From: Candidatus Sulfotelmatobacter sp.
GTDB taxonomy: Bacteria; Acidobacteriota; Terriglobia; Terriglobales; Acidobacteriaceae
Reading direction: 5' to 3'
DNA length: 58,483 bases
Assembly: GCA_030039195.1 (NCBI GenBank)
Contig: JASHQK010000509.1
Coordinates: forward strand, 1 to 58,483
How positions within the stretch are numbered: position 1 is the first letter of the stretch; each line of letters begins with the position of its first letter. This document shows, piece after piece, positions 1-58,483 of this stretch. The translations under genes and the position numbers were made by a program. The notes under the pieces were generated by a model. It was not told the DNA's origin, ran no database searches, and saw nothing but the letters and a program-made list of their open reading frames with translations.

Positions 1-264
1 GGCGGCGCCGGGCGGACCGATTGCCTGGCCTTCACCATATAGTCGAATGGCCGCACCGGAATTCGACAAGTCGTCGAGATTATTTATCTCAACTGCCGAA
101 TCCGCTCTTGTCAGGATGCTAAAAAAATATGGCGACCACCGATCCACAGGATTCCCCTCACGTCGATCAGCCTCCGCAGCCACCCCGGCTGGGTTGCCGG
201 GATGGACCTGCGTTTGCTTTGCGTTCACCATCTCGCGCTTGACGGTCATCCAGACTTCAGCTTC

Positions 265-774
265 TTATTTCGCCTGCGTCAGCCCCGCAACAACTGCAGC
301 AAGTTTATCGAGTATCTGGTTCCAGCCCTCTAATTGACCGCTATTTTTCGCGCTCTCCATGGGTTCATTTCCAATGAAGGTGAGTTTCGTCCGGCCGTTT
401 CCTAGATCCTCAAAGATGGTCACGTCGTACGCACCCTCTATGGCCTCATGTTCTATTCCTAGCTGCGCAGGATCAATCTTGTTTCCCTTCGAGTCCGAAA
501 AGTACATCAAGGAAACGATCTTCTCGTGCGGAACAATCTCGTGGTATTCAACCGCATTCCAGAACTCCTGCCCATCTGGAGATCTCATGCAGCAGAGGAA
601 TTTTCCCCCAACGCGAAAATCCATCTTGCAAACAGGCGCAGTAAAACCCTTCGGCCCCCACCACTGCATCACATATTTCGGGTCTGTCCACGCCTTCCAA
701 ACCAATTCGCGTGGGGCATCAAAAACTCGTGTCACAACCATCCGCTCGATCTCATTCACCGTGCTTTTTGTCAT
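265..774 (-). CDS. SRPBCC-superfamily protein, AHSA1 (activator of Hsp90 ATPase homolog 1)-like
   Basis: 169-aa ORF with RVFDAPRELVWKAWTDP...WWGPKGF signature of AHSA1/SRPBCC proteins. Its start overlaps the upstream ArsR gene by 23 nt, the usual ArsR-AHSA1 pairing. Confidence 0.85.
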   Translation of the reverse strand: MTKSTVNEIERMVVTRVFDAPRELVWKAWTDPKYVMQWWGPKGFTAPVCKMDFRVGGKFLCCMRSPDGQEFWNAVEYHEIVPHEKIVSLMYFSDSKGNKIDPAQLGIEHEAIEGAYDVTIFEDLGNGRTKLTFIGNEPMESAKNSGQLEGWNQILDKLAAVVAGLTQAK

Positions 775-1108
775 GTCGAACCTCCGCTTTTTTCATTTGA
801 GCCACAACTGCATCCAGCTTGTCGAAACTCTCTTCCCAGAATTGGCGATAACTAATCGCCCAGTCGCTGACTGTCTTTATAGCCTCTGGCCTAAGCGTGC
901 AAATACTCTCTCGTCCACGCTTCGTCTTGATCACAATCCGCGCTCGCACCAGGTAGGCAATATGTTTCGAAATCATCTGCTGCGAGAGTGCAAACGGTTC
1001 CGTCAAGCCGTGCACAGAGGCAGGCCCACGGGAGAGCCGCTCGATCATCGCCCGACGGGTTGGATCAGACAAAGCCGCAAATGTTGTGCCCAGGCTATCC
1101 ACAACCAT
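752..1108 (-). CDS. ArsR/SmtB-family HTH transcriptional regulator
   Basis: 118 aa; FAALSDPTRRAMIERL...ISKHIAYL matches the ArsR winged-helix core; ATG at 1106-1108. Confidence 0.85.
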   Translation of the reverse strand: MVVDSLGTTFAALSDPTRRAMIERLSRGPASVHGLTEPFALSQQMISKHIAYLVRARIVIKTKRGRESICTLRPEAIKTVSDWAISYRQFWEESFDKLDAVVAQMKKAEVRHDKKHGE

Positions 1109-1281
1109 ATGGTAGTGGATTATCTATCGATGTCAAGTGTGAATTTCGCGATTCCTGATTTCTCAACCCTGACTCATTCACCTGACGATGAAAGTGCGTG
1201 CTGCAAACTGCGCAGGAGCGCGATCCGCGGGAATTGATCTTTTGCAGTTGACTCTCTGGCGCCTTTCGCGACGAGTGGTAA

Positions 1282-1580
1282 ATCGCCAATCCACTCATCG
1301 AGGAGATTAGTACCGGGAAGTCGACATGGCGCGATGTCACCGCAAAGGTGGTCATCTACGAAGACTTCGTGGAGGGCAAGTTGGAAGCTCCGAAACACCT
1401 TGCCCGCACAGTGCACGATTTGTATTTTGAGCCGAAGTACGAGGAGTTCCGGTCGCGAACGATTTGGAGTCTCTCCAATGCCTCCACCTCGGCATTCAAA
1501 GAGCTAGAAACCATCCTCATTTCAAGGCGACAGCAAAGCTGGGCGAGTTCCTAGAGACTCGGTTCTCGCAGTCCTTCTAG
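1282..1580 (+). pseudogene. Frameshifted 3' remnant of an unidentified conserved gene (paralog of remnant at 51673-51800)
   Basis: Open frame starts right after a stop at 1279-1281 and has no credible start. ...RTIWSLSNASTSAFKEL continues only after a frame change into PHFKATAKLGEFLETRFSQSF*. The C-terminus resembles the minus-strand fragment at 51.7 kb. Confidence 0.4.
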
Positions 1581-1689
1581 CCTTCGGCGGTACCGGCCGG
1601 ATGAGCGTAGTGGCGATCTTGCGCCATCGGGCCGTTATCGCGGAGCCATGGAAAGAGGTCAGAGGATCTTCAATCCACATGACGACACG

Positions 1690-2928
1690 TCAGCGAGTAG
1701 CCTTGAACTTCGCGACGATCGCGGTGATGTCGTCGTGTTGTTCCTGAAAACTGAATCGCCGAACACCGTCCACGATTGCAGCCAGCAAAGCCTGGCACGG
1801 CAGGTCCCGATGTTGCTGAAGCGATTCAACCAGGCAACGCTCGCCAAATTCCTCGCCTCGCTCGTTACTGGCTTCGGTGATCCCGTCAGTGTAGAGTGCA
1901 AGCACGTCCCCGGGAGAAAGTTCCTGCTCCCGCATCGAGCAATTCCACTCTCTGAACAGGCCGAGCAGCGTGCTGGTGGACTCGAGCCGATCCACCTTGC
2001 CGTCGCTTCGTACCAAGAGACCTGACAAATGGCCGCAATTGACGTAGCGCAGTCGCCGAGCCACCTCGTCGTACTCGGCAAAGAAAAGCGAGGCGTAGGC
2101 ACTGTCGCCGGTATTGTCATAGAAGAGGCGGTTCACAGACCGGAGCAATGCCTCGGGCTGATCGAAGGCCAGTGCCGACTGGCTCCGCAGGCTGGCCTGC
2201 AGATTCGCCATCAGCAGAGCGGCGGCGATCCCCTTGCCGGACACGTCGCCGATGATCAGCCCCAGCCGCTGCGGCCCGAGATTGAGGAAGTCGAAATAAT
2301 CTCCTCCCACTTGCCGCGCCTGCAGGCAGACGCCTGCGTACTCCACGGTCTGCAGCTCCGGTTGAATCTGCGGGAACAACCGCGCCTGCACCTGCCGGGC
2401 GATTTCCAGTTCCTGAGCGGTGCGGCGTTCGGCTTCGAGCTTTTCAGCGTGTTCCTGCCGACGCAATTCCAATCTTCGCCTTACTTCGTCGAACCCTTCC
2501 AGGCCAAACGCATTCCCGTCTGGATCCTCGAAGCGCGCATAGGTGCCGCCCCACCCCGGCGTCTCCGGCTCAGACAAGAAACGAACGCCTCGTTCGGTCC
2601 ATTCTTTGTACTTGGCGTGGACATCTTCGGTCATAAAAAGAACCCAGCGGTAGCCGCCGATCAGCTTGTACTCGGGGCTTTCGGGCTTTGGCTCAACTAG
2701 TGCGAGATTCGCGCTGCCATCGGGAGGCGCCACTTCGATCCAGCGTTCGCCAGTGGGAAGGCGTTGTTCTGCGATAAGTTCGAAGCCCAATTGTTGCAAG
2801 TAGAACCGCTTACTCACGTCCAGATCGCGGACGAAAACGACGATGTCCTGGATTGACAGGTAGGGATCTTCGCGGCCCGGACGCAGCACGGTCCGGTTCG
2901 CCCACGAGAGAAACGTGTCGCTCGCCAT
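1690..2928 (-). CDS. VOC (glyoxalase/bleomycin-resistance fold) domain fused to PP2C-type SpoIIE/RsbU-like serine phosphatase
   Basis: 412 aa. N-terminal ~130 aa are VOC-like (VFVRDLDVSKRFY...FEDPDGNAFGL), followed by a coiled-coil linker. C-terminal part has the GGDYFDF...GDVSGKG...YTDGITEA SpoIIE phosphatase motifs. Confidence 0.85.
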   Translation of the reverse strand: MASDTFLSWANRTVLRPGREDPYLSIQDIVVFVRDLDVSKRFYLQQLGFELIAEQRLPTGERWIEVAPPDGSANLALVEPKPESPEYKLIGGYRWVLFMTEDVHAKYKEWTERGVRFLSEPETPGWGGTYARFEDPDGNAFGLEGFDEVRRRLELRRQEHAEKLEAERRTAQELEIARQVQARLFPQIQPELQTVEYAGVCLQARQVGGDYFDFLNLGPQRLGLIIGDVSGKGIAAALLMANLQASLRSQSALAFDQPEALLRSVNRLFYDNTGDSAYASLFFAEYDEVARRLRYVNCGHLSGLLVRSDGKVDRLESTSTLLGLFREWNCSMREQELSPGDVLALYTDGITEASNERGEEFGERCLVESLQQHRDLPCQALLAAIVDGVRRFSFQEQHDDITAIVAKFKATR

Positions 2929-3041
2929 GGGCGTGATTATAACGGGGCACGATAAGAGTTGAAATCAAGCGCTTACGCTCACAGCCAGGACGGGCTTCCC
3001 TTACGAACTAGAAATCGGCAAATGTAATCTTTAGACAGCCT

Positions 3042-3999
3042 AACAAAACCCCGTCCTTACCAATCGCAGGATGGGAAAGCTGTTCTCATTAGTGCTAGGA
3101 TGCTCAATCCATGAGCACTCCGTTGCTTCCCGACGCTTTGTGGAATCTGATTCAACCGCTATTGCCGCCCTCACCGCGTAGACCCAAAGGAGGCAGACCC
3201 CGCTTGCGGGACCATGCTTGTCTCACTGGAATTCTGTTCGTTCTGCGTAGCGGAATTCCTTGGGAGATGCTGCCACAGGAACTGGGCTGCGGTTCGGGCA
3301 TGACCTGCTGGCGGCGGTTACGTGACTGGCAAGAGTCAGGAATCTGGCAACTGATCCACTTCTCGTTGCTGGACTGGCTGGCGCGCTGCGGAGAGATTGA
3401 TTGGTCGCGGACCATCGTGGACGGCAGTACGATCCGGGCAGTTTTTGGGGGCTGCAGACGGGACCGAATCCAACCGACCGGGCCAAGCTGGGCAGCAAAC
3501 GTCATCTGATCTGCGACGGACGGGGAGTTCCGCTGGCCATTCAACTCATTGGGGCCAATCGTAACCACTCGCAGCAAGCCCTTGCGCTGATTGACGCCAT
3601 CCCAAGGTTGCAAGGAGAGCGCGGACGCCCACGGCATCGTCCTAACTCCGTATTGGGCGACCGTGGTTATGACGCTGATTCGATCCGGCAAGGTCTGCGT
3701 GGACGGCACATTGTGCCTTGGCTCGCCAAGCGCAACACCGAGCATGGCAGTGGGCTGGGGCAATCGCGATGGGTAGTCGAGCGGACCTTCGCTTGGCTGA
3801 ATCAGTTCCGGCGCCTGCGCGTTCGCTACGAAAAGCGGGCTGACATCCATGAGGCATTCTTGTCCTTGGGGTGCGCACTAATCTGCTGGCGCTTCCTTCG
3901 AGTTGGTTGGGTGGCGGGCTAACGCTTGACTGGCCTGAGCTCCGTTGAATCGCTGCAGTCTGGCGGCCTAGCATAGTCGTGCACAGGGTCGGCTTTGTT
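3042..3999 (+). mobile_element. IS5-family (IS427-group-like) insertion sequence; boundaries approximate
   Basis: Contains a two-frame DDE transposase (3111-3922). Only a weak imperfect terminal repeat was found (AACAAAACC at 3042-3050 vs GGCTTTGTT at 3991-3999), so the ends are not resolved. Confidence 0.6.
3111..3922 (+). CDS. IS5-family DDE transposase, expressed via putative -1 frameshift (orfA 3111-3509, orfB frame from ~3445)
   Basis: OrfA has [14 protein letters not shown]...GRPR...GIPWEMLP. OrfB has [17 protein letters not shown]...[11 protein letters not shown]...[20 protein letters not shown]. The frames overlap at the T5G5 run gcaGTTTTTGGGGGctg (3441-3451). Length 812 nt = 271 codons minus 1 nt. 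Confidence 0.85.
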
Positions 4000-4206
4000 C
4001 CTTGATCAGCCACCCCATCTCGGATTAACCGCACCGCCGAGAAATTTGGCGGCGGTATGAGCATCATCTACAAAGCCGAGGAGATGACACTCTGCAGGTT
4101 TGCTGCCCGCAAGTTGCCCCAAGGCCTGGCGCGGAGAGACAGAAGAAAGGGAGCAGGGATGTTCCCTGCTCTCATGGTCGTGGTTTATATTTCTTCATTT
4201 CTCAAC

Positions 4207-5610
4207 TTATGGTACGTGCTGCTGAAGCAGCTTGCGCGCACTTTCCGAAAGGAATACAGTCGGTCTCCCGCCGGTCCTGTCTGCCTCGGAGGCTGCACCG
4301 TCTGCGTCATCCTTGCACCAGTCTGAGTCAAGGTGATAGCGGTCGCATGGCGTCGCCAGGAAAGCATGAATGTCGCCGGTGCTCGTCTCCACACCAAAGC
4401 CCGCAATTTCTCCGGAATCATTGATCGCATAGGCAATCAGGAGATACAACGGCGAATCTGGCGGAATGAGGGAGTTGAGATCGTGCATCACTCCATCCCG
4501 CCACAGAAAAACGCGGGGGGTTCCAGCCGCCAGACCGGGTGCGCTGATCGAGGGGCCAACCACCTCGCCCTTGTTGTTCATGCCGAGGCCGGCGCCAACA
4601 AAGTCGCCGGGAAGCACTCCAAGGTCCTGCATACCTGTTTCACGGGTCCAAAGAAAGGGATGAAAAGGAAAACAGCTTGAATTCTGCGGATCTCCCGGGC
4701 ATTCGGCACTCTTGACTTCGGGCAGAGCCGAGACGCCGGCCACCTGACCGTGGTTGTTGATCAGGAACGCGGCATTGCCGTCCCCCAACACTTGAGGATT
4801 TACCGTGCCCCCGAGGTTGCCGAGGTCACGAACGGTGCCATCTTTTTCCCACAGCACGGCGTGCGCCGAGGCTGCGGGTCCGGGAAGCACCGTGTTCGCG
4901 CATGTTCCCGACATCCCTACGGCTTGGCTCTCATCGTTGATCGAGAGGGCTACTCCGACCGAATCGCCTTTGAGCGGATGGAGTTCGCGAATCTCACCGG
5001 GCTGTGGCCCCCAGATCACAGGCTCGAAATAAAGAACTTGAGGTCCGAGTCCATTGACGGCCACCATGCCGGGGCAGTCCGGATCCACTGTGTCCTCCTC
5101 CGCATAACCGGCTATTTCGCCCCGATTGTTGATTTGGCCCCAAGAGGCGCTGGTGCCTCCCAGCGTCGGGAGCGGACTCATCACGCCGTTTTCCCAAAGA
5201 AACGCCAGACATTGGAGACCGGTACCGTAGCCGCAGAAGTTTTCATTGTTTGGATCCGGATTGGAGGTTTCGGCCTGACCGATGACCTGACCGAACGCAT
5301 TCGCGCTGCCAGCCTGACTGTTCGGCCCGCCAATCCCAGGTTGGCTGATGTCGGTGAACAACCCCTCGTACCAGAGGACGGCGTGCTGCGTGCCGTCAGC
5401 GGCGGTGTCCAGACCGGTTACCAAGCCGGGATTGTTCACGAAGGTCGCCTGGCTAAACGGGTTGCCCGCCGGGCCGAGATCGGTGACGGTGTAGCGCCGA
5501 GGGCGCTCTGTTTGCTGTTGTTGCTCTTCCTGCGCGACAACCCGAAGCGGTATTGCCAGGAGAGTCAGCAAGCTCAAAGATGAAATGCTAAGCAGCAGTC
5601 TCGATTTCAT
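4207..5610 (-). CDS. Secreted HAF-family extracellular repeat protein
   Basis: Signal peptide MKSRLLLSISSLSLLTLLAIPLRVVAQ. At least five repeats of the HA(F/V)LW..G.M.DLG.LGG...A.GINN.G.V(A/V)G type. Confidence 0.8.
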   Translation of the reverse strand: MKSRLLLSISSLSLLTLLAIPLRVVAQEEQQQQTERPRRYTVTDLGPAGNPFSQATFVNNPGLVTGLDTAADGTQHAVLWYEGLFTDISQPGIGGPNSQAGSANAFGQVIGQAETSNPDPNNENFCGYGTGLQCLAFLWENGVMSPLPTLGGTSASWGQINNRGEIAGYAEEDTVDPDCPGMVAVNGLGPQVLYFEPVIWGPQPGEIRELHPLKGDSVGVALSINDESQAVGMSGTCANTVLPGPAASAHAVLWEKDGTVRDLGNLGGTVNPQVLGDGNAAFLINNHGQVAGVSALPEVKSAECPGDPQNSSCFPFHPFLWTRETGMQDLGVLPGDFVGAGLGMNNKGEVVGPSISAPGLAAGTPRVFLWRDGVMHDLNSLIPPDSPLYLLIAYAINDSGEIAGFGVETSTGDIHAFLATPCDRYHLDSDWCKDDADGAASEADRTGGRPTVFLSESARKLLQQHVP

Positions 5611-5646
5611 ATCGTCTCCTTATTCTGTGTATTTCAACCGTAGCGG

Positions 5647-5916
5647 TTAGCTGATTTTTGTGTTCTGCACGCGAGCCAGTAGTGAATTCAGGCAAATCAG
5701 TACCGAGCCATCGGCTGCCTGCGACCGATGGAGATTGCCCGAGTTGAGCCATTCCTCCAATGCAGGCCGGTCCAGGTTCGAGATGACTCCCGCGTTTTCC
5801 AGCGCGATCATTTCCCCTTCGGCCTCGCATAGCGAACACCAGGCCCGTCTCGAATTCCGGCCCTGCAGAATGAGCAAAGAGTCGGTTTCGATCGTGATCT
5901 TCGTCTGCTTCGCCAT
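5647..5916 (-). CDS. Small conserved hypothetical protein (CxxC-containing)
   Basis: Likely start MAKQTKITIETDSLLIL (M16 of the tracked ORF); WCSLCEAEG motif; divergent from the CadC-like regulator. Function unknown. Confidence 0.5.
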   Translation of the reverse strand: MAKQTKITIETDSLLILQGRNSRRAWCSLCEAEGEMIALENAGVISNLDRPALEEWLNSGNLHRSQAADGSVLICLNSLLARVQNTKIS

Positions 5917-6132
5917 AAGAACCTGCTTTCTGAAACCGGCCGCGTGCTGAAACGAGTGCACCTTGCCCGAGAGGCGGTGAAAAAGTCCTTACAAACGTTC
6001 TGAAAACTTCTGATAATTTCTCGCAGGGGATAACAGCCGGAAAACAGGGCACTTCGGAGGAACTAGGTGAGCAGCGACGGAGCCGGCTCAGAGTGGGAAT
6101 CGTGCTAAAATGCGGTCCTCTAGCGTGGGGGT

Positions 6133-8478
6133 GTGGTGCTCCCAATGTCCGCGAGCGAAGGCCAGAGAGCTAAAGAACTCTATGAATTCGGCCCTTTTCG
6201 CGTCGATCCTGAAAAGGAGACTCTGCTGCGTGGCGGCGACCCTATCCCGCTGACGCCAAAGACCTTTCAGATCCTCCTGGTTCTGGTCCGCCACAACAAA
6301 GAGGTTGTCACCAAAGATGACTTAATGAAAGCGGTTTGGCCGGACACTTTTGTGGAGGAGGCCAACCTCAGTCGCAACATCTTCATGCTGCGAAAGGCGC
6401 TGGGCGAGAGCCCCCAGGATCACCAGTACATCCTTACTGTGCCGGGTCGAGGCTATCGTCTCGCCGAGAGTGTGCACTTGGTGCCGGAGCACGAACTCAG
6501 CATTGTCGCGGCAAACCATTCCAAAGTGCAGGTGCAGGTCGCGGAAACAAAACCTTGGGGATGGATCGCAGCAGCTGGGATCCTCCTGCTTGTCGTCGCC
6601 GCCGGCACAACGCGGTTTTTCCTGCACCGCACGACAGCGCTCACTGAAAAGGACACAGTTGTGCTTGCCGATTTTGACAATTCGACTGGCGACCTGGTTT
6701 TTGAGGGGACGCTGCGGCAGGGCATGGCAGTGCAACTTGAGCAGTCGCCCTTCCTGAGCCTCGTCTCCGACGATCGCATCCATCAGACGCTAAAGTTGAT
6801 GGGCCGACCGGTGGATGCGCCACTTACGCCCGACACGGCTCGGGAAGTCTGCGAAAGAACCGGGAGCGCCGCCGTCCTGGAAGGTTCGATTGCAAGTCTC
6901 GGGAGCCAGTATGTACTGGGACTACGGGCAAAGAATTGCCGCACGGGAGAGGTCCTCGATGAAGAGCAAGTGCAAGCGACACGAAAAGAAGACGTATTGA
7001 ATGCCTTAAGTCAAATTGCCAGCAAATTCAGAGCCCGCATCGGCGAATCGCTATCCGCGGTTGAAAAGCACGACACTCCCCTCCAGGAAGCCACTACGTC
7101 TTCGCTTGAGGCCTTGAAAGCCTACAGCGAAGCCTGGAAGGTCGCTTTCTCAACAGGCCCCGCTGCCGCCGTGCCCGTTCTCCAGCGCGCTATCCGCATC
7201 GACCCCAATTTCGCGATGGCACATGCCTTCCTGGGGCGCGTGTACGGCGATATTTGGGAGCCTGTCCTCTCAGCAGAGAGCACCAGCAAAGCATATGAGT
7301 TGCAGAATCGCGCCAGCGATCGGGAGCGGTTTTTTATCGTGCTTTCTTACGATCTACAGGTGACGGGGAACCTGGAAAAGGCTCAAGAGACCGGTGAGTT
7401 GTGGGCCCAAACTTATCCTCGTGATCGAGTGCCCCACGGATTCTTGTCGTGGATTTCGCAAGAAGTGGGTAAGTATGAAGAGTCGATCGAAGAAAGCCAA
7501 AAAGCTATCGGGCTTGATCCGGACTTCACCCCTGGGTACGTCAATCTTGCATGGGCCTATGTTTTCCTTGACCACCCGGAGGAAGCCGAGAAAACGCTTC
7601 AGCGAGCTTCCGAGCGCAAACTGGAGATCCCTGAGCTTTTGGTCCTGCGATACTACATGTCCTTCTTGCAAGGTGACCAGGCAGGAATGAAACGGGCCGC
7701 AGCACTGAGTCAGGAGAAACCCGGAGCGGAAGACTGGGTCTCCGACGAGGAGGCTTCTGTCCAGGCCTATTCTGGCCGTTTACGAGACGCAAGAAGGATG
7801 TCACGTCGTGCGATGGACTTGGCCCGGCAGGCGGATCAGCGAGAACGGGTTGCCATGTACGAAGCTGGAGAAGCAGTGCGGGAAGCGTTTTTCGGTAATG
7901 TGCCCGAGGCTAGGCGAAGCGCGATGGCAGCAATGGATCTTTCCAAGGGCCGGGATGTGGAGTATGGCGCGGCTTTCGCACTCACCCTCTCGGGTGACTC
8001 TTCCCGTTCTCAAACACTCGCGAATGATCTCGAAAAGCGCTTCCCCGAGGATACGTTAGTCCGATTCACTTACCTGCCAGTGCTTCGTGCACTTTTCGCT
8101 CTTCGCTCCGGCGAGCCTACTGGCGCTATCGAAGTCCTGCAAATCGCCGTTCCCTATGATCTCGCCATTCCGGGCAGTTGGTCTAGCTTCTTCGGGAATC
8201 TCTATCCGGTATACGCTCGCGGCGAGGCCTGTCTGGCCTTACACCAGGGTGCCGAGGCCGCCACGGAATTTCAGAAGATTCTCGATCACCGCGGAATTGT
8301 TTCCAGCGATCCCATCGGCGCACTATCTCACCTGCAACTAGGTCGATCCTATGCCATGCAGGCCGACACGGCCAAAGCGAAAGCCGCCTATCAGGATTTC
8401 CTCACCCTCTGGAAAGATGCCGATCCCGACATCCCCATCCTGAAGCAAGCCAAAGCGGAGTACGCGAAGCTGCAGTGA
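6133..8478 (+). CDS. CadC/ToxR-like membrane-bound regulator: OmpR/PhoB-type winged-helix DNA-binding domain + TM + TPR repeats
   Basis: YEFGPFRVDPEKETLLRGGDPIPLTPKTFQILLVLV...VPGRGYRL (trans_reg_C). One TM (WGWIAAAGILLLVVAAG). Long C-terminal TPR-like region. Start may be 6145. Confidence 0.85.
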   Translation: MVLPMSASEGQRAKELYEFGPFRVDPEKETLLRGGDPIPLTPKTFQILLVLVRHNKEVVTKDDLMKAVWPDTFVEEANLSRNIFMLRKALGESPQDHQYILTVPGRGYRLAESVHLVPEHELSIVAANHSKVQVQVAETKPWGWIAAAGILLLVVAAGTTRFFLHRTTALTEKDTVVLADFDNSTGDLVFEGTLRQGMAVQLEQSPFLSLVSDDRIHQTLKLMGRPVDAPLTPDTAREVCERTGSAAVLEGSIASLGSQYVLGLRAKNCRTGEVLDEEQVQATRKEDVLNALSQIASKFRARIGESLSAVEKHDTPLQEATTSSLEALKAYSEAWKVAFSTGPAAAVPVLQRAIRIDPNFAMAHAFLGRVYGDIWEPVLSAESTSKAYELQNRASDRERFFIVLSYDLQVTGNLEKAQETGELWAQTYPRDRVPHGFLSWISQEVGKYEESIEESQKAIGLDPDFTPGYVNLAWAYVFLDHPEEAEKTLQRASERKLEIPELLVLRYYMSFLQGDQAGMKRAAALSQEKPGAEDWVSDEEASVQAYSGRLRDARRMSRRAMDLARQADQRERVAMYEAGEAVREAFFGNVPEARRSAMAAMDLSKGRDVEYGAAFALTLSGDSSRSQTLANDLEKRFPEDTLVRFTYLPVLRALFALRSGEPTGAIEVLQIAVPYDLAIPGSWSSFFGNLYPVYARGEACLALHQGAEAATEFQKILDHRGIVSSDPIGALSHLQLGRSYAMQADTAKAKAAYQDFLTLWKDADPDIPILKQAKAEYAKLQ

Positions 8479-8725
8479 GGGTACTCAGGTACTCAAGCTG
8501 CGTGGGTGGAGGTTTTGTTAGACGCTCTTACGGAACCGGAACCTGGAAAGATTGTCTCAGGCGAGTTCACTGGGGGGCTTCACAAGGCACTCTGCGCAGG
8601 CTGATCGGAGTTACGTAGAACTGAAATTCCATTTTGCTGCTCAAGAAAAAGAGAAGCTGGTGTGAAACTGAACTACCCCGGTGAGAATTTGTTGAGCGAT
8701 TATGCGACGTTGGCAGTCCGACGCG

Positions 8726-9607
8726 TCAGCGCGATTTATCGTAGGCTGTCGCGACAAGAAGAATGACTGGCAAATAGATGACAGATGTATGAAGAACGCG
8801 GCTAGCAGCGGCGCGCGAGACATTCTTGACGAGAGTCGTCGCGGGATAAAGAAGGAATGCTCCTGCGACAGCAACCGCGATTAGAGGAGCCACACCCGCA
8901 TGGGATGCATGCAACGACGTAATGACGACGAGTATCGTGGAAGTCGCAACGATCTCAGCTCGCGTAAAGCGCCCATCGGTATCGAAACTCGGCAGCATTC
9001 TGTAGCCTGCCCGCGCATAGTCTTCTCGATACATTAAAGCGATGGCCAGAAAATGCGGAAATTGCCATAGAAACAGAAAGACAAAAAGGAACCAAGCACG
9101 ACCATCGATGGCTGAGCCAGCCCCTGCGCATCCGATCAAAGCTGGCATCGCGCCCGGGATCGCACCCAGCGCGGTACACAGCGCCGTCTTGCGCTTGAGG
9201 GGTGTATAAACGAGTAAGTACGAGAGCAATGTAGAGACCGCGAGTGCAGCAACGAGAACATTCACCGCTAACAGCAGGTACAGGCCGCCCACAATACTCT
9301 GCAGCATGCCGAAGACGAATGCCTCGCGAGCATCCAGCCGTCCGGAAGGCAGAGGCCGGTTTGCCGTGCGGCGCATCCGGCCGTCCCATACACGCTCGAT
9401 CCACTGATTCAGCGTCGCCGTTCCACTGGCGACCAATAGGGTTCCCAGCAACGTGTTTGCCAGACCTGTGAAGCGGATCGGCCCGCGAGAAGCGAGGTAG
9501 TAACCAGCGGCCGTCGTCATGAGAACCAGCAGGTTCACCTCAGGCTTGGTGAGCGCAAAGTAATCGCGCACGCGGGATCGAGCGTCGTGCTTGGCCGTCG
9601 TCTGCAT
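8726..9607 (-). CDS. ctaB: Protohaem IX farnesyltransferase (haem O synthase)
   Basis: 293-aa polytopic UbiA-family protein (YFALTKPEVNLLVLMTTAAGYYLA...) at the distal end of the cox cluster. Its ATG overlaps the upstream stop (TAATG). Confidence 0.9.
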   Translation of the reverse strand: MQTTAKHDARSRVRDYFALTKPEVNLLVLMTTAAGYYLASRGPIRFTGLANTLLGTLLVASGTATLNQWIERVWDGRMRRTANRPLPSGRLDAREAFVFGMLQSIVGGLYLLLAVNVLVAALAVSTLLSYLLVYTPLKRKTALCTALGAIPGAMPALIGCAGAGSAIDGRAWFLFVFLFLWQFPHFLAIALMYREDYARAGYRMLPSFDTDGRFTRAEIVATSTILVVITSLHASHAGVAPLIAVAVAGAFLLYPATTLVKNVSRAAASRVLHTSVIYLPVILLVATAYDKSR

Positions 9608-9891
9608 TACCAGTCAGAACCCGGTTCAAGGCTGCGATCAGCTTGATGGAATTGGTTGCGCTTGCGATAAGCCGCTACCATCATCCCCACGCACATCGAG
9701 AGCGGCGGAATAATCAGGATCACGATTCCGCTGCGCAGTGCCCGGACCATCCGTGCACCGGAGTTTGCTACTTGCGTGTAGCAGAGCGAGCAGCCTTGCG
9801 AAAACGCCAATGAAGGAAAGGCGACGCAGGTAAATACGGCCAGCGCAATCGCGACCGCAAACAGCGACTTCCGTATTCTCGAGTTTCGCAC
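9607..9891 (-). CDS. Small membrane protein of the cox cluster (signal peptide, GCSLCY motif, C-terminal TM)
   Basis: 94 aa, translationally coupled to ctaB; no recognised family. Confidence 0.5.
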   Translation of the reverse strand: MRNSRIRKSLFAVAIALAVFTCVAFPSLAFSQGCSLCYTQVANSGARMVRALRSGIVILIIPPLSMCVGMMVAAYRKRNQFHQADRSLEPGSDW

Positions 9892-9909
9892 CGAATATTC
9901 CCCTAGTCC

Positions 9910-10578
9910 TTAGAGCTTGCTCCAGAGCAGCAAGAGCAGGTACATCCAGAGCAAACCCATGAAATGCCAGTACTGCGCTGCAGCTGAAAATGTGCTGCGT
10001 CGCAGAACCATGTGCCGTAGCTTGTTGATGACGTAAACCAACCCCAGCAGTCCACCCAACACGTGAATGGCGTGCAGGCCGGTGAGTAGGTAGAAGAACG
10101 AACTGTTTGGATTGCTAGAAAGATAAAGTCCAGTGGCCCGCAGTTGCAGCCAGGCCGCATACTGACCGGCCACGAAGAACAATCCGAGCCCAAGCGTCGC
10201 CACAAGCCAGCGCATGGGGACTGCGATCTGAGTTTCGATGCCATGCGCATAGGCCGCAATCCGGCGTCGAGCGAACTCCAGCGTGATGCTGCTAACACCG
10301 AGTACCACGGTGTTCAAATAAAGAACGTTTGGCAGCGTCATGTGCCGCCAGTCAGGCGCTGTTCCCTGGCGGACGACCAGCGCACTGGTCAGCGCAGCAA
10401 ACGACATCGTGATGGCCGCCAATGCTACCCACATGCCAGTCTGTGCGGGCTGAAGTGGGCGATCTTGAACCGCACGCAAGTCTCCGCCAGCCGGAGCTAG
10501 ATTGTGCCCACTCCCGTTCCCTGAATAATCCGGCAGGCGGGGGTCAACTTGCGGCGGTTCATAAATTGTAGTTGCCAT
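9910..10578 (-). CDS. Second cytochrome c oxidase subunit III-like protein
   Basis: 222 aa, multi-TM, C-terminal YWHFMGLLWMYLLLLLW typical of haem-copper oxidase subunit III. Confidence 0.75.
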   Translation of the reverse strand: MATTIYEPPQVDPRLPDYSGNGSGHNLAPAGGDLRAVQDRPLQPAQTGMWVALAAITMSFAALTSALVVRQGTAPDWRHMTLPNVLYLNTVVLGVSSITLEFARRRIAAYAHGIETQIAVPMRWLVATLGLGLFFVAGQYAAWLQLRATGLYLSSNPNSSFFYLLTGLHAIHVLGGLLGLVYVINKLRHMVLRRSTFSAAAQYWHFMGLLWMYLLLLLWSKL

Positions 10579-10614
10579 GACTTCAGACTCCTGACGTTCC
10601 CAGTTTTCCGGCCG

Positions 10615-10926
10615 TCACTTCAGCAGACGCATGTTAAACATGCGGAACGCGTCCGGAAACAGGTAACAGAGAAAAATCAATACAAACAGCGTTGCCGGGA
10701 AAACCGTCCAGAACAGAATCGGCTTCTCGTATTTGACGTGCATCAGGTACATCACGCCAATGTAGGCCTCCAGGGACGACAGGCAGAGCAATGCAAACAG
10801 CAGATTGCGCGGCGGCATGTGTTGATAGGTGAGAATCACCTCAACTACTACGATGGCCATCAGGCCAACCCCAATTCCCACGTATGAACTCATCGTCAGT
10901 TCGCGATTCGACGACATGTTGTTCAT
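10615..10926 (-). CDS. Cytochrome c oxidase subunit IV (bacterial CoxD-type)
   Basis: 103 aa, three TM segments, positioned after subunit III. Confidence 0.7.
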   Translation of the reverse strand: MNNMSSNRELTMSSYVGIGVGLMAIVVVEVILTYQHMPPRNLLFALLCLSSLEAYIGVMYLMHVKYEKPILFWTVFPATLFVLIFLCYLFPDAFRMFNMRLLK

Positions 10927-10947
10927 TCCTCCGACTTCGATTCGGCC

Positions 10948-11631
10948 TTAATGAGCGTTCATCAGATACATCAGCGGGAAAACGAACATCCACACCAGGT
11001 CCACAAAGTGCCAGTACAGGCCTGCGGTCTCGACGTGGCTTTGATCGTAGCGGTCCTGGTTGTAGCCCCGCATGACGAACCCCAGGGCAATGACGCCGCT
11101 GACGACGTGGGTCATGTGCAGGCCCGTGATGCTGAAGAAGCAGGCGCCAAACTGCGCTGCACCTCCCGTCGGATTGACGAACAGCCGCCAACCCCCGCCG
11201 ATCAGGTTGAACCATTCGCGAAGGTGAAGGGCAGCAAAGATGGCTCCCAGCAGCATGGTCGCGCCCAGCCATCTGTTGGCGGAGGATTTGTCATCGGACT
11301 GTGACGCTCTCACCGCAGCCAGCATGGTCAGGCTGCTCGAAAGCAGCACAGCTGTCATCGCCATTCCGTTGATAATCGAGGAGATCCCAAAGGGCGTGCC
11401 CCAAACTGGCGCTCCGATTCGCATGTAGCCGTAGGCAAACAGAAAAGCACCGAAGGTGCAAGCATCGGAGACGATGAAGATCCACATCCCCAACTTCTTC
11501 TTGTCGATGCCGTAGGGAGACGCCTCCATTTCGACGCCGTGGTGTCCGGCCACCGCTTGTTCTGCGGCAATGATCAGTTCGGATTGGCTCACGGGATCTC
11601 CTTTCAGTTGCAGTCGTGTCGGACTGACCAA
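10948..11631 (-). CDS. ctaE: Cytochrome c oxidase subunit III
   Basis: KKLGMWIFIVSDACTFGAFLFAY...LYWHFVDLVWMFVFPLMYL. Confidence 0.85.
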   Translation of the reverse strand: MVSPTRLQLKGDPVSQSELIIAAEQAVAGHHGVEMEASPYGIDKKKLGMWIFIVSDACTFGAFLFAYGYMRIGAPVWGTPFGISSIINGMAMTAVLLSSSLTMLAAVRASQSDDKSSANRWLGATMLLGAIFAALHLREWFNLIGGGWRLFVNPTGGAAQFGACFFSITGLHMTHVVSGVIALGFVMRGYNQDRYDQSHVETAGLYWHFVDLVWMFVFPLMYLMNAH

Positions 11632-11648
11632 TGAAACCTTGGCTTCGA

Positions 11649-13421
11649 TTAGGTTCCGGCTATGGACGGGGCCGGGTCGGTCTGCATCAAGCTGGCTTCG
11701 CCGTCATACTCCATCGGCCCGTGCTGAACCACGAGTTGCCGCCCGCCAAAGTTATCGAATGGAGGCGGTGAGGTCGTGTCCCATTCCAGAGTTGTCGCTC
11801 CCCACGGATTATCCGACGCTTTCGGTCCCTTGAAGCGGCTCCAGATCGCGTTAAACAGGAAGATGAACTGAGCGGCTCCCAACAGGAGCGCGCAGATCGT
11901 CATGAATCTCTGCGCCGGCATCAGCGGTACCATGAAATCATCCACAAACGCCGAGTACCTGCGGACCGCACCGGCAAACCCCGTCAGGTGCATGGTAATA
12001 AACACGCAATACACGCCGACGAAGCTGAGCCAGAAATGAATCTTGCCCAAGGTCTCGTTCATCATGCGCCCGAACATTTTGGGGTACCAATAATAGAAGC
12101 CAGCAAAGGTGGCGAACACTGCCGACAATCCCATGGTGAAGTGGAAGTGGCCCACGACGAACGAAGTCGCGTGCAAGTACGAGTCGGTGGAAGGCTGTGC
12201 CAGGAAGAAACCACCAATTCCGCCTGTGATGAAGAGCGACACGAAGCCGAGGCTGTACAGCATCGGAGTATCGAAGTGGATTTGTGCCCCGTACAGCGAA
12301 AAGACCCAGACCAGCACCGCAATCACCGACGGGATGGTAATGAATAGCGTCGGTACCGAGAACACCATCGACATGAACGGGCTCATGCCGCTCACGAACA
12401 TGTGATGCCCCCAAACCACGAAGCTGAGTGTGCCCACCGCGATTTCGGCAAACGTGATTACCTTCCACCCGCCAACCAAGGGCTTGCGGATGAAGGTCGG
12501 GAAGATATGAGAGACAATTCCGAAGGCCGGCAGAATAATGATGTACACCTCGGGGTGTCCGAAGAACCAAAACAGGTGCTGGAACAGCAGAGGTGATCCG
12601 CCGGAGTGCGGCTGGAGTTGATCGTTGAAGACGAGTCCTCCCGGAATGAAGAAACTCGTTCCTCCCAGCCGATCCAGCGCCAGCAGCAGGCCGCATGGCA
12701 GCAGTACGGCGAAGGCCAGGAGACTGACCCAAGCGTCAATAAACCATGCCCACGTGGAGAGGGGAAGCCGCGACAGAGTAAGTCCCTTGGTGCGCAGATC
12801 CAGCGTAGTCACGATGAAGTTTATTGCGCCGAGCAGCGATGCGACGCAGAAACATGCGACCGCAAGCACCCATAAGGTCTGCCCCATTCCCTGACCGGGG
12901 CCAGCAACCGAGCCGACGGCACTCAGCGGGGCATAAGCGGTCCAGCCCGAAATCGGTGGGCCGTCGGGAATGAAGAAGCTGGAAGCAGCCAGCACGAAAC
13001 CGAGGAAAGTGACCCAGAATGAGGACATATTCAGCCGAGGGAACGCCATGTCGGCCGCACCCACCTGAATCGGCAGCATGAAATTGCCAAAGCCGGCAAA
13101 CGGCGCGGTCGTTAGCACGAAGAACGCCATGATCGTGCCGTGCATGGTCATCAGCGACAGGTAGTATTCCGGAGTCATCAGGCCGCCAGGTGCACCGTTC
13201 GGGGAAAGCCAACCCAGCAGCGGAATGCGTGCATCCGGGTACGCGAGATGAATGCGCATTGCCCATGAAAGCGCCATTCCGATGAACGCTGAAACGACCG
13301 CCAGCGTCAGATACTGAATCCCGATCACTTTGTGATCGATGCTGAAGATGTACTTGCGAATAAAGCCCTGCGGCGGAGCGTGATGTGCCGCATGAACTTG
13401 CGTCTCTGCCATAAATCTCAC
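11649..13421 (-). CDS. ctaD: Cytochrome c oxidase subunit I (haem-copper oxidase, A-type)
   Basis: 590 aa; IFSIDHKVIGIQY, GHPEVYIIILPAFG, WGHHMF, VVGHFHF motifs. Confidence 0.95.
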   Translation of the reverse strand: MRFMAETQVHAAHHAPPQGFIRKYIFSIDHKVIGIQYLTLAVVSAFIGMALSWAMRIHLAYPDARIPLLGWLSPNGAPGGLMTPEYYLSLMTMHGTIMAFFVLTTAPFAGFGNFMLPIQVGAADMAFPRLNMSSFWVTFLGFVLAASSFFIPDGPPISGWTAYAPLSAVGSVAGPGQGMGQTLWVLAVACFCVASLLGAINFIVTTLDLRTKGLTLSRLPLSTWAWFIDAWVSLLAFAVLLPCGLLLALDRLGGTSFFIPGGLVFNDQLQPHSGGSPLLFQHLFWFFGHPEVYIIILPAFGIVSHIFPTFIRKPLVGGWKVITFAEIAVGTLSFVVWGHHMFVSGMSPFMSMVFSVPTLFITIPSVIAVLVWVFSLYGAQIHFDTPMLYSLGFVSLFITGGIGGFFLAQPSTDSYLHATSFVVGHFHFTMGLSAVFATFAGFYYWYPKMFGRMMNETLGKIHFWLSFVGVYCVFITMHLTGFAGAVRRYSAFVDDFMVPLMPAQRFMTICALLLGAAQFIFLFNAIWSRFKGPKASDNPWGATTLEWDTTSPPPFDNFGGRQLVVQHGPMEYDGEASLMQTDPAPSIAGT

Positions 13422-13467
13422 CCCGGGAGAATTGGTCGTCCGCCTCAGAAGGGCGGACGTTTTGCCT

Positions 13468-14277
13468 TCACTGCATTGCCGCCTGCTTCTTAAGCCAATC
13501 GTCGAAATCCGCCTGCGATAGCACAGACAAATAGGCCTTCATGTTGTAGTGCCCCAGGCCGCAGAGCTGCGTGCACACGATCTCGAATCGCCCCGTCTGG
13601 GTGGCGGTGAAGTGGATCGGAATCACCAGTCCAGGAACGAAGTCTTGTTGGACGCGCAATTCCCGCACATAAAATGAGTGCCCCACGTCTTTGGAATGCA
13701 GCGTCAGCAGAATAGGCTTGTTCACAGGAATCGCGATCTCGGCCGTAACGATATCGTCCTTGGCGGCAGGATCGTGCTCAGGGTCGATGCCGAAGTAGTT
13801 CTGGCTACCCTCATTAATGAGTTCCGGATGAAGGTCGCCAAACTTGCCATCCGGCCCGGGATAGCGGAAGTAGTAGGCAAACTGCCCAGCCTGTACATCG
13901 ATCTGCATAGAGCCGGGATCAGGCGGCGTGAAGTAGACGGCCCCCCAAGCCTTGGAACCAACGAACGAAAGCGCCAGCACCTCGGTGCCGACCAGCAGAA
14001 AAGCGAAAATGATCAGCGGCTTGGCCCCGCCGCGGATTTGTTTCACCTTGGCCCTAGCGCCGCCGTAAAGAGCCACGAACGTCGCGAGCACAATCTGTCC
14101 GGCAATGAACAGAAGGCCGGCGACCACAATGGTTTCTTCGATCTGTTGATCGATCTTCGGACCGTGAACGGAAATGTCGACCGGCATCCACCAGACGTGC
14201 GTAATCACGCAATAGGCGGTGATCAGCGTAACAAGGAGGACCACGACAGCAAAGAATCTCCCTACCATGGTTTGCAC
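13468..14277 (-). CDS. ctaC: Cytochrome c oxidase subunit II (CuA, no fused cytochrome c domain)
   Basis: Two N-terminal TMs; DVGHSFYV and CTQLCGLGHYNM CuA ligands; no CXXCH, so aa3- rather than caa3-type. Confidence 0.9.
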   Translation of the reverse strand: MQTMVGRFFAVVVLLVTLITAYCVITHVWWMPVDISVHGPKIDQQIEETIVVAGLLFIAGQIVLATFVALYGGARAKVKQIRGGAKPLIIFAFLLVGTEVLALSFVGSKAWGAVYFTPPDPGSMQIDVQAGQFAYYFRYPGPDGKFGDLHPELINEGSQNYFGIDPEHDPAAKDDIVTAEIAIPVNKPILLTLHSKDVGHSFYVRELRVQQDFVPGLVIPIHFTATQTGRFEIVCTQLCGLGHYNMKAYLSVLSQADFDDWLKKQAAMQ

Positions 14278-14283
14278 CCCGTT

Positions 14284-14338
14284 GCTGGCGTCCCCACGCC
14301 AGCCAGATTTGCCGGGCCGCAGCCTAGCCCTGCGGCCC
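14284..14338 (-). other. Two GC-rich hairpins between the cupredoxin gene and ctaC (possible processing/attenuation structure)
   Basis: GCTGGCG-TCCCCA-CGCCAGC (14284-14303) and GGGCCGCA-N9-TGCGGCCC (14314-14338). Confidence 0.35.
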
Positions 14339-14362
14339 TACCAAGCCTTCAGACGATAACTC

Positions 14363-15100
14363 CTACTTTGCTTTGAATGTGAAATCCGCAGTGGCGGGTT
14401 TTCCTTCCGCAACCGTCACCTTTTGCGTTTGAGTTCCGTACGTTTCGTGCCACGCCGTCAGCGTGTATGTTCCCGGAGGTACATTTTCGAGTGTGAAAGC
14501 ACCGTTACCATCGCTGACCCCGTTTGGCCCCTTCACAACCGCGATAAAGGCATGCATCCAGGGATGGACATTGCACTTTACGGGAATCATTTCTTCCGCG
14601 GACCAGGTCACGTCGATTGCTGGTGCACCGACAATCTGAGACTTGTTAAATGCGGTGTTGCCACCCCCTGGCTTTGGGTCGGGGTGAATATTGTGCATGG
14701 TCTTGTCGTCGTTCACAATCGACAGGTGCTGGCCCGGATTCACAGCCACAACATGTGGAACATATTGGCAGCCCTTCTGCGCGAAGGTTACCGGCTGGGA
14801 GGCCACCGGGATTGGAGCGCTCAAGCCTTGGGAAATGTAAACCACAACATTCGCCAGAGCGCCGTTCGCTCCGACGACAACGTTCTCGCCGGCTGGTGAC
14901 GGCCCAGTGTGAGTTTGGGCGCAGGAAGGGTCCTTCGACATATCGATCGGCTTCTGGTGAGGAGCTTGGCCATCTAACTTAACGGTCCCGGCGATCTTTC
15001 CGGTCGCCGCCGCCCCCACAGCCGGCGTCAACCGAAACAAACCCGCGGCTGCCACCAGCAACGCAAGTGACACAGCCGCAACTCTGTAGTGAGCTTTCAT
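14363..15100 (-). CDS. Secreted amicyanin-like type-1 copper (cupredoxin) protein with CarboxypepD_reg-like beta-sandwich
   Basis: Signal peptide. His in MHNIH plus KCNVHPWM (C-x2-H-x2-M, as in the amicyanin CTPHPFM loop). C-terminal GNGAFTLENVPPGTYTLTAWHE. Paralog of 27381-27983. Confidence 0.7.
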   Translation of the reverse strand: MKAHYRVAAVSLALLVAAAGLFRLTPAVGAAATGKIAGTVKLDGQAPHQKPIDMSKDPSCAQTHTGPSPAGENVVVGANGALANVVVYISQGLSAPIPVASQPVTFAQKGCQYVPHVVAVNPGQHLSIVNDDKTMHNIHPDPKPGGGNTAFNKSQIVGAPAIDVTWSAEEMIPVKCNVHPWMHAFIAVVKGPNGVSDGNGAFTLENVPPGTYTLTAWHETYGTQTQKVTVAEGKPATADFTFKAK

Positions 15101-15199
15101 AACGCAATCTCTCCCTCAGACGAACTTTGATTTAAGTTCTTGAATGAACCCACGTGCTGAAAAGATGGCAGATATTGCGTCGAAGCGTGGCAGCATGTC

Positions 15200-15226
15200 T
15201 GTGATAGTAGTCACAGATCAGTGTGA
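15200..15226. promoter_or_regulatory. Tripartite CRP/FNR-family-type site TGTGA-TAGTAG-TCACA-GATCAG-TGTGA upstream of the cupredoxin/aa3 oxidase operon
   Basis: Perfect TGTGA-N6-TCACA plus a third half-site, 100-126 nt upstream of the start at 15100. Same 27-bp architecture at 56913-56939, 29590-29616 and 29732-29758. Confidence 0.55.
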
Positions 15227-15395
15227 TTCTAGGCACAAGACGTTTGATTACTTACTCTGGATCTCAAGGCTTCTTAGCCGCACAGAGAGGAAGAGAGGGT
15301 GCACGACAGCCGAGCTGGTTTCTACACCCGAAATCAGCACCGCTGTGGATATTAAGCGGGCCAGTCCGGTCGGATTGTCGGCAATCAGTCGGAAC

Positions 15396-17972
15396 TTACT
15401 TCACTCCCTCCGCCACGTACAGTATTCCCAAAACTTGCGTCGTGGTGTAAGCGTACGTTTTGCTTCGCTCTGCATAGACCACCCGCAAAGAGATCATCGA
15501 ACCGGCTGTGTCACGCGGTTCAATGGTCTCGAGCAATTTGCGCTTCCCAGTGTCCACTTCCACTCGATAGATTTGCGCCTCCCGCGGGTTCGACGACACC
15601 ACTATCAAGGCCTTTCCGTCTTCCGTCCAATTGTGCAAACGCTCCCCCGGGCTAACACCCAGAACTTCTTGCAGCTTCTGCGTCTCCAGATCAAATATCG
15701 CAATCCCGTCGCCGTGCTGGCCGGCGATTCGCTTCCCATCCGGAGACACGGCGGCGCCCAAGAAGTCGGGCGGCCCTACCGTCTGGGGTTTTCCTCCATC
15801 CAGATCCATCTCGTAAGTGTGCAGCGCCTGCCCCTCGGCTGCCCCAGTCATCAACAAACGCTTGCCATTGGGAAACCATTCGACACTCGTCAAAGACGCA
15901 ATCTCCCCTGCGGATAAGCGGCGGCTTTCTCCCGCGCCCACCGGATTCACCACCACCTGCGGCGGTCTCGTCAGCAGCACTCCTGCAACGAAATTCCCGT
16001 CGGGCGAGAATCTCGGCCCCGACCCGTTCCCCAACGCCACGGGAGCAGACCCATCCAGCTTCCGATAAACCTGCAGATAAAGTGGCCCGGCTGGCCCTCC
16101 CCACTCCAGGAATGCAATCGCTTTCCCATCCGGCAAAATGTCGCTCACGCCGGAACCGTCGAACCATTGCAGGTCGTGCAGTTCCTTACCGCTGGCCGGG
16201 TCGACGGCAGTGATCTCCGTCAGTTGCCGTTCAACGCTGAGAAGCAAGCGGCCATCCGCCGCAATATCGAGCAGACGCAAACCTTGAGGCGCGGTGAGAA
16301 TCAAACGCTGCTTTCCTGAGAGGTTTACGCCATACACACCTCGCGTTGTTGTCGAATTCCCCGCCGTAAACCAGATTTCCGAATCCCCTCGCGCCCATGC
16401 CAATCCTTGCAGGGTTGCAAACTCCTTCGTCAGCTGCGTGCGCTTGCCATTCTCGTCCACCACCGACACCCATCCGCGGTCGTCGCCGTATACCGGATGT
16501 TCGACAAATGCCACCTGCTTGCCCGAACCCGACACCCGCACATAATCGAAGTAGCCGGCGCCAGTATAAAGAACCTTTCCTTCGGGGTACTCCAATTGAG
16601 TCTTCCGATCAGCGCGGCGCACAATCGCCAGCGTTTTGCCGTCGGGAGCATAGTCTGCGGCGATGACTTCCTTTTGTTGTGCGCGGGGCGTACCTCCTGC
16701 CATCGACACCTGTCCCATGGTCCCGCTTATGAACCAGGACTCCCGCACCGGGTTCATTCCTACTTCCATATCCCCGCTCGGCGAAAGCGCCAGCAGCGCC
16801 GCGCTCGGAAGATCGATTTTGGTCGACTGCGGAAACTCCATGCGCACCGTGTACACCTGCAGCGGGTCATTGTTCCATTGCGCGCTGTAAGCGATCGTCT
16901 GCCCATCTTTCGCAAAGCGCGCGTTTGTGGGATAACCCTGCTGATAAGTCAGCCGCGTGAATTTTGGCTCTGGCATTGCCGCCGAGTTCCGTCCCATCAT
17001 CCACGCTGCCGCGATCAGCGCGAGTGCAACCACAGCGGCCGCAGCCCACGGCAGCCAGTGCCGTTTCGCTCTTGGCTCGATAACCTGCGCGAACGCGCTC
17101 CCCGACGACACGGACGTGGTTCCGCTCAGCGCCTCAATTGCGAACGCAAGGTCACTCGCCGACTGAAATCTCCGCTCCGGCTTTTTCTCCAAACAACGAT
17201 GGACGATGCGATCGAGCCCGGGAGACACCTGCCCGCTGGAAGTCGTCAACTCCGGCACATTCTCTTTGAGAATGGCGTTCATCGTCTCGACCGATGACTC
17301 GCCGCGAAAGGCCCGCTTGCCGCTGGCCATCTCGTACAGCACTGCGCCGAAGCTGAAGATGTCGGAACGGTGGTCAACCGCCTCGCCCCGCACTTGTTCC
17401 GGAGACATATATCCCACCGTCCCCATGACTGTGCCCGGCGTGGTCGGCGCGGCAACCGTCATGGTCTGCGATCCTTGGGCGGACGCTTGAGCCGGGGCCT
17501 GCTTTGCTAGGCCGAAATCGAGGATCTTCACCCGATCATCGCGCGTAATGAAAATGTTGTCGGGCTTCAGGTCGCGGTGCACCACACCCTTTTCGTGCGC
17601 AGCGGCGAGTCCTTTCGCGATTTCGAGCGCATAGGCAGTTACCGCGCGACGCGGGAGCGGTCCCGCCGCCAGCACTTCACGCAGCGATTGCCCCTCCAGG
17701 AACTCCGAAACTAAGTATTGAGCGCCCGCTTGCACGCCGACATCAAAGATGGCAAGAACATTGGGGTGGTTGAGCGTGCTGAGGATACGGGCTTCGTGCT
17801 GGAAGCGGAGAAGGCGATCGGAATCGCCGGAGACTGACAGTGGCAAAATTTTGATGGCGACAGTGCGGTCAAGGCGAGTGTCGCGGGCGCGATACACCTC
17901 ACCCATGCCGCCTGCACCTAGAGGGGATTGGATCTCATACGGCCCGAGTTTTGTGCCTGAAGTAAGAGGCAT
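15396..17972 (-). CDS. Ser/Thr protein kinase with TM and C-terminal TolB-like (PD40/WD40) beta-propeller
   Basis: Hanks kinase motifs (GAGGMGEVY, HRDLKPDN, DFGLAK, YMSPEQ), one TM, ~500-aa propeller-like region. Confidence 0.9.
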   Translation of the reverse strand: MPLTSGTKLGPYEIQSPLGAGGMGEVYRARDTRLDRTVAIKILPLSVSGDSDRLLRFQHEARILSTLNHPNVLAIFDVGVQAGAQYLVSEFLEGQSLREVLAAGPLPRRAVTAYALEIAKGLAAAHEKGVVHRDLKPDNIFITRDDRVKILDFGLAKQAPAQASAQGSQTMTVAAPTTPGTVMGTVGYMSPEQVRGEAVDHRSDIFSFGAVLYEMASGKRAFRGESSVETMNAILKENVPELTTSSGQVSPGLDRIVHRCLEKKPERRFQSASDLAFAIEALSGTTSVSSGSAFAQVIEPRAKRHWLPWAAAAVVALALIAAAWMMGRNSAAMPEPKFTRLTYQQGYPTNARFAKDGQTIAYSAQWNNDPLQVYTVRMEFPQSTKIDLPSAALLALSPSGDMEVGMNPVRESWFISGTMGQVSMAGGTPRAQQKEVIAADYAPDGKTLAIVRRADRKTQLEYPEGKVLYTGAGYFDYVRVSGSGKQVAFVEHPVYGDDRGWVSVVDENGKRTQLTKEFATLQGLAWARGDSEIWFTAGNSTTTRGVYGVNLSGKQRLILTAPQGLRLLDIAADGRLLLSVERQLTEITAVDPASGKELHDLQWFDGSGVSDILPDGKAIAFLEWGGPAGPLYLQVYRKLDGSAPVALGNGSGPRFSPDGNFVAGVLLTRPPQVVVNPVGAGESRRLSAGEIASLTSVEWFPNGKRLLMTGAAEGQALHTYEMDLDGGKPQTVGPPDFLGAAVSPDGKRIAGQHGDGIAIFDLETQKLQEVLGVSPGERLHNWTEDGKALIVVSSNPREAQIYRVEVDTGKRKLLETIEPRDTAGSMISLRVVYAERSKTYAYTTTQVLGILYVAEGVK

Positions 17973-18058
17973 CCGTGCGCACGATTATATTCCAGCGATT
18001 CGGGGCCTCGTGTATCCGAGTTAACTGGGCCGCACTCCGGACAAATTGTCCGCAACTC

Positions 18059-19939
18059 TTACCTTGCTACGTTTGCGACTTGTGTCGGGTGATCAATTTT
18101 CGTCTTCGGGACCGAGGCGTTAGAAATGTTGACCGGCAAATGGCCTGAGATCGGAATTTCCCCGAAAAGTGCTCTAGCCGCACTTATCTCCGAGACGGTT
18201 GCATTTGAGAATGTGCAGATGTAGTTCTGGATCGTGGGGAAGTCGTCCGTCAGGTACGGAGTTCCCATGGCGAGAACCGCAGTTTTCTCGGCGGCGAGGG
18301 TAAGGATCCTGGACAATAACTTCGCAGTCGAATCCGGCAGAGATGCGGAATTCTTCTGGCCGCGTGCAACCGTCTTGGTTCGCGCTGCAGAAGGGACAAC
18401 ATAGACGGCCACCACTACCTGCTGCGCACGGTCTGCTGCGCTCAACACTTCATCCGATTTGGCCGCGGCGACGCGAGGATCTATATAGACCACCCTCGCA
18501 TCTGGCGCCCGCTTCCGAATCTGACGCTCCAGAACGCGACCGTCCTCTGCGTGTCGGTTGTCGCAGAGAATAATCACAAGCAGGCCAGGCTGAGCTTTGG
18601 CTTGGGACACGACACGCAGTCTCTTGTCGGATCGCTCGTCTCTCAGCGGAAGCACCTTGCCGTTGTCACGCACCAGAGTAATGGCAGCATCGGAGATACG
18701 TTGACCGGTCGCAATACTCTCCGGAATGCCCACGACCCTGGGGATCGCGGCCACATCCACCAAGCGATTTTTCTCGAGGCCGAGCGAAGCCTTGGCTTGC
18801 AGGATTTTGAGGACGGATGCGTCCAGCCGTTCTTGCCCGATCTCGCCCGTCCGCACAGCGTCCAGCATTGCTCGGTAGCATGCATCCAGATTGTAGGGCT
18901 CCGTGAGCACGTCGCTTCCCGCCTTGAACGCATCCACGGCCACGCGTCCTGGATTCTTTGCATAGAGGCCAACCAGACCGCCCATATCCAACGCGTCCGT
19001 CACCACGATGCCTTTGAAACCGAGTTCCTGTTTCAGCAGACCTGTCACGATTGCGGGCGAAGTAGTCGCCACGCGCCGGGAGTCTGGATCCAGAGCAAGC
19101 ACTCGCACGTGCGCAGTCATCACGGCATCGACTCCGGCTCCGATCGCTTTTCGGAACGGAGGCAGATCGACCGTATGAAGGTAGTCCCAGTCGTCATGCA
19201 CCACCGGTACTGCTACGTGTGAGTCCGTGGCGGTATTCCCGTGGCCCGGGAAGTGCTTTGCCGTGGTCAGCATTCCGCTTGCCCGCGCGCCGCGGATGTA
19301 GGCCGCCACCAGATCGCCCACTTGCTCCGGATTCGAGCCGAACGCACGTGTCCCGATGATGGGATTGGCCGGGTTGGAATTTACGTCGGCGACAGGAAAC
19401 AGGTTCCAGTGCACGCCCAGAGCCCGGCTTTCCTGGGCCGTGATGCGCCCGAACTCCTCCGCGTAAGACAAGTTCCCGGCAGCGCCAAAAGCCATCGCGT
19501 GCGGAAATACGGTCGTTCCGAAAAGATGTGCCGGCAAGACACCCCGCTCAAAATCTCCAGCGACAAGGAGCGGCAACTTCGACTCCTGTTGCAACTGGTT
19601 GAGCAACGTAACCACCTCATAGCGACGTCGAATATCGCGGGCCCGGCCTTGCGGCGGCGCTGACATGGCTAGCGCGCCGATGTGATATTTGCGAATCCTA
19701 TCCCGGAGCTCGTAGTAGCCGGGACTCTTACCGTTCAGGAGTTCTACTCGCATGCGGATCATGAAGAGCTGCCCGACCTTCTCTTCAAGGGAAAGGTTCT
19801 TTAGAGTGTTTTCTGCCCAGCGGGAGTCAACGCGTTCGCCACGCGCAAGTGCTTGCTTCGATGGTTCCCGCGGTTCAGCGGCAGAGCCTAAAAGCGTGAA
19901 TACCGCGAGAAGAAAGGCGAGATTGCGAAGCATTGTCAA
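18059..19939 (-). CDS. Secreted glycoside hydrolase family 3 (beta-N-acetylhexosaminidase/NagZ-like) with C-terminal extension
   Basis: Signal peptide; GH3 N-domain motifs (KHFPGHG...D, GIVVTDALDMGG). Confidence 0.85.
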   Translation of the reverse strand: MTMLRNLAFLLAVFTLLGSAAEPREPSKQALARGERVDSRWAENTLKNLSLEEKVGQLFMIRMRVELLNGKSPGYYELRDRIRKYHIGALAMSAPPQGRARDIRRRYEVVTLLNQLQQESKLPLLVAGDFERGVLPAHLFGTTVFPHAMAFGAAGNLSYAEEFGRITAQESRALGVHWNLFPVADVNSNPANPIIGTRAFGSNPEQVGDLVAAYIRGARASGMLTTAKHFPGHGNTATDSHVAVPVVHDDWDYLHTVDLPPFRKAIGAGVDAVMTAHVRVLALDPDSRRVATTSPAIVTGLLKQELGFKGIVVTDALDMGGLVGLYAKNPGRVAVDAFKAGSDVLTEPYNLDACYRAMLDAVRTGEIGQERLDASVLKILQAKASLGLEKNRLVDVAAIPRVVGIPESIATGQRISDAAITLVRDNGKVLPLRDERSDKRLRVVSQAKAQPGLLVIILCDNRHAEDGRVLERQIRKRAPDARVVYIDPRVAAAKSDEVLSAADRAQQVVVAVYVVPSAARTKTVARGQKNSASLPDSTAKLLSRILTLAAEKTAVLAMGTPYLTDDFPTIQNYICTFSNATVSEISAARALFGEIPISGHLPVNISNASVPKTKIDHPTQVANVAR

Positions 19940-20413
19940 GGCACGAGCATAAAGCTGGATTCTAAAGGGTACGACCTCGCATTGAAACCATTTCTAGAAC
20001 AAGGCACCTATCCGAAGTAATGCAGGTCAATCCTCGATGAGGCCACAGGGAGACCGATGCTCCTCGACTCCCAGATCGTCGGTCAACTCTTACTTAAACC
20101 AGTTCCGTTTCCGCGGTCCCCCATACGCGCTCTTGTTGTGAGCAGATGGAGCGACACTCCGGACTGTCGGGCACTCGCAGTTATCCCTTCGGGACCAGTC
20201 CCAGTGCTGTACTTATGTCCCGATCACCGTAGTTTTTTGGCATGGGCCACTGCTTCCCGCAAGCGCCGTCTTTTCAGTATCGGTTGGCAATGCTGGAAAG
20301 AAGGATTTTGGCACAACCGCACGGTCAAAGTCCGCAAATTCTGGCACACAGTTGGTACACAAACCGCCGCCGATTATCGAAACGAGCCTTCAGTAACGAG
20401 TTGTACGAAATTT

Positions 20414-21151
20414 TCAATTCTTCGAATAATGAGGCTCGCTATTTCGTGAGGGCGGATCGGCCACAGCGCGGATGTATGAGATCAGCGCCTGGATGTCGGT
20501 TTTGCTGAGGGTGTTTCCCCATGCCGGCATCAGGGCTGACTTATTGAGCGCCGGTCCACCGTAAGTGATGATCGCAGTGAGGTCCGCATCGGTCATTTTA
20601 TTCAGCGTGTCGCCCTCAGTGAATGGATGCGGCTTGACCTCCAGGTTGTCGTAGTTCGACACGCGCTCCACCGTTGATTCGGGATTATGGCAGCGATCAC
20701 AGTACTGATCGTTGAAACGGCGGCCGAGTGTCTGCTGATACCCGAGCGCGATTTCCTGGAGGGTGAGCTCGACTCTTTTATGGGATTTGTCGAAGGTAAA
20801 AGCGGTGAGCTGATAACGGCCTGCCATGCCCCCGAGAGACACGTTCGTAGTGAATTGGCCGCTGGAGTCGGTCAGTCCATACGCAGGATCGAATGTGACT
20901 CCGGGTGCGGCTTCGAGCTCGACCAGTGCCCCCGCGATTCCGTTGTTTTGATCGTCGTTCACTTGCACAACCACAGGCTGCGGCAACAGGCTGCCGGTCT
21001 GCGCCATCTGCTTGCCGCCGCTCGATTCCACGATGGCAGAGCCAAATACCGTAGGCTTGGGCAATGGCGCGGCGGCATTTTTATGCGAGCACGATGTCGC
21101 GAGAGAGGCCGCGATGATCGCGGCGAGCAAGCTCCAGGAGTAACGAGTCAT
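20414..21151 (-). CDS. Lipoprotein: Ig-like domain fused to monohaem class-I cytochrome c
   Basis: Start MTRYSW (ATGA overlap with the octahaem stop at 21148-21151). Lipobox LATSC. YCDRCH haem site and MPAW Met ligand region. Confidence 0.75.
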   Translation of the reverse strand: MTRYSWSLLAAIIAASLATSCSHKNAAAPLPKPTVFGSAIVESSGGKQMAQTGSLLPQPVVVQVNDDQNNGIAGALVELEAAPGVTFDPAYGLTDSSGQFTTNVSLGGMAGRYQLTAFTFDKSHKRVELTLQEIALGYQQTLGRRFNDQYCDRCHNPESTVERVSNYDNLEVKPHPFTEGDTLNKMTDADLTAIITYGGPALNKSALMPAWGNTLSKTDIQALISYIRAVADPPSRNSEPHYSKN

Positions 21152-23190
21152 TTCTTTCGAGCCCCCTGTTTTTCTCCTTTTTGGGAGATCAGGAATGCAG
21201 TGAGCGCGTGAGCGTCTTCCTCGCTCATGGCGCGGTTGGGTTCGATTGTGCCTGGCCTGAGAGCCTGGGGGTTTTTCATCCACGCGTAAATCCACGCCGC
21301 GGTGAGCCGCGAGCCGACATGGGTGAGCGTCGGGCCGATGTAGCCCTTGTCAGCCTTTGTGTCGACGATGTGGCAGCCTTGGCAGGAATATTTTCCATAG
21401 AAGAGCTGCTTGCCGAGTTCGATCTGCCCCTGCGAATAGCCGGTCAGCGGCATCGAGTCACGATCGATTGCGGGACTTTGATAAACGGTCATCATGTAAT
21501 CGGCGAGCTCGCTCGTCTCGGCGTCCGTCAGGTTGAAGCGCGGCATGCGCCGGATCAATGCCGGGCGCAACGTGTTCGGATTTTTCAGGAAATCCACGAG
21601 CCATTGCCGTTGCACCGAACTGCCCTCCCAGGTGAGATCAGGCGCCATGTCGCCGCCGTGGCCGTTGATGCGATGGCAACTGAAGCAGGCGAGATCGGTC
21701 ATGAGCTTGCCCGCTTTGCCGGCAGGCTGGTAATCCGACTCGGGCACAGCTGGAACTGTAAACGATGGCGGCAACGTCTTCGAGCGTTCATTCAACGCGA
21801 GCAGCGCGGTCGTGAGCGCATCAATTTGCGCCGGTGTGAAGGTGTACTGTGGCATCTTCAGTCCCGGCGAAAATGCCCGCGGCTCCTTGATCTTCCCGGC
21901 GATGTAATCCGGAAGCGTGTGCGGCATTCCGGGCAGGAAGAGCAGTTGCGTGATGGGCTTGCTCCCGATGCGGCTTAGTTCGGGAGCAAAGTTTTCCGGC
22001 TTCTTGATGCCCGCAATTTCGTGGCACGACGCGCAACCATAATCCGACACCAGGCGCTTGCCATGCGCGATCTGGTCGGGTGTTCCCTGATCGAGATGGA
22101 CATTGCTCAGGAGGTCGGAGTCACTCTTTGCCTCGAGAAATCCAGCCAGGGTCGCGACCTGAGCGTCGTTGAAGCGATAGTGCGGCATCGCGGTCCCGGG
22201 GTCATATGTGCGCGGATTCTTCAGCCAGCCCTGCAACCACTCTGGTTTCACCTTGCTGCCGATCCGCGTCAGTTCCGGACCCACGTCGCCGCCGACTACA
22301 TTTCCCGCTGCATTCTGCACGGCGTGGCAAGAAGCGCAGAAGGATTCTCCGTAAAGGCTAGGGCCGGCGGTCGGATCGGAGGACACTTTCGTAGAGACTG
22401 TCACCGAATCTCCCGTAACCGGTGTGCTGTTGGCGATTAGAAAGGACGACATGTCGCGAGCATCGCCGTCGCTGAGCTTGAAATTCGGCATCGTTGAGGT
22501 CGCCGCGTAAGCTTGCGGATCTTTCAACCAGGCATAAATCCATTCGCGCGTGGTCTTGTCGGCAATGTGCGAGAGCGACGGCGGATCGTCGGTTGCCTTC
22601 ATCGTCGTACCGTCAGGCAACTTCACGGAGTGGCAGTTCACGCAGCCATAACGGGCGAGCATGGTGCGTCCTTGATTCAGAACCGGAGTGCCCATCAGCG
22701 AATTGCGGTGACATTCCCCGCACGAAGATTCGATGTACTTTGCCGGAAGGATCGGCTGCTCCCACGCCAGGGTGCTGTTGTGCGCTTCGGAGACGGTGGT
22801 CGCGGCGCCCTGTCCACGATGACAAACCGTGCAGCCGAAGTCATCGAGCTTGTGCGGAATCACAGGATGCGGCCGGAACGGCTGCGTGGAAACGTCAGTG
22901 AGGCTGACTTCTTTCAGCGCGACGTGGCAACTGGTGCAGCGGTCGACCACACCCAGATCCGGCAGCCAGATCTGTTGGATTCCACCCTTGAAATGTCGCT
23001 GCAGCGTGTTCGCTTCGCTGCGGTTGCGAATCATCTTCAGATAGCCGTGCTGGTAATGGCGCCACTCGCTGAAATGATTCTTGGCCGGAGCGATGGCCAG
23101 CGAGACGAGGAAGATCAGGCTGACCACGCCAAAAGCGCGAACGCCGTCGCCGAAGAGCGTTTGCCAAAGCAACCCGAAGTTTGCTTTCAT
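21148..23190 (-). CDS. Membrane-anchored octahaem cytochrome c
   Basis: N-terminal TM. Eight CXXCH: CTSCH, CTVCH, CGECH, CVNCH, CASCH, CASCH, CFSCH, CQGCH. Confidence 0.85.
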   Translation of the reverse strand: MKANFGLLWQTLFGDGVRAFGVVSLIFLVSLAIAPAKNHFSEWRHYQHGYLKMIRNRSEANTLQRHFKGGIQQIWLPDLGVVDRCTSCHVALKEVSLTDVSTQPFRPHPVIPHKLDDFGCTVCHRGQGAATTVSEAHNSTLAWEQPILPAKYIESSCGECHRNSLMGTPVLNQGRTMLARYGCVNCHSVKLPDGTTMKATDDPPSLSHIADKTTREWIYAWLKDPQAYAATSTMPNFKLSDGDARDMSSFLIANSTPVTGDSVTVSTKVSSDPTAGPSLYGESFCASCHAVQNAAGNVVGGDVGPELTRIGSKVKPEWLQGWLKNPRTYDPGTAMPHYRFNDAQVATLAGFLEAKSDSDLLSNVHLDQGTPDQIAHGKRLVSDYGCASCHEIAGIKKPENFAPELSRIGSKPITQLLFLPGMPHTLPDYIAGKIKEPRAFSPGLKMPQYTFTPAQIDALTTALLALNERSKTLPPSFTVPAVPESDYQPAGKAGKLMTDLACFSCHRINGHGGDMAPDLTWEGSSVQRQWLVDFLKNPNTLRPALIRRMPRFNLTDAETSELADYMMTVYQSPAIDRDSMPLTGYSQGQIELGKQLFYGKYSCQGCHIVDTKADKGYIGPTLTHVGSRLTAAWIYAWMKNPQALRPGTIEPNRAMSEEDAHALTAFLISQKGEKQGARKK

Positions 23191-23209
23191 GAGCGTCGCA
23201 TCCTCGTCG

Positions 23210-23917
23210 TTATGATCCCTGCCAAGGCCAGATCCAGGACCAGCCCGGCCCGCGGAAGAATGTGCCCACGGCGGTGAGCACGACCAACTCGAATAAGAAC
23301 CATGTCATGATCCAGTAAGAAAGCGGTCTTGTCGCCAGATAGCAGCGAAAGGCTGAAGAAGATCTCGGCGAACTCTGCGATGCGACGAGCATCAGCGCGG
23401 CCATGATGAGCGTCGGAACTAAGGCCACGATCACATGAAACCACCCGAGAAAAATCGAGAGCACGACCGAGACGAGATAGACCACGCGCAATCGCCGCTC
23501 GCGGTCTTTGAGAAAGAACCCATCCGCTTCGATATTGACCTTGAAGTAGGGAATAACGACTAATGCCATCACCACGAGTCCCGGGACTAATACGCCGGCG
23601 ACGACCGGCGGAAAGTAGTGCAGCATCTCCTGCAGGCCGAGAAAATACCAGGGCGCCTTTGCTGGATTGGGCGTATGCGAAGGATCGGCCAGGCCTTCCA
23701 GCGGAGCGTTGAACATAAGTGCGATCCAGACGAGCACTGTTGACAACGTCATGATTGCCACGGCCGCGCGGAACAGCACTTCGGGAAACGTCTGAACTTG
23801 CTCTTCGGTTTCCGCTTTCACCTGCGCCGAAGTGCGTCTGGTAACAAAAACTATGCGGCGCGGAGAGCGCTTTGCGTTGGAGTCGACGGCGGCGACGAAG
23901 TCTTTCGCATCAGCCAT
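23210..23917 (-). CDS. Cytochrome b C-terminal-domain protein (b6f subunit IV-like)
   Basis: [21 protein letters not shown] (PEWY-type motif). Start MADAKD at 23917 preceded by AAGGAGGG; 8-nt overlap with the cyt b stop. Confidence 0.8.
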
Positions 23918-24764
23918 GGTTAATCGCCCTCCTTGGTCCCAACTGGGGTGCCCCACTTCTCGCTACTTTTGCGGGAAGTGGAAGCACGTCTGATAGTTCG
24001 TGTTCGGTCTGCGCTCGCGCCACAGTCGGTTCGCTGGAATGGGAATACAGACCCCCATCTTTGCGAATGCGCCAGAAATGAATCGCAATGAAAAACATGG
24101 CCGTCAAGGGCAGGATCATGCAGTGCAACACATAGAAGCGCAGCAGCGCGTTTGCATTCACGGCATGGCCGCCCAGCAAAAGAAAGCGAATCTTGTCTCC
24201 CATCAGCGGAACCGCCGAGGCGATGTTCGAGCCGACCGTGATCGCCCAGTAGGCCAGTTGATCCCAGGGCAGCAGGTATCCCGTGTAACTGAGCAGCAGC
24301 GTGACAAGAAGAAGGACGACGCCGATCACCCAATTAAATTCGCGCGGAGTTCGATAAGCTCCGCGGTAAAAAACTTTGAACATGTGGGCGAAGACGAGAA
24401 ATACCATAGCGTGCGCGGACCAACGGTGCAGATTCCGGAGAAACAATCCCGAAGAGACGACGAATTGGAGATCTTTCGTGTCGGCATACGCCTGCGGAAC
24501 GGAGGGATGGTAATAAAGCATGAGCGGAATTCCAGTCGCGACCAGCAACAGGAAAGTGCCGAGAGTCAGGGTGCCGAGATACCAGGTCGCGCTGAAACCG
24601 AGCATGCGCGTGCGCACCTTGGTCGAGAACAGGTGCAGGAACACGTTCTGCTGGATCGCGAGCGAGCGCTTGAGCGTGCTCGATCCGGTGCCGCTGCGGA
24701 AGATCGAGCGCCAGACTCGGGTCTCGCGCAGATCGTCAAAATATTGGTCCACAGTTTTCGCCAT
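23910..24764 (-). CDS. Cytochrome b (b6-like N-terminal four-helix part)
   Basis: [28 protein letters not shown], conserved His pairs. Confidence 0.9.
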
Positions 24765-24765
24765 G

Positions 24766-25272
24766 TCAGATCCTCACGAAGGAATCTCGCGCGAGCGGAG
24801 GCACGTCGGTTGAGCGATCCACGAGTAGATCGCCGTCGTCATTGAGCCAGATGCGTTTCCAGGGAAGCGGCTTGGGCGCGGGGCCTTCAATCTTGTCTCC
24901 CGGCTTGCGTCCGTCTTGCTGGAAAGCGAAAAACTTGCTGCCATGGCATGGGCACGCGATGATGCCTTGCTCAGGCTTCCACGCCGTCAGGCAGCCGAGA
25001 TGCGTGCAGACTGCGCTCAGAGAGAAGAAACCTTCTTGTGAGTGAATGATGTAAATACCCGTTGTGACGTCGAGCGTGACTGAGTCGAGCGGATAGCGAT
25101 CCGGCTTGCCCGCATTGACCACGGGCGACGGCTCGTACAGGACGTTGGGCTCAAGATACTGGTAAGCAAATGCCGCTGTGCCGGCGGCAGCGATGCCCAG
25201 AGAACCGAGTCCGAGTTTTGCGAAGAACTGCCGGCGGCTAACGTCGTCTGTCTTTTTTGTCTCTTCTGCCAT
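24766..25272 (-). CDS. Rieske 2Fe-2S subunit with Tat signal
   Basis: [15 protein letters not shown] twin-arginine motif. CTHLGC...CPCHGSKF cluster ligands. An alternative upstream start at 25317 is possible. Confidence 0.9.
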
Positions 25273-25335
25273 AAAAGCCTTGGGGCCCCACGGTAAATGT
25301 CGCGCGCTTGGCGACATTCAGGGTGGTGATCTGAT

Positions 25336-27303
25336 TTACTTTTGCAATCCCGCGCCGATCGATGCGACCGAGATCAAGCCGGTCGGCTCAGCGGGAAGCA
25401 GGTTGTACGACTCCATCGTGATGGTGCCAACTGGACAACGCATGGCACACAAGCCGCAGCGAATGCAGCGCGTTTCATCCTTTAACATCGCCGATCCTGT
25501 CACGATTCCGAGTTCGTCTGCGGCGACTTCGTCGAGCTCCACGCCGAAGCACTCCTGGTTCTCGCTAATGTGCTTGACGGTTTCCAGATCGAAGGCAATC
25601 CGATCCAGCGAAACGAGCTCAAGACATTTTTCCGGGCAAACATCGACGCAGCCGCCGCAGAGGATGCACATGCTGCCATCTTCCGGAACACCTTCGAAGA
25701 CCGTATTGACCCAGCAGTGCAGGCAGCGCTGTGCCTCGGCTATGGCCGACTTCGCGTCGTAACCGATCTCGACTTCGGTCACGCCGGTGCGGCGCTCCAG
25801 AGGAAGCATCCGAACCGGTTGACGGTTGAGATCGAGGTACCCGAGTGGCATGGCATGCCGTTTGAGTAGCTCGACTTCGATAACCGGCTCCGGATGCTTA
25901 CCGCCGCTCAGATACTCGTCAATTCCGACAGCAGCACGCTTGCCGTCGCCAACGCTGTCGATAATCAAGCGCGGTCCAAACACGCAATCACCGCCGGCGA
26001 AAATTCCGGGGGTGGAAGTCATCAGCGTTTGTGGATTAACGGCGATCAGGCCGCGCGGAGAAAGTTCGACTTTGTCTTCCGGAGTGAAAAAGTCGAGGCG
26101 CGGTGCTTGGCCGATCGCCATGATGATCGTGTCACAGTTGATCTGGCTCTCGCTACCTTCATAAAAAGCGGGATTGAAACGCCGGTTCTGGTCGAAGACC
26201 CACTTCGTCTTGAGAGTCTCGAGAGCGCTGACTTTTCCGTCCTTACCCACGATTCGCTTCGGCCCGAATCCGGGATAAATGATGATGCCCTCTTCTTCTG
26301 CTTCCTCGATTTCTTCGAGTGCGGCGGGCATTTCGTTGCGCCGTTCCAGGCAAACAAGATTCACCTCGCGCGCGCCCATGCGCAACGCGGAGAGCGAGAT
26401 GTCAACCATCTCCTTGGTCGCGACCGCGGAAACGTTCTCAGCCGAGGGCTCGACATCCTGAATTCCGCTCGCGTGCTGGCGAACGACTTCGCGAGCCGCG
26501 GAACGCGCAACGTCCATGGCAACATTGCCGCCGCCGATCACGATGACTTTCTTCCCGATCGTGAACTTGTAGCCGAGATTCACGTTCAGCAGAAAATCGA
26601 TTCCTTTATGCACTCCGTCGAGATCTACGCCAGGAATGCTGAGATCGCGGCTGCGGTGCGCGCCGACCGCGATCAGCACCGCGTCAAAGCCCTGCCGGCG
26701 CAATTCGGAGATGGTGAAGTCGCGGCCTGCAGCATGATTCAGCTTGAGCGTGATATCTCCGGTCTCGAGAATCTCTCGGACTTGCGCTTCCACGACATCT
26801 CTCGGCAAGCGATATTCGGGAATGCCGAGGTACAACATGCCGCCCGCTACGGGAGCGGCTTCAAAGAGCGTGACCGAATAGCCCATCAACGCCAGATCAT
26901 GCGCCGCTGAAAGCCCGACCGGACCCGCTCCCACGACTGCGACCTTATATGGAAGTTTCGCCTGTGAACGCCTTTCCGTGATGCTGATGGGATGCTTCGA
27001 TTCCGGCCCGAATTGCTCGGTCAGGAAGCGCTTGAGGGCGCGAATGGAGATCGGCTTGTCGATCTCTCCACGGCGGCAAGCGGTCTCGCATGGATGCGCA
27101 CACACTCGGCCGCAGATACTCGCCAGCGGATTGGGATCACGCGCCAGGCGATAGGCTTCCTCGAAGCGTCCTTCGGCAATCAGGCCAACATAGCGCCCGG
27201 CGTTGGTGTGCGCCGGGCAGGCCATCATGCAGGGGAAGTTCGTGTGCAACCAATCCGCGTCGACCTTCTTATCTCGAAACCGTTTCAGCATGGCGTCACT
27301 CAA
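25336..27303 (-). CDS. GltD-like (glutamate synthase small-subunit family) NAD(P)H-dependent FAD/FeS oxidoreductase with C-terminal 2x[4Fe-4S] ferredoxin domain
   Basis: N-terminal Cys clusters (CPAHT..., CGRVCAHPCETAC). Rossmann motifs VAVVGAGPVGLSAA and VIVIGGGNVAMD. C-terminal CILCGGCVDVCP and CIRCGLCAMRCP. Confidence 0.85.
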   Translation of the reverse strand: MSDAMLKRFRDKKVDADWLHTNFPCMMACPAHTNAGRYVGLIAEGRFEEAYRLARDPNPLASICGRVCAHPCETACRRGEIDKPISIRALKRFLTEQFGPESKHPISITERRSQAKLPYKVAVVGAGPVGLSAAHDLALMGYSVTLFEAAPVAGGMLYLGIPEYRLPRDVVEAQVREILETGDITLKLNHAAGRDFTISELRRQGFDAVLIAVGAHRSRDLSIPGVDLDGVHKGIDFLLNVNLGYKFTIGKKVIVIGGGNVAMDVARSAAREVVRQHASGIQDVEPSAENVSAVATKEMVDISLSALRMGAREVNLVCLERRNEMPAALEEIEEAEEEGIIIYPGFGPKRIVGKDGKVSALETLKTKWVFDQNRRFNPAFYEGSESQINCDTIIMAIGQAPRLDFFTPEDKVELSPRGLIAVNPQTLMTSTPGIFAGGDCVFGPRLIIDSVGDGKRAAVGIDEYLSGGKHPEPVIEVELLKRHAMPLGYLDLNRQPVRMLPLERRTGVTEVEIGYDAKSAIAEAQRCLHCWVNTVFEGVPEDGSMCILCGGCVDVCPEKCLELVSLDRIAFDLETVKHISENQECFGVELDEVAADELGIVTGSAMLKDETRCIRCGLCAMRCPVGTITMESYNLLPAEPTGLISVASIGAGLQK

Positions 27304-27330
27304 TTTTCAGGCCGAACAATAGCGACTCCG

Positions 27331-27372
27331 CTAGAAAGCAAAGAAGACGCGGGAGCGACTGCACGCTCCCGC
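27331..27372 (-). terminator. Intra-operon hairpin + U-rich tract after the cupredoxin gene (putative partial terminator/attenuator)
   Basis: Perfect 9-bp stem GCGGGAGCG-N6-CGCTCCCGC (27349-27372), followed on the minus strand by GTCTTCTTTGCTTTCT. Confidence 0.4.
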
Positions 27373-27380
27373 GCCGCGGA

Positions 27381-27983
27381 CTACTTCTTCAGAGTGAAAT
27401 CCGCTTTCGTGCTGCCCGAAACGGTTACCGGCTGCGATTGGTCTTTCGCACCTTCGTGCCATACGGTAACTGTGTAACTTCCGTCGGGGACATCTTTGAT
27501 CGTGTAATTGCCGCTATCGTCGGTCTCGGCAAAGTAGGGGGTGGGACTGACGATGATGTATCCCGACATATCAGGGTGCACATTGCAGAAAAGTGGCACG
27601 ACTCCGGCCTTGTCGAACGTGTAGGGACGCTTCTCGCCTTTCGGCCAGGTTCCGAGATTGTGGCCAGCTTTCTTGTCGTTACCGATCGCAGTCCAAAAGA
27701 CGTTGTGCTGCACATTGTCGCTGTTCAGGAACTCAACGGTCGTCCCTTGCTGCACCGCCATAATGTGCGGCACGAACAGCAGTCCCTTTTGATCCATTAC
27801 TGGGTGGTCCTTCGGAGCGGGGAAAGTCTTGCCGGCAATCGCATCTACATAGACGACCGACTTTCCCTTCATACCAGTAACCTTGCCCTCGATGTCTCCT
27901 GCCGATGCCGCGATGCATAATGCACTGATCATCAACATCACAACGCACGCATTTCGTCTCATTTGCCTTGTTCTCCTTTGCAT
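27381..27983 (-). CDS. Secreted amicyanin-like cupredoxin with CarboxypepD_reg-like domain (paralog of 14363-15100)
   Basis: Signal peptide; His in VQHNVFW plus FCNVHPDM (C-x2-H-x2-M); C-terminal DSGNYTIKDVPDGSYTVTVWHE. Confidence 0.7.
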   Translation of the reverse strand: MQRRTRQMRRNACVVMLMISALCIAASAGDIEGKVTGMKGKSVVYVDAIAGKTFPAPKDHPVMDQKGLLFVPHIMAVQQGTTVEFLNSDNVQHNVFWTAIGNDKKAGHNLGTWPKGEKRPYTFDKAGVVPLFCNVHPDMSGYIIVSPTPYFAETDDSGNYTIKDVPDGSYTVTVWHEGAKDQSQPVTVSGSTKADFTLKK

Positions 27984-28009
27984 TTCCGAATCATTCGTCT
28001 GGAGTCGCG

Positions 28010-29407
28010 CTAAAAAATGACCTTTGCGTCCAGGTAAATCGTGTTGTTAGAGCTCGCATTGCGGCCCGCGCTGTCGTAATTATTCTGGGCACCGTTGAAG
28101 CGCGTATACGCCGTGTACTGCGCGGCGAGCTGCAGATTCTGCCATGGCCAATAGGAAACGTTTGCGATCAAGCCTGCGCCTCTTGGATCGCCATTGAAAT
28201 TACCGGTCACCGGAGCGGACGGATAGAGAAGGAGGTCAGAAGTGCCAGTGGTATTGAACCAACCCAGCGTCCCCGTATATTTGTTTCCCAAGTGATATTC
28301 GGCATTGGCCATCACCGTGTTCAAACGGTGTGATCCTTGCGACACTAGACCCTGAAAAAGACTACTGAGCAGATCGTTGTTCTCCCGGATGTAGGTCGCC
28401 CGAAAGGATAGAACGTCTGTTCGAAACAGGGTCCTGTCGATCTGCGTGTCCACGCCCCAATCAGTGTAGGAATCCGTCGGAATGCTTGCGCCGGTTGTGG
28501 CGGTGATTTCGTTGGGAGTCGAACGCAGGTGCATGCCATAGGTACCGACTTCATACTGAGTCTTGCCTGTCAGTTCCTGCCATGCAAAACGCCAATAGGG
28601 CGCAACACCGCGAATGTTATGGGTGAAGCCAACTCCTGGATTCGGCTGCGGTCCACCCACATGCTCCGAGCGGTAAACCGCCGCATCCAGGTAGAAATGT
28701 GTGTCCCACATGGCGTAGCCGCCAAATCCCGCGACATCCTGGGCCAAAGGACCGTTAATAATCGCCGCGGCGTTAGGCGTGGGCGCAAAATCGCTAACGA
28801 TCCAAGGGAAACCCCATGCCGGAGTACTGTTCCACAGATCCTCTACACTGGGATTGTTGTTGAGGTCGAGGCCGTAAACCAGTTCTTTGCCTCCCCAAGT
28901 CGTCTTGTTGGCAGCCCGAATATCCGTGTTGTCACTGGTGAAATGATCGTCCCTGGTGTCATAGGTCACTTGGAGGAAGCTTCCGACGTGGCTTGTCCAT
29001 GCCCCGGATAGAAACAGCGATACGTCCTGAGGAAACTCGAAGTTCCCGTTCTGTGTGTTTGTTGAGGGAGTAGTGCTAGTATTTGGCACCGGGGACTTCA
29101 CCGATGTGAACGAAGTCTCAAGCATCACGGACAGCGGCAGCGATGCGAGCAGGTCGAGTGCGGCACGCTTTTTTCCGCCGTCGGCCGTTACGACCTTGGT
29201 CTCGTCGGCTCGATCCACATAACCCAGCAGCTTGAATCTGCGCCCGGCTGGATTGAGTTCCGGAGGAGCGTAGTGACAGCCGCTACATGGCAAACCTGTC
29301 TGTCGTGCATAGCTCGGCACCGCCTCAACCTTGGGCGGACTCATCACGCCCAACACAGGAACTGCAACAACCAGAAAAATCCCAAGTGTTTTCATTTGTA
29401 TCCTCAT
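28010..29407 (-). CDS. Outer-membrane beta-barrel protein with N-terminal monohaem domain (Cyc2-like fused cytochrome-porin)
   Basis: Signal peptide, then PSYARQTGLPCSGCHYAPPELNPAGRRFKLLGY (single CXXCH at residues 41-45, followed by P-x-L). About 400 aa of alternating beta-strand-like sequence rich in G/Y/T/N. C-terminal ...YLDAKVIF ends in the aromatic OMP signature. Confidence 0.6.
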   Translation of the reverse strand: MRIQMKTLGIFLVVAVPVLGVMSPPKVEAVPSYARQTGLPCSGCHYAPPELNPAGRRFKLLGYVDRADETKVVTADGGKKRAALDLLASLPLSVMLETSFTSVKSPVPNTSTTPSTNTQNGNFEFPQDVSLFLSGAWTSHVGSFLQVTYDTRDDHFTSDNTDIRAANKTTWGGKELVYGLDLNNNPSVEDLWNSTPAWGFPWIVSDFAPTPNAAAIINGPLAQDVAGFGGYAMWDTHFYLDAAVYRSEHVGGPQPNPGVGFTHNIRGVAPYWRFAWQELTGKTQYEVGTYGMHLRSTPNEITATTGASIPTDSYTDWGVDTQIDRTLFRTDVLSFRATYIRENNDLLSSLFQGLVSQGSHRLNTVMANAEYHLGNKYTGTLGWFNTTGTSDLLLYPSAPVTGNFNGDPRGAGLIANVSYWPWQNLQLAAQYTAYTRFNGAQNNYDSAGRNASSNNTIYLDAKVIF

Positions 29408-29476
29408 TCCCCATCTCTGGTCTGCAATCAGAAATGCAGTGTTGCCTCATCTCCATGCTGAGCAGATGTTTTGCAT

Positions 29477-29492
29477 TGCGAACGCAGTTCCA
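29477..29492 (-). promoter_or_regulatory. Candidate sigma-54 (-24/-12) promoter for the cyc2-like operon
   Basis: Minus strand reads CTGGAAC-TGCGT-TCGCA, with GG and GC at the canonical 12-nt register. About 70 nt upstream of the ATG at 29407. Confidence 0.35.
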
Positions 29493-29589
29493 GTCATCTA
29501 CGCACAGCATGTAAGGGCGAAAGCGTCGTCACTTGGTCCAAGTGAACGTGATATTAGCGATCACAGGAAAAACTCTGCGACGTGTTGAA

Positions 29590-29616
29590 TCACATTTCGA
29601 CGTGATTTGAATCACA
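29590..29616. promoter_or_regulatory. Tripartite site TCACA-TTTCGA-CGTGA-TTTGAA-TCACA
   Basis: Same 5-6-5-6-5 architecture as 15200-15226 and 56913-56939 (opposite strand reads TGTGA-N6-TCACG-N6-TGTGA). Lies in the divergent cyc2-like/tetrahaem intergenic region. Confidence 0.5.
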
Positions 29617-29731
29617 CTTACGGTGAGAGGGATTAATTATCTCGCAGGCTATAACATTCGAATTTCCATATTGTTGTGCGCCGTGTAATCGTCTAAGGAA
29701 CCTTCCGGCAACAATGAGAGGGCCTAGTGAA

Positions 29732-29758
29732 TCACGGAGGGACGTGATCAAAGTCACG
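29732..29758. promoter_or_regulatory. Tripartite site TCACG-GAGGGA-CGTGA-TCAAAG-TCACG
   Basis: Fourth copy of the 27-bp architecture, 156 nt upstream of the tetrahaem cytochrome ATG. Confidence 0.5.
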
Positions 29759-29913
29759 ATTTCATTTTCCCGCGACTTAGACAGTTCTCGCTATTTTCTG
29801 TCGCAAGTTCGCAACAACGAGACATAGGAAGGCAGCCGAGAAAAATTTCCGGCTACTAGTCGTTTTCTGATAGTGACTCCATCTTGGCAGCTCAATACAC
29901 TGGCGTTTTTGTC

Positions 29914-30378
29914 ATGAAGCTGACCTGCACAACGCCACGAAGTCCAGTTCACAAAGGAAAGCTCGCTTCACCTAGCGGAGTATTGAATTGCGGGTGGATC
30001 CTCGCGCTACTGCCAGTACTGCTGTTGGGAAGTGTGCAAGTGGCGGCCGTCGACAGTCGGGGCGTTGAACATCCGGGCAGTATTCATGCGGATGACAATT
30101 GCTCTTCCTGTCACGCGGACAAGTCCAGAGGCAAATCAGTGCACTCGGCCATGGCGCTTCGGTGCACAGTCTGCCATCTGGCGGAGACTCAAGGTGACAT
30201 GACTACTTTGAGTTTGTTCATGCCAAAAACAAAGATCTGCTTTGCCTGCCATGAACAATCCCTGTCCGTACGAGAGCACCGTCCCGTCGCCCGGGGATTG
30301 TGCCTGGACTGTCACGATGCACATAGCAGCAGTCGCCGCAAATTGTTACGACAGCCAACCGATGCTTCCCGTAACTAA
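29914..30378 (+). CDS. Tetrahaem c-type cytochrome (c3/NrfB-like), membrane-anchored or secreted
   Basis: Start MKLTC; hydrophobic segment WILALLPVLLLGSVQVAA; four CXXCH (CSSCH, CTVCH, CFACH, CLDCH). Confidence 0.8.
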   Translation: MKLTCTTPRSPVHKGKLASPSGVLNCGWILALLPVLLLGSVQVAAVDSRGVEHPGSIHADDNCSSCHADKSRGKSVHSAMALRCTVCHLAETQGDMTTLSLFMPKTKICFACHEQSLSVREHRPVARGLCLDCHDAHSSSRRKLLRQPTDASRN

Positions 30379-30586
30379 ATGCTGTTTGTCTCTGTAGGAA
30401 ATCGGCGCTCACTCGCTGCTTGTTTGGCCGAAACATGTCCGCCTCTTTCCCTGATTCTTTAGTAAGGATCAAGAAGCTGACGTGCAATCCATTTGTGCGC
30501 GCCCTCACCATCTGTTGTGACATCGGTCAAATGCCGCGACCAAGCTTCGGCCTACTCTCCATCAACTGTCGCCGAGGGAAACAAGC

Positions 30587-30847
30587 ATGATTGGCGAGGC
30601 CGCTTCCGCCCGCCTGTGGCAAATCCTTGAACAACGCAGCGAAAGACTTCGCAAGCCGAAGTCCACTGTGCAGTTCCGAAGGGAGACAAGACTTGCGATT
30701 CGGAAACGCCGCGTCGCTGGTGGTCTCGCTTCTTTGCTACGGATTGGTCCTGATTCTACTGCCGCGCCTGACGCGTCGAAGCCCGATCAACTCCTAGACC
30801 GATTCGCCAAAACTCTTCGAGCGCCAGCACGCGGGCGAACTACGTAA
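30587..30847 (+). pseudogene. Decayed cyclic-nucleotide-binding-domain gene (paralog of 44323-44820)
   Basis: ASARLWQILEQRSERLRKPKSTVQFRR aligns with ASAYLRYALLQHTEKIREPKSTVLFRR of the 44.3-kb gene. The continuation (GDKTC..., then SLVV...LPRLTRRS) is found only in the other two frames, implying at least two frameshifts. Confidence 0.45.
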
Positions 30848-30972
30848 GTGCTCTTTATGAGATTCAGCCTCGACAAAAGTGCACAGGCGAGTCAGATGGG
30901 AGCCACTCAGATTTGCGGCGGGCTCGCTGTACGAATTAAATGAGGAGCAAGCGTCTCCGCTCCGTCACACTG

Positions 30973-32331
30973 CTAGTCACAAAGACCGTACTCGCGCAGC
31001 TTCCTGTACAAATTCCGCTCGCTGATTCCAAGAATCTTAGCTGCATTTCCGCGATGCCCCTTGCTGGCTTCTAGCGCCATTCGAATGTGAGCGAGTTCCA
31101 CTTCCTGGAGTGTCAGCTGCCGGGAGGCTTCTGAAACGGCCGTTGCCGGTGTCGTCTTTGTATTACGCAGGGAAGCAGGAAGGTGATCGGGTAGAACCTG
31201 AGATCCTTCGCAAAGCACGAGAGCAGCTTCCACCACATGCAGGAGTTCGCGTACGTTGCCTGGCCAGGAGTGTTGTCGGAGCAACTGCAGGGCCGCTTCG
31301 CTAATCCTTTTGTTAGAGCCGAATCGCTCGTTGAGCATGGTCGCGAAGTGTTGGGCCAGAAGAGACACATCATCGCCTCTTGCGCGCAGAGGTGGTATCT
31401 CCACCGTGATGGTGCTGAGGCGGTAGAACAAGTCCTCACGAAAAAGGCCCTGCCGCACCAAGACCGATACATCTCGATTTGTGGCGGCCAGGATGCGGAC
31501 GTCCACTCGAATTTCCCGCGTACTACCGACGTGGCGGAACGTGGAGGTGTCGAGCACGCGCAACAACTTCGTCTGCGTCGCCGGGCTCACCTCTCCGATC
31601 TCATCAAGGAAGATTGTTCCGCCGTTAGCGACTTCGAACAGGCCGGGTTTGGCTCGATCCGCTCCGGTAAACGCACCTCGCTCATGGCCAAACAATTCGC
31701 TTTGCAGCAGGCTCTCCTGCAGCGCGGCGCATTCGACAACTACGAACGGCCTTGACCGGCGAGGACTGCGGGCGTGGATCAACTTGGCGACTCGTTCTTT
31801 GCCCACGCCTGTCTCGCCGATAATAAGCACGGTCGACTCACTTGGGGCAACGCGGTCGATCAGATTGAGCAGACGCCGGAACTCTGGGCTGTCGCCGACG
31901 AAAGAATTGCTCAGATCCGGCGGAGTCAGGCCGCGCTCGAGAATTTTTGTTCTCTGGCGCAGAGATCGCCGCTCGATCGCTCGTTGTATGCGAACCTGAA
32001 GTTCGTCCAGCGGACAAGGCTTCACCACGTAGTCGCAAGCGCCAATGCGAATCGATTCGATGGCCGTGTCGATAGAACCATGTCCGGTGAACATAATCAC
32101 CTCGGTGGAAGCCGCGGCCGCCAGAATGGCTTTTAGCGTCTCCAGCCCGCCTATACCAGGTAAGCGCAGGTCCAGCAGCACGACTTCGGGTTCCAGCACT
32201 TCCACTCGCTCGATCGCTTCCTCACCCGTGCTCGCCGTGGAGGTTTCGTAACCGAGTCGACTCAATTCATCCGCCATCACTTGCCGGAAGGCAGAATCGT
32301 CATCGACCACGAGGAGAGACGGTGGTTTCAT
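30973..32331 (-). CDS. Sigma-54-dependent response regulator (NtrC family: REC + AAA+ + Fis-type HTH)
   Basis: Receiver domain (LLVVDDD...DLRLPG), Walker A GETGVGKE, GAFTGA sigma-54 contact motif, C-terminal HTH (GNAAKILGISERNLYRKL). Confidence 0.92.
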   Translation of the reverse strand: MKPPSLLVVDDDSAFRQVMADELSRLGYETSTASTGEEAIERVEVLEPEVVLLDLRLPGIGGLETLKAILAAAASTEVIMFTGHGSIDTAIESIRIGACDYVVKPCPLDELQVRIQRAIERRSLRQRTKILERGLTPPDLSNSFVGDSPEFRRLLNLIDRVAPSESTVLIIGETGVGKERVAKLIHARSPRRSRPFVVVECAALQESLLQSELFGHERGAFTGADRAKPGLFEVANGGTIFLDEIGEVSPATQTKLLRVLDTSTFRHVGSTREIRVDVRILAATNRDVSVLVRQGLFREDLFYRLSTITVEIPPLRARGDDVSLLAQHFATMLNERFGSNKRISEAALQLLRQHSWPGNVRELLHVVEAALVLCEGSQVLPDHLPASLRNTKTTPATAVSEASRQLTLQEVELAHIRMALEASKGHRGNAAKILGISERNLYRKLREYGLCD

Positions 32332-34238
32332 CTCTCGACCTTGAGTTGAGGGCTGGTATTGATTGCCGGCATCACGACTGTGAACGTAGACCCTTTACCG
32401 AGAGCACTTTCGACTGCGATGGTGCCTCCCCAACTCCGGACTGCGTTGAGCGACAAGAACAGGCCGAGACCTGTGCCCCCTTGGCGAAGACTGAAAAAAG
32501 GTTCGAAGATCTTTTGCTGGTACTCTGGCGCGATCCCGCAGCCTTCGTCAGTGACGCGAATGTGGATTGCGTCGCCGCCTTGGGTGGCGACGATAACCTT
32601 GGCCCCGGCCTTTGACGCCTGAATCGCGTTGAGCAGGAGATTGACGAGCAGGTTCTGTAGTTCGGCCTCGTCCGCTCGGACATGTAGCGTTGTCGTGCAG
32701 AACTGCACCTCAACGGTCACAGAAGCGGTGCGAGCCGTAGGCTCGACCAGCCTCCGAGCAGCAGCGATCGCGGCATTGAGATCCACGATTTCACCACCCG
32801 ATCGCTGTCCGCGGGAAAGGCGGAGAAAATGTTGCGTAATTCCCCTGCAGCGTAGAATCTGCTCGCGCGCGATCGCCGCCTGTTCAAGAATTCGAGCCTG
32901 ATCCTTGGGACAGTCCTGGCCGCCTTGAGTCTCACGAAGGATGCCTTCTACGCACATTAGGGTCGTTGCCAGGGGCGTGTTCATCTCATGGGAAAAGCCA
33001 GAAGCAAGTACCCCTACCGATGCTAAGCGGTAGGACTCCGCGAGTTTTGCCTCGGCCGCACGTCGGTCGGAGATGTCTCGCCAGACTTCCACGACTTGGG
33101 TTAGACGACCAGAGGCGTCCAAAATGGGCGAAGCATGAATTTCCTCCCATGCCACAGTGTTGTTCCCCGCTTTGCGTTCGCAGATCCGAACCTGACGCGC
33201 ACCGGCTTTCAGACATGCGAGCGTGGGACAATCGGACAAGTTGCACGGGCCTGGCTCCAGTTTGTAGCAGCTGCAGCCCAGAACTTGCTCACGAGAACTG
33301 TTGGCGCGCAGCAAGAATGCGTCATTGGCTGCAATGATCTTTCGTTCCCCGTCGAGTACTACAATCCCGTCATCAATACTGTTGATCACAGTTTCCAGCC
33401 GCTCCCGCTGAGTGCGGACTTCTCCCACCAGGTGGGACACAGAATCCGCCATTTCATTGAACTCTTTCGCGAGCCAGGACAGCGTATCAGAGCCTTCCGT
33501 GGGTACGCGGCGTTCGAGATCGCCTTGAGAGATCAGGCGCGCCGTGTTCTCAAAACGCTGGAGGCGACGCAATACCGCCACGCGGATCACCAATGCGATT
33601 GCTCCGACAATAACGAAGGTCAGCGCTCCAGTTCCGGCCACCATCCAGCGCAGGTCGCGGGTCATCGCCTCCCTGATCTCTCCGGCGTTGTAATCCAGAA
33701 TGAGGACGCCATTGATCTTCTGCTGTGGACTGTGGCAGCGCTGGCATTCCTGGCGGTTACGAATTGGCACTACAGTTCGAAGAATGGTTCCACCTTTCGT
33801 CTCGATTACCCGGCTCGAGCCACGGCGTTCTGGCGGATCACGATGGCAGGCTTGGCATGTGGGAGAGTCGATCCTGAACTCATTCTGGGTGACTCCCGGC
33901 TTACTCGAATAACGCTCTGTGCCATTGCGATCAATCACGACGAGCTGCTCCACACGAGATTGCTTGCCGAAGCTCTCGATCATCTGCGCGATCAGAGTGC
34001 GGTCATTGCTCATCATCTGATGTTCGAGCGCGGTGCGGATCAATTCGCTTTCGGCAAGCGCGCTAGTGCGGGCCGTGTCGAGGAGGCTGTGAAAATGACG
34101 GGTGGAAAAAACGTAGGCGGCAACTGTACAGGCTACTACCACCGCCACCGTGACACCGAGCGCGAGGCCAACGGTCATGCTGGCAAAACGCAGCTTCATG
34201 ATGACGGCACCAGGTCGGCGGGATGATGGCACATGCAC
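32328..34238 (-). CDS. Sensor histidine kinase with periplasmic domain carrying two CXXCH motifs, HAMP, Cys-rich PAS, HisKA/HATPase
   Basis: Two TMs flank a ~140-aa loop containing CQACH and CQRCH. PAS has GCSCYKLEPGPCNLSDCPTLAC. H-box FSHEMNTP. ATGA overlap with the response regulator gene. Confidence 0.9.
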   Translation of the reverse strand: MHVPSSRRPGAVIMKLRFASMTVGLALGVTVAVVVACTVAAYVFSTRHFHSLLDTARTSALAESELIRTALEHQMMSNDRTLIAQMIESFGKQSRVEQLVVIDRNGTERYSSKPGVTQNEFRIDSPTCQACHRDPPERRGSSRVIETKGGTILRTVVPIRNRQECQRCHSPQQKINGVLILDYNAGEIREAMTRDLRWMVAGTGALTFVIVGAIALVIRVAVLRRLQRFENTARLISQGDLERRVPTEGSDTLSWLAKEFNEMADSVSHLVGEVRTQRERLETVINSIDDGIVVLDGERKIIAANDAFLLRANSSREQVLGCSCYKLEPGPCNLSDCPTLACLKAGARQVRICERKAGNNTVAWEEIHASPILDASGRLTQVVEVWRDISDRRAAEAKLAESYRLASVGVLASGFSHEMNTPLATTLMCVEGILRETQGGQDCPKDQARILEQAAIAREQILRCRGITQHFLRLSRGQRSGGEIVDLNAAIAAARRLVEPTARTASVTVEVQFCTTTLHVRADEAELQNLLVNLLLNAIQASKAGAKVIVATQGGDAIHIRVTDEGCGIAPEYQQKIFEPFFSLRQGGTGLGLFLSLNAVRSWGGTIAVESALGKGSTFTVVMPAINTSPQLKVER

Positions 34239-34254
34239 GGCCTGACGTCAACGA

Positions 34255-34290
34255 CTGACAAACAGTCAGGGCCACCTGACATTGTGTCAG
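34255..34290. promoter_or_regulatory. Tandem palindromes CTGACAAACAGTCAG / CTGACATTGTGTCAG (candidate enhancer/UAS for the sigma-54 activator)
   Basis: Two 15-bp CTGACA-N3-TGTCAG-type inverted repeats, 21 bp centre to centre. They sit ~75-95 bp upstream of the -24 element. TGACGTCA lies just upstream at 34243-34250. Confidence 0.5.
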
Positions 34291-34354
34291 TCACCGTCGT
34301 GCCTCCCATCGGCATATCTTCTGCAAACCAAGGAATTATCTCTCGCATGAATGC

Positions 34355-34370
34355 TGGAACAGCAATTGCA
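34355..34370 (+). promoter_or_regulatory. Sigma-54 promoter TGGAAC-AGCAA-TTGCA
   Basis: GG/GC in the exact -24/-12 register; 12 of 14 consensus positions (YTGGCACGR-N3-TTGCW). 30 nt upstream of the ATG at 34400, which has an AAGGAGGG Shine-Dalgarno. Confidence 0.65.
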
Positions 34371-34399
34371 GTGCAAAACTCCGCAAGGAGGGCCGTACG

Positions 34400-34726
34400 A
34401 TGGAAATGCTATTGATGGGTTTGTGCGTGGCCGTATTTGGAGTGGGAGTCGCAGCTGCTGCCTTTGGAGCCGCTACGCGCTCGGAATCGCCCAATTCCGC
34501 TGAACAACCCAGGCTTCCGTTAGTCAAGGCAACTGTGCCGACGCGCTTTTTCTCGGATCGTGTTCCAACCCCGCCATCCATCCCGTCCCGACAAGTGCCC
34601 ATTGAAGTCCTGCTCCTGCAAATTGAGAACCACGTCCGTATGGAACAGGCGGCCGCAGAGTCCTTTCTGGCACTTCCCACACACGAGCAGCTTCACAGCA
34701 AAACCAATTCGCCGTTTGTCAACTGA
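34400..34726 (+). CDS. Small membrane-anchored hypothetical protein, first gene of the second Rieske/cyt b operon
   Basis: N-terminal TM (LLMGLCVAVFGVGVAAAAFGAA), strong SD, no recognised family. Confidence 0.5.
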   Translation: MEMLLMGLCVAVFGVGVAAAAFGAATRSESPNSAEQPRLPLVKATVPTRFFSDRVPTPPSIPSRQVPIEVLLLQIENHVRMEQAAAESFLALPTHEQLHSKTNSPFVN

Positions 34727-34737
34727 CGGAGAGACTC

Positions 34738-35202
34738 ATGACACATGAACTTCTAAATGGTCTCTCTTCCGCCGAGGGCGAGCAGGTTTTGAAGCTCGGC
34801 CACAGAGTGATCGTCCCCAGCGAAGCAACGCTATTCCAGCTGGGAGATCAGGCCGATCGGCTCTTCCTGGTTGAACGCGGACGAATCAAGCTGACATTGC
34901 CAATGCAGGTGCGTAAGCGAGAACAGGATGTTTTTGTGGAGGAGAGAGGTCCCGGCCAGACCGTCGGCTGGTCAGCCTTGATTCCGCCTTATCGATTTAC
35001 CCTCACCGCGACCGCCGTTTTGCTCGACGCAGAAGTGATCGCCTTCCCACGGGAGGCGCTGCTCAGGTACTTTGCAGCCAATCCAGGAGCGGGACACAAG
35101 ATTGCTTTCAATCTTGCGGTCGTGATTGGACATCGCCTGCAACTGTTCCAGACGATGTGGCTGCGCGAGATGCAGCGCACGGTGGAAGTACGTTCCGCGT
35201 GA
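34738..35202 (+). CDS. Stand-alone cyclic-nucleotide-binding (cNMP/CAP effector) domain protein, no HTH
   Basis: LFQLGDQADRLFLVERGRIKL...GPGQTVGWSALI...; 154 aa, too short to include a DNA-binding domain. Confidence 0.8.
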   Translation: MTHELLNGLSSAEGEQVLKLGHRVIVPSEATLFQLGDQADRLFLVERGRIKLTLPMQVRKREQDVFVEERGPGQTVGWSALIPPYRFTLTATAVLLDAEVIAFPREALLRYFAANPGAGHKIAFNLAVVIGHRLQLFQTMWLREMQRTVEVRSA

Positions 35203-35218
35203 CGAAGAGACCTGACCT

Positions 35219-35719
35219 ATGCAAACGGTAAGCGAGACAACCCCCTCCGGCAGCAAACAACAAGGTGAACGCCTCGACCATTTCAACAGTACACGCCGCC
35301 GCGTCATTGAGTATTTTCTCGGTGGTGGCTTGTTGGCTTCGTTCGTTTCATTTCTCTACCCGGTGTTGCGCTACCTCATACCTCCTGCGGTAGCTGATCT
35401 TGGCGGTGACGAAATCGTCGCCGCCAAGATCGGCGAGCTAAAGCCGAATTCCGGCAAGATATTCCGATTCGGCAACCATCCTGGCTTGTTGATCCTAAAC
35501 AGCGATGGTACCTATCGTGCACTTTCCGCTACTTGTACCCACCTTGGCTGCACCGTGCAGTATCGCGCCGATCTTCGCCAGATCTGGTGTGCCTGCCACA
35601 ACGGAATCTACGATCTGAACGGTCGCAATGTTTCCGGTCCTCCGCCCAGACCGCTGGATGTGTTCGATGTCCACGCGCGCGGAGATGAGATTGTCGTCAG
35701 CAGAAAGCGGGAGGCGTGA
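35219..35719 (+). CDS. Rieske 2Fe-2S subunit (b6f/PetC-like)
   Basis: N-terminal TM; [10 protein letters not shown]...CACHNGIYD. Confidence 0.9.
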
Positions 35720-36801
35720 ATATGTTCGCTACCCTCCGTCACTGGCTCGACGAGCGGTTTGATTGGGATGACCTGACCGCTCCGCTTCGCCATAAGACAG
35801 TCCCCTCTCATCGCCTGTCATATTGGTATTTCCTCGGGGGCATTACGCTTTTCCTTTTCGGGATTCAGGTGGCGACCGGCATCTTGTTGCTGCTCTACTA
35901 CCGGCCCGGGGCAAACGAAGCGTTTGAGAGCGTGCAGTACATCATGACCCGGGTGCAATTTGGCTGGCTGATCCGGTCCATCCATTCCTGGTCCGCGAAC
36001 CTAATGATCTTTACTGCCTTTGCGCATATGTTCAGCGTGTTGTTCCTGAAGGCCTACCGCAAACCGCGTGAGCTTACGTGGGTCAGCGGTGTACTCCTCC
36101 TGTTTCTTGTCATGGGATTCGGCTTCAGCGGCTATTTATTGCCGTGGAACACTTTGGCTTTTTTCGCCACAAAGGTCGGCACGGAAATCACCGGACAGGT
36201 TCCGATCATCGGCAAGCCCATAATGATCTTTCTTCGCGGCGGCGAAGAGGTGACAGGTGCAACACTGACAAGGTTCTTCGGATTCCATGTCGCGGTTCTT
36301 CCCGGCTTAGCGACTGTCTTGCTTATGCTGCACTTGTTACTGGTGCAGCGCCTGGGCATCAGTGTTCCCCCGAAACTTGAAGCGCAATGGAACGCGAATC
36401 CATCTGCGAAGAGCCAGATGCAATTCTTCCCCAACTTCTTGTTGCGGGAGATGATGGCTTGGTACGTTGCTCTGGCAATGCTGGGAGTGCTGGCAGCGGT
36501 ATTCCCATGGAACCTTGGCGTGAAAGCCGATCCGTTCGTACCTGCGCCAGCGGGAATCAAACCCGAATGGTACTTTCTCTTTATGTTTCAGACATTGAAG
36601 CTCATTCCTTCTAGGGTTTGGTTCGTGGATGGAGAAGTCTTGGGGGTTCTGGGCTTCGGTCTCGTGGGGCTCGCGTGGCTTGTGTTGCCCTTTTTCGAAA
36701 GTTTCTCCTCCTCACACACGAAACGCCGGATTACTCAATTTACAGTCTTTGCTTTCGCGTACGTCGCAGGCATGAGCGTTTATGGCTATCTTGCAAAATA
36801 G
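35716..36801 (+). CDS. Full-length (fused) cytochrome b
   Basis: 361 aa; [41 protein letters not shown]; ATGA-type overlap with the Rieske gene. Confidence 0.9.
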
Positions 36802-38050
36802 ATTGGGCGCGCTTGGCGCGCTCTGCGGTGTGGTTTTGGCCGGGCTTGTTTTATTTGTTGCATGTCTGGCCCACGCGCAAACCTCGAACTCCTGTCTGGA
36901 TTGTCATGCTGGTCTACCAGACCCTCTGGGAGTCAGCCAGGAAAAGTTTAGCCAGGACGTACACGCCCAGAAAGGGCTGACTTGTGTTAGCTGTCACGGC
37001 GGCGACCCAACCAGCGACGATCCGGACAAGGCCATGAACAAGAAAGCGGGGTGGAAGGGCAAGATCGAGCGCAAGCAGATCCCCGAGTTATGCGGAAGTT
37101 GTCATTCCGATCCCTATTACATCCGGCAGTTCAATCCAGGCTTACGAACTGACCAGCTCGACCAGTACCGTACCAGCGTGCATGGTAAACGTTTGGTTGC
37201 GGGAGACACAAAGGTAGCCGTGTGCATCGATTGCCATAGTGTGCATGACATAAGGGCTCCCAGCGATCCCCGCTCGACGGTGAATCCGGTCAATGTGGCG
37301 ACCACCTGCGCAGGCTGCCATGCTAACGACGGTTATATGAAGGGATACTCCATTCCTACCGATCAATTCGCAAAATATGACGTGAGTGTACATCATGAGG
37401 CATTAGCTGTGCGGGGCGATTTGAGTGCACCAACCTGCTCGACGTGCCACGGGAATCATGGTGCAGTGCCTCCAGGAGTAGACAAAGTCCAGAATGTCTG
37501 CTCAAACTGTCACGCGTTCCAGGACCAAATGTACGAAAAGAGTTCTCACAAGAAAGCCTTTCAAGCTTCCTCCCTGCCAGGGTGTGTCGTGTGTCACAGC
37601 AACCATGCGATCACCTACCCCAGCGATGCAAAACTCGGAACCGGTCCAGAAGCGGTCTGCATGCGTTGTCACACTCCCGGCGACAAATGCGATCAAGCCC
37701 GAGCCCGATTGCAGGCGAAACTAATCAGCCTCGACTTGGCGATCAAGAAAGCGGACCAAGCGCTCGCCCTTGCGGAGTCTTCCGGCATGGAGGTAGGCGA
37801 AGCGCGCATGGCACAGGCTCAGGCCCGAGATTCGCTGACCAAGGCTCGAGTCACAATCCACAGTTTCCAGGAAAGCCTAGCGGATCAGGACATTCAGGCG
37901 GGGCTGAAAATTGCCGCAGAGGATCTGCAAGCCGGCCAGGCAGCCATGGTTGAGCGCAACCGTCGCCGTGCCGGCTTGGGGGTATCCCTCGTCGCAATAG
38001 GAATGGTACTGGCTGGGCTTCGGCTGTACATCAAGAAGATAGAGCGCTAG
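36782..38050 (+). CDS. Nonahaem cytochrome c with C-terminal coiled coil and TM anchor
   Basis: Signal peptide. Nine CXXCH (CLDCH, CVSCH, CGSCH, CIDCH, CAGCH, CSTCH, CSNCH, CVVCH, CMRCH). C-terminal [17 protein letters not shown]. Confidence 0.85.
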
Positions 38051-38078
38051 CTTGCGCCTACAATGAAGCGCAAGAAAA

Positions 38079-38114
38079 GCCCCAGAGCTTGTCTGATTCT
38101 GGGGCATTTTTATT
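38079..38114 (+). terminator. Rho-independent terminator of the second Rieske/cyt b operon
   Basis: GCCCCAGA-N11-TCTGGGGC followed by ATTTTTATT. Confidence 0.75.
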
Positions 38115-38433
38115 GCTTGGGGGAACGATCAACGACACGTCCAAGAGGCACAAAACTCCGTTAGCCTACCCGTGCCACTCTTCTCCTGTCTGTGACCATA
38201 CGCACGCGAGAAAAAAGCCTCAGAGTAGTGTGATTCCTCTGAGGCATTCGAGCTTGGGGCGAAAATACTATTCATACAACCTTAACGCAGACTGTGCCTA
38301 TGAGTAAGGAGTACGAGGGTACATTACGGTTACGGGAAGACGATACCTTGCCGCTCGCGTGGGTCAGAGCGACATATCATGGCGGGCCGACCGCGGTGCC
38401 AGAAATCGAGCCACCCGGCTGCAGTGACTGCAA

Positions 38434-38835
38434 ATGTCCGTACGACGGGAGCGTGACGCACACGGCTGGCCTTCGTTTAATGAGTACGTCGTTTGCGCAA
38501 TTGGCGAGCAGAGTCTGCAGAGGGAGTTGACCTATGTTGGAAAAGGTGTCGAACGACTTCTCAGCGCCTATCAGGAAGGATTGTTGTCGATTGAGCGGCT
38601 GCGTGAACGTATGCCGGCGTTGCGCCAGCGGCAACAGGTACTGAGTGCTGAGCTGAGGGCGATCGTTGATCAGACCAATGATCGCGCTGCATTCTTGCGT
38701 TTGGGCGAAACCCTCACGGCATTCCTGGAGCGCTTGCGCAGCGCTGCGGGAACACTTGGTGTCATTGAACACCAGAGAATCGTGCGACTGCTCGTTGAAG
38801 ACGTCCCGGTCGGTGATCGCAAAAAGCCCCGATAG
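38434..38835 (+). pseudogene. 3' fragment of a large serine recombinase gene
   Basis: ...GVERLLSAYQEGLLSIERLRERMPALRQRQQVLSAELRAI...FLRLGETLTAFLERLRSAAGTLGVIEHQRIVRLLVEDV matches the C-terminal coiled-coil of large serine recombinases. The catalytic N-terminus is absent. Confidence 0.6.
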
Positions 38836-38913
38836 GCACTGTACCCAAAGGAGCGCGCAAGAAAGCGCTGATGGAAGTGTTGAGAAATATAAAGTACTAC
38901 TTATATTTCTCAT

Positions 38914-39507
38914 ATGCAATATATTCAACGAAGACTGGCAGCTGTGCTGCTGGTTGCGGCTCGGCATTTCCCCGCTGTGGTTGTGACTGGTCCACGCCGT
39001 GCTGGCAAGACCACTCTTCTGCGCAAGCTCTTTCCTAAAGCCCAGCATGTACTGCTCGAGGATCCTGATGTTCAGGAACGGGTGCGGAGTGATCCCCGCG
39101 CTTTCCTAGAGGCACTCCGTCCTCCGGTGGTCTTCGACGAGATTCAAAACACGCCCGAATTACTTGCGTATGTCCGTACAGTCATCGACACGGGCCGGCG
39201 CCGGATGGGGCAGTGGTTGTTCACCGGCTCCCAAGAAGCCCCACTGATGCAAGGCATCAGCGAATCGATGGCGGGACGAGCGGCTATCCTTCAGCTTCTA
39301 CCTTTCAGTCTTTCGGAAACCAAGAAAGTGAATCTGCTACACGGGGGGTTCCCAGAGGTGCTCGCTCGGCCGGAGGCTCGTGGCCTTTGGTTTGCTTCCT
39401 ACCTGCAAACGTATCTGGAGAGAGACGTTCGAGCGATCACGAACGTGCGAGACTTGGCAACGTTTCGCCGTTTTCTTGCACTCCTGGCAAGCCGTCAGTG
39501 TGCATGA
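38914..39507 (+). pseudogene. Truncated AAA+ ATPase (AAA_14/DUF4143 family)
   Basis: Walker A GPRRAGKTTLL and DEIQ Walker B. The ORF stops at LLASRQCA*, about half the usual length, and the DUF4143 part is missing. Confidence 0.65.
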
Positions 39508-39599
39508 CAATGATCCTCCTTGTGTGAACTGCCGAGTTGTAATCTACTCGGCGGCGAACCATCTCATTAATCCCCATTTCGCTCATTGACCCGGCAACC

Positions 39600-39629
39600 A
39601 GGGTTTGGATCGCAAACCCTTGTTTTCGG
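39600..39629 (+). terminator. Rho-independent terminator-like hairpin
   Basis: AGGGTTTG-GATCG-CAAACCCT followed by TGTTTTCGG. Confidence 0.5.
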
Positions 39630-39853
39630 TAGTTACAATAAAGGCCGCTTTAACTGAGGTGGCCGCGCCATTTAATCGCCGGGCCAAAATCGCAAAGCAG
39701 AAGGCTAGCGTTCTAAGCGCGAAAGGGAAAGCCATGAAGATTCTTCTAGCCGTTGATGACTCCAAGTTTTCAGAAGCTGCGGTGAAGAGCCTCGCTGATC
39801 GAGTGGTTAAAGAGTTCCGTTTGCGAGGGATGAGGTTGCACGAGGATGACAAC

Positions 39854-40226
39854 ATGAACTGCTTCAATCGACATTTGCTGGCAACAGTAGTTATCTTCTT
39901 TTTGCTCGGAGCGCTTGGTTTTACTCAGAATTCAATTTCACCAAGCGAAGCTAAATCTCACGTGGGAGAAAGAGCTACAGTCTGCGGATTGGTAGTGGGA
40001 ACGCACTACGCAGCCCAAAGTCGTGGAAACCCCACTTTTATCAATCTCGATAAACCATATCCGAACCAGATTTTCACAGTGTTAATTTGGGGCAGCGAAC
40101 GCCCAAAGTGCGGCGATCCCGCAGGCATGTATCAGATGAAACACATCTGCGCGACCGGAAAGATCAGCGACTACAAGAGAGCCCGAAATAATCGCCTACG
40201 AGCCCTCTCAAATCAAGATTCAGTAG
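39854..40226 (+). CDS. Low-GC secreted hypothetical protein, apparently frameshifted near the 3' end
   Basis: Signal peptide MNCFNRHLLATVVIFFLLGALGFTQ. After ...GKISDYK one extra nt (around 40178) separates it from the frame encoding EPEIIAYEPSQIKIQ*. Length 373 nt = 3n+1. Confidence 0.45.
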
Positions 40227-40506
40227 CCAAGCCTGCAAGGAGAACGCGCTTGAAACAGGAGATCTCGGCCCGGTTCAAACCTCTTCCTTCTTAAAGAAAT
40301 CGGGACGGCGAGTGTATCAACGTGCCTATCGGGAGTGCGCCATCATCAACAGCCGGACGTTTCCTCCGGCACGTGCAATCCAGGAGTTGGTCACGGCATG
40401 GAAGCAGTTGAGGAAGTGGCGGAAGTAGGCCAGTGGCAATTTTGCATGGGCACGATTCTGGCAATCCAGGCTCACCGCGACAGAGTCGAACGCCTCGTAC
40501 TTGGGC

Positions 40507-40857
40507 TTATCGTCCAGCCCAATCCTCGGGCGGGTCGGAAATTCCCCAGACGTTTCCTGGCTCGTCTATGCCTATTCCCAGAAGCCAAAAAGGCTTTTCA
40601 AATTTCCCGAGCGAAATCGAACTGACTATTCTGCCGGTGATTTTTGTAGCAGCGGGCAAGCCTTCGAGTACCACTTTTGAGCCGACATCCACTGCCCGAT
40701 TGAGTTTCAATGAGCAACCCTGCAAGTTGACCAGCACGATCAGGCACCGTTGAGAAAATGAGCAACTCTCGTCGGCGCTGGTCAAGATCGCGTCTATCTC
40801 ACACGGCACTCGTGTCCCTAAGCGCTCTGTCGTCCTCTTTACTCCTGTCGTTTCCAT
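40507..40857 (-). CDS. PilZ-domain protein
   Basis: TRVPCEIDAILTS...CLIVLVNLQGCSL...GSKVVLEG pattern of single-domain PilZ proteins; start METTGV. Confidence 0.65.
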   Translation of the reverse strand: METTGVKRTTERLGTRVPCEIDAILTSADESCSFSQRCLIVLVNLQGCSLKLNRAVDVGSKVVLEGLPAATKITGRIVSSISLGKFEKPFWLLGIGIDEPGNVWGISDPPEDWAGR

Positions 40858-41504
40858 GTTCCCAGTAAGGAGAACGTAAACTTCCATGGCAGCCAGGGGA
40901 AAAGTGCAGCCTGTTCGGATTTCGTAACAGGCACTTGTACGCCGGAGTCTCCGGGGTGCAGTTCCCGCATTCGTTTCGTTCCAAACCTGTCAGTGCGGGA
41001 GCAGCGCGACTGTCTCGACGAATCGGTGAAGATCGTCCAACTCAATGCCACGGTTAGGCGCTGGCGATCGATTAGAACAGGATGGAACCCCGCAGGGCGA
41101 GCGGCTCAGTCTCTGAGGACAACTGTCGCAAATGTATGGTCCGCCGCCGGACTGGCAAGAATGGAAACAGATCGAGACCGATGTCGAGGCGATCAGGGAC
41201 TGGTGGTCATGTCCAGTCCAGCGACTTCCTTATTCTTTATTCTTTTCTGAGACAAAGGTTTTTTCTTCCGCCGAGCAGCCGCTGTCGCCATGCTTCCATA
41301 CGCCCTCTCGAGGAACGATTCATTCGCTCGGTGCAGGTTGGGCGTTCTCGTTTCAGCCGATGCTGCCACCTGATTTGCGACCTGCAGTTCCGTTTCAGCG
41401 GGTGGAACGTGGGCCAGGCGATTGACGCAGTCACCGGAACTCGGCTTTGGCTTTTGTCTTGTATCTTCCTGGAACGATTTTGTTTTTGTTTTGCCGTTTT
41501 GTCT

Positions 41505-41700
41505 TTACGCGGCTGCCGCAACTGTCGTTCGGCTGCTGTTATGCAACGGGTCGTACACTTCTCCGCTTATCCACAGATGGTGCAGCAACACCGCCAGCTT
41601 TCTAGCTGTGGCGACAATCGCTCTCTTCTCCCCCTCTTTCCGCCGCGCTCCGCTAGCTTCAGGCCCCAGCGCCTGGGATCGCAGTCCGGACCGAATGGAC
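41505..41700 (-). pseudogene. 3' remnant of an IS110-family transposase gene
   Basis: Minus-strand frames give WGLKLAERGGKR and, after a frameshift, KRAIVATARKLAVLLHHLWISGEVYDP...*. This is the conserved C-terminus of IS110/IS902 transposases; no N-terminal part is present. Confidence 0.6.
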
Positions 41701-41943
41701 TCAGAATATCTTGTGCTCCTTGCACGATACGCGATGAGGGGGACGAGACTTGCGAAACATAGGCGTGCTGGACATAAGCGAAAAAATCACAGCCACTGGG
41801 TCAATCAAAAGGCTCTGCCGTTGAGCTTATAATGTTCATGTCTGGCGGACGAGTTGTGAGGCTCCGCTAGTTCCTGCCGATCCACTCGAATTCCAGCCCG
41901 AACCTCGCTTGCTGTCCGCCAGCCAGCCGGAGGTGCAAGGCCG

Positions 41944-42351
41944 ATGGCAACGATGGCAAAATTGCCCGTTCTTGCAGTTCTTGCGGTCACGATGTGTGCA
42001 GCACTGTCCTGCGGAACCTGCCCGCCCGTTCCTTCCATTACTTCCGTCTCGCCCGCCGCTGTAACCGCTGGAGGCAGCCAGTTCGTCCTGACCGTCAATG
42101 GCGACGACTTCCGCCATGACGCAGTGGTGGAGTGGAACGGCTCCCCTCAGGTGACGACCTTCGCCAACAGCCATCAGTTACTTGCCGCAGTCACCGCTGC
42201 CGACATTGCACAGCCGGGCACCGTGTTGGTCTCAGTATTTAATCCGCCAGAAGTCGGAGGCACGACATTTTCCGGTGCTATCGGAGCGACATCCACAACG
42301 GTGTGCAGCGGCAAGGACTCGAACGGCTTCTCCTTCACGATCAAACCGTGA
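41944..42351 (+). CDS. IPT/TIG-domain lipoprotein
   Basis: Lipobox AALSC; PSITSVSPAAVTAGGSQFVLTVNGDDF... is typical of IPT/TIG Ig-like domains. Confidence 0.7.
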   Translation: MATMAKLPVLAVLAVTMCAALSCGTCPPVPSITSVSPAAVTAGGSQFVLTVNGDDFRHDAVVEWNGSPQVTTFANSHQLLAAVTAADIAQPGTVLVSVFNPPEVGGTTFSGAIGATSTTVCSGKDSNGFSFTIKP

Positions 42352-42407
42352 CCGTGGATTGAAGGAGCGGAAACGCGGGATGTTTACGAACCCTTAGTGA
42401 ACGTTAC

Positions 42408-42751
42408 CTATTCTGGATGGAAATGTAGCTCGATCAGTTCCTTGGATTCGGCGGCGGCTGGAGCAAATTTCCATCGTTTTATGGTTTTATGGCACCCACG
42501 GAAACCTCAACGAGCAAAGGGCTGCCCCCCGGTTGGACGGATTTCACCGAACCGTCCGGTGCCACGACAGCGTACACCTTGACAGTCCCGGCGATATTCA
42601 TCCTTCTCGCCATCTCCGGGTAGGTGGGGTCTAGTTTGCGAATGAGCTTGCGTCCATTCTCGTTGGAGGATTGCTGTGTTTGAGCAAATACCGCAAGTTC
42701 AAAGCATCACGAGAACAGAAGAGACAAAACCAGAAAGCCAAGAATCCGCAT
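42408..42751 (-). pseudogene. Small secreted TonB C-terminal-domain protein, inactivated
   Basis: MRILGFLVLSLLFS-TGA-CFELAVFAQ...PTYPEMARRMNIAGTVKVYAVVAPDGSV...GAIK, then out of frame RWKFAPAAAESKELIELHFHPE*. In-frame TGA at 42707-42709. 8-bp tandem duplication TTTTATGG x2 at 42477-42492. 344-8 = 336 nt restores the frame. Confidence 0.65.
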
Positions 42752-43533
42752 GATCGCGATTCCCGAAAAGGTGAAAGTGTCATTCCGACACTTCACTTCT
42801 GTACGCGAATTTTAGAGGATTGCCCAATCGACCTGTAATGACTAATGTCACCGACGTGCCGGGGATTTCTGGTCTGCGACTGCCGAAGGCATTCGTGTCT
42901 GGCTCTAACGTTGAGTGTAGCTGTGATTGTTACGCAGAATGCAGTCCGGCAAGACATCAAAAGAGGATCGTAAAGAGATGAGGGGAGACGGCATCGGCGG
43001 ACATTAAACGGAGCGGCATCAAGCGTGCTCTTTCTTGTACATCTCTAACGCCGATTTCGCGTCTCCAAGGTCTTTCTCCAATCTCGCAAGCTCGTTCTTG
43101 TCAAATTTAGGGCGTGCGCGTTCGGTCACTAGCATAAGCTCTCACGTAGCAACCCGCGTCTCCGGTTGATCGCGCTTGGAGTCCATTGGGCAAATGATAC
43201 GCCAGTACACTGTATGAAAGTAAATCGGCGGCGGCGTAACGACATCGAATATTGCGGCTTTGCGTTTTGCGGGTTGTCAAAGGGGAATCGGGATGAGAAT
43301 CGTAGTTCCCCTCAGAAGACGAAACGCCAAAGTGCGCCAAACACATGTGATTGACGACAGAACGCCCTTCTCTTGTCCTCGGAGTGATTCCGATCACTGA
43401 CAAAACCTTCCGGTGAATCTAAGGTTCGCGCCATGTACAAGTCGGCTCGGGGATAGCCCGCGCCTGACACGGTATCCCCCGCCCAAGTCAATTCCGTCTC
43501 AACTCGAATTCGAAAGCAAGGAGGAATTCGCCT

Positions 43534-43857
43534 ATGTTTGCGCGTGTGGTTGAATTTGTTCCCAAGTATGAGAAGAAGGATGAGTTCATCAAGACAATCA
43601 AGAACGAGGTTCTGCCCATTCTGAAGAAGCAGGTTGGCTTCCTCGAAGTCCTTCCTCTGTTTCCGGAAATGAAGAATGAAAAAGCCGTATACGTCACCCT
43701 ATGGGCGGAGAAGAAGGACGCGGAGCGTTATCACAAAGAAGTGTTCGACAGGGTCGAGGACATCGTCAGACCGTACCTGGCCTCCCCGATTACGTGGAAG
43801 CTCTACAACGTTGAGACCACGCTCTGCGAGCACTTCGTCAATGCGCTTGCAGCGTGA
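43534..43857 (+). CDS. Small ABM/Dabb-like (ferredoxin-fold) protein
   Basis: 107 aa, strong SD AAGGAGGA, MFARVVEFVPK...VYVTLWAEKKDAERY pattern. Confidence 0.6.
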   Translation: MFARVVEFVPKYEKKDEFIKTIKNEVLPILKKQVGFLEVLPLFPEMKNEKAVYVTLWAEKKDAERYHKEVFDRVEDIVRPYLASPITWKLYNVETTLCEHFVNALAA

Positions 43858-43882
43858 ATGGTTATTTGCGGTTCAAGGGCCG

Positions 43883-43912
43883 GAGCCGGGGTCGTGCTCC
43901 GGCTCTTCTGTA
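43883..43912 (+). terminator. Weak terminator-like hairpin
   Basis: GAGCCGG-N9-CCGGCTC followed by TTCTGT. Confidence 0.35.
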
Positions 43913-44322
43913 GAACCGAACCTTCGGACTTTACGAAGGCTGCTTTTTTGACACAGCCAAGTTGAGAGTGGGCTGGGAACTGATCACCGTGTCCACATCA
44001 ACCTGCCAACACACTTCACCGGACAGTTCGCTGAAGTGCCCGAGGTTACTGCCATGGAAGCCACATTCTTCAAGTTCGCCTTTTTTGTCCTAATCGGACT
44101 AGCCATGCTTGGCCTACTGACCATGGCGACTGTCGCTATTGTTTTTTGGCTAAGAATCCTATGGATTTGGCTCAGGGCATACGGGAGAACCGCCAAGCCG
44201 GGACACGTATGAACTGTTGGCGTGATCTGGGCGGGGAACAGTCGCGTTCACTGCCGATCCGTGTTCTTGTGGTGCGGGAGCCGATCCTTAGTCGCGATCA
44301 ATCGTCCGCTGAGGGAGATGCT

Positions 44323-44820
44323 ATGACAAGCGAATCTGCATCCGCCTATTTGCGCTACGCCCTTCTACAACACACTGAGAAAATTCGTGAGCCGAAGTCT
44401 ACCGTGCTGTTCCGAAGGGGAGACAGGGCTTGCGGCATGTTTGTCGTTCTCACCGGGAGGGTGAGCTTGGACTTGGGCGTGGATTCGATTGTCGGTCGCT
44501 CCTATGGTGCAGGTGCGCTGATCGGTTTGCCGTCAACGCTCACCCGGCAAAACTACAGTATGACGGCCACGGTGACCGAGGATGCGGAACTTGGTTTCCT
44601 GCCTCCTGAAGCATTGGAGTCCTTGCTGCGTCAGCACCCCGATCTCTATCCGCCGCTGCTTTTCTTCCTTGGAGAGAAGATTGCGGAAAGTCGTGAAAAT
44701 GAGGGGACGTTGCTCGATAGACGTGTGCCTGAAACAGGCGCGACCGGGAACCGAGACACCGTGATGGTGGCTTGCTGTCAAGCGAAGGAGGTTGAGATGG
44801 AGGCTCGGACCGATGACTAG
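44323..44820 (+). CDS. Stand-alone cyclic-nucleotide-binding domain protein
   Basis: Start MTSESAS after GAGGGAG; TVLFRRGDRACGMFVVLTGRVSL...GAGALIGLP cNMP-binding core; no HTH. Confidence 0.75.
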   Translation: MTSESASAYLRYALLQHTEKIREPKSTVLFRRGDRACGMFVVLTGRVSLDLGVDSIVGRSYGAGALIGLPSTLTRQNYSMTATVTEDAELGFLPPEALESLLRQHPDLYPPLLFFLGEKIAESRENEGTLLDRRVPETGATGNRDTVMVACCQAKEVEMEARTDD

Positions 44821-45085
44821 CTCGCTTTTCCCGTAATCGTCGCCGGGTCCTCCATCTCTGCCAGCGGCAGAACTTGGTAAGTGGCACAGTTGTACACTGG
44901 CGACATGGCCAGAAGCCGATCAAGTTCTTCGTTTGATGTCACATTGTAAATCCAGGCTCCGCCGTGACTGCTAACGACCTGTGTCCTTGTGGTCCGGGAA
45001 GAAGTAGTACAAGGGATGTTGCGGCAGCGCCACGACAAACTGATTTTGTCTGCCAACCAGCACTCCATTGCTGGCTGGCCCTTCA

Positions 45086-45286
45086 TCAAGTTGAAATAAG
45101 GGGGCTACCGCCTGTTGCTGCATACCAAACCAGCAAGGCAAGAATCGCTAGAAGAATCCAAAAGAGCGTTCTTTTCGACTTGTTTGCTGCCGCTCCGCTT
45201 GTGGAAGTGACGGCCAATGCACGACCACACTTCCAGCAGAATCGAGAATCTTCAGGTAAGTCAGTGCCACAGTTTGAACAGAACAC
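45086..45286 (-). CDS. Zinc-ribbon membrane protein
   Basis: MFCSNCGTDLPEDSRFCWKCG zinc ribbon followed by one TM. May once have continued into 44817-45089. Confidence 0.45.
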   Translation of the reverse strand: MFCSNCGTDLPEDSRFCWKCGRALAVTSTSGAAANKSKRTLFWILLAILALLVWYAATGGSPLIST

Positions 45287-45550
45287 GCCAGACCTCCATC
45301 AACGGATGTCCTCTACGACTCAGGATACCGCTGTTCTGCGAGCAGGCAAGTTCATGTCTGGAGGAAAGGGTTACTCTAGACACTTAGAGTCCGAACCCCA
45401 TTCGCACTGAATTTCGATTACTGAACTCAGGCCATAGGAACTCAAAGCCCCTCACCGAAGGGTCTGCCTGACAGTAGCGACACTCGTCAGAGAACATTGC
45501 GTGCGAGGAGGCTCGCAATGATCTTTATACCTGCGCTGACGAGCATCTCC

Positions 45551-46636
45551 TTACCTCGATAAGAATCGAGGTTCTTCTTCACCGCGCAACACTCGCAGCA
45601 CACCCTCCGCGAGCGCCCGCAGCTCGTCATCTCCAGGGTAGACTCTAATCGGAGCGATCCAATGCGCATAGTCGCTGATCGCCGTCACCACCAACTCTGA
45701 ATGCGCCATGCCACCGGTTACCAGCAAAACATCCACCCGCCCGCGTAGAACCGCAGCCATTGCTCCAATTTCTTTTCCGATCTGATAGATCATGGCTTCG
45801 AATACGCCCCTTGCTCGTAGGTCTCCCGACTTGATGCGTTGCTCCACTTCAGTCAGATCCCTGGTACCTAGATAGGAATACAACCCACCATCGCGAAACA
45901 GCAGCCGTTCTATGTCAGACTGGCTGTATCTGCCTTCAAAGCAAAGACGGACGAGTTGCATGGCCGGAACACCGCCGGCACGCTCGGTCGAGAACGCGCC
46001 TTCCTCGCGGGAATTGGTTACGTCCACCATGCGACCGCTCGCGTGTGCCGAAACTGAAATGCCGCTGCCAAGATGCACGACGATCAGCCGTAACGATTCA
46101 TACTTGTTCCCGCACTCGTGCGCATACCGCTTTGCCACTGCCTTGGAATTCAAAGCGTGGGACAAGCTTTGCCGCTCCAGAAGGACCGAGCCCGATAACC
46201 GGGCGTGTTCGGTCAGTTCATCGACGCTTACTGGATCAACCACATATGCCGGCACGTCGGCTTTCTGCGCTATGTTATGAGCAAGAAAGGCTCCCAAGTT
46301 CGATGCATGTTCGCCGCGCTTGGCCAGGCGCAGCTCAGCAAGCATGACTTCATTCACAACATAGGTTCCGCCATGCAAGGGGGGCAGAAGACCGCCGCGA
46401 CCAGCCACTGCATGCAGTGAGCTGGGGTTGCATTCGGCTTCGTTGAGCGCGGCTTCAATCGCCGCCGATCGAAACTGCTGCTGGTCAAGGATGCTACCTC
46501 CTCGAAACATCTCCAATTCTGCGTCTGAATGCCTGATGTTTTTAACGAACCGGGGCGCGTCATTCAAGTACACGGCCAACTTGGTTGAGGTCGAACCCGG
46601 ATTGATAGCAACAATAGTGAATTCACCGGGCGGCAA
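45551..46636 (-). CDS. buk: Butyrate kinase
   Basis: 361 aa; IVAINPGSTSTKLAVY N-terminus and ASKHA-fold motifs; 14-nt overlap with ptb. Confidence 0.9.
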   Translation of the reverse strand: MPPGEFTIVAINPGSTSTKLAVYLNDAPRFVKNIRHSDAELEMFRGGSILDQQQFRSAAIEAALNEAECNPSSLHAVAGRGGLLPPLHGGTYVVNEVMLAELRLAKRGEHASNLGAFLAHNIAQKADVPAYVVDPVSVDELTEHARLSGSVLLERQSLSHALNSKAVAKRYAHECGNKYESLRLIVVHLGSGISVSAHASGRMVDVTNSREEGAFSTERAGGVPAMQLVRLCFEGRYSQSDIERLLFRDGGLYSYLGTRDLTEVEQRIKSGDLRARGVFEAMIYQIGKEIGAMAAVLRGRVDVLLVTGGMAHSELVVTAISDYAHWIAPIRVYPGDDELRALAEGVLRVLRGEEEPRFLSR

Positions 46637-47513
46637 GGATCACCCCCAGGGCAATGGAATTGATCTTGTCATCGACGCTCTCCACGCGTGAGGGAATGAG
46701 GATCGGCACCTTGGAGCCAACCACAACGTGCGCGCACTGCGAGCCGCCCAAGTACTTCGCTGATTTGCCCAGCAGGTTCCCGGCCTCGATATTGGGCACA
46801 ACCATGCAATCCGCTTGCCCTGCCACGCTGTGCACAATACCTTTCGTCCGTGCCGCCGATTCCAGCAGCGCACAATCGAGGGCGAGCGGACCGAACACCT
46901 CAACATCCCCGAACTCACCCGTCTCCGACATTGCTGTAAGCAGTCTTGCATCGATACTCGATGGTATGGACTCGGTAACTGCTTCGGTGGCGCTCATGAT
47001 GGCAATCTTCGGGCGTTTTCTGCCGAGGCGGTGCAAGAGCTCTGCTGCGTTGCGCACAATTTGCTCCTTTTGATCCAGATCAGGCGCCACATTCAGACCG
47101 CCGTCGGTAATACCGACAAGCCGTGGCTCACCCGCGAGCCTGTCTTCGTAGAGCAGCACGTCGCTCAACAGACGTCCTGTGCGTAAACCGGCTTCTTTGC
47201 GCAGTATGGCTCGCAGGAGTTCGTCAGTTCGCAGGTGTCCCTTGAGCAAGAGGTCCACTCCGCCCCGGCCCGCCATTTGCGCTGCTATCGGAGCAGCATC
47301 ATCCGTATCGATGTACTCTGCGCGGGAAGACATGCGGGACAATTTCAGAGCCTCCATCTTTTCCCGCACCTTGCGCTCATTGCCGATCAGCACTGGGAAG
47401 GCAATCCCCAAATCCAAAGCAGCATCTGCGGCGGCCAGCGCGACATCGTCGTCAGCGACAACAATGCCAACTCGCTTCGGGCCCAACGGCTGGGCCGCCA
47501 AACGCAATTCCAT
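46623..47513 (-). CDS. ptb: Phosphate butyryltransferase (PTA_PTB family)
   Basis: GIVVADDD..., LLKGHLRTDELLRAIL, GVILAAR; start taken at MELRLAA. Confidence 0.85.
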   Translation of the reverse strand: MELRLAAQPLGPKRVGIVVADDDVALAAADAALDLGIAFPVLIGNERKVREKMEALKLSRMSSRAEYIDTDDAAPIAAQMAGRGGVDLLLKGHLRTDELLRAILRKEAGLRTGRLLSDVLLYEDRLAGEPRLVGITDGGLNVAPDLDQKEQIVRNAAELLHRLGRKRPKIAIMSATEAVTESIPSSIDARLLTAMSETGEFGDVEVFGPLALDCALLESAARTKGIVHSVAGQADCMVVPNIEAGNLLGKSAKYLGGSQCAHVVVGSKVPILIPSRVESVDDKINSIALGVILAAR

Positions 47514-47709
47514 AAAACTTCTCACCCCGCACCTGCCATAAGGAGCAATTTCGAGATCATGATGTTCATTGCGAGAGGCTTTTGCTCGCAAAAAATGAGA
47601 CCGGCGGCGTCCGGCCGAGCAGTTGGCAGTAAAGTTCTCTCGGGTGGGTGCAACGCGAAGCCGTAATTCCCGCTTGCGTGTCCCTCCTCCTGCGGTACTT
47701 CAAAGATCA

Positions 47710-48264
47710 TCAGGCTGCAATTCGGGCACTGTACGGATCAAGTTCCCGGGCTATGCTCATTGCCCAAGTCTCGATCTCGTTCCAGTCGCGGAAATCGCCC
47801 ACTGGGTATTTGGGCGCGTTATTGCGGTTAGCAAGCAATTTCAGCTTTAGCCGATGAATGAAGCCGAGCTTGTTGGGATCCAATGCGCCGAAGAAGAAGC
47901 AGTGACCCTTAGGTTTGATCGTGCTTCTGAACTCCGCGATCTCTTCCGGTGTGGCTCTAGCATGCGGGCACGGGCGTTCAGAGTCATCAGCACTAGAGCC
48001 TAATGTACCGCTACTGAAAATCCAGACTGGCAGCTTAGCAAGAGTATCTCGGTTGCGGCGCACGAACTTTGTAGCGGACTTCATCCAGTGGTCGTCGTAC
48101 ATGGCGCTGCCGATCACAGCAACGTCGTAACGTATTGGGTCATCCGCACGTTGGGCAGGCTGCACTGTAGTATCTAGACCGTGCCTGCCCAGCGTGAAGG
48201 CGATGCGCCCTGCGATCTCCCGCGTGGCTCCATAACGACTTGCGTAGACAATGAGGACTCGCAT
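47710..48264 (-). CDS. Flavodoxin-domain protein (HemG-like)
   Basis: MRVLIVYASRYGATREIA... flavodoxin_5-type N-terminus; SD AAGGAGGA. Confidence 0.75.
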   Translation of the reverse strand: MRVLIVYASRYGATREIAGRIAFTLGRHGLDTTVQPAQRADDPIRYDVAVIGSAMYDDHWMKSATKFVRRNRDTLAKLPVWIFSSGTLGSSADDSERPCPHARATPEEIAEFRSTIKPKGHCFFFGALDPNKLGFIHRLKLKLLANRNNAPKYPVGDFRDWNEIETWAMSIARELDPYSARIAA

Positions 48265-48327
48265 TTTTCCATCCTCCTTTCCCAAACGCAATAGCGCAAC
48301 AAGACGCCTTCACCCTCAAGCTGCCCC

Positions 48328-49638
48328 TTAAAGTGAAGCGGAGGCAAGAACTCCACGCTGACCAATCGGCACGAACTGCCGGGTTTCGTGCCCAGTGTAA
48401 ACTTGCCGCGGACGAGCGATCTTCTGCTCCGTGTCGCTCAACATTTCCTGCCATTGTGCCAACCAACCCACAGTGCGCGGAATCGCAAACAGCACCGTGA
48501 ACATTTCCGGCTTGAATCCCATGGCTTGGTAAATGATCCCAGAATAGAAATCCACGTTGGGGTAGAGCTTGCGTGAAACGAAGTATTCGTCCTCCAATGC
48601 GATCCGCTCCAACTCGAGAGCGATATCCAACTTGGGATTGCGACCCGTTACCTGGAACACTTGTTCGGCTGTCCACTTAATGATCTTGGCGCGTGGGTCA
48701 TAGTTCTTATAGATCCGGTGCCCAAAGCCCATCAGCTTGCCGTGTCCGTCTTTCACTTTCTTGATATAGGCGGGCACGTTTTCCTTGGAGCCGATTTCGT
48801 CGAGCATTTTCAGAACTTCCTCGTTCGCTCCGCCGTGCAACGGACCGGACAAAGCCGCAGCGGCGGCGGCCGTGGTTAGGTAAGGATCCGCGTGCGCACT
48901 GCCGACCGACCGCATGACATTCGCGCTGCAGTTCTGTTCATGGTCCGCATGCAGGATGAACAGGATGTCGAGAGCGCGCGCCAGCACCGGATTGGCCACA
49001 TATTTCGGCTCGACCATCTTCCACAGCATGTTCATGAAGTTCTCGGTATAGCTCAGGTCGTTGTCTGGATACACGTAGGGGAAACCCAGGCTGTGCCGGT
49101 ACGACATCGCCGCAATCGATGGCATCTTGCCGATCAACCGCTTCATCTGCAGCAGGCGATTGTTCAGGTCGTAAATCTCTCTTGCTTCCGGATAGACGGT
49201 CGACAACGCCGCCACTGTGCTCACCAGCATAGCCATCGGATGGGCATCGTACCGGAAACCCTCCATGAACTTCTTGGTCGTCTCGTGCAACATGGTATGG
49301 TGCGTGATGTCATTTACCCACTGTTTGAGTTCGATATCGGTCGGTAGATCCCCGAAGAGCAACAAGTAAGCTACTTCAAGGAAGGTGCAGCGCTCGGCCA
49401 ACAGTTCGATGGGATAGCCGCGATAGCGCAAGATGCCACGTTCACCATCGATAAATGTAATGCTGCTCTGGCAGGAAGCGGTGTTCATAAAAGCGGGATC
49501 ATAGGTCATGAGTCCGAAATCTTCTGGGCCGGTCCTGATCTGACGAAAGTCCATCGCCCGGATGGTTCCTTGATCGATGGACAGGGTGTAAGTCCTGTTA
49601 GTGCGACTGTCAGTAATAGCGAGAGTGTCTTGTGCCAT
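48328..49638 (-). CDS. gltA: Citrate synthase
   Basis: 436 aa; ILHADHEQNCS, GPLHGGANE, GFGHRIYK motifs. Confidence 0.95.
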   Translation of the reverse strand: MAQDTLAITDSRTNRTYTLSIDQGTIRAMDFRQIRTGPEDFGLMTYDPAFMNTASCQSSITFIDGERGILRYRGYPIELLAERCTFLEVAYLLLFGDLPTDIELKQWVNDITHHTMLHETTKKFMEGFRYDAHPMAMLVSTVAALSTVYPEAREIYDLNNRLLQMKRLIGKMPSIAAMSYRHSLGFPYVYPDNDLSYTENFMNMLWKMVEPKYVANPVLARALDILFILHADHEQNCSANVMRSVGSAHADPYLTTAAAAAALSGPLHGGANEEVLKMLDEIGSKENVPAYIKKVKDGHGKLMGFGHRIYKNYDPRAKIIKWTAEQVFQVTGRNPKLDIALELERIALEDEYFVSRKLYPNVDFYSGIIYQAMGFKPEMFTVLFAIPRTVGWLAQWQEMLSDTEQKIARPRQVYTGHETRQFVPIGQRGVLASASL

Positions 49639-49729
49639 GCCAATTACCTCCTGTGCCTACTAAAACTCCTGCCACAATAAGGCTGAGCATGGCGAATGCT
49701 ACAGGGGCCTCGTCATACCCAGCGGGAAA

Positions 49730-50656
49730 CTAAGCCGCTATTGACGTTACTAACTCTCTGACGGCTTTCGCGCTGTTTTCGAGCGCAGTCTGCTCTTGCA
49801 AGGTCAGTTTGATTTCTACAATCTGTTCGATGCCGCGTTCTCCCAGCTTGCACGGCACACCGACGAACAATCCGTTGATGCCATATTCACCTTGTAAGTA
49901 TGCAGCGCAAGGCAGAATCTTCTTCTTATCCTTGAGTATGGCCTCCACCATTTCGGCTACGGCAGCTCCCGGGGCATAGTAGGCGCTGCCTGTCTTCAGA
50001 TACTTGACGATTTCTGCGCCACCGTCTCGGGTGCGTTGCACTAACCGCTGGATGGTTGCCGCATCTAACAACTCGGTAAGAGGAATGCCTGCCACCGTCG
50101 AGTAGCGCGGCAGAGGAACCATCGTGTCACCGTGACCGCCCAGCACAAACGCCGTGACGTTCTCCACGCTGACTTTCATTTCCTCGGCGATAAATGCACG
50201 AAAGCGAGCCGAGTCGAGAACGCCAGCCATGCCAATTACGCGTTCGCGCGGGAAACGGCTGATTTCGTAGGCAGCCTGCGCCATCGCGTCCAGCGGATTG
50301 GAGACGACGAGTAGGATGCATCTGGGTGAGTACTGAACGGCCTTACTGACCGCATCCTTTACGATCTTGTAGTTGGTAGCCAGCAGATCATCGCGGCTCA
50401 TGCCGGGCTTGCGCGGAACGCCAGCGGTAATGACGACAAGATCCGAGTTTGCCGTTTCGATGTAGTCTTGTGTGCCGCACACGCCTACATCCTTGTTTTC
50501 AATGGGCATGGCCTGGAGCAAATCAAGACCCTTGCCCTGCGGAAGGCCTTCGATGACATCGACGAGTACGATGTCGGCCAGTTCCTTGGACGCAATCCAG
50601 TGTGCAGTCGTGGCACCCACATTCCCCGAGCCGATGATCGTCACTTTTCTGTGCAT
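49730..50656 (-). CDS. mdh: Malate dehydrogenase (LDH-like MDH)
   Basis: [40 protein letters not shown]. Confidence 0.95.
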
Positions 50657-50844
50657 ATGACTGCCTCTCGTAATTTTCGTTCCGCACTCCCCTAGTCTTC
50701 ACATAAGGAAATGGCCCAACGCACCACTCGGGAGAGCGTCCTTAATCGTTTCCAGGAGTTGCATCACAGTAGCGCGTTGCAGTGAGCATCGACCTCCTTG
50801 GAAGAGCCTTCGCGAGCGCCTTTGCGGCCCGGAACCACGGGTCA

Positions 50845-51363
50845 TCAGAAGAACTCGGAGCTTGACCCCGGTACTTCCGCCGAATACAGGTCGAGCAGAC
50901 GAAAGCGTGTCGCCTCCAAGCGCTGCCCAACAATGTCAATCGTCCGTCTGAGAAGCTCGTATCCAAGGTCATGGTTCTTTTGGCACTTCGTACGCAGGCA
51001 TGTTCCGTCCATCGCGATCGCGCGAACAGGCCCTGCTGCGCTCGCTGTGAAGTGCCACCTATAGGGTGGAACTAGCCAGGCCCAACCCAACACCTCTCCT
51101 TCGCTTACTGTCTCCACGGTGATTTTTCCGCCTTGAGGCGCAACAGTCTCAAGGGAAACGGCGCCTTCGCGGATAAGAAAAAACTTATTTGCCTCGCCTC
51201 CTTCCCGGAATAGGCGTTGTCCCGCTTCGAAGCGAACGTTTGAAGCACAACCGGTCAGAAGATCAACGTAGGCGGGTTCTAATTCTTTGCAGAAGGGGTG
51301 CTCGGCGACAATACTTCGAAGGTTTTCCATTCCGGCCCTCCCGGCAAGGATGGCCGATTGCAA
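50845..51363 (-). CDS. Stand-alone cyclic-nucleotide-binding domain protein
   Basis: RLFREGGEANKFFLIREGAVSLE...GEVLGWAWLVPPYRW; similar to the 34738 gene (GWSALIPPYRF). Confidence 0.8.
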   Translation of the reverse strand: MQSAILAGRAGMENLRSIVAEHPFCKELEPAYVDLLTGCASNVRFEAGQRLFREGGEANKFFLIREGAVSLETVAPQGGKITVETVSEGEVLGWAWLVPPYRWHFTASAAGPVRAIAMDGTCLRTKCQKNHDLGYELLRRTIDIVGQRLEATRFRLLDLYSAEVPGSSSEFF

Positions 51364-51672
51364 AAGTAAACAATCAGAAGCGGACCGTTAGCCCAAACGT
51401 CTCTCACGTTTTCGACTCGGTGTTCGCTCTCGCTACCTTGTGGTCTGATTGCAAAGCTACGCCGTCGCTAACTTCATACGTATCCCACCAAAAGATTCCT
51501 TGGTCTGTGTCGCGGATCACGGAATATTGTGAGTTGCAACACATGAAGTCGAGAGCACGCCACACGCAGCTGAGAATTGCAACACCGGAGTTGTGGTCTG
51601 CAACGATGGCGTGCCAGGTTTGGGCGGCGGATGTTTGTCCCGGCCGAGCGGCGGCCAGGCCGGAACGGCCAA

Positions 51673-51800
51673 TTAAGTCAGCACGATCTGGGAGAACCGA
51701 GATTCCAGCAATTCCCTCAGCTCCGCTGTGCCATTGGAGTAGGGAAGCGGATCAAGTTCCTTGAAGGCAGAAGTGAACGTCGTCTCTGCGCATACCGAAG
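51673..51800 (-). pseudogene. Remnant paralogous to 1282-1580
   Basis: ...TFTSAFKELDPLPYSNGTAELRELLESRFSQIVLT* aligns with ...STSAFKEL...ATAKLGEFLETRFSQSF*. An upstream in-frame stop and a frame change are present. Confidence 0.35.
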
Positions 51801-52275
51801 ACATCACCACTGATCACGGTGATCTGGACAGGCAAACGAATTGCCTGCAGAAGCCGTTCACGCACGAGGTGCTCGCAACAAGAGTGAGCGCTATTCTCAA
51901 TTCATAGAGCAATGGCTCGGCCACAGCGACATTGACCCGACGTTACGTCACCTGCGACCATCGGGTGTCGCCTAACGGTGCGGTGTTATTCCACGTCCCA
52001 AGAACGACAACCTAGATCAATGGCAAAACAGCCGCCACAACGACTCATCGTAGTCGCGAGCAGGTCCGTCTGGCGCTCGCTTCGGCTCCGTTCCTTGCGG
52101 TATATAGCAATGCAACCACAGCAGCACACTCTGACCGCCCGCGGTCGCGGGCAGTGCGGATTGCCGCAGCAGTTGCATCCCAAGCGGCTTCAGCGGTTCC
52201 GCCACGCTCGCTAGGACAACAGTGGAGAAGCATTGGTGAGATGGCGATAAATGGCTGGCCAGCAGGTCAAGGAGT

Positions 52276-52671
52276 CTATTGGCGAGGTGACGCTTTCAGC
52301 GTGTGAAGATAGAGGATGATGTCTTCGATACTCTCGTCGCTCAGGTTTCCTTCGAAAGGAGGCATGATGCCGCTCCGCCCCGTCAGTATCGTGGACCGGA
52401 CTATATCGTCCGTGGCGGATCGCCCGCTGGGAAGGAACTTATTGTCAAAAATGCCATGCAGGTCAGGAGGAATCTTCTCCATGTCGAGCCTTCGCCGGCC
52501 GTGGCAGCCGGCGCAGTGCATTTCGAACAAATGACTCCCGCGTGCGATGGCTTTCGCCCGGCGGCTTTCCGAGTAGGAACAGCCGGACGACCCGGGCAAC
52601 AAGAGGCCGAGGACGCACAGGCAGACGAACCATGGTTGGCGGGCCGAGGGTCTGCGGGTTGAGCGAAACAT
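52276..52671 (-). CDS. Monohaem class-I cytochrome c lipoprotein, last gene of the hydrogenase operon
   Basis: Lipobox PGSSGC; HCAGCH; GIMPPF Met-ligand region. Confidence 0.8.
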   Translation of the reverse strand: MFRSTRRPSARQPWFVCLCVLGLLLPGSSGCSYSESRRAKAIARGSHLFEMHCAGCHGRRRLDMEKIPPDLHGIFDNKFLPSGRSATDDIVRSTILTGRSGIMPPFEGNLSDESIEDIILYLHTLKASPRQ

Positions 52672-52699
52672 CTGCTACCAGCCCCGTGATCGCGCTTAT

Positions 52700-53197
52700 T
52701 TAACTATTGACGTCGACAATATTCGGATCCGCTTGCGGCAGCAACTCCCGTATGGTGGCTTCGACCAGATAATCGAAGGTGGCTGCAACGGCGGGCGACA
52801 AGTCACAGGACCAATTAGTGCTCCCTGGCTGCACTCCCAGTAGCACTACCTCCGGTTGCCGCTCGGCAAGCACTCGCAACGCAACCAGCAAATCAGAAAC
52901 TCCTAATTGGTGGACGCTGCTATTTCCGGGTAGAGAATTGAGTTCCTCCCCAAACATCCGGACTACCGTGCCCGGAGGCTCACCAACATCAACGGCATCG
53001 ATCACAATCAGGCGAGCGCAATCCCAGACATAAGGAAGCAATTCCAGGCCCAGCGTTCCGCCCTCCACGAGCGAGACATCAGCGGGCACTCTGGGGTCCG
53101 AGCGCAACCGTGCGATGGTCTGTGCTCCCGCACCGTCATCGCTATGGAGTATGTTGCCCAGCCCCAGCACCACCGTCTTGGCAGATTCGGCGCTCAT
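52700..53197 (-). CDS. hupD: [NiFe] hydrogenase maturation endopeptidase
   Basis: VVLGLGNILHSDDGAG...HQLG motifs of the HyaD/HybD family. Confidence 0.9.
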   Translation of the reverse strand: MSAESAKTVVLGLGNILHSDDGAGAQTIARLRSDPRVPADVSLVEGGTLGLELLPYVWDCARLIVIDAVDVGEPPGTVVRMFGEELNSLPGNSSVHQLGVSDLLVALRVLAERQPEVVLLGVQPGSTNWSCDLSPAVAATFDYLVEATIRELLPQADPNIVDVNS

Positions 53198-53938
53198 TTA
53201 TTTCCGCGGCAGCATCGCGTCTTCTTCCAGCTCATGCCGGGGGACGAATTTGTATCCGGTGAAAATGCTTTCGATGAGCCCGTTGCGTTCTTCCCACGAG
53301 ACCAGCACGGCGCTGTACACATGGTGAATCACAAACGCGAAAAACGTAAACATGATGCAGAAGTGCATCAGCCGCAAGTACTGGATGTCGATCACGCCCG
53401 GTATCCAGCGGAACAGCCACCCCAACAACCAGGAACCACGAACCCAGGTATACAGCGTCAGGCCAGTGATGATCTCGACGAGCATGAAGGTGAACATCAG
53501 CAGATAGGTAACCGCAGCCAGCGCATTGTGACCCACGTGATGCACAAGGTCTTTTCTGAGAAAGCTGTAATAGGCCACCATGTTCCCCATGCCGCGCCAC
53601 TGCCGTTTCTTGATCGGCCAGAACGAACGCCAGCTCGACCAGTCGTTGCCGACAAAGAACCAGTACATGCGCAGCAGAAATGCACTGATGAACACCGACC
53701 CAGCCACTAAATGGATGAACCGCATCCTTGCCATCAGAAACTGAGTGCTGCTAGTCGCCACAATGAACGGATCGTGCATGTAATAGCCTGTGAAGGAGAG
53801 CACGGCTATGGAAAGAACTATGAACCAGTGCGAAACCCGCACCGGCAATTCCCAGACATAAGTGCGCACGGGCAATGTGGTGGGGTACGGCCGATGCGCC
53901 TCGCTCCAAGCATGTTGTCCTGGTGCCAACGAGCCCAT
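53198..53938 (-). CDS. hupC: Ni/Fe-hydrogenase b-type cytochrome subunit
   Basis: 246 aa, four TMs with conserved His (RVSHW..., HLVAG..., HHVYSA). Confidence 0.9.
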   Translation of the reverse strand: MGSLAPGQHAWSEAHRPYPTTLPVRTYVWELPVRVSHWFIVLSIAVLSFTGYYMHDPFIVATSSTQFLMARMRFIHLVAGSVFISAFLLRMYWFFVGNDWSSWRSFWPIKKRQWRGMGNMVAYYSFLRKDLVHHVGHNALAAVTYLLMFTFMLVEIITGLTLYTWVRGSWLLGWLFRWIPGVIDIQYLRLMHFCIMFTFFAFVIHHVYSAVLVSWEERNGLIESIFTGYKFVPRHELEEDAMLPRK

Positions 53939-53974
53939 GGCAGGCCTCCTTTCCCTGTAACGTGCGGTCCGGCC

Positions 53975-55687
53975 TTAACTCACCTTCACCGGCGTGTACT
54001 TTCTCCCCCGCGCATCCACCACATGCACGGCACATGCTAGGCACGGGTCAAACGAATGTACCGTCCGCAAAATCTCTACCGGACGCTCCGGATCTGCGAC
54101 CGGGGTCTTCAACAAGGCTGCCTCGTACGCGCCGCGCTGTCCTTTGCCATCCCGCGGCCCGGCATTCCACGTCGTCGGTACCACGCACTGGTAGTTCTTG
54201 ATCTTCATGTCTTCGATCTCAACCCAGTGGCCCAGCGATCCCCGCGGTGCCTCGTGGAATCCCCAGCCCTGCGCCTGTTTCGGCCAGGTATCCGGATCCC
54301 ACTTTTCGCCGTTGTGAACCCGCAGGTCGCCGTGCCCGAGCTTGTCGCCCAATTCGGCGACCCACTTCACTACCTGCCCCGCCATCACCTTGGCTTCGAT
54401 CGCCCGTGCGGCGATGCGTCCCAACGTAGAGAACAAGGCTGTGGCCGGAGCATTCAGGTGAGCCAGCACACTGTCGACCACGGGCTTTACGTCCGGATGC
54501 CCCGAGGCGTAGGCGACGAGCATCCGTGACAGTGGACCAACTTCCATCGGATGGTCCTGATACCGCGGCGCCTTCAGCCACGAGTACTTCTTGTCCACAT
54601 CCAGATGTTCGAACGGAGGCTTCGGCCCGGTGTACGTCGGCCTGGTCTCGCCCTGATACGGATTCTTGCCGTTCTGATCGCCGTCCCCGTACTCATACCA
54701 GGAATGAGTCACGTACTCCGACACATTCGCCGGGTCGACCCGGTGCACCTTCGAGAGATCGTGACCGAAAATTGCTCCGCGCTGCAGGTAGAACCGCGCC
54801 GGATCTTTCACACCGCCTTGCGGATAGTCGCCATAAGAAAGGAAGTTTCCAAGCCCTTCGCCATACCCGAACCAGTCGCGGTAGAAATTGGCGACGGCCA
54901 GCACATCCGGCACGTACACCTGATCCACAAAAGCCTGCGCCTTCGCCGCCAGTTCGGTCAGGAATGTGATCCGCTCGGGATTGATGGTCGCGCCCGGCTC
55001 ATCAGGATCCATCGAGGTCGACATTCCGCCGACGAGATAAGTCTGCAGGTGGGGATTTTTCCCGCCGAGCACGGCGTGAATGCGGATGTAGTCTTTCTGG
55101 AATTCCAGTGCCTCGATGTAGTGGGCCACTGCCAGCAGGTTCGCTTCGGGTGGCAGATGATAAGCCGGATGCCCCCAATATCCGCTGCTGAACAAGCTCA
55201 GCTGCTTGCTCTCCACCAGCGCCTTCACCCGGTCCTGAATTGCCTTGAAGTAGTTCTTGCTTGATTTTGGCCACGGAGAAATCGACTCCGCCAGTTGCGA
55301 AGTCTTTGTCGGGTCCGCTTTGAGTGCGAGCGTCACGTCGACCCAGTCAAGCGCGTGCAGGTGGTAGAAATGGATGACGTGGTCCTGCACATACTGGCTG
55401 GCGCCGATGATGTTGCGGATCAGATTCGCATTTTCCGGCACTTCGATGCCCAGCGCGTCCTCGACGGCCCGCACGGAAGTCAGCGCATGCACGGTGGTAC
55501 AGACGCCGCAGATGCGCTGCGTCCAGATCCACGCCTCGCGCGGATCGCGCCCGCGCAGGATCAGCTCGATCCCGCGGAACATCGTTCCCGAGCTCCAGGC
55601 ATCGGTGACCGCGCCGCCGTTCACTTCGGCTTCAATGCGGAGATGGCCTTCAATGCGCGTCACTGGATCGACTACGATGCGTGCCAT
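53975..55687 (-). CDS. hupL: [NiFe] hydrogenase large subunit (membrane-bound uptake type)
   Basis: DPVTRIEGHLRIE, RICGVCTTVHAL, C-terminal DPCLACAVHVVD. Confidence 0.95.
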   Translation of the reverse strand: MARIVVDPVTRIEGHLRIEAEVNGGAVTDAWSSGTMFRGIELILRGRDPREAWIWTQRICGVCTTVHALTSVRAVEDALGIEVPENANLIRNIIGASQYVQDHVIHFYHLHALDWVDVTLALKADPTKTSQLAESISPWPKSSKNYFKAIQDRVKALVESKQLSLFSSGYWGHPAYHLPPEANLLAVAHYIEALEFQKDYIRIHAVLGGKNPHLQTYLVGGMSTSMDPDEPGATINPERITFLTELAAKAQAFVDQVYVPDVLAVANFYRDWFGYGEGLGNFLSYGDYPQGGVKDPARFYLQRGAIFGHDLSKVHRVDPANVSEYVTHSWYEYGDGDQNGKNPYQGETRPTYTGPKPPFEHLDVDKKYSWLKAPRYQDHPMEVGPLSRMLVAYASGHPDVKPVVDSVLAHLNAPATALFSTLGRIAARAIEAKVMAGQVVKWVAELGDKLGHGDLRVHNGEKWDPDTWPKQAQGWGFHEAPRGSLGHWVEIEDMKIKNYQCVVPTTWNAGPRDGKGQRGAYEAALLKTPVADPERPVEILRTVHSFDPCLACAVHVVDARGRKYTPVKVS

Positions 55688-55711
55688 ATGCGCCTCCTCT
55701 GCTGCCTACTC

Positions 55712-56803
55712 TTACACTTTCTCGGGCCCGGGTTTGGTTCGCATGCGGTCCCGAATCGCGCTCGCGATGCCGTGGACAACGGTCGCTCCCGCGACCGCCG
55801 CGGTGATACCGATTCCAATCTTCCCGGCGCTGACGTCTGCTCCAAACCCCGGCACATTCGGGAGACGTTCATAAAACGGAGATTTGGTTTCCCAGAAGTT
55901 GTATCCGCCGCAGCCGATGCAGCCATGCCCCGCCTTCACCGGCCAACTCGTGCCCTCGTTAAACCGCACGGACGGGCAGTTGAACGTCGTCTGCGGACCC
56001 TTGCAGCCCATTTTGTAGAGGCACCAGCCCCGTCGATGTCCCTCATCGCCCCATTCCTGCACGTAGCGGCCGGCATCGTAATGCGCGCGTCTTTCGCACT
56101 GGTCATGGATAATTCGTCCGTAAGCAAACAGCGGCCGGTTGTATTCATCGACCGCTGGCAGTTCGCCAAAAGTGAGGTAGTGCACTAGCACCGCCGCCGT
56201 ATTCGCGGGATTCTGTGGGCATCCGCCCAGGTTGATGACTTTGGCGTCCGGCACGGCCTCGGAAATGCCCACCGCTCCCGTTGGATTCGGCGACGCTGCC
56301 ACAAGGCCGCCATACCACGCGCAAGCTCCAGCCGCGATCGTCGCCGCAGCGTTGGTGCAAACCTCTTTCGCGATGGAGAGCGCCGTCTTCCCAGCGACTG
56401 TGCAGTACACTCCTTCATCGGCCAAGGGGATGGCCCCCTCCACAACCGCAATGTACTTGCCCTTTTCCTCTTTCACCACCCGCTGCAGAGCCGCCTCGGC
56501 CTGGTGGCCGGCTCCAGCCATGATGATCTCGTGGTACTCCCACGAAAGCAGGTCGAGCACTACCTCCAGCACAGAAGGATGGCTCGAACGCAGGATAGCT
56601 TCCGAATTCCCGGCGCAGTCCTGAAACTGCAGCCACACCAGCACTGGTTTCTTGGTTTTCTCCAGCGCTGAAGCGACTTGGGCCACGTAACGCGGGGGGA
56701 GAGCCAGAGTCGCTGTCATGGCGGTGCAGAATTTGAGAAACCGGCGGCGGGTTACCCCTTTTTTCTGCAGAGCTCCATAGAAAGTTTCATTCGGCGAGAT
56801 CAT
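55712..56803 (-). CDS. hupS: [NiFe] hydrogenase small subunit, Tat-exported, C-terminal TM anchor
   Basis: TRRRFLKFC Tat motif; GACAWYGG, GGCPQNP, HDQCERRAH, CLYKMGCKGP, GHGCIGC FeS ligands. The N-terminal motif is DCAGNSE instead of the usual C-x-x-C. Confidence 0.95.
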   Translation of the reverse strand: MISPNETFYGALQKKGVTRRRFLKFCTAMTATLALPPRYVAQVASALEKTKKPVLVWLQFQDCAGNSEAILRSSHPSVLEVVLDLLSWEYHEIIMAGAGHQAEAALQRVVKEEKGKYIAVVEGAIPLADEGVYCTVAGKTALSIAKEVCTNAAATIAAGACAWYGGLVAASPNPTGAVGISEAVPDAKVINLGGCPQNPANTAAVLVHYLTFGELPAVDEYNRPLFAYGRIIHDQCERRAHYDAGRYVQEWGDEGHRRGWCLYKMGCKGPQTTFNCPSVRFNEGTSWPVKAGHGCIGCGGYNFWETKSPFYERLPNVPGFGADVSAGKIGIGITAAVAGATVVHGIASAIRDRMRTKPGPEKV

Positions 56804-56912
56804 AGGGTCATCCTTCCTCGGAGTATGCGGTTCTGCTGCACCTGGAGCCGAACCACACCCCTACGTCATGAATGCGCATTGCGCTTAAGTACCACTAGTC
56901 ACTTTTGTAAAG

Positions 56913-56939
56913 TGTGACCTTCATCACAGAACGGTGTGA
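56913..56939. promoter_or_regulatory. Tripartite site TGTGA-CCTTCA-TCACA-GAACGG-TGTGA upstream of the hydrogenase operon
   Basis: Perfect TGTGA-N6-TCACA plus a third half-site, 110-136 nt upstream of the hupS ATG (56803). Architecture and placement match 15200-15226. Confidence 0.55.
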
Positions 56940-57070
56940 TCCTGCGCAAAACAAGCAGCTCATTCCATGGTCTCGGTCAGTCGTTCTCTACGCTGCCTAG
57001 GTACTTGGGGTGTGGCTCACTGGCGGGCTATTCATGGCGCTGGCAGCAACGACATCGAGCGGCGAATTTG

Positions 57071-57304
57071 ATGGCGCGCACGGGGGTCGGGCGACTGGTC
57101 GTAATTGTGTTGTCAGTGATCCCTATAATCACATGCATTGTGGCAGCTTATGAGGGCAGCCTTTTCGCCTTGCTTGCGGTGACTCTCGGCTCGGTTCTGG
57201 CGTGTTGCGGCCGGGCGGGCTGCATGCTCTTAACGTCCCGATACGTCATCAAGCAATACGACTCACGGGAATACGACGGAGCATTCCAAAGTCGGATAAT
57301 TTGA
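57071..57304 (+). CDS. Possible small two-TM membrane protein
   Basis: MARTGVGRLVVIVLSVIPIITCIVAAY...LLAVTLGSVLACCG; no family recognised; weak. Confidence 0.3.
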   Translation: MARTGVGRLVVIVLSVIPIITCIVAAYEGSLFALLAVTLGSVLACCGRAGCMLLTSRYVIKQYDSREYDGAFQSRII

Positions 57305-57494
57305 CCTTAGCGGTCTACCGGAGGGAAATCGGGGTTATATCTGCCAAGGAGACGCGTAAATCTTTGGCGCGGAGACAGAAGAATTCCTCTTCCGTTAGCG
57401 GACAGTTCATGCAGTCATTTACAAGTTCGCGCCGCATATTAGTGTCTTAGAACATTCCCTCGCGCGCCTTCGAATTGCCGAATTGCGTCCAATA

Positions 57495-57953
57495 TCAGAC
57501 CAAGGAGACAGCTTCCGCTGCTTCCAGTTGAGGTTCGAACTTCAAGGACACATCGAGCGCACGAGAGACCAGGCAGAGCCGCTCTGCTCTTTGCAGAAGT
57601 TCGAGGGCAGGCTGCCGCAGTTCACTCGAAGCGATTTTCAATTTCGGGCGGATCAAAATCTCGCTGAAGCTATAGCCGAATTCAGCTTTCCGCACCGTGC
57701 CCCGCGCTTCCACTTCTAGGTCGGTAAAATCGAATGTCCTATTCCACGCGATGGCTCGCAGCGTGGTAGTGAAGCAACCGGCGATAGCCGCCAACAAGAG
57801 CTCCTCCGGAGTCCAGCGACCTTCGAGTCCGCCAAATTCCGTAGGAGCACTAAAGTGGATGGCGTTTGGGGCAGAGTCCGATTTGGCGATACCTGTACGT
57901 CCGGAAGTCCACCAAGCTGAGACGCGATATGCATGTTCGGTCTTTGGAGCCAT
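57495..57953 (-). CDS. OsmC/Ohr-family peroxiredoxin-like protein
   Basis: PEELLLAAIAGCFTTT and ...AERLCLVSRAL, the two conserved Cys regions of the OsmC family; start MAPKTEH. Confidence 0.85.
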   Translation of the reverse strand: MAPKTEHAYRVSAWWTSGRTGIAKSDSAPNAIHFSAPTEFGGLEGRWTPEELLLAAIAGCFTTTLRAIAWNRTFDFTDLEVEARGTVRKAEFGYSFSEILIRPKLKIASSELRQPALELLQRAERLCLVSRALDVSLKFEPQLEAAEAVSLV

Positions 57954-58023
57954 AAAGCACCTCAATTTCAGCGTAGGTTGCACTAGGAAACCCGGACACT
58001 CTGTGTACAGCGGTACAGCACCA

Positions 58024-58039
58024 TGTGACGGCTATCACG
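58024..58039. promoter_or_regulatory. Single TGTGA-CGGCTA-TCACG site upstream of the OsmC-like gene
   Basis: 9/10 match to TGTGA-N6-TCACA, 71-86 nt upstream of the ATG at 57953. Confidence 0.4.
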
Positions 58040-58483
58040 CCAACGTTCGAGCTAGTTCACCGCTCCACTATGTCTGTCGATGGCATGTTTCTTAAGGTTT
58101 GCGATCTTCGAAAAGGCGCCTCTGCAGGTTGGCGACCTGCAAAACCTCTTCCTGGCGCGCCAGTCGGGGCATCGAGGGGTTCTGCCGTAGCTCACGATGT
58201 GAGCTGCCCAGACTGATTACCAAGCCTCGCCGTACCCAGCAATGCCGAGCCACGCCGTGCCAAGGAGTGCCGCGCCAAAAGTCGGGCTATCACGCGCGGT
58301 TGTGGGCCGAAGCCACTTGCGCCGATCTTGCGTGCTTTTCCGAGCACAACTGTGCCTTTCGCCGCGCAATCACCTCAGCATGTGAGCGTAATCACTGAAC
58401 GCGCCTGCGGGCGCGTGCCATAAAGAAGGCCATTGTTGCTGATCGAACGGGCGTGGTCTGAGCGATGGTTAACCACTCCAGGC

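What the first reader, a model, noticed from the sequence alone, without database searches (positions are those of the whole stretch)
28010..29407. Cyc2-like fused monohaem cytochrome-porin
The 465-aa product has four features in order. First a signal peptide. Then PSYARQTGLPCSGCHYAPPELNPAGRRFKLLGY (nt 29255-29317), which holds a single CXXCH within 45 residues of the N-terminus. This motif is preceded by a (F/Y)ARQT-type motif and followed by P-x-L, the pattern I recall as diagnostic for Cyc2 iron oxidases. About 400 residues of beta-barrel-like sequence follow. The protein ends in ...YLDAKVIF with a terminal Phe, as in outer-membrane proteins. Cyc2 is the candidate outer-membrane Fe(II) oxidase of Acidithiobacillus, Zetaproteobacteria and Gallionellaceae. 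A copy heading a respiratory operon in an Acidobacteria-like genome would imply lithotrophic or extracellular electron exchange capacity.
Basis: partly seen in the sequence, partly recalled or inferred. Interest (0 to 1): 0.8.

Follow-up and report, generated by a model that had tools for sequence, protein, structure and literature searches.

The report
Cyc2-family haem porin heading respiratory operon
The gene encodes an outer-membrane pore fused to a single-haem cytochrome, of the same family as the Cyc2 iron oxidases; the family is already known in soil Acidobacteriota, and iron oxidation by this member is plausible but unproven.

Summary
Window 28010-29407 (-) encodes a 461-465 aa protein with a signal peptide, a single CXXCH made of its only two cysteines, and the Cyc2 consensus with correct spacing (AVPSYARQT-x3-CSGCH-x3-PEL, F->Y). 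A 16-strand barrel follows (AlphaFold2 pLDDT 77, pTM 0.79) and the protein ends in Phe.

It is full-length homologous (30-36% identity, E to 1e-70) to proteobacterial proteins carrying the literal motif. Profile-profile homology to FARKY-type Cyc2 clusters is 98-99% probable over 341-365 columns. FeGenie HMMs and the three biochemically validated Cyc2 proteins could not be obtained, so that test is indirect.

The gene heads a conserved operon: cupredoxin, NfnB/GltD-like NAD(P) flavoprotein, Rieske, split cytochrome b, octahaem c, lipoprotein cytochrome c. The same cupredoxin family sits beside Cyc2-like genes in many phyla, either with this Rieske/cyt b module or with rus-like Cyc1-CoxBA modules.

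Most likely function: electron exchange between dissolved Fe(II) and a periplasmic blue-copper protein, as in Acidithiobacillus. The direction of flow and the substrate are inferred, not shown. Cyc2 genes in Acidobacteriota MAGs are already reported, so this is a new member of a known kind. The conserved module is the more interesting lead.

The parts
28010..29407 (-). Cyc2-family fused monohaem cytochrome-porin gene (465 aa from the first ATG; the likelier start is nt 29395, giving 461 aa; stop codon 28010-28012)
   Evidence: ORF. More than 3,300 homologues. Full-length tblastn hits to proteobacterial proteins with the literal Cyc2 motif. Only window ORF hit by Cyc2-type HMMs.
29321..29407 (-). 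Signal peptide (residues 1-29, cleavage inferred after VEA)
   Evidence: Sequence inspection. Modelled as a low-confidence N-terminal helix. The haem His then falls at mature position 16, as reported for A. ferrooxidans Cyc2. No signal-peptide predictor was available.
29255..29323 (-). Cytochrome motif AVPSYARQT-GLP-CSGCH-YAP-PEL (Cyc2 consensus, single haem c site)
   Evidence: A25, P27, Q32, T33, C37, C40, H41, P45 and L47 (461-aa numbering) are invariant in an 80-sequence alignment of two branches.
28013..29134 (-). 16-strand beta-barrel porin domain ending in a C-terminal Phe
   Evidence: AlphaFold2 model with 16 strands between residues 88 and 460, pLDDT 77, pTM 0.79. Foldseek matches 16-strand porins (OmpT, OmpF, OprO) at E 1e-9 to 1e-7.
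27381..27983 (-). Periplasmic blue-copper (amicyanin-like cupredoxin) protein with a C-terminal CarboxypepD_reg Ig-like domain; inferred redox partner of the porin haem
   Evidence: Pfam Copper-bind and CarboxypepD_reg. PDB amicyanin hits. His plus C-x2-H-x2-M ligand pattern. Homologues lie next to Cyc2-like genes in many phyla.
25336..27303 (-). Cytoplasmic NfnB/GltD-like NAD(P)-binding FAD/Fe-S flavoprotein with a C-terminal 2x[4Fe-4S] domain
   Evidence: Pfam and NCBIfam. PDB hits to NfnA, NfnI and GltD at E 1e-54 to 1e-91. No signal peptide.
24766..25317 (-). Rieske 2Fe-2S subunit (Tat motif SRRQFF; CTHLGC...CPCHGS)
23210..24764 (-). Split cytochrome b: N-terminal b6-like part (23910-24764) and C-terminal subunit-IV-like part (23210-23956)
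   Evidence: Pfam Cytochrome_B and Cytochrom_B_C.
21148..23190 (-). Membrane-anchored octahaem cytochrome c (8 CXXCH)
20414..21295 (-). Big_1 plus monohaem cytochrome c, probable lipoprotein (LATSC lipobox; likelier start near nt 21154)
29601..29616 (.). CRP-type palindrome (TGTGA-N6-TCACA, 1 mismatch) about 200 nt upstream of the gene; further TGTGAT/ATCACG half-sites lie in 29550-29760
   Evidence: TGTGAT-N4-ATCACA lies at similar distances upstream of orthologues in L127, L128 and L130.
14363..15100 (-). Paralogous cupredoxin/CarboxypepD_reg protein heading the aa3-type oxidase operon (8726-15100); possible downhill branch point
   Evidence: 32% identical to the operon's cupredoxin (E 3e-23) and 58% identical to the protein between Cyc1 and CoxB in the Cyc2-headed operon of L007. 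Assigning it to the same pathway is inference.

Best explanation
The gene encodes a Cyc2-family outer-membrane protein: a 16-strand porin with a small single-haem c-type cytochrome domain fused to its N-terminus. By analogy with the three characterised Cyc2 proteins, dissolved Fe(II) enters or contacts the pore and gives an electron to the haem. The haem then reduces the periplasmic blue-copper protein encoded immediately downstream, which plays the role rusticyanin plays in Acidithiobacillus. From there electrons reach an unusual Rieske/cytochrome b complex that carries an octahaem cytochrome c and a cytoplasmic NfnB-like NAD(P) flavoprotein. I read this complex as an 'uphill' branch making quinol or NAD(P)H. 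Via a paralogous cupredoxin, electrons probably also reach the nearby aa3-type oxidase (the 'downhill' branch). Shown here: the sequence features, the 16-strand fold prediction, homology to the Cyc2 superfamily, and conserved gene linkage. Inferred: covalent haem, outer-membrane location, Fe(II) as substrate, the direction of electron flow, and the cupredoxin as direct partner.
For: Motif, spacing, single CXXCH, length and terminal Phe match the published definition. There are 16 strands plus an N-terminal helical haem domain, and Foldseek hits 16-strand porins including OprO 4RJW, the template used for both A. ferrooxidans Cyc2 and Cyc2-PV1. Full-length homology at 30-36% identity (E 1e-40 to 1e-70) to Ralstonia, Caballeronia, Paraburkholderia, Methylocystis and Acidiphilium proteins with the literal AxPxFARQT motif; Ralstonia and Burkholderia are genera Keffer et al. 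say carry Cyc2 homologues. hhalign versus the FARKY-type cluster (which holds the Nitrospira sequence and the best matches of the Leptospirillum and Chlorobiaceae fragments) gives 99.3%, E 3e-20, 341 columns; versus the Zetaproteobacterial family it gives 98.2%, 365 columns. An HMM of the FARKY cluster hits only this ORF among 500 in the window (64 bits, E 4e-19). The operon is conserved at 74-77% porin identity. The same gene order occurs with FARKY-type porins in Eisenbacteria, Planctomycetota, Thermoanaerobaculia and Terriglobia, and without the flavoprotein in Brocadiales. 31 of 96 FARKY loci have the cupredoxin downstream on the same strand. Locus L007 shows Cyc2-Cyc1-cupredoxin-CoxB-CoxA, like the rus operon. 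Proteobacterial relatives are followed by a dihaem Cyc1-like cytochrome, and by HiPIP upstream in Caballeronia. CRP-type sites lie upstream of this operon, the aa3 oxidase operon and the NiFe-hydrogenase operon, which suggests co-regulation with aerobic and lithotrophic respiration.
Against: There was no direct comparison with the FeGenie HMMs or with the three validated proteins (A. ferrooxidans Cyc2, Cyc2-PV1 AKN78226, Cyt572). The literal regex PxFAR[QK][TY] that Keffer et al. used as a screen fails at F->Y. Pairwise BLAST to FARKY-type proteins aligns only the N-terminal 60-150 residues. Cyc2 homologues occur in organisms not known to oxidise iron (nitrite-oxidising Nitrospira, Mn oxidisers, Ralstonia), and the curators state that function outside well-supported clades is uncertain. 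No carbon-fixation genes are seen in the window, which instead carries heterotroph-type genes (GH3, citrate synthase, Pta/Ack-like). The Acidithiobacillus chain is described as reversible, so direction cannot be read from the parts list. The haem domain and linker are only moderately confident in the model (pLDDT 43-87 over residues 1-90).
Confidence: 0.5

Rival explanations
1. The same protein and partners work outwards. Quinol is oxidised by the Rieske/cyt b complex, and electrons leave through the octahaem cytochrome, the cupredoxin and the porin haem to soluble or chelated Fe(III) or to humic quinones. This outflow could serve as the high-potential sink that lets the NfnB-like subunit make NAD(P)H by bifurcation at the quinol site, as proposed for the anammox Rieske/cyt b complexes.
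For: The NfnB/GltD-like subunit belongs to a family that includes bifurcating enzymes. The module also occurs in a Brocadiales MAG and other anaerobe-rich lineages. The A. ferrooxidans Cyc2 chain is described as reversible, with Fe(III) as acceptor under anoxia. Own knowledge: some Acidobacteriota reduce Fe(III), and Kartal et al. 2013 proposed bifurcation for the anammox complexes.
Against: All three biochemically tested Cyc2 proteins were assayed as Fe(II) oxidases. A single haem inside a 16-strand pore can only reach dissolved species. Known dedicated metal reducers use multihaem conduits. The operon appears co-regulated with an O2 reductase and an uptake-type hydrogenase.
Confidence: 0.2
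2. It is a Cyc2-family redox porin whose physiological substrate is not iron. Candidates are Mn(II), Cu(I), reduced humic or phenolic compounds, or another small diffusible reductant common in acidic soils.
For: Homologues occur in Mn-oxidising Ca. Manganitrophaceae, where a role in Mn(II) oxidation is proposed, and in nitrite oxidisers. They are widespread in heterotrophic soil Proteobacteria. The curators allow for additional functions.
Against: No Cyc2 homologue has yet been shown to use a substrate other than Fe(II). The partner set (blue-copper protein, Cyc1-like cytochromes, HiPIP, aa3 oxidase) mirrors the iron-oxidation chains of Acidithiobacillus.
Confidence: 0.17
3. It is an ordinary diffusion porin in which the haem has a structural, sensing or detoxifying role unrelated to respiration.
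For: The barrel most resembles general porins, and there is no Pfam or NCBIfam family.
Against: The haem motif is invariant across thousands of relatives. The gene is embedded in electron-transfer operons in many phyla.
Confidence: 0.04

Closest known systems
Cyc2 fused cytochrome-porins (A. ferrooxidans Cyc2, M. ferrooxydans Cyc2-PV1, Leptospirillum Cyt572; Keffer et al. 2021, McAllister et al. 2020)
   Same: Signal peptide. Single CXXCH with the haem His at about mature position 16. AxPx(F/Y)AR(Q/K)(T/Y) motif three residues before CXXCH and PxL four residues after. About 460-485 aa. Predicted 16-strand OprO/OprP-like barrel. No Pfam family. Followed by periplasmic redox carriers.
   Different: Tyr replaces the consensus Phe. 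Similarity to the FARKY-type branch is only detectable across the barrel by profile methods. Cluster assignment and any activity are untested. The downstream partner is a cupredoxin plus a Rieske/cyt b-flavoprotein complex, not Cyc1 plus CoxBACD.
Proteobacterial 'cytochrome C'/hypothetical proteins of Ralstonia, Burkholderia, Cupriavidus, Caballeronia, Pandoraea, Rhodanobacteraceae and Acidiphilium (QT-type Cyc2 homologues)
   Same: Full-length homologues (30-36% identity, 92-98% coverage in 14 of 15 hits), with the same motif flavour (ARQT), length and C-terminal aromatic residue.
   Different: They carry the literal FARQT (FAAQT in Acidiphilium) and are followed by a dihaem Cyc1-like cytochrome and/or preceded by HiPIP. 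They are not followed by the cupredoxin-Rieske/cyt b module.
A. ferrooxidans rus operon (cyc2-cyc1-cup-coxBACD-rus) and petI operon (uphill bc1 branch)
   Same: An outer-membrane Cyc2 at the head of the operon, a blue-copper carrier, and links to both an aa3 oxidase and a Rieske/cyt b complex. Own knowledge: petI also encodes an NAD(P)-type dehydrogenase, SdrA1.
   Different: Here the Cyc2 gene is fused to the Rieske/cyt b operon rather than the oxidase operon. The copper protein is amicyanin-like with an extra Ig-like domain, not rusticyanin. The bc-type complex has an octahaem c and an NfnB-like subunit.
Anammox-type Rieske/cytochrome b complexes with an NAD(P) oxidoreductase subunit and multihaem cytochromes (Kartal et al. 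2013; own knowledge)
   Same: Rieske, split cytochrome b, multihaem c and a GltD/NfnB-like flavoprotein in one gene cluster. A Brocadiales MAG locus (L111) has Cyc2-like, cupredoxin, Rieske and cyt b in the same order.
   Different: No outer-membrane cytochrome-porin has, to my knowledge, been described as part of those complexes. No sequence comparison with the Kuenenia proteins was possible here.
Porin-cytochrome complexes MtrCAB, MtoAB and PioAB
   Same: Outer-membrane beta-barrel plus c-type haem moving electrons across the outer membrane.
   Different: Those are 26-strand barrels sheathing a separate decahaem protein and can reach solids. This is a 16-strand barrel with one fused haem.

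Membership tests
Cyc2 fused cytochrome-porin family (Keffer 2021 / McAllister 2020 / FeGenie) | N-terminal signal peptide | tested here: met
   By inspection only: a basic n-region, the hydrophobic stretch LGIFLVVAVPVLGV, and VEA|VP. Modelled as a detached N-terminal helix. No SignalP-type tool was available.
Cyc2 fused cytochrome-porin family (Keffer 2021 / McAllister 2020 / FeGenie) | Exactly one CXXCH haem c site, near the N-terminus | tested here: met
   CSGCH at residues 41-45, the only two Cys in the protein. One CXXCH in 120 of 120 close relatives. The His falls at inferred mature position 16, as in the A. ferrooxidans Cyc2 model.
Cyc2 fused cytochrome-porin family (Keffer 2021 / McAllister 2020 / FeGenie) | Consensus AXPXFAR[Q/K][T/Y] just upstream of CXXCH (said to be unique to Cyc2) | tested here: met
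   AVPSYARQT matches 8 of 9 positions, with the conservative F->Y change, and has the same 3-residue spacing as Ralstonia AVPAFARQT-GMA-CMACH. The literal regex PxFAR[QK][TY] that Keffer et al. used as a filter would miss it. 2 of 120 close relatives and most distant representatives carry F, and Y recurs in independent clusters.
Cyc2 fused cytochrome-porin family (Keffer 2021 / McAllister 2020 / FeGenie) | PXL motif four residues after CXXCH | tested here: met
   CSGCH-YAP-PEL. P45 and L47 are invariant in the 80-sequence alignment.
Cyc2 fused cytochrome-porin family (Keffer 2021 / McAllister 2020 / FeGenie) | Length of at least 365 aa | tested here: met
   461-465 aa.
Cyc2 fused cytochrome-porin family (Keffer 2021 / McAllister 2020 / FeGenie) | 16-strand beta-barrel porin fused C-terminal to the cytochrome domain | tested here: met
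   The AlphaFold2 model (pLDDT 77, pTM 0.79) has 16 strands between residues 88 and 460. Foldseek top hits are 16-strand porins, and OprO 4RJW has TMq 0.46. Barrel closure and haem-domain position were not inspected because no coordinates were accessible.
Cyc2 fused cytochrome-porin family (Keffer 2021 / McAllister 2020 / FeGenie) | Sequence homology to accepted Cyc2 (BLAST <=1e-5 to a cluster representative, or a FeGenie HMM above cutoff) | not testable with these tools
   The FeGenie HMMs and the sequences of A. ferrooxidans Cyc2 (B7JAQ7), Cyc2-PV1 (AKN78226) and Cyt572 could not be obtained. Surrogates were all positive: tblastn E to 1e-70 against proteins with the literal motif; an HMM of the FARKY cluster gives 64 bits and a unique hit; hhalign gives 99.3% over 341 columns and 98.2% over 365 columns.
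Cyc2 fused cytochrome-porin family (Keffer 2021 / McAllister 2020 / FeGenie) | Covalently bound haem, outer-membrane location and Fe(II) oxidation activity | not testable with these tools
   This needs experiments. The only indirect signs are the C-terminal Phe in 120 of 120 relatives and the porin fold.
Porin-cytochrome complexes (MtrAB / MtoAB / PioAB) | 26-strand barrel with a separate decahaem cytochrome partner | tested here: not met
   16 strands and one fused haem. No MtrA-like decahaem gene is adjacent; the downstream octahaem protein is membrane-anchored and belongs to the Rieske/cyt b cluster.
rus-type iron-oxidation operon (cyc2-cyc1-cup-coxBACD-rus) | Cyc2 followed by dihaem Cyc1 and aa3 oxidase genes in one operon | tested here: not met
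   In the window, Cyc2 is followed by a cupredoxin and a Rieske/cyt b complex. The aa3 operon lies about 5 kb beyond the operon's end and is headed by a paralogous cupredoxin. A rus-like order does occur with a FARKY-type porin in Acidobacteriaceae locus L007.

The most novel reading that the evidence does not exclude
The operon is a self-contained trans-envelope 'uphill' module. Extracellular Fe(II) reduces the Cyc2-type porin haem, then a dedicated blue-copper carrier, then a Rieske/cytochrome b complex whose built-in NfnB-like flavoprotein reduces NAD(P)+ directly, bypassing reverse complex I. A paralogous cupredoxin feeds the aa3 oxidase. The module, with interchangeable QT- or FARKY-type porins, is conserved in more than ten phyla (Acidobacteriota, Nitrospirota, Planctomycetota including Brocadiales, Gemmatimonadota, Myxococcota, Bacteroidota and others). 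If this is right, abundant soil and peat Terriglobia would be facultative iron lithotrophs.
Probability: 0.2. Interest if true: 0.75.

Novelty: new member of a known kind. Interest (0 to 1): 0.4.

Why it matters
Cyc2 is the main genetic marker used to infer microbial iron oxidation from metagenomes, but its meaning outside classical iron oxidisers is disputed. This protein belongs to a very large, unnamed branch (786 representatives at 50% clustering and E<=1e-30) that is common in soil Acidobacteriota and Proteobacteria.

The conserved pairing with a blue-copper protein, with either an aa3 oxidase or a Rieske/cyt b-NAD(P) flavoprotein complex, gives these orphan homologues a concrete and testable respiratory context. 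That context parallels the branched Acidithiobacillus chain. If it is functional, iron-driven or other metal-driven electron uptake by dominant peat and soil Acidobacteriota would affect models of iron and carbon cycling at oxic-anoxic interfaces. As it stands, the gene itself is an expected family member and not a surprise.

Tried and rejected
- **Family libraries and PDB by sequence.** Pfam, NCBIfam and PDB sequence searches with the protein gave no significant hit. This is expected, because Cyc2 has no Pfam family.
- **Obtaining canonical Cyc2 sequences.** All attempts failed:
  - the supplements of Keffer 2021 and McAllister 2020 hold no sequences;
  - full-text searches for FARKY/FARQT strings returned unrelated papers;
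  - no cryo-EM or solved structure was found;
  - Yarzabal 2002 is not held;
  - cluster look-ups of diverse representatives gave no organism names.
- **The Mariprofundus protein.** I first took the protein fished by the FARKY DNA pattern (L008) to be Cyc2-PV1. Its M. ferrooxydans PV-1 orthologue is SPV1_10541 (EAU55163.1), not AKN78226, so I treat it as a motif-bearing Zetaproteobacterial paralogue, not as the validated enzyme.
- **Cluster assignment.** I did not assign a Keffer cluster number. The extracted table and the text label the clusters inconsistently, and no tree placement was possible.
- **Sigma-54 promoter.** A sigma-54-type promoter (TGGAAC-N5-TTCGCA, 84 nt upstream of the first ATG at 29407 and 97 nt upstream of the second ATG at 29395) is suggested by the adjacent sigma-54 activator. 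It is not found upstream of the orthologues, so I dropped it as part of the explanation.
- **Other literature searches.** A search on Rieske/cyt b complexes in Acidobacteria and anammox was uninformative. The Tenderiales Uet system contains a cupredoxin but is a different system.
- **Chance ORF.** Rejected on the basis of conservation.
Full report
**Observation.** The minus-strand ORF 28010-29407 exists as described (465 aa). Public gene calls start four codons later, at MKTLG (461 aa). The protein begins with a typical signal sequence ending in VEA|VP. It then reads AVPSYARQT-GLP-CSGCH-YAP-PEL and contains no cysteine other than the two of the CXXCH. It ends in ...YLDAKVIF.

The features are strongly conserved. 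All 120 closest database relatives (73-100% identity, all unnamed, one labelled Ca. Sulfotelmatobacter) have one CXXCH, a terminal Phe and the same motif (YARQT 117, FARQT 2, YARQA 1).

**What defines Cyc2.** Keffer et al. 2021 (PMC8406198) describe Cyc2 as follows:
- a signal peptide;
- one CXXCH;
- the consensus AXPXFAR[Q/K][T/Y] upstream of it (called unique to Cyc2);
- PXL four residues downstream;
- at least 365 aa;
- a predicted 16-strand OprO/OprP-like porin.

Full-length identity between family members is only 15-30%, so the short cytochrome region is the recognisable part. Modelling papers on the A. ferrooxidans protein (485 aa, UniProt B7JAQ7) describe the same modules, no Pfam match, a 16-strand barrel and the haem His at mature residue 16. 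With cleavage after A29, the window protein's H45 is also mature residue 16.

**Homology.** Pfam, NCBIfam and PDB sequence searches are empty. tblastn against annotated plasmids found 15 homologues, 14 of them covering at least 89% of the query, at 29-37% identity and E 1e-39 to 1e-70. They come from Ralstonia megaplasmids, Caballeronia, Paraburkholderia, Methylocystis, Acidiphilium, Ideonella and others. Four of the six I extracted carry the literal motif, for example AVPAFARQTGMACMACHVSFPELTPFGRFFKMTGY, with the spacing seen in the window protein. A profile of these proteins retrieves Ralstonia, Burkholderia, Cupriavidus, Pandoraea and Rhodanobacteraceae proteins annotated only as 'cytochrome C'. 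Ralstonia and Burkholderia are genera that Keffer et al. say carry Cyc2 homologues.

An exhaustive profile search of 1.84 billion representatives gives 5,548 hits at E<=1e-3 and 786 at E<=1e-30. Sixteen of the top 150 were read: fifteen carry the motif and one (P0460) is an N-terminally truncated fragment. The Y variant occurs in four of them.

**Link to the other Cyc2 flavour.** I could not obtain the FeGenie HMMs or the three validated sequences, so I scanned 185,579 species genomes for the DNA pattern of P-x-F-A-R-K-Y-x3-C-x-x-C-H. The expected chance yield of this pattern is below one. The scan hit its 120-locus limit. It returned Mariprofundus, another Zetaproteobacterium, Leptospirillum, Chlorobiaceae, Nitrospira defluvii and many Acidobacteriota, Gemmatimonadota, Bacteroidota and Planctomycetota.
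- Ninety-four of the ORFs are complete, monohaem and 384-676 aa long.
- Pairwise BLAST from the window protein aligns only the first 60-150 residues.
- Profile-profile comparison extends through the barrel. The window's family versus the main FARKY cluster gives 99.3% probability, E 3e-20 and 341 columns. Versus a Zetaproteobacterial family alignment it gives 98.2%, E 3e-14 and 365 columns.
- The Leptospirillum and Chlorobiaceae fragments find their best matches within the FARKY cluster. This agrees with a published network analysis that places Cyc572 among Acidobacteria and Nitrospira homologues.
- HMMs built from the FARKY cluster and from the Zeta family each hit only this ORF among 500 window ORF segments (64 bits, E 4e-19; and 22 bits, E 1e-6).

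One caveat matters here. The Zetaproteobacterial family I recovered corresponds to SPV1_10541 in strain PV-1, not to the validated Cyc2-PV1 (AKN78226). It is therefore a motif-bearing paralogue.

**Structure.** AlphaFold2 on an 80-sequence alignment of both branches gives mean pLDDT 77 and pTM 0.79. The model has a short helical N-terminal domain around the CXXCH, a low-confidence linker, and 16 long strands between residues 88 and 460. Foldseek against the PDB returns 16-strand porins (V. cholerae OmpT, chitoporin, Omp-Pst, OmpF/OmpC) at E 1e-9 to 1e-7. OprO 4RJW, the template cited for Cyc2, has TMq 0.46.

**Context.** The gene heads an eight-gene operon on the minus strand:
1. the Cyc2-like porin;
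2. an amicyanin-like cupredoxin with a C-terminal CarboxypepD_reg domain and a His plus C-x2-H-x2-M copper site;
3. a cytoplasmic NfnB/GltD-like NAD(P) flavoprotein;
4. a Tat-dependent Rieske protein;
5. the N-terminal half of a split cytochrome b;
6. the C-terminal half of that cytochrome b;
7. a membrane-anchored octahaem cytochrome c;
8. a Big_1-cytochrome c lipoprotein.

These assignments rest. The whole operon is conserved in relatives whose porins are 74-77% identical.

Searching all fetched loci with the operon proteins showed that the cupredoxin family accompanies FARKY-type Cyc2-like genes in many phyla. Of 96 loci with room downstream, 31 have it downstream on the same strand, and 13 of those are directly adjacent. 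In Eisenbacteria, Planctomycetota, Thermoanaerobaculia and Terriglobia loci the order Cyc2-cupredoxin-flavoprotein-Rieske-cyt b is the same as in the window, and a Brocadiales locus has that order without the flavoprotein. In Terriglobia locus L099 the partners are 64-75% identical to the window's, yet the porin is FARKY-type. The two porin flavours therefore appear interchangeable.

Where the cupredoxin lies about 1.1 kb downstream, a dihaem cytochrome c intervenes. In Acidobacteriaceae locus L007, CoxB and CoxA follow it, which reproduces the rus-operon logic of Acidithiobacillus. The proteobacterial QT-type genes are instead followed by a dihaem Cyc1-like cytochrome, with HiPIP upstream in Caballeronia.

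The window itself also carries:
- an aa3-type oxidase operon (8726-15100) headed by a paralogous cupredoxin, which is 58% identical to L007's;
- a second Rieske/cyt b-multihaem cluster;
- a NiFe hydrogenase.

These are supported. CRP-type palindromes are enriched (10 found versus 1.6 expected). They lie upstream of the oxidase, Cyc2 and hydrogenase operons, and are conserved upstream of orthologues.

**Mechanism.** The architecture and homology are shown. The rest is inferred. The best-supported reading is that the protein is an outer-membrane redox porin that exchanges electrons between a dissolved extracellular species and the periplasmic blue-copper protein. Fe(II) is the only substrate demonstrated for this family. 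Electrons would then be distributed to a Rieske/cyt b-NAD(P) flavoprotein complex and, probably, to the aa3 oxidase. This parallels the branched Cyc2-rusticyanin chain of A. ferrooxidans.

I put family membership at about 0.9 and Fe(II) oxidation specifically at about 0.45-0.5. Rivals are outward electron flow to Fe(III) or humics (the Acidithiobacillus chain is described as reversible) and a non-iron substrate (homologues occur in Mn and nitrite oxidisers). Keffer et al. themselves caution that function is uncertain for homologues far from the characterised proteins.

**Novelty.** Cyc2 genes in Acidobacteriota MAGs are already reported from FeGenie-type surveys, so the gene is a new member of a known kind. 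In the searchable literature I did not find a description of the conserved Cyc2-cupredoxin-Rieske/cyt b-NfnB module, or of its alternation with a rus-like Cyc1-CoxBA module. That is the more interesting lead, though my literature coverage is limited.

Noticed in passing
window 27381-27983 and 14363-15100; loci L007, L012, L013, L050, L080, L099, L111 and others: A cupredoxin plus CarboxypepD_reg protein family is a recurrent neighbour of Cyc2-like genes across more than ten phyla. It appears in two module types: with an NfnB-like flavoprotein plus Rieske/cyt b, or with a dihaem cytochrome c plus CoxB/CoxA. The window has one paralogue in each context.
   Followed up: partly
L099 (Terriglobia MAG) 2193-7999: This operon is orthologous to the window's (partners 64-75% identical) but is headed by a FARKY-type rather than a QT-type Cyc2-like porin, and it has a second cupredoxin gene upstream of the porin. 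The porin type seems to have been swapped within a conserved operon.
   Followed up: partly
window 15200-15237, 29601-29616, 56913-56928 (also 58024, 58381): CRP-type palindromes TGTGA-N6-TCACA are enriched (10 versus 1.6 expected; 0 of 100 shuffles reach 10). They sit about 100-200 nt upstream of the aa3 oxidase operon, the Cyc2-headed operon and the NiFe-hydrogenase operon. Two cNMP-binding proteins are encoded at 34738-35202 and 44146-44820.
   Followed up: partly
window 29478-29495; 30973-34238: A sigma-54-like promoter (CTGGAACTGCGTTCGCAA, GG-N10-GC) lies upstream of the gene (84 nt from the ATG at 29407, 97 nt from the ATG at 29395), next to a sigma-54 activator/response regulator and a PAS-HAMP histidine kinase. 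The promoter-like site is not found upstream of orthologues in L127, L128 or L130.
   Followed up: partly
window 29884-30378 (+): A divergently transcribed small tetrahaem cytochrome c (paired-CXXCH, DmsE-like) lies upstream of the Cyc2-like gene. It is conserved (99% identity) in same-species contigs L131-L134 but not in L127-L130, which instead have a radical-SAM gene and a multihaem/cytochrome b cluster there.
   Followed up: partly
window 35219-38050 (+): A second Rieske/cytochrome b cluster (Rieske, fused cytochrome b, multihaem c7/c3-type cytochrome) lies directly after a cNMP-binding protein gene.
   Followed up: no
window 53198-56803 (-): A membrane-bound NiFe hydrogenase (small subunit, large subunit, cytochrome b561-type anchor) indicates H2 oxidation capacity. 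The hydrogenase group was not determined.
   Followed up: no
P0261 (M. ferrooxydans PV-1 SPV1_10541, EAU55163.1); L008, L045: Zetaproteobacteria share a well-conserved (55-90% identical) FARKY-motif monohaem porin-cytochrome that is distinct from the validated Cyc2-PV1 (AKN78226). It ends in Leu rather than an aromatic residue. It seems to be a second Cyc2-like paralogue family.
   Followed up: partly
L003 7076-8284 (Caballeronia WP_206366205.1); L006 7277-8362 (Paraburkholderia WP_236721144.1): RefSeq start codons for these 'cytochrome C' genes lie downstream of the CXXCH codons. The annotated proteins therefore lack the signal peptide and haem motif that the upstream in-frame sequence encodes. 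These are probably mis-called starts.
   Followed up: no
L002 (CP084173.1, labelled A. ferrooxidans plasmid) and hit H9 (Acidiphilium cryptum plasmid NC_009469): The two plasmids give the same homologue (identical identity and coverage to the query) with an R->A variant of the motif (FAAQT), flanked by a transposase. The Acidithiobacillus label may reflect an Acidiphilium-derived replicon or contamination.
   Followed up: no

Follow-up and report, generated by a model that had tools for sequence, protein, structure and literature searches.

A Candidatus Sulfotelmatobacter sensor kinase with two CXXCH motifs in an sCache_heme domain and a candidate sigma-54-dependent Rieske/cytochrome b target operon

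Bacteria have few known means of reading redox state or gases outside the cytoplasm, and periplasmic c-haem sensors are one of them; to our knowledge only single-haem members of this family have been studied. A histidine kinase encoded on a 58,483-nucleotide stretch of DNA from the soil acidobacterium Candidatus Sulfotelmatobacter sp. (GenBank assembly GCA_030039195.1, contig JASHQK010000509.1; the whole stretch is referred to as the window) carries two CXXCH motifs between its transmembrane helices. This raises the questions of whether both motifs bind haem, which signal they would report and which genes would respond. We consider it likely that this two-transmembrane kinase senses through a two-haem sCache_heme domain, relays the signal through a PAS domain and, together with a sigma-54 activator, turns on a divergent operon. 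For this model, we computed the domain family, the conservation of the motifs and of a methionine, the topology, the synteny and the conservation of promoter and palindromes; the parts that we infer are the attachment of haem, the switching of its ligands, the nature of the signal and binding by the regulator. The features of the locus are listed in Table 1.

Table 1. Features of the kinase locus, in window coordinates. Residue numbers follow the 636-residue frame described in the text.
Feature	Position	Strand	Basis or remark
Terminator-like hairpin directly 3' of the regulator gene	30944..30963	minus	
NtrC-family response regulator: receiver, sigma-54 AAA+ domain with GAFTGA, Fis-type HTH	30973..32331	minus	Pfam, translation
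Sensor histidine kinase gene	32328..34199	minus	Start probably at ATG 34199; 623 aa from there
HisKA + HATPase_c catalytic core	32364..33008	minus	Pfam
Cytoplasmic PAS domain	33057..33404	minus	PAS_4, PAS_9 and PAS matches; AF2 pLDDT 87.5; LOV-/DosP-like fold
Cys cluster C322, C324, C332, C337, C342	33213..33275	minus	E-alpha/F-alpha cofactor region of PAS
HAMP domain	33438..33578	minus	PF00672
TM2, ~residues 198-220	33579..33647	minus	Hydropathy scan, AF2
Periplasmic sCache_heme domain, ~residues 45-197	33648..34106	minus	PF21563, AF2, Foldseek
CXXCH-2, CQRCH, residues 165-169	33732..33746	minus	Canonical sCache_heme site preceding the last strand
CXXCH-1, CQACH, residues 128-132	33843..33857	minus	Predicted extra haem site, short helix between strands 2 and 3
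Met75 codon, predicted distal axial ligand of the canonical haem	34014..34016	minus	Alignment with Met60 of GSU0935
TM1, ~residues 20-44	34107..34181	minus	Hydropathy scan; within one continuous helix in AF2
Two 15-bp palindromes CTGAC-N5-GTCAG	34255..34290	plus	34255-34269 and 34276-34290; candidate enhancers at which the regulator would bind
Sigma-54 type -24/-12 promoter, TGGAAC-N5-TTGCA	34355..34370	plus	45 nt ahead of ATG 34400
Divergent candidate target operon, five genes	34400..38050	plus	
108-aa membrane protein	34400-34726	plus	First gene of the divergent operon
cNMP-binding-only protein	34738-35202	plus	Divergent operon
Rieske protein	35219-35719	plus	Divergent operon
Cytochrome b	35716-36801	plus	Divergent operon
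Nonahaem cytochrome c	36782-38050	plus	Divergent operon

Translation of 32328-34238 on the minus strand gave a 636-residue frame with an upstream in-frame GTG at 34238, and residue numbers throughout refer to this frame. Because most orthologs are 623-624 aa long, translation probably begins at ATG 34199 (residue 14). A hydropathy scan found only two hydrophobic segments in the kinase, TM1 and TM2, and the motif-bearing loop that had been proposed from the sequence alone does sit between them. Given the positive charge of the N-terminus and the HAMP domain directly behind TM2, this loop is predicted to face the periplasm; hydropathy, N-terminal charge and the position of HAMP all place it outside and not in the cytoplasm.

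The loop is a member of the c-haem sensor family sCache_heme/PF21563, which is known but barely studied. PF21563 (Mcp40H-20_sensor) matched residues 67-181 over profile positions 3-107 of 112, with 30 bits against a curated cut-off of 27, and the same domain was recovered in a genome-wide profile search; a Tll0287-like Pfam match was weak (E 0.0036). The AF2 model of the sensor domain has an sCache fold (pLDDT 91), and Foldseek matched it to 3B42, 3B47, WalK and CitA. The Geobacter sulfurreducens chemoreceptors GSU0582 and GSU0935 (PDB 3B47, 3B42), also in PF21563, thus share family and fold with the kinase. They resemble it further in having the haem CXXCH in the helix preceding the last strand, a conserved Met on the N-terminal helix and a placement of the domain between two transmembrane helices followed by HAMP; Met60 of GSU0935 is the distal haem ligand (PMC8396549). 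Alignment to these solved domains is weak in sequence (E 0.005 and 0.12). CQRCH falls on the CQSCH haem motif in both 3B47 and 3B42, and in the AF2 model it occupies a helix (150-154, model numbering) between a strand hairpin and the last strand. The kinship to Geobacter haem-c sensors to which the sequence-only reading had pointed is borne out, both by the PF21563 score above cut-off and by the position of CXXCH-2 on the haem motif of these structures. In contrast to the kinase, GSU0582 and GSU0935 carry one haem and have a chemoreceptor output; the kinase bears a further invariant CXXCH, located 37 residues upstream within a stretch that both of them lack, and its output is a PAS/histidine kinase paired with a sigma-54 activator.

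A preprint (PMC12889525) defines sCache_heme (DUF3365/Tll0287) as a Cache fold into which a CXXCH helix has been inserted. It takes one CXXCH as the defining motif, whereas the kinase has two, and we found no mention of two-haem members in its text. The fused members are described there as extracytoplasmic sensors with transmembrane helices and HAMP, one such domain being reported to bind NO tightly and to form no stable oxy complex, and stand-alone domains as redox proteins; the proteins tested were single-motif and came from Pseudomonas (PMC12889525).

Do both motifs bind haem? Translation confirmed CQACH and CQRCH at the positions in Table 1 and with the 37-residue spacing that had been claimed for them. 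Neither motif varies among 120 of 120 close orthologs or among 106 well-aligned sequences that represent 50%-identity clusters (23-57% identity), and a Desulfatiglandales homolog from a distant cluster has both at the aligned positions. Using the kinase's own composition (2.5% Cys, ~2% His), we roughly estimated the chance of finding one CXXCH in 150 residues at ~2 in 1000 and of finding two at ~2 in a million; conservation across orthologs and representatives excludes a chance origin of the pair. The view that the motifs are accidental or without function, in a loop that lies elsewhere than in the periplasm, is contradicted by this conservation, by PF21563 membership and by the topology, and as we found no point in its favor we regard it as barely credible.

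CXXCH-1 and CXXCH-2 very probably each carry a covalent c-type haem, judging from their sequence context and conservation, and genes for cytochrome c maturation (ResB and a CcsA/CcmF-type protein) are present in the genome. It might be argued that only CXXCH-2 binds haem and that CXXCH-1 forms a disulfide or a metal site or stays unmatured, as the solved family members carry one haem and their alignment with the kinase has a gap where CXXCH-1 lies. However, besides the invariance of its Cys, Cys and His in the 106 representatives, all three residues are kept in 40 of the 41 sequences of a phylum alignment, and invariance of the His is predicted by a haem site and not needed for a disulfide. 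CXXCH-1 is also placed in a short helix, which is the usual setting of haem c motifs. We therefore hold a single haem to be distinctly improbable and two haems to be the better reading.

A homolog was present in ~28% of sampled Acidobacteriota genomes, and because 39 of the 40 homologs checked had two motifs (the second often CX3-4CH), the predicted two-haem form is the common form in Acidobacteriota. Sensors with two motifs have also been noted before: GSU0591 and GSU0599 of Geobacter and Adeh_2011 and Adeh_3383 of Anaeromyxobacter have been described as haem PAS-like homologs that possess one more haem-binding motif, and GSU0599 as a two-component protein (PMC8396549, PMC3831638), and two-motif sensors of the sCache_heme family were mentioned in the literature in 2006 and 2013. 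These four proteins are listed there without characterization, and we liken the kinase to them by description only; like the GSU0599/Adeh_2011 sub-group, it has an extra conserved haem motif within its sensor domain. The kinase is thus a further member of an already known, barely studied sensor family. We found no experimental work on it or on any two-motif member in the literature, and nothing on a histidine kinase combining CXXCH with sigma-54.

How the two haems would work is suggested by their predicted ligands. Haem 2 (C165/C168, proximal His169) would be the canonical family haem, and Met75 on the N-terminal helix would, by homology, be its sixth ligand, bound in the reduced state and detaching on oxidation or on binding of a diatomic ligand. 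Met75 is kept in 96 of the 98 diverged representatives that have a residue at this position and in 41 of 41 aligned phylum sequences. Haem 1 (C128/C131, His132) would be the added haem, held by the short helix between strands 2 and 3, in the region where Cache domains usually form their ligand pocket; this placement, like the haem-haem geometry, is read solely from the order of the secondary-structure elements. We found no conserved distal (sixth) ligand for haem 1 in the 106 representatives or in the 41-sequence phylum alignment. A change in haem redox state or ligation would shift the N-terminal helix and the transmembrane helices, and the signal would pass through HAMP to the PAS domain and so set kinase activity.

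The PAS domain may contribute more than a relay. All five cysteines for which the sequence-only reading had singled it out are present, but only C324, C332 and C337 are conserved family-wide. Among 44 PAS-bearing homologs, which were picked because they contain the motif, C324 and C337 never vary and conservation of C332 reaches at least 90%; C342 is retained in the majority and C322 is variable. C324 aligns with the position of the photoactive Cys of LOV domains, and the AF2 pLDDT dips at the cofactor region that holds the three conserved cysteines. In OrpR of Desulfovibrio vulgaris, PAS cysteines C52, C61 and C65 hold a redox-sensitive [4Fe-4S] cluster (PMC8359166). The span from C52 to C65 is 13 residues, as is that from C324 to C337, a likeness of motif spacing only that is taken from the paper; like OrpR, the present system would combine three conserved PAS cysteines with redox-responsive sigma-54 regulation, although OrpR is itself the soluble activator and the PAS domain here sits in the kinase. 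An Atlas search with the PAS domain returned generic PAS clusters only. The domain probably holds a Cys-ligated metal or Fe-S cofactor of its own.

Such a cofactor could even make the PAS domain the principal sensor, one that reads O2 or the redox state of the cytoplasm, with the haems structural or secondary. The near-invariance of C324, C332 and C337 in the cofactor region and the matching span of the OrpR triad speak for this. Yet many two-motif members have no PAS domain at all (proteins of ~500-570 aa, and representatives with other linker domains), and the haem motifs and Met75 are conserved more strictly than the PAS cysteines, whose likeness to OrpR is one of spacing and whose conservation was measured in homologs picked for having the motif. 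We consider this reading unlikely, and favor sensing by the periplasmic haems with the PAS domain downstream of them.

The regulator start overlaps the kinase stop as ATGA, in agreement with the translational coupling that had been described. Pfam matched the regulator to a receiver, Sigma54_activat and HTH_8, GAFTGA is seen in its translation, and rpoN is present in the genome. To either side of the intergenic region, the gene arrangement is conserved: the kinase/regulator pair is divergent from the Rieske/cytochrome b operon in about 70 of 80 related loci (67-75 of 80), a sample obtained with a single-protein query and confined to orthologs of at least 66% identity. The two CTGAC-N5-GTCAG palindromes have no other exact match in the 58-kb window, and orthologous intergenic regions carry at least one in 69 of 74 cases and two in 47 of 74. 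The TGG-N9-TGC spacing of the candidate promoter recurs 41-60 nt upstream in 70 of the 74 regions, with GTGC and not TTGC as the -12 element in most orthologs. From their position and conservation, we infer that the palindromes would be bound by the regulator. Once phosphorylated, the NtrC-type regulator would act from these two sites to turn on the sigma-54 promoter, yielding a Rieske/cytochrome b complex with a nonahaem cytochrome c, and it is this operon that the pair most likely switches on.

The cytoplasmic part of the kinase and the regulator have their best NCBIfam similarity to the NtrB/NtrC-type systems AtoS/AtoC and ZraS/ZraR, in all cases below the equivalog cut-offs. Tandem palindromic enhancer sites upstream of a -24/-12 promoter are shared with these systems, as candidate sites in the present case, whereas the sensor domain and the target operon are both different.

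The identity of the candidate target bears on the signal. With the same architecture and the same target, the kinase could respond to NO or another diatomic or small ligand at a haem, perhaps haem 1, and not to redox potential. Work on the wider family makes NO sensing a serious alternative to redox sensing: tight NO binding without a stable oxy complex was reported for an sCache_heme domain fused to transmembrane helices and HAMP (PMC12889525), and GSU0582 and GSU0935 bind NO and CO too (PMC8396549). The lack of a conserved distal ligand on haem 1 would suit such a role. On the other hand, the proteins tested in the preprint were single-motif; the conserved target is a quinol-oxidizing Rieske/cytochrome b/multihaem complex and not an NO-detoxifying or denitrification gene, and the invariant Met75 fits the redox-linked on/off switch of Met in the Geobacter sensors. 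We regard a gaseous or other small-molecule signal as possible rather than probable, and prefer redox sensing.

More tentatively still, the two-haem sCache domain may form a functionally distinct class of sensor. Because haem 1 has no conserved sixth ligand, it may lie open in the Cache pocket to a small ligand or to electron exchange with periplasmic cytochromes such as the nonahaem protein, and haem 2 with its Met75 switch would stand on the opposite, helix-facing side, so that the kinase would integrate two signals or a window between two potentials. If so, periplasmic electron flow and synthesis of the Rieske/cytochrome b complex would be joined in a direct feedback loop, with the Cys-rich PAS domain supplying a third redox input, from the cytoplasm. 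The conserved candidate output, with its sigma-54 promoter and Rieske/cytochrome b/nonahaem operon, offers a defined system in which to study the role of the second haem, and a testable handle on respiratory-chain regulation in uncultured peat Acidobacteria (Sulfotelmatobacter and Acidiferrum relatives).

Finally, the kinase had been suggested to tune the operons on its flanks. This is likely for the divergent Rieske/cytochrome b/nonahaem operon, which is syntenic and preceded by the promoter and palindromes, but not for the neighboring Cyc2-like/NAD(P)-linked Rieske operon. We rejected control of the latter by the kinase/regulator pair, as it is not a conserved neighbor (2 of the 80 loci) and its upstream region carries GTGA/TCAC-type repeats without CTGAC palindromes.

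Translation of the minus-strand frame gave an uninterrupted 636-residue protein in which CQACH (CXXCH-1) and CQRCH (CXXCH-2) fell exactly where the sequence-only reading had placed two CXXCH motifs in a kinase loop. Because orthologs are mostly 623-624 aa long, the protein likely starts at an internal ATG. A hydropathy scan found only two hydrophobic segments, one on each side of the loop; together with the Lys and Arg residues of the N-terminus and the HAMP domain directly after TM2, this places the loop in the periplasm, as first proposed. ResB, CcsA-type and CcmF-type proteins are all encoded in the genome, which makes periplasmic haem c attachment possible in this host.

Features of the kinase locus, its surroundings and related copies in the same genome
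Feature	Position (nt)	Strand	Detail
Kinase frame	32328-34238	-	likely start ATG at 34199 (residue 14)
CXXCH-1, CQACH	33843-33857	-	residues 128-132
CXXCH-2, CQRCH	33732-33746	-	residues 165-169
Sensor domain, PF21563			residues 67-181
PAS domain			residues 279-394; PAS_4, PAS_9 and PAS (Pfam)
Regulator gene	30973-32331	-	NtrC family
Kinase-operon promoter, sigma-70-like	34223-34251	-	TTGACG-17-CATCAT with TG extension
Palindromes, CTGAC-N5-GTCAG	34255-34269, 34276-34290		15 bp each; no other exact match in the 58-kb window
Sigma-54-type -24/-12	34355-34370		TGGAAC-N5-TTGCA; 45 nt before ATG at 34400, upstream of strong Shine-Dalgarno
108-aa membrane protein gene	34400-34726	+	first gene after sigma-54 promoter
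154-aa cNMP-binding protein gene	34738-35202	+	
465-aa protein gene	28010-29407	-	single N-terminal CSGCH
Region upstream of 465-aa gene	29440-29760		-24/-12-like TGGAAC-N5-TCGCA at 29477-29492
Kinase copy, contig C651 (L124)	1438-3252	-	
Kinase copy, contig C174 (L123)	1843-3519	-	

The loop had been likened to Geobacter c-haem sensor domains, and it matched their family, PF21563 (Mcp40H-20_sensor, which includes those of GSU0582 and GSU0935), at 30 bits against a curated cut-off of 27; weaker, sub-threshold Pfam matches were to Tll0287-like and multihaem cytochrome families. The best PDB matches in a sequence search were the structures of these two domains. In this weak alignment, CQRCH aligned with the haem-binding CQSCH of both, and Met75 with the distal ligand Met60 of GSU0935 (counted back from its His144; ligand roles from PMC8396549). 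With 98 homologs as input, AlphaFold gave a confident model (pLDDT 91.4) of sCache type: a long N-terminal helix that ends at Met75, then another helix and two strands, followed by a short CXXCH-1 helix, a strand hairpin, a short CXXCH-2 helix, a last strand and the TM2 helix. Foldseek matched it to the WalK, CitA, KinD and DctB sensor domains and to 3B42 and 3B47, the latter two at high rmsd, as expected because those crystals are domain-swapped. Given the alignment to the Geobacter motif, the modelled layout and the Foldseek matches, CXXCH-2 is the predicted canonical sCache_heme site, corresponding to the inserted CXXCH helix described in a preprint (PMC12889525). CXXCH-1 lies between strands 2 and 3, in a segment that falls in a gap when aligned to the Geobacter domains. 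In Cache domains this segment normally covers the ligand pocket. Fold topology and secondary-structure order, from which we infer the placement of both haems, would put CXXCH-1 at that pocket.

Conservation of the motifs in orthologs, a check proposed along with the motifs, was complete: both were kept in 120 of 120 close orthologs among the matches listed (79-97% identical in the sensor region), as were His48, His73, Met75 and Met86. An exhaustive HMMER search over 1.84 billion representatives returned 1020 proteins at E <= 0.001 (362 at E <= 1e-10); among the best 150 of the 1020, 106 aligned over the region and all 106 carried both CXXCH motifs even at identities as low as 23%; where a row lacked a motif, it was a short or frame-broken fragment. 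Met75 was found in 96 of the 98 representatives with a residue there, and Arg154, Asn161, Gly177 and Asp182 were near-invariant too. With both motifs kept this widely, a non-haem role for CXXCH-1 is the less likely reading. Homologs (E <= 1e-5) were present in 83 of 301 evenly sampled Acidobacteriota genomes; 40 of these were examined by sequence (E 1e-89 to 1e-7), and 39 had two motifs at aligned positions, the second being CXXCH in closer homologs and CX3CH or CX4CH (e.g., CSNAACH) in more distant ones. Met75 was kept in 41/41 sequences (query plus 40), an alignment containing no second universally conserved His or Met. One distant cluster carrying both motifs came from Desulfatiglandales. 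The strict ortholog is patchy: a sensor with 59% identity or more was present in only two other sampled genomes, one complete same-genus genome (G158) had no match, and another (G179) had only a distant paralog.

The PAS domain modelled as a standard PAS fold (pLDDT 87.5) nearest to LOV and DosP domains. Its five cysteines, suggested earlier as a metal or Fe-S site, lie in the E-alpha/F-alpha region, which is modelled less confidently; in alignment, C324 falls at the position of the LOV photoactive Cys. C324, C332, C337 and C342 were invariant in close orthologs, and C353 was 74% conserved. In 44 PAS-bearing homologs, a set picked for showing the Cys motif, C324 and C337 were invariant, C332 was at least 90% conserved and C342 fell in the majority consensus CPxxxCF. 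Of the five cysteines, only C324, C332 and C337 are conserved across the family; C322, 90% conserved in close orthologs, varies. In Desulfovibrio OrpR, three PAS cysteines (C52, C61, C65) hold a redox-sensitive [4Fe-4S] cluster, and the 13-residue C52-C65 span equals that of C324-C337, a likeness of spacing alone (PMC8359166); an OrpR-like site is a lead. Roughly one in four full-length representatives carries a different linker domain in place of PAS, and a PAS cofactor as the dominant sensor is less likely than the periplasmic haem.

The overlap behind the proposed translational coupling to a sigma-54 activator is present: the kinase stop overlaps the regulator start as ATGA, and the regulator comprises a receiver, a sigma-54 AAA+ domain with GAFTGA and a Fis-type HTH, with a terminator-like hairpin directly after its gene. 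Across 80 related loci (Terriglobales, Sulfotelmatobacter, Acidiferrum/Acidoferrales, Angelobacter, Bryobacteraceae and Solibacteraceae MAGs), the regulator followed the kinase in 77. Divergent from the kinase were the 108-aa membrane protein (75/80), cNMP-domain protein (75/80), Rieske protein (69/80), cytochrome b (68/80) and a 422-aa cytochrome c with nine CXXCH motifs (67/80), most missing genes reflecting contig ends. It had been suggested that the kinase may tune the operons flanking it; this divergent operon is syntenic together with its promoter, but the genes on the other side (tetrahaem cytochrome, Cyc2-like porin-cytochrome, cupredoxin and NAD(P)-linked Rieske operon) were not conserved neighbours in the 80 loci. 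In at least one locus (L049), the genes for the Rieske protein, cytochrome b and multihaem cytochrome c are instead on the other side of the kinase pair, downstream of it. Given the patchy distribution of the strict ortholog, the kinase, regulator and operon may form an accessory module. The 108-aa protein has one N-terminal TM, no Pfam match and 54-83% identity; the 154-aa protein is a cyclic-nucleotide-binding domain only, without HTH, inside the Rieske/cytochrome b operon. Another locus (L068) has ~0.8 kb of extra DNA between the small ORF and the cNMP gene and an interrupted kinase match.

The kinase and operon are separated by 200 bp. In an alignment of orthologous regions, both palindromes are retained, as is a TGGCA-N7-GTGC element; TGG-N9-TGC, at -24/-12 spacing, occurred 41-60 nt ahead of the ATG in 70/74 regions, at least one palindrome in 69/74 and two in 47/74. 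The genome contains rpoN. On the most economical reading of these sites, the regulator would bind the palindromes and drive the divergent operon. The kinase operon's sigma-70-like promoter overlaps this intergenic region, including a conserved CGTCA element beside the palindromes, which may permit autoregulation by the regulator.

The best-supported reading has the kinase sensing through periplasmic haem, with Met75 and haem 2 (at CXXCH-2) acting as in the Geobacter sensors, where Met is bound to the reduced haem and comes off when the haem is oxidised or binds NO or CO (PMC8396549). Met75 would likewise bind reduced haem 2 and be let go by the same events, with haem 1 (at CXXCH-1) as a second sensing site or electron entry point. 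NO as the sensed signal is a live alternative, as a preprint describes signalling-fused sCache_heme domains as NO sensors (PMC12889525), although redox or electron-flow sensing would suit the respiratory target operon somewhat better.

This sensor family was already known, including its haem and its fusion to kinases, and members with extra haem motifs have been listed (GSU0591 and GSU0599 in Geobacter, Adeh_2011 and Adeh_3383 in Anaeromyxobacter; PMC8396549, PMC3831638). Our literature search found no characterisation of these four, and no mention of two-motif members turned up when the text of the 2026 family survey (PMC12889525) was searched. What appears new, from comparative sequence data, is that the two-haem form is usual in Acidobacteriota, that Met75 is universally kept, that a Cys-triad PAS domain accompanies the sensor, and that a conserved sigma-54 link, with regulator action judged from its sites, leads to the Rieske/cytochrome b/nonahaem operon.

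The same genome has two more two-motif kinases with this sensor domain (CXXCH plus CX4CH), on contigs C651 and C174. Because both precede sigma-54 response regulators, the module of two-haem sensor kinase (haem judged by motif) and sigma-54 activator is reused, at least twice beside respiratory genes; the C651 kinase gene immediately follows those for a 4Fe-4S dicluster protein and an NrfD-type membrane subunit. Elsewhere in the window, the 465-aa protein has a signal peptide and no Pfam match, and its upstream region contains several CRP-like TGTGA-N6-TCAC palindromes, unlike the CTGAC type at the kinase locus.

Follow-up and report, generated by a model that had tools for sequence, protein, structure and literature searches.

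Acidobacteriota are dominant in peat and acidic soils, and their oxygen-free respiration is poorly known. In Geobacter, the cluster GSU2930-2937 (ExtK-S) encodes a Rieske protein (ExtO) and a cytochrome b (ExtP) together with cytochromes of 2, 10, 12 and 5 haems (PMC2825233, PMC5877670). SbA MAGs have been reported without iron-respiration genes (PMC6018796), and the SbA1 orthologue of the complex described here has already been listed as complex III (Hausmann et al. 2018). Searches of the literature for Sulfotelmatobacter Rieske proteins, for nonahaem cytochromes associated with a Rieske protein and for the cassette components returned nothing relevant, and no biochemical study of any member of the nonahaem-complex or cassette families was found in the searchable literature. 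The sequencing runs listed are of peat and soil DNA from 6 studies, with no RNA run among them.

Organisation and conservation of the locus

The window, a stretch of 58,483 nucleotides from Candidatus Sulfotelmatobacter sp. (contig JASHQK010000509.1), was analysed around positions 34400-38050. To judge from its sequence, this region is a genuine, switch-controlled Rieske/cytochrome b-nonahaem operon from a peat-soil acidobacterium, with a predicted quinol-oxidising role. The features are as follows:

30973-32331, - strand: sigma-54-dependent response regulator, 452 aa (receiver, AAA+ Sigma54_activat and HTH_8 domains in Pfam)
32328-34238, - strand: sensor histidine kinase (HAMP-PAS-HisKA-HATPase) with two CXXCH in a periplasmic loop
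34255-34290, + strand: two 15-bp palindromes, CTGACAAACAGTCAG and CTGACATTGTGTCAG, candidate enhancer (UAS) for the response regulator
34355-34370, + strand: predicted sigma-54 -24/-12 promoter, TGGAAC-N5-TTGCA, read from the sequence
34400-34726, + strand: orf108, single-pass small membrane protein, 108 aa, TM helix at aa 4-24
34738-35202, + strand: stand-alone CRP-type effector domain (cNMP-like protein), 154 aa (PF00027, E 5.7e-11)
35219-35719, + strand: Rieske [2Fe-2S] subunit (PF00355, E 5.5e-12)
35716-36801, + strand: fused cytochrome b (b6 plus subunit-IV equivalent), 361 aa (PF00033, E 1e-55; PF00032, E 6e-10)
36782-38050, + strand: nonahaem cytochrome c subunit, 422 aa, with exactly nine CXXCH

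All five of the ORFs originally proposed on the + strand are present; gaps of 11 and 16 nt separate the first three, and at the last two junctions the genes overlap by 4 and 20 nt. The block is kept gene for gene in about 70 other species-level genomes at 64-93% amino-acid identity, which makes a chance origin implausible. Across 80 related loci, orf108 lies directly upstream of the cNMP-like gene in every case, and the two form an inseparable pair; the Rieske gene is present in 72, cytochrome b in 70, the nonahaem gene in 66, the kinase in 63 and, upstream, the regulator in 60. Downstream of the nonahaem gene, comparison of the related loci found no conserved gene. We consider it probable that these seven genes make up a self-contained unit, in which a regulatory half that includes the leader pair is joined to a structural half encoding a menaquinol-oxidising Rieske/cytochrome b-nonahaem complex.

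A divergent haem-c kinase, regulator and sigma-54 promoter

The regulator matches the Sigma54_activat domain at E 7e-67 and is NtrC/AtoC-like by NCBIfam, at scores below the cut-offs. In the kinase, the two CXXCH (aa 128 and 165) fall between TM helices at aa 23-41 and 205-223, and 60 of 61 homologues retain both. The periplasmic loop matches PF21563 (E 7e-7); its best PDB matches, 3B47 and 3B42, are weak (E 0.005) and align on the CXXCH.

An alignment of the upstream regions shows a conserved CTGAC-N5-GTCAG element, which 54 of the 80 related loci contain. Moreover, of the 63 kinase-bearing loci, 59 have TGG-N9-TGC some 45 nt ahead of the start codon, compared with 2% of shuffled upstream regions. 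The spacing of the -24 GG and -12 GC, together with the adjacent gene for an enhancer-binding protein, would mark the operon as sigma-54-dependent. Given this architecture, the divergent haem-c kinase and NtrC-type regulator most likely activate the promoter at 34355-34370.

The leader pair and its portable cassette

The small membrane protein had been assigned to no known family, and this held: orf108 has one TM helix, and searches of Pfam and NCBIfam gave no family match. Its ATG is preceded, 8 nt 5′, by the Shine-Dalgarno sequence AAGGAGG. A variable Pro-rich linker follows the TM helix and leads to a conserved C-terminal motif, VPIEvLLlQIENHVRxEQAAAEsF..P...LHSKTtSPFVN, at 34595-34723. An HMM of this motif also finds it in distant cassettes, and matches to orf108 in the ESM Atlas are to its own acidobacterial clusters alone. 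Among the homologues, third-codon-position changes prevail (1574 vs 663 and 502). A non-coding artefact is ruled out by this bias and by the conservation in all 80 loci.

The pair is accompanied by the divergent di-haem-c kinase, the sigma-54 regulator and the conserved -24/-12 promoter. Depending on the acidobacterial lineage, this cassette of four genes is joined to one of three different quinol-linked modules. In four families, Solibacteraceae among them, the arrangement of regulator and kinase, divergent from orf108 and the cNMP-like gene, leads into tetrahaem, FeS and NrfD genes. A distant paralogous cassette runs kinase, regulator, small TM protein, cNMP-like protein, c7, molybdopterin, FeS, NrfD and cytochromes. 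The link between pair and circuit is not obligatory, since 14 of the 80 loci have the pair with neither kinase nor sigma-54 promoter. The cNMP-domain protein had been thought an oddity within a bc operon, a view that gives way here to that of a portable pair with orf108, which heads NrfD-type modules in other Acidobacteriota. Its position in front of NrfD-type quinol modules in other families suggests that the pair is most likely regulatory and not a bc subunit. Membrane-tethered orf108 and a dimeric cNMP-like protein would then most likely act as a cytoplasmic sensor or feedback pair of the kinase/regulator circuit.

It is unlikely, though the most credible of the alternatives, that the two proteins instead bind, as accessory subunits, to the cytoplasmic (n) face of quinone-reactive membrane complexes and gate their activity directly, in a manner comparable to the NAD(P)-binding module that sits on the first complex of the window. 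The two genes open the sigma-54 operon that also carries the structural genes, closely spaced and with a strong Shine-Dalgarno sequence, and co-transcription would look alike under either reading; orf108 has a TM anchor, and the pair always adjoins a quinol-linked module. However, the membrane partners differ entirely among loci (cytochrome b or NrfD), and one class of loci (L090-type) has no membrane complex, the pair there preceding a sirohaem nitrite/sulfite reductase. Kinase and regulator are immediately followed by the pair in the distant cassette, and in 19 of 20 loci of other lineages the triad of Rieske, cytochrome b and nonahaem genes occurs without the pair.

The cNMP-like protein

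PF00027 is the sole Pfam domain of the 154-aa protein, in agreement with the claim that it has no output domain. The AlphaFold2 model (pLDDT 97) consists of a beta-barrel and a long C-terminal helix, with no DNA-binding domain, and its top Foldseek matches are GlxR and CRP (TM 0.76-0.78). The C-helix ends at aa 153 and homologues are 150-175 aa long, with no C-terminal HTH as in a CRP/FNR transcription factor. FNR-like Fe-S or haem sensing was considered and rejected, as the protein has no Cys and there is no His in columns conserved at 90% or above.

The phosphate-binding cassette is altered (GWSALIPPYRFT, 34966-35001) and departs from the functional consensus GELAL...PR[AS]A, in which Glu and Arg are conserved. 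In both HMMER alignments, W78 falls on the Glu of the CRP and PKA-R cassettes, and it is invariant in 66 subfamily members; the cassette is also two residues shorter. These two changes make cyclic nucleotide binding doubtful, contrary to the original prediction, and 'cNMP-binding' is best taken as a fold label. The ligand is, by this reasoning, probably not a cyclic nucleotide. That the protein is nonetheless a real cAMP/cGMP receptor, coupling a second messenger to this respiratory branch as first proposed, seems to us quite improbable. Such a reading could draw on the Pfam cNMP_binding score (42.7 bits against a gathering score of 27.5), on the confidently modelled CRP-like fold and on R86, which lies near the position of the cassette Arg. 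Against it stand the Trp found in place of Glu in 66 of 66 members, the shortened cassette and the absence of the cassette Arg from the columns conserved at 90% or above. Moreover, CRP-family effector domains often have other ligands, many of them binding haem, 2-oxoglutarate or glutathione, for example.

The Rieske/cytochrome b-nonahaem complex

The Rieske protein has a twin-arginine RRR at aa 26-28 (35294-35302), a TM anchor at aa 32-50 and the cluster boxes of bc1/b6f Rieske proteins, CTHLGC at aa 106 (35534-35551) and CACH at aa 124 (35588-35599). Its best NCBIfam matches are the b6f PetC models (E 7e-21). The cytochrome b had been described as fused and full-length, and PF00033 and PF00032 do lie in one ORF, with PEWY at aa 283-286 (36562-36573). 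It has about 7 TM helices and, as in bc1/b6f cytochromes b, two His pairs, His90/His104 and His191/His206, with spacings of 13 and 14. A helix-D His spacing of 14 and 7 TM helices mark the b6 type, as against bc1. The best PDB matches are to cytochrome b6 (E 9e-60) and then, over the full length, to Aquifex bc1 (6KLS). The proposal of b6f-like proteins thus holds by best matches, with NCBIfam b6 and PetC scores that are below the cut-offs for both subunits. This is not a cytochrome b6f proper: the ORF is fused, the haem ci position has Phe and no Cys (SYWYFLGG), and the nonahaem protein is not a cytochrome f.

The nonahaem subunit consists of a signal-like N-terminus, a haem domain (36893-37672), a three-helix region (37685-37975) and a TM anchor (37976-38032; helix at aa 399-417). 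The nine CXXCH and the C-terminal anchor are as first described, whereas the 'long coiled coil' is replaced by three predicted helices (302-333, 339-361 and 364-421; pLDDT 70-94), the second of which carries the invariant His360. Besides the nine CXXCH, His61, 134, 155, 204, 226, 256, 275 and 360 are invariant, as are Met85, 186, 250 and 336 and Cys303. From this pattern all nine haems appear six-coordinate, with eight extra His ligands and Met or Cys as candidates for the ninth, which fits an electron wire and not a catalytic site. AlphaFold2 left the haem domain unmodelled (pLDDT <50), so that the order of the haems and the part played by His360 are read from conservation. Similarity to the DmsE/MtrA family is weak (TIGR03508, 55.9 bits where the cut-off is 192.2), with nine and not ten CXXCH, and a profile search of PDB sequences gave weak local matches alone (best 6I5B, E 0.004).

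Homologues of the nonahaem protein were found in 102 of 401 sampled acidobacterial genomes. All of 20 homologues from across the phylum have nine CXXCH, the order Rieske, cytochrome b, nine-haem cytochrome was seen in 20 of 20 inspected loci, and the cytochrome b sits in a phylum-wide triad clade (support 97/95). By these sequence comparisons the triad is a phylum-wide acidobacterial complex, a widespread form and no peculiarity of the window.

As proposed, a multihaem subunit occupies the place of c1/f. The last three genes would encode a menaquinol-oxidising Rieske/cytochrome b complex of b6-like lineage, in which the C-terminally anchored nonahaem protein would replace the usual c1/f subunit. 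Electrons from the Rieske head would be taken up by haem 9 and the His360-bearing three-helix region, which are probably membrane-adjacent, and passed by the remaining eight haems into the periplasm. No haem-copper or other terminal oxidase gene was found near the triad in the five genomes checked, and no porin-cytochrome in the conserved block. The conserved block is without a partner gene; in other classes, adjacent 11- to 19-haem cytochromes suggest a partner.

That the complex runs mainly in reverse, driving electrons uphill to the quinone pool from periplasmic donors (reduced humics, or Fe(II) by way of the nearby Cyc2-like system), is very unlikely. It is true that bc complexes run uphill in Acidithiobacillus, and that at a distance of 4-6 kb there are genes for a Cyc2-like cytochrome-porin, a tetrahaem cytochrome and a cupredoxin, but these neighbours belong to another operon outside the conserved seven-gene block. 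Neither PEWY nor Rieske box II (CACHNG, its Gly replacing the Ser of high-potential Rieske proteins) tells the direction.

Relation to the first complex

Besides its Rieske protein and split cytochrome b, the first complex (21148-27303, - strand) has a GltD/Fer4 protein and, with 8 CXXCH, a cytochrome of 680 aa; the second operon is indeed built differently. The Rieske proteins of the two share 35% identity and the cytochromes b 41% (PEWY in the second, APWY in the first), and the cytochromes b fall into separate, well-supported clades. These deep paralogues make simple redundancy unlikely, and a recent duplication of the first complex is ruled out on the same grounds. Specialised quinol:acceptor or donor:quinone routes for the two are a plausible proposal. 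The count of two bc-type complexes was too low, as the genome has four cytochrome b loci.

Significance

A tentative reading, possible though doubtful as a whole, links the two halves: a non-nucleotide, membrane-tethered sensor pair in a portable cassette, and a nonahaem complex as a proton-motive respiratory entry. If this is true, a new kind of sensor pair, with haem-c kinase and sigma-54 activator, would be a plug-in acidobacterial control cassette fronting interchangeable quinol-oxidising modules (Rieske/cytochrome b-nonahaem, tetrahaem-FeS-NrfD and molybdopterin-FeS-NrfD). The complex, with its built-in periplasmic haem wire, would serve peat Acidobacteria as a main way into extracellular or humic-substance respiration. 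A nine-haem Q-cycle complex, present in roughly one in four of the acidobacterial genomes sampled, could represent a major energy-conserving route from menaquinol to the periplasm or beyond the cell. The cassette also offers a concrete handle on how Acidobacteriota switch respiratory branches, and marks out a family of 'cNMP' domains that probably respond to a different signal.

Comparison with known systems

The kinase loop weakly resembles, around the CXXCH, the haem-c PAS-like periplasmic sensor domain of the Geobacter chemoreceptors GSU0582 and GSU0935 (PDB 3B42, 3B47). However, those domains sit on chemoreceptors and have one CXXCH, whereas here a HAMP-PAS histidine kinase carries two. 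The cNMP-like protein shares its beta-barrel and C-helix fold (Foldseek TM 0.69-0.78) with CRP/FNR effector domains including Gmet_1532 (PDB 3MDP), likewise a stand-alone domain and from a metal reducer. It differs from that family in having no HTH, an invariant Trp for the cassette Glu and an obligate small-membrane-protein partner, mostly with the haem-c kinase and sigma-54 regulator as well.

Anammox bacteria (Kuenenia kuste4569-4574 type), like the first complex of the window, also offer several distinct Rieske/cytochrome b complexes per organism with multihaem subunits. Unlike these, the second complex has no NAD(P)/FAD/FeS subunit, has PEWY and not APWY, and has a fused cytochrome b. With cytochrome b6f and the Firmicute-Heliobacterial b6c type it shares b6/PetC best matches, 7 TM helices, the helix-D spacing of 14 and PEWY, but it is unsplit, has Phe at the haem ci Cys and has the nonahaem subunit in place of cytochrome f or a dihaem c.

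Lastly, Geobacter GSU2930-2937 combines, as does the window, a Rieske protein and b6-like cytochrome b with multihaem c-type cytochromes for c1/f, and both are presumed to serve periplasmic or extracellular electron transfer. Scores on the Ext models are below their cut-offs, at 215.7 bits against 290 for the cytochrome b (ExtP, NF040969) and a weak 29.8 bits against 800 for the nonahaem protein (ExtM, NF040943). In contrast to the Ext cluster, the locus described here has a cytochrome b fused to the subunit-IV part, one C-terminally anchored nonahaem cytochrome, no porin-like ExtI and a different regulation.

Gene content and extent of the operon

The operon at 34400-38050 (+ strand) is real and well conserved. 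Near-identical proteins, by the names of their sources, and the peat and soil origin of the DNA point to an uncultured acidobacterial host of the order Terriglobales, of the 'Candidatus Sulfotelmatobacter' kind. All five ORFs of the original prediction were found on the + strand where it had placed them, joined in gene order by junctions of 11 nt, 16 nt, a 4-nt overlap and a 20-nt overlap. The divergent genes upstream encode a HAMP-PAS histidine kinase and a sigma-54-dependent response regulator.

Genes of the conserved unit, in window positions; the five + strand products are in operon order

30973-32331, - strand, response regulator
32328-34238, - strand, histidine kinase
34400-38050, + strand, operon of the five genes that follow
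orf108 product, + strand, 108 aa, no Pfam family
cNMP-like product, + strand, 154 aa, Pfam cNMP_binding alone (E 5.7e-11)
Rieske product, + strand, 166 aa, Pfam Rieske
Cytochrome b product (b2), + strand, 361 aa, both the N-terminal and the C-terminal Pfam cytochrome b domains
Cytochrome c product (nonahaem), + strand, 422 aa, several Pfam multihaem families

No gene was found to be kept downstream of the nonahaem gene in the related loci compared, and the conserved unit is therefore these seven genes. As the downstream context is unlike in every related locus, the block sits at a variable spot. Loci L079, L081, L082 and L092 have genes for a sirohaem-type nitrite/sulfite reductase (NIR_SIR, 565 aa) and for a sirohaem synthase downstream of the nonahaem gene. 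In the window it is followed by ~6 kb (38100-44000) of short or fragmentary ORFs only, among them an AAA_14 ATPase fragment at 38914-39507 and several without a Pfam match.

The Rieske-cytochrome b-nonahaem core

By their best matches both the Rieske protein, as predicted, and cytochrome b are b6f-like. The Rieske protein has both cluster boxes (CTHLGC, CACHNG) besides its twin-arginine motif and TM anchor, and its best NCBIfam models are those of b6f PetC, with scores below the cut-offs. Cytochrome b has ~seven TM helices and the His pairs 90/104 and 191/206; the helix-D spacing of 14 residues is that of the b6 type. The closest solved structures are cytochromes b6 (E 9e-60), followed by the full-length cytochrome b of Aquifex, and the protein is b6-like in sequence. 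It is also fused and full-length with PEWY (aa 283-286), as had been proposed. It nevertheless lacks the features of the b6f complexes proper: cytochrome b is unsplit, Phe occupies the position of the b6 haem ci Cys, and there is no cytochrome f.

A script count gave exactly nine CXXCH in the 422-aa cytochrome (aa 38, 68, 104, 148, 176, 219, 240, 268 and 293), and hydropathy revealed a signal-like N-terminus and a C-terminal TM helix (aa 399-417), confirming the predicted haem number and anchor. Across 24 homologues (64-82% identity) all nine motifs are invariant, as are eight extra His (61, 134, 155, 204, 226, 256, 275 and 360), four Met and Cys303. These invariant residues would supply ligands sufficient for nine six-coordinate haems, a set that would suit electron transfer rather than catalysis. 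In place of the long C-terminal coiled coil expected of this protein, AlphaFold2 models its C-terminal 120 residues as three helices (pLDDT 70-94), the last entering the TM anchor. Since invariant His360 sits in helix 2 of this predicted region, a membrane-proximal helical module ligating a haem is more likely. Cys303 (window 37688-37690) is the sole invariant Cys outside the CXXCH motifs and lies just past haem 9 (GDxCDQAR). It could take part in His/Cys ligation of a haem, as seen in DsrJ, TsdA or SoxA; if true here, this would deserve notice, since the lineage carries dissimilatory sulfur genes.

Distribution of the triad and relation to the first complex

Among 401 Acidobacteriota genomes drawn evenly, a nonahaem homologue (E <= 1e-40) was found in 102, covering 83 of 227 genera. 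Its identity drops roughly with taxonomic distance (57-70% within the family, 47-57% within the class and 33-50% within the phylum). The order Rieske-cytochrome b-cytochrome c was present in all 20 loci inspected, with nine CXXCH in each c subunit, and many of these loci adjoin cytochromes with 11-19 CXXCH. Given the 102 genomes and the uniform gene order, this triad is the common acidobacterial form of the Rieske/cytochrome b complex. In four loci (L106, L113, L114 and L116) the triad is accompanied, a few kb away, by a strongly divergent tandem copy, with 30-38% identity to the window's proteins and cytochromes b that form a separate clade.

The first complex (- strand, 21148-27303) has a split cytochrome b (b1) with APWY, a GltD/Fer4 protein and an 8-CXXCH cytochrome, whereas the operon under study has a fused cytochrome b with PEWY and a 9-CXXCH cytochrome. 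Identity between the two is 41% over the N-terminal domain of cytochrome b and 35% over 65 residues of the Rieske protein. In the maximum-likelihood phylogeny that had been suggested as a check, b2 groups with all triad cytochromes b phylum-wide (support 97/95). By contrast, b1 pairs elsewhere with a copy on contig C629 (100/99), and a copy on contig C546 forms a separate long branch. The two cytochromes b are old paralogues, and a recent duplication of the first complex is rejected on that ground. The proposed pair of non-redundant bc-type complexes is thus upheld as to separate cytochrome b lineages but not as to number, the genome holding four cytochrome b loci in total. Between both respiratory operons lies a 164-aa multihaem cytochrome (Paired_CXXCH_1/c7-like; 29884-30378, + strand), a possible soluble periplasmic partner of either complex.

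The leader pair

The gene orf108 adjoins the cNMP-like gene in all 80 related loci, which come from 80 species-level genomes, nearly all of them Acidobacteriota MAGs. It has a strong Shine-Dalgarno sequence, its substitutions pile up at third codon positions (1574 versus 663 and 502), and a conserved N-terminal TM helix and a 45-residue C-terminal motif flank a variable linker. It is a real gene.

For the 154-aa protein, the model (pLDDT 97) shows a beta-barrel of the CRP type and a C-helix 38 residues long. The protein's top structural matches are the effector domains of GlxR and CRP, and its subfamily consists of stand-alone proteins of ~160 aa. The subfamily's cassette motif is GWSAL(V/I)xP(H/Y)R, in which Trp78 is invariant and, in HMMER alignments, falls on the cassette Glu of Thermus CRP and yeast PKA-R. 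Cys is absent from the protein and no His falls in columns conserved at >=90%. For these reasons cNMP binding is doubtful; of the predicted cyclic-nucleotide-binding protein without an output domain, the lone domain stands and the ligand is in question. Two more cNMP_binding-only ORFs lie in the window, at 44146-44820 (+ strand, E 9e-14) and 50845-51363 (- strand, E 2e-14), beside pta/ack-like and mdh/citrate-synthase genes. The latter ORF matches the subfamily profile (5.6e-27) up to position 144, short of the profile's C-terminal end.

A portable cassette, probably regulatory

In Solibacteraceae locus L097, regulator and kinase diverge from orf108 and the cNMP-like gene, which are followed by a tetrahaem cytochrome, a 4Fe-4S protein and an NrfD-type membrane subunit. 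This version, with no Rieske/cytochrome b there, also occurs in three further acidobacterial families (genomes G396, G238 and G309); the tallies include one weak match in an unpublished genome (G064), on which none of the specific claims depends. A distant cassette comprises kinase, regulator, small TM protein, cNMP-like protein (36-39% identity), c7-type cytochrome, molybdopterin oxidoreductase, FeS protein, NrfD and further cytochromes, and its small TM protein shares the motif HVRxE...F..PS. In a few Terracidiphilus-like loci the leader pair precedes a sirohaem nitrite/sulfite reductase; in L090 this reductase and a sirohaem synthase (9627-12698) come directly after the pair. Conversely, 19 of 20 loci of other lineages hold the triad without the pair. 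Unusual as it had seemed inside a bc operon, the cNMP-domain protein is hence no peculiarity of such operons, since the same pair heads NrfD-type modules and the L090 reductase. Mainly because of this portability, and of the triads without the pair, the leader pair is most likely part of a control circuit, not a bc subunit. It might act by feedback on the activator, as a second cytoplasmic input or by membrane tethering.

The intergenic region contains two 15-bp palindromes plus TGGAAC-N5-TTGCA (34355-34370), a likely sigma-54 promoter, and TGG-N9-TGC lies ~45 nt ahead of orf108 in 59 of the 63 loci with the kinase, compared with 2% in shuffled sequences.

Terracidiphilus-like genomes (L079, L082, L084 at 8400-9250, L100 at 10500-11300) carry a ~600-bp insertion between the cNMP-like and Rieske genes, flanked by a ~100-bp direct repeat of the cNMP gene 3′ end (a 34-40-aa stub, 65-74% identity), which looks like a recombination scar. 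L090-type loci share the first 620 bp and lack the triad. The labels of cassette contigs L085 and L096 (~66% identity) name Limnocylindrales and Verrucomicrobiia MAGs; as the cassette's range is otherwise purely acidobacterial, mis-binning seems more likely than transfer.

Comparison with known systems

In kind, the core belongs with the Rieske/cytochrome b complexes whose c subunit is multihaem, and one MAG paper has already annotated it as complex III: Hausmann et al. 2018 (Supplementary Table S2d) list the orthologue of MAG SbA1 (SBA1_490004-490006; contig shared with locus L023) with an 'associated cytochrome gene'. Geobacter, too, has Rieske/cytochrome b with multihaem partners (PMC2825233). 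What had not been described is the putative control cassette of four genes, in which a CRP-like domain with a Trp pocket is paired with a small membrane protein. Its kinase has two CXXCH in the periplasmic loop, kept in 60 of 61 homologues, and this loop is similar to haem-c sensor domains found in Geobacter chemoreceptors (Pfam PF21563; PDB 3B47, 3B42).
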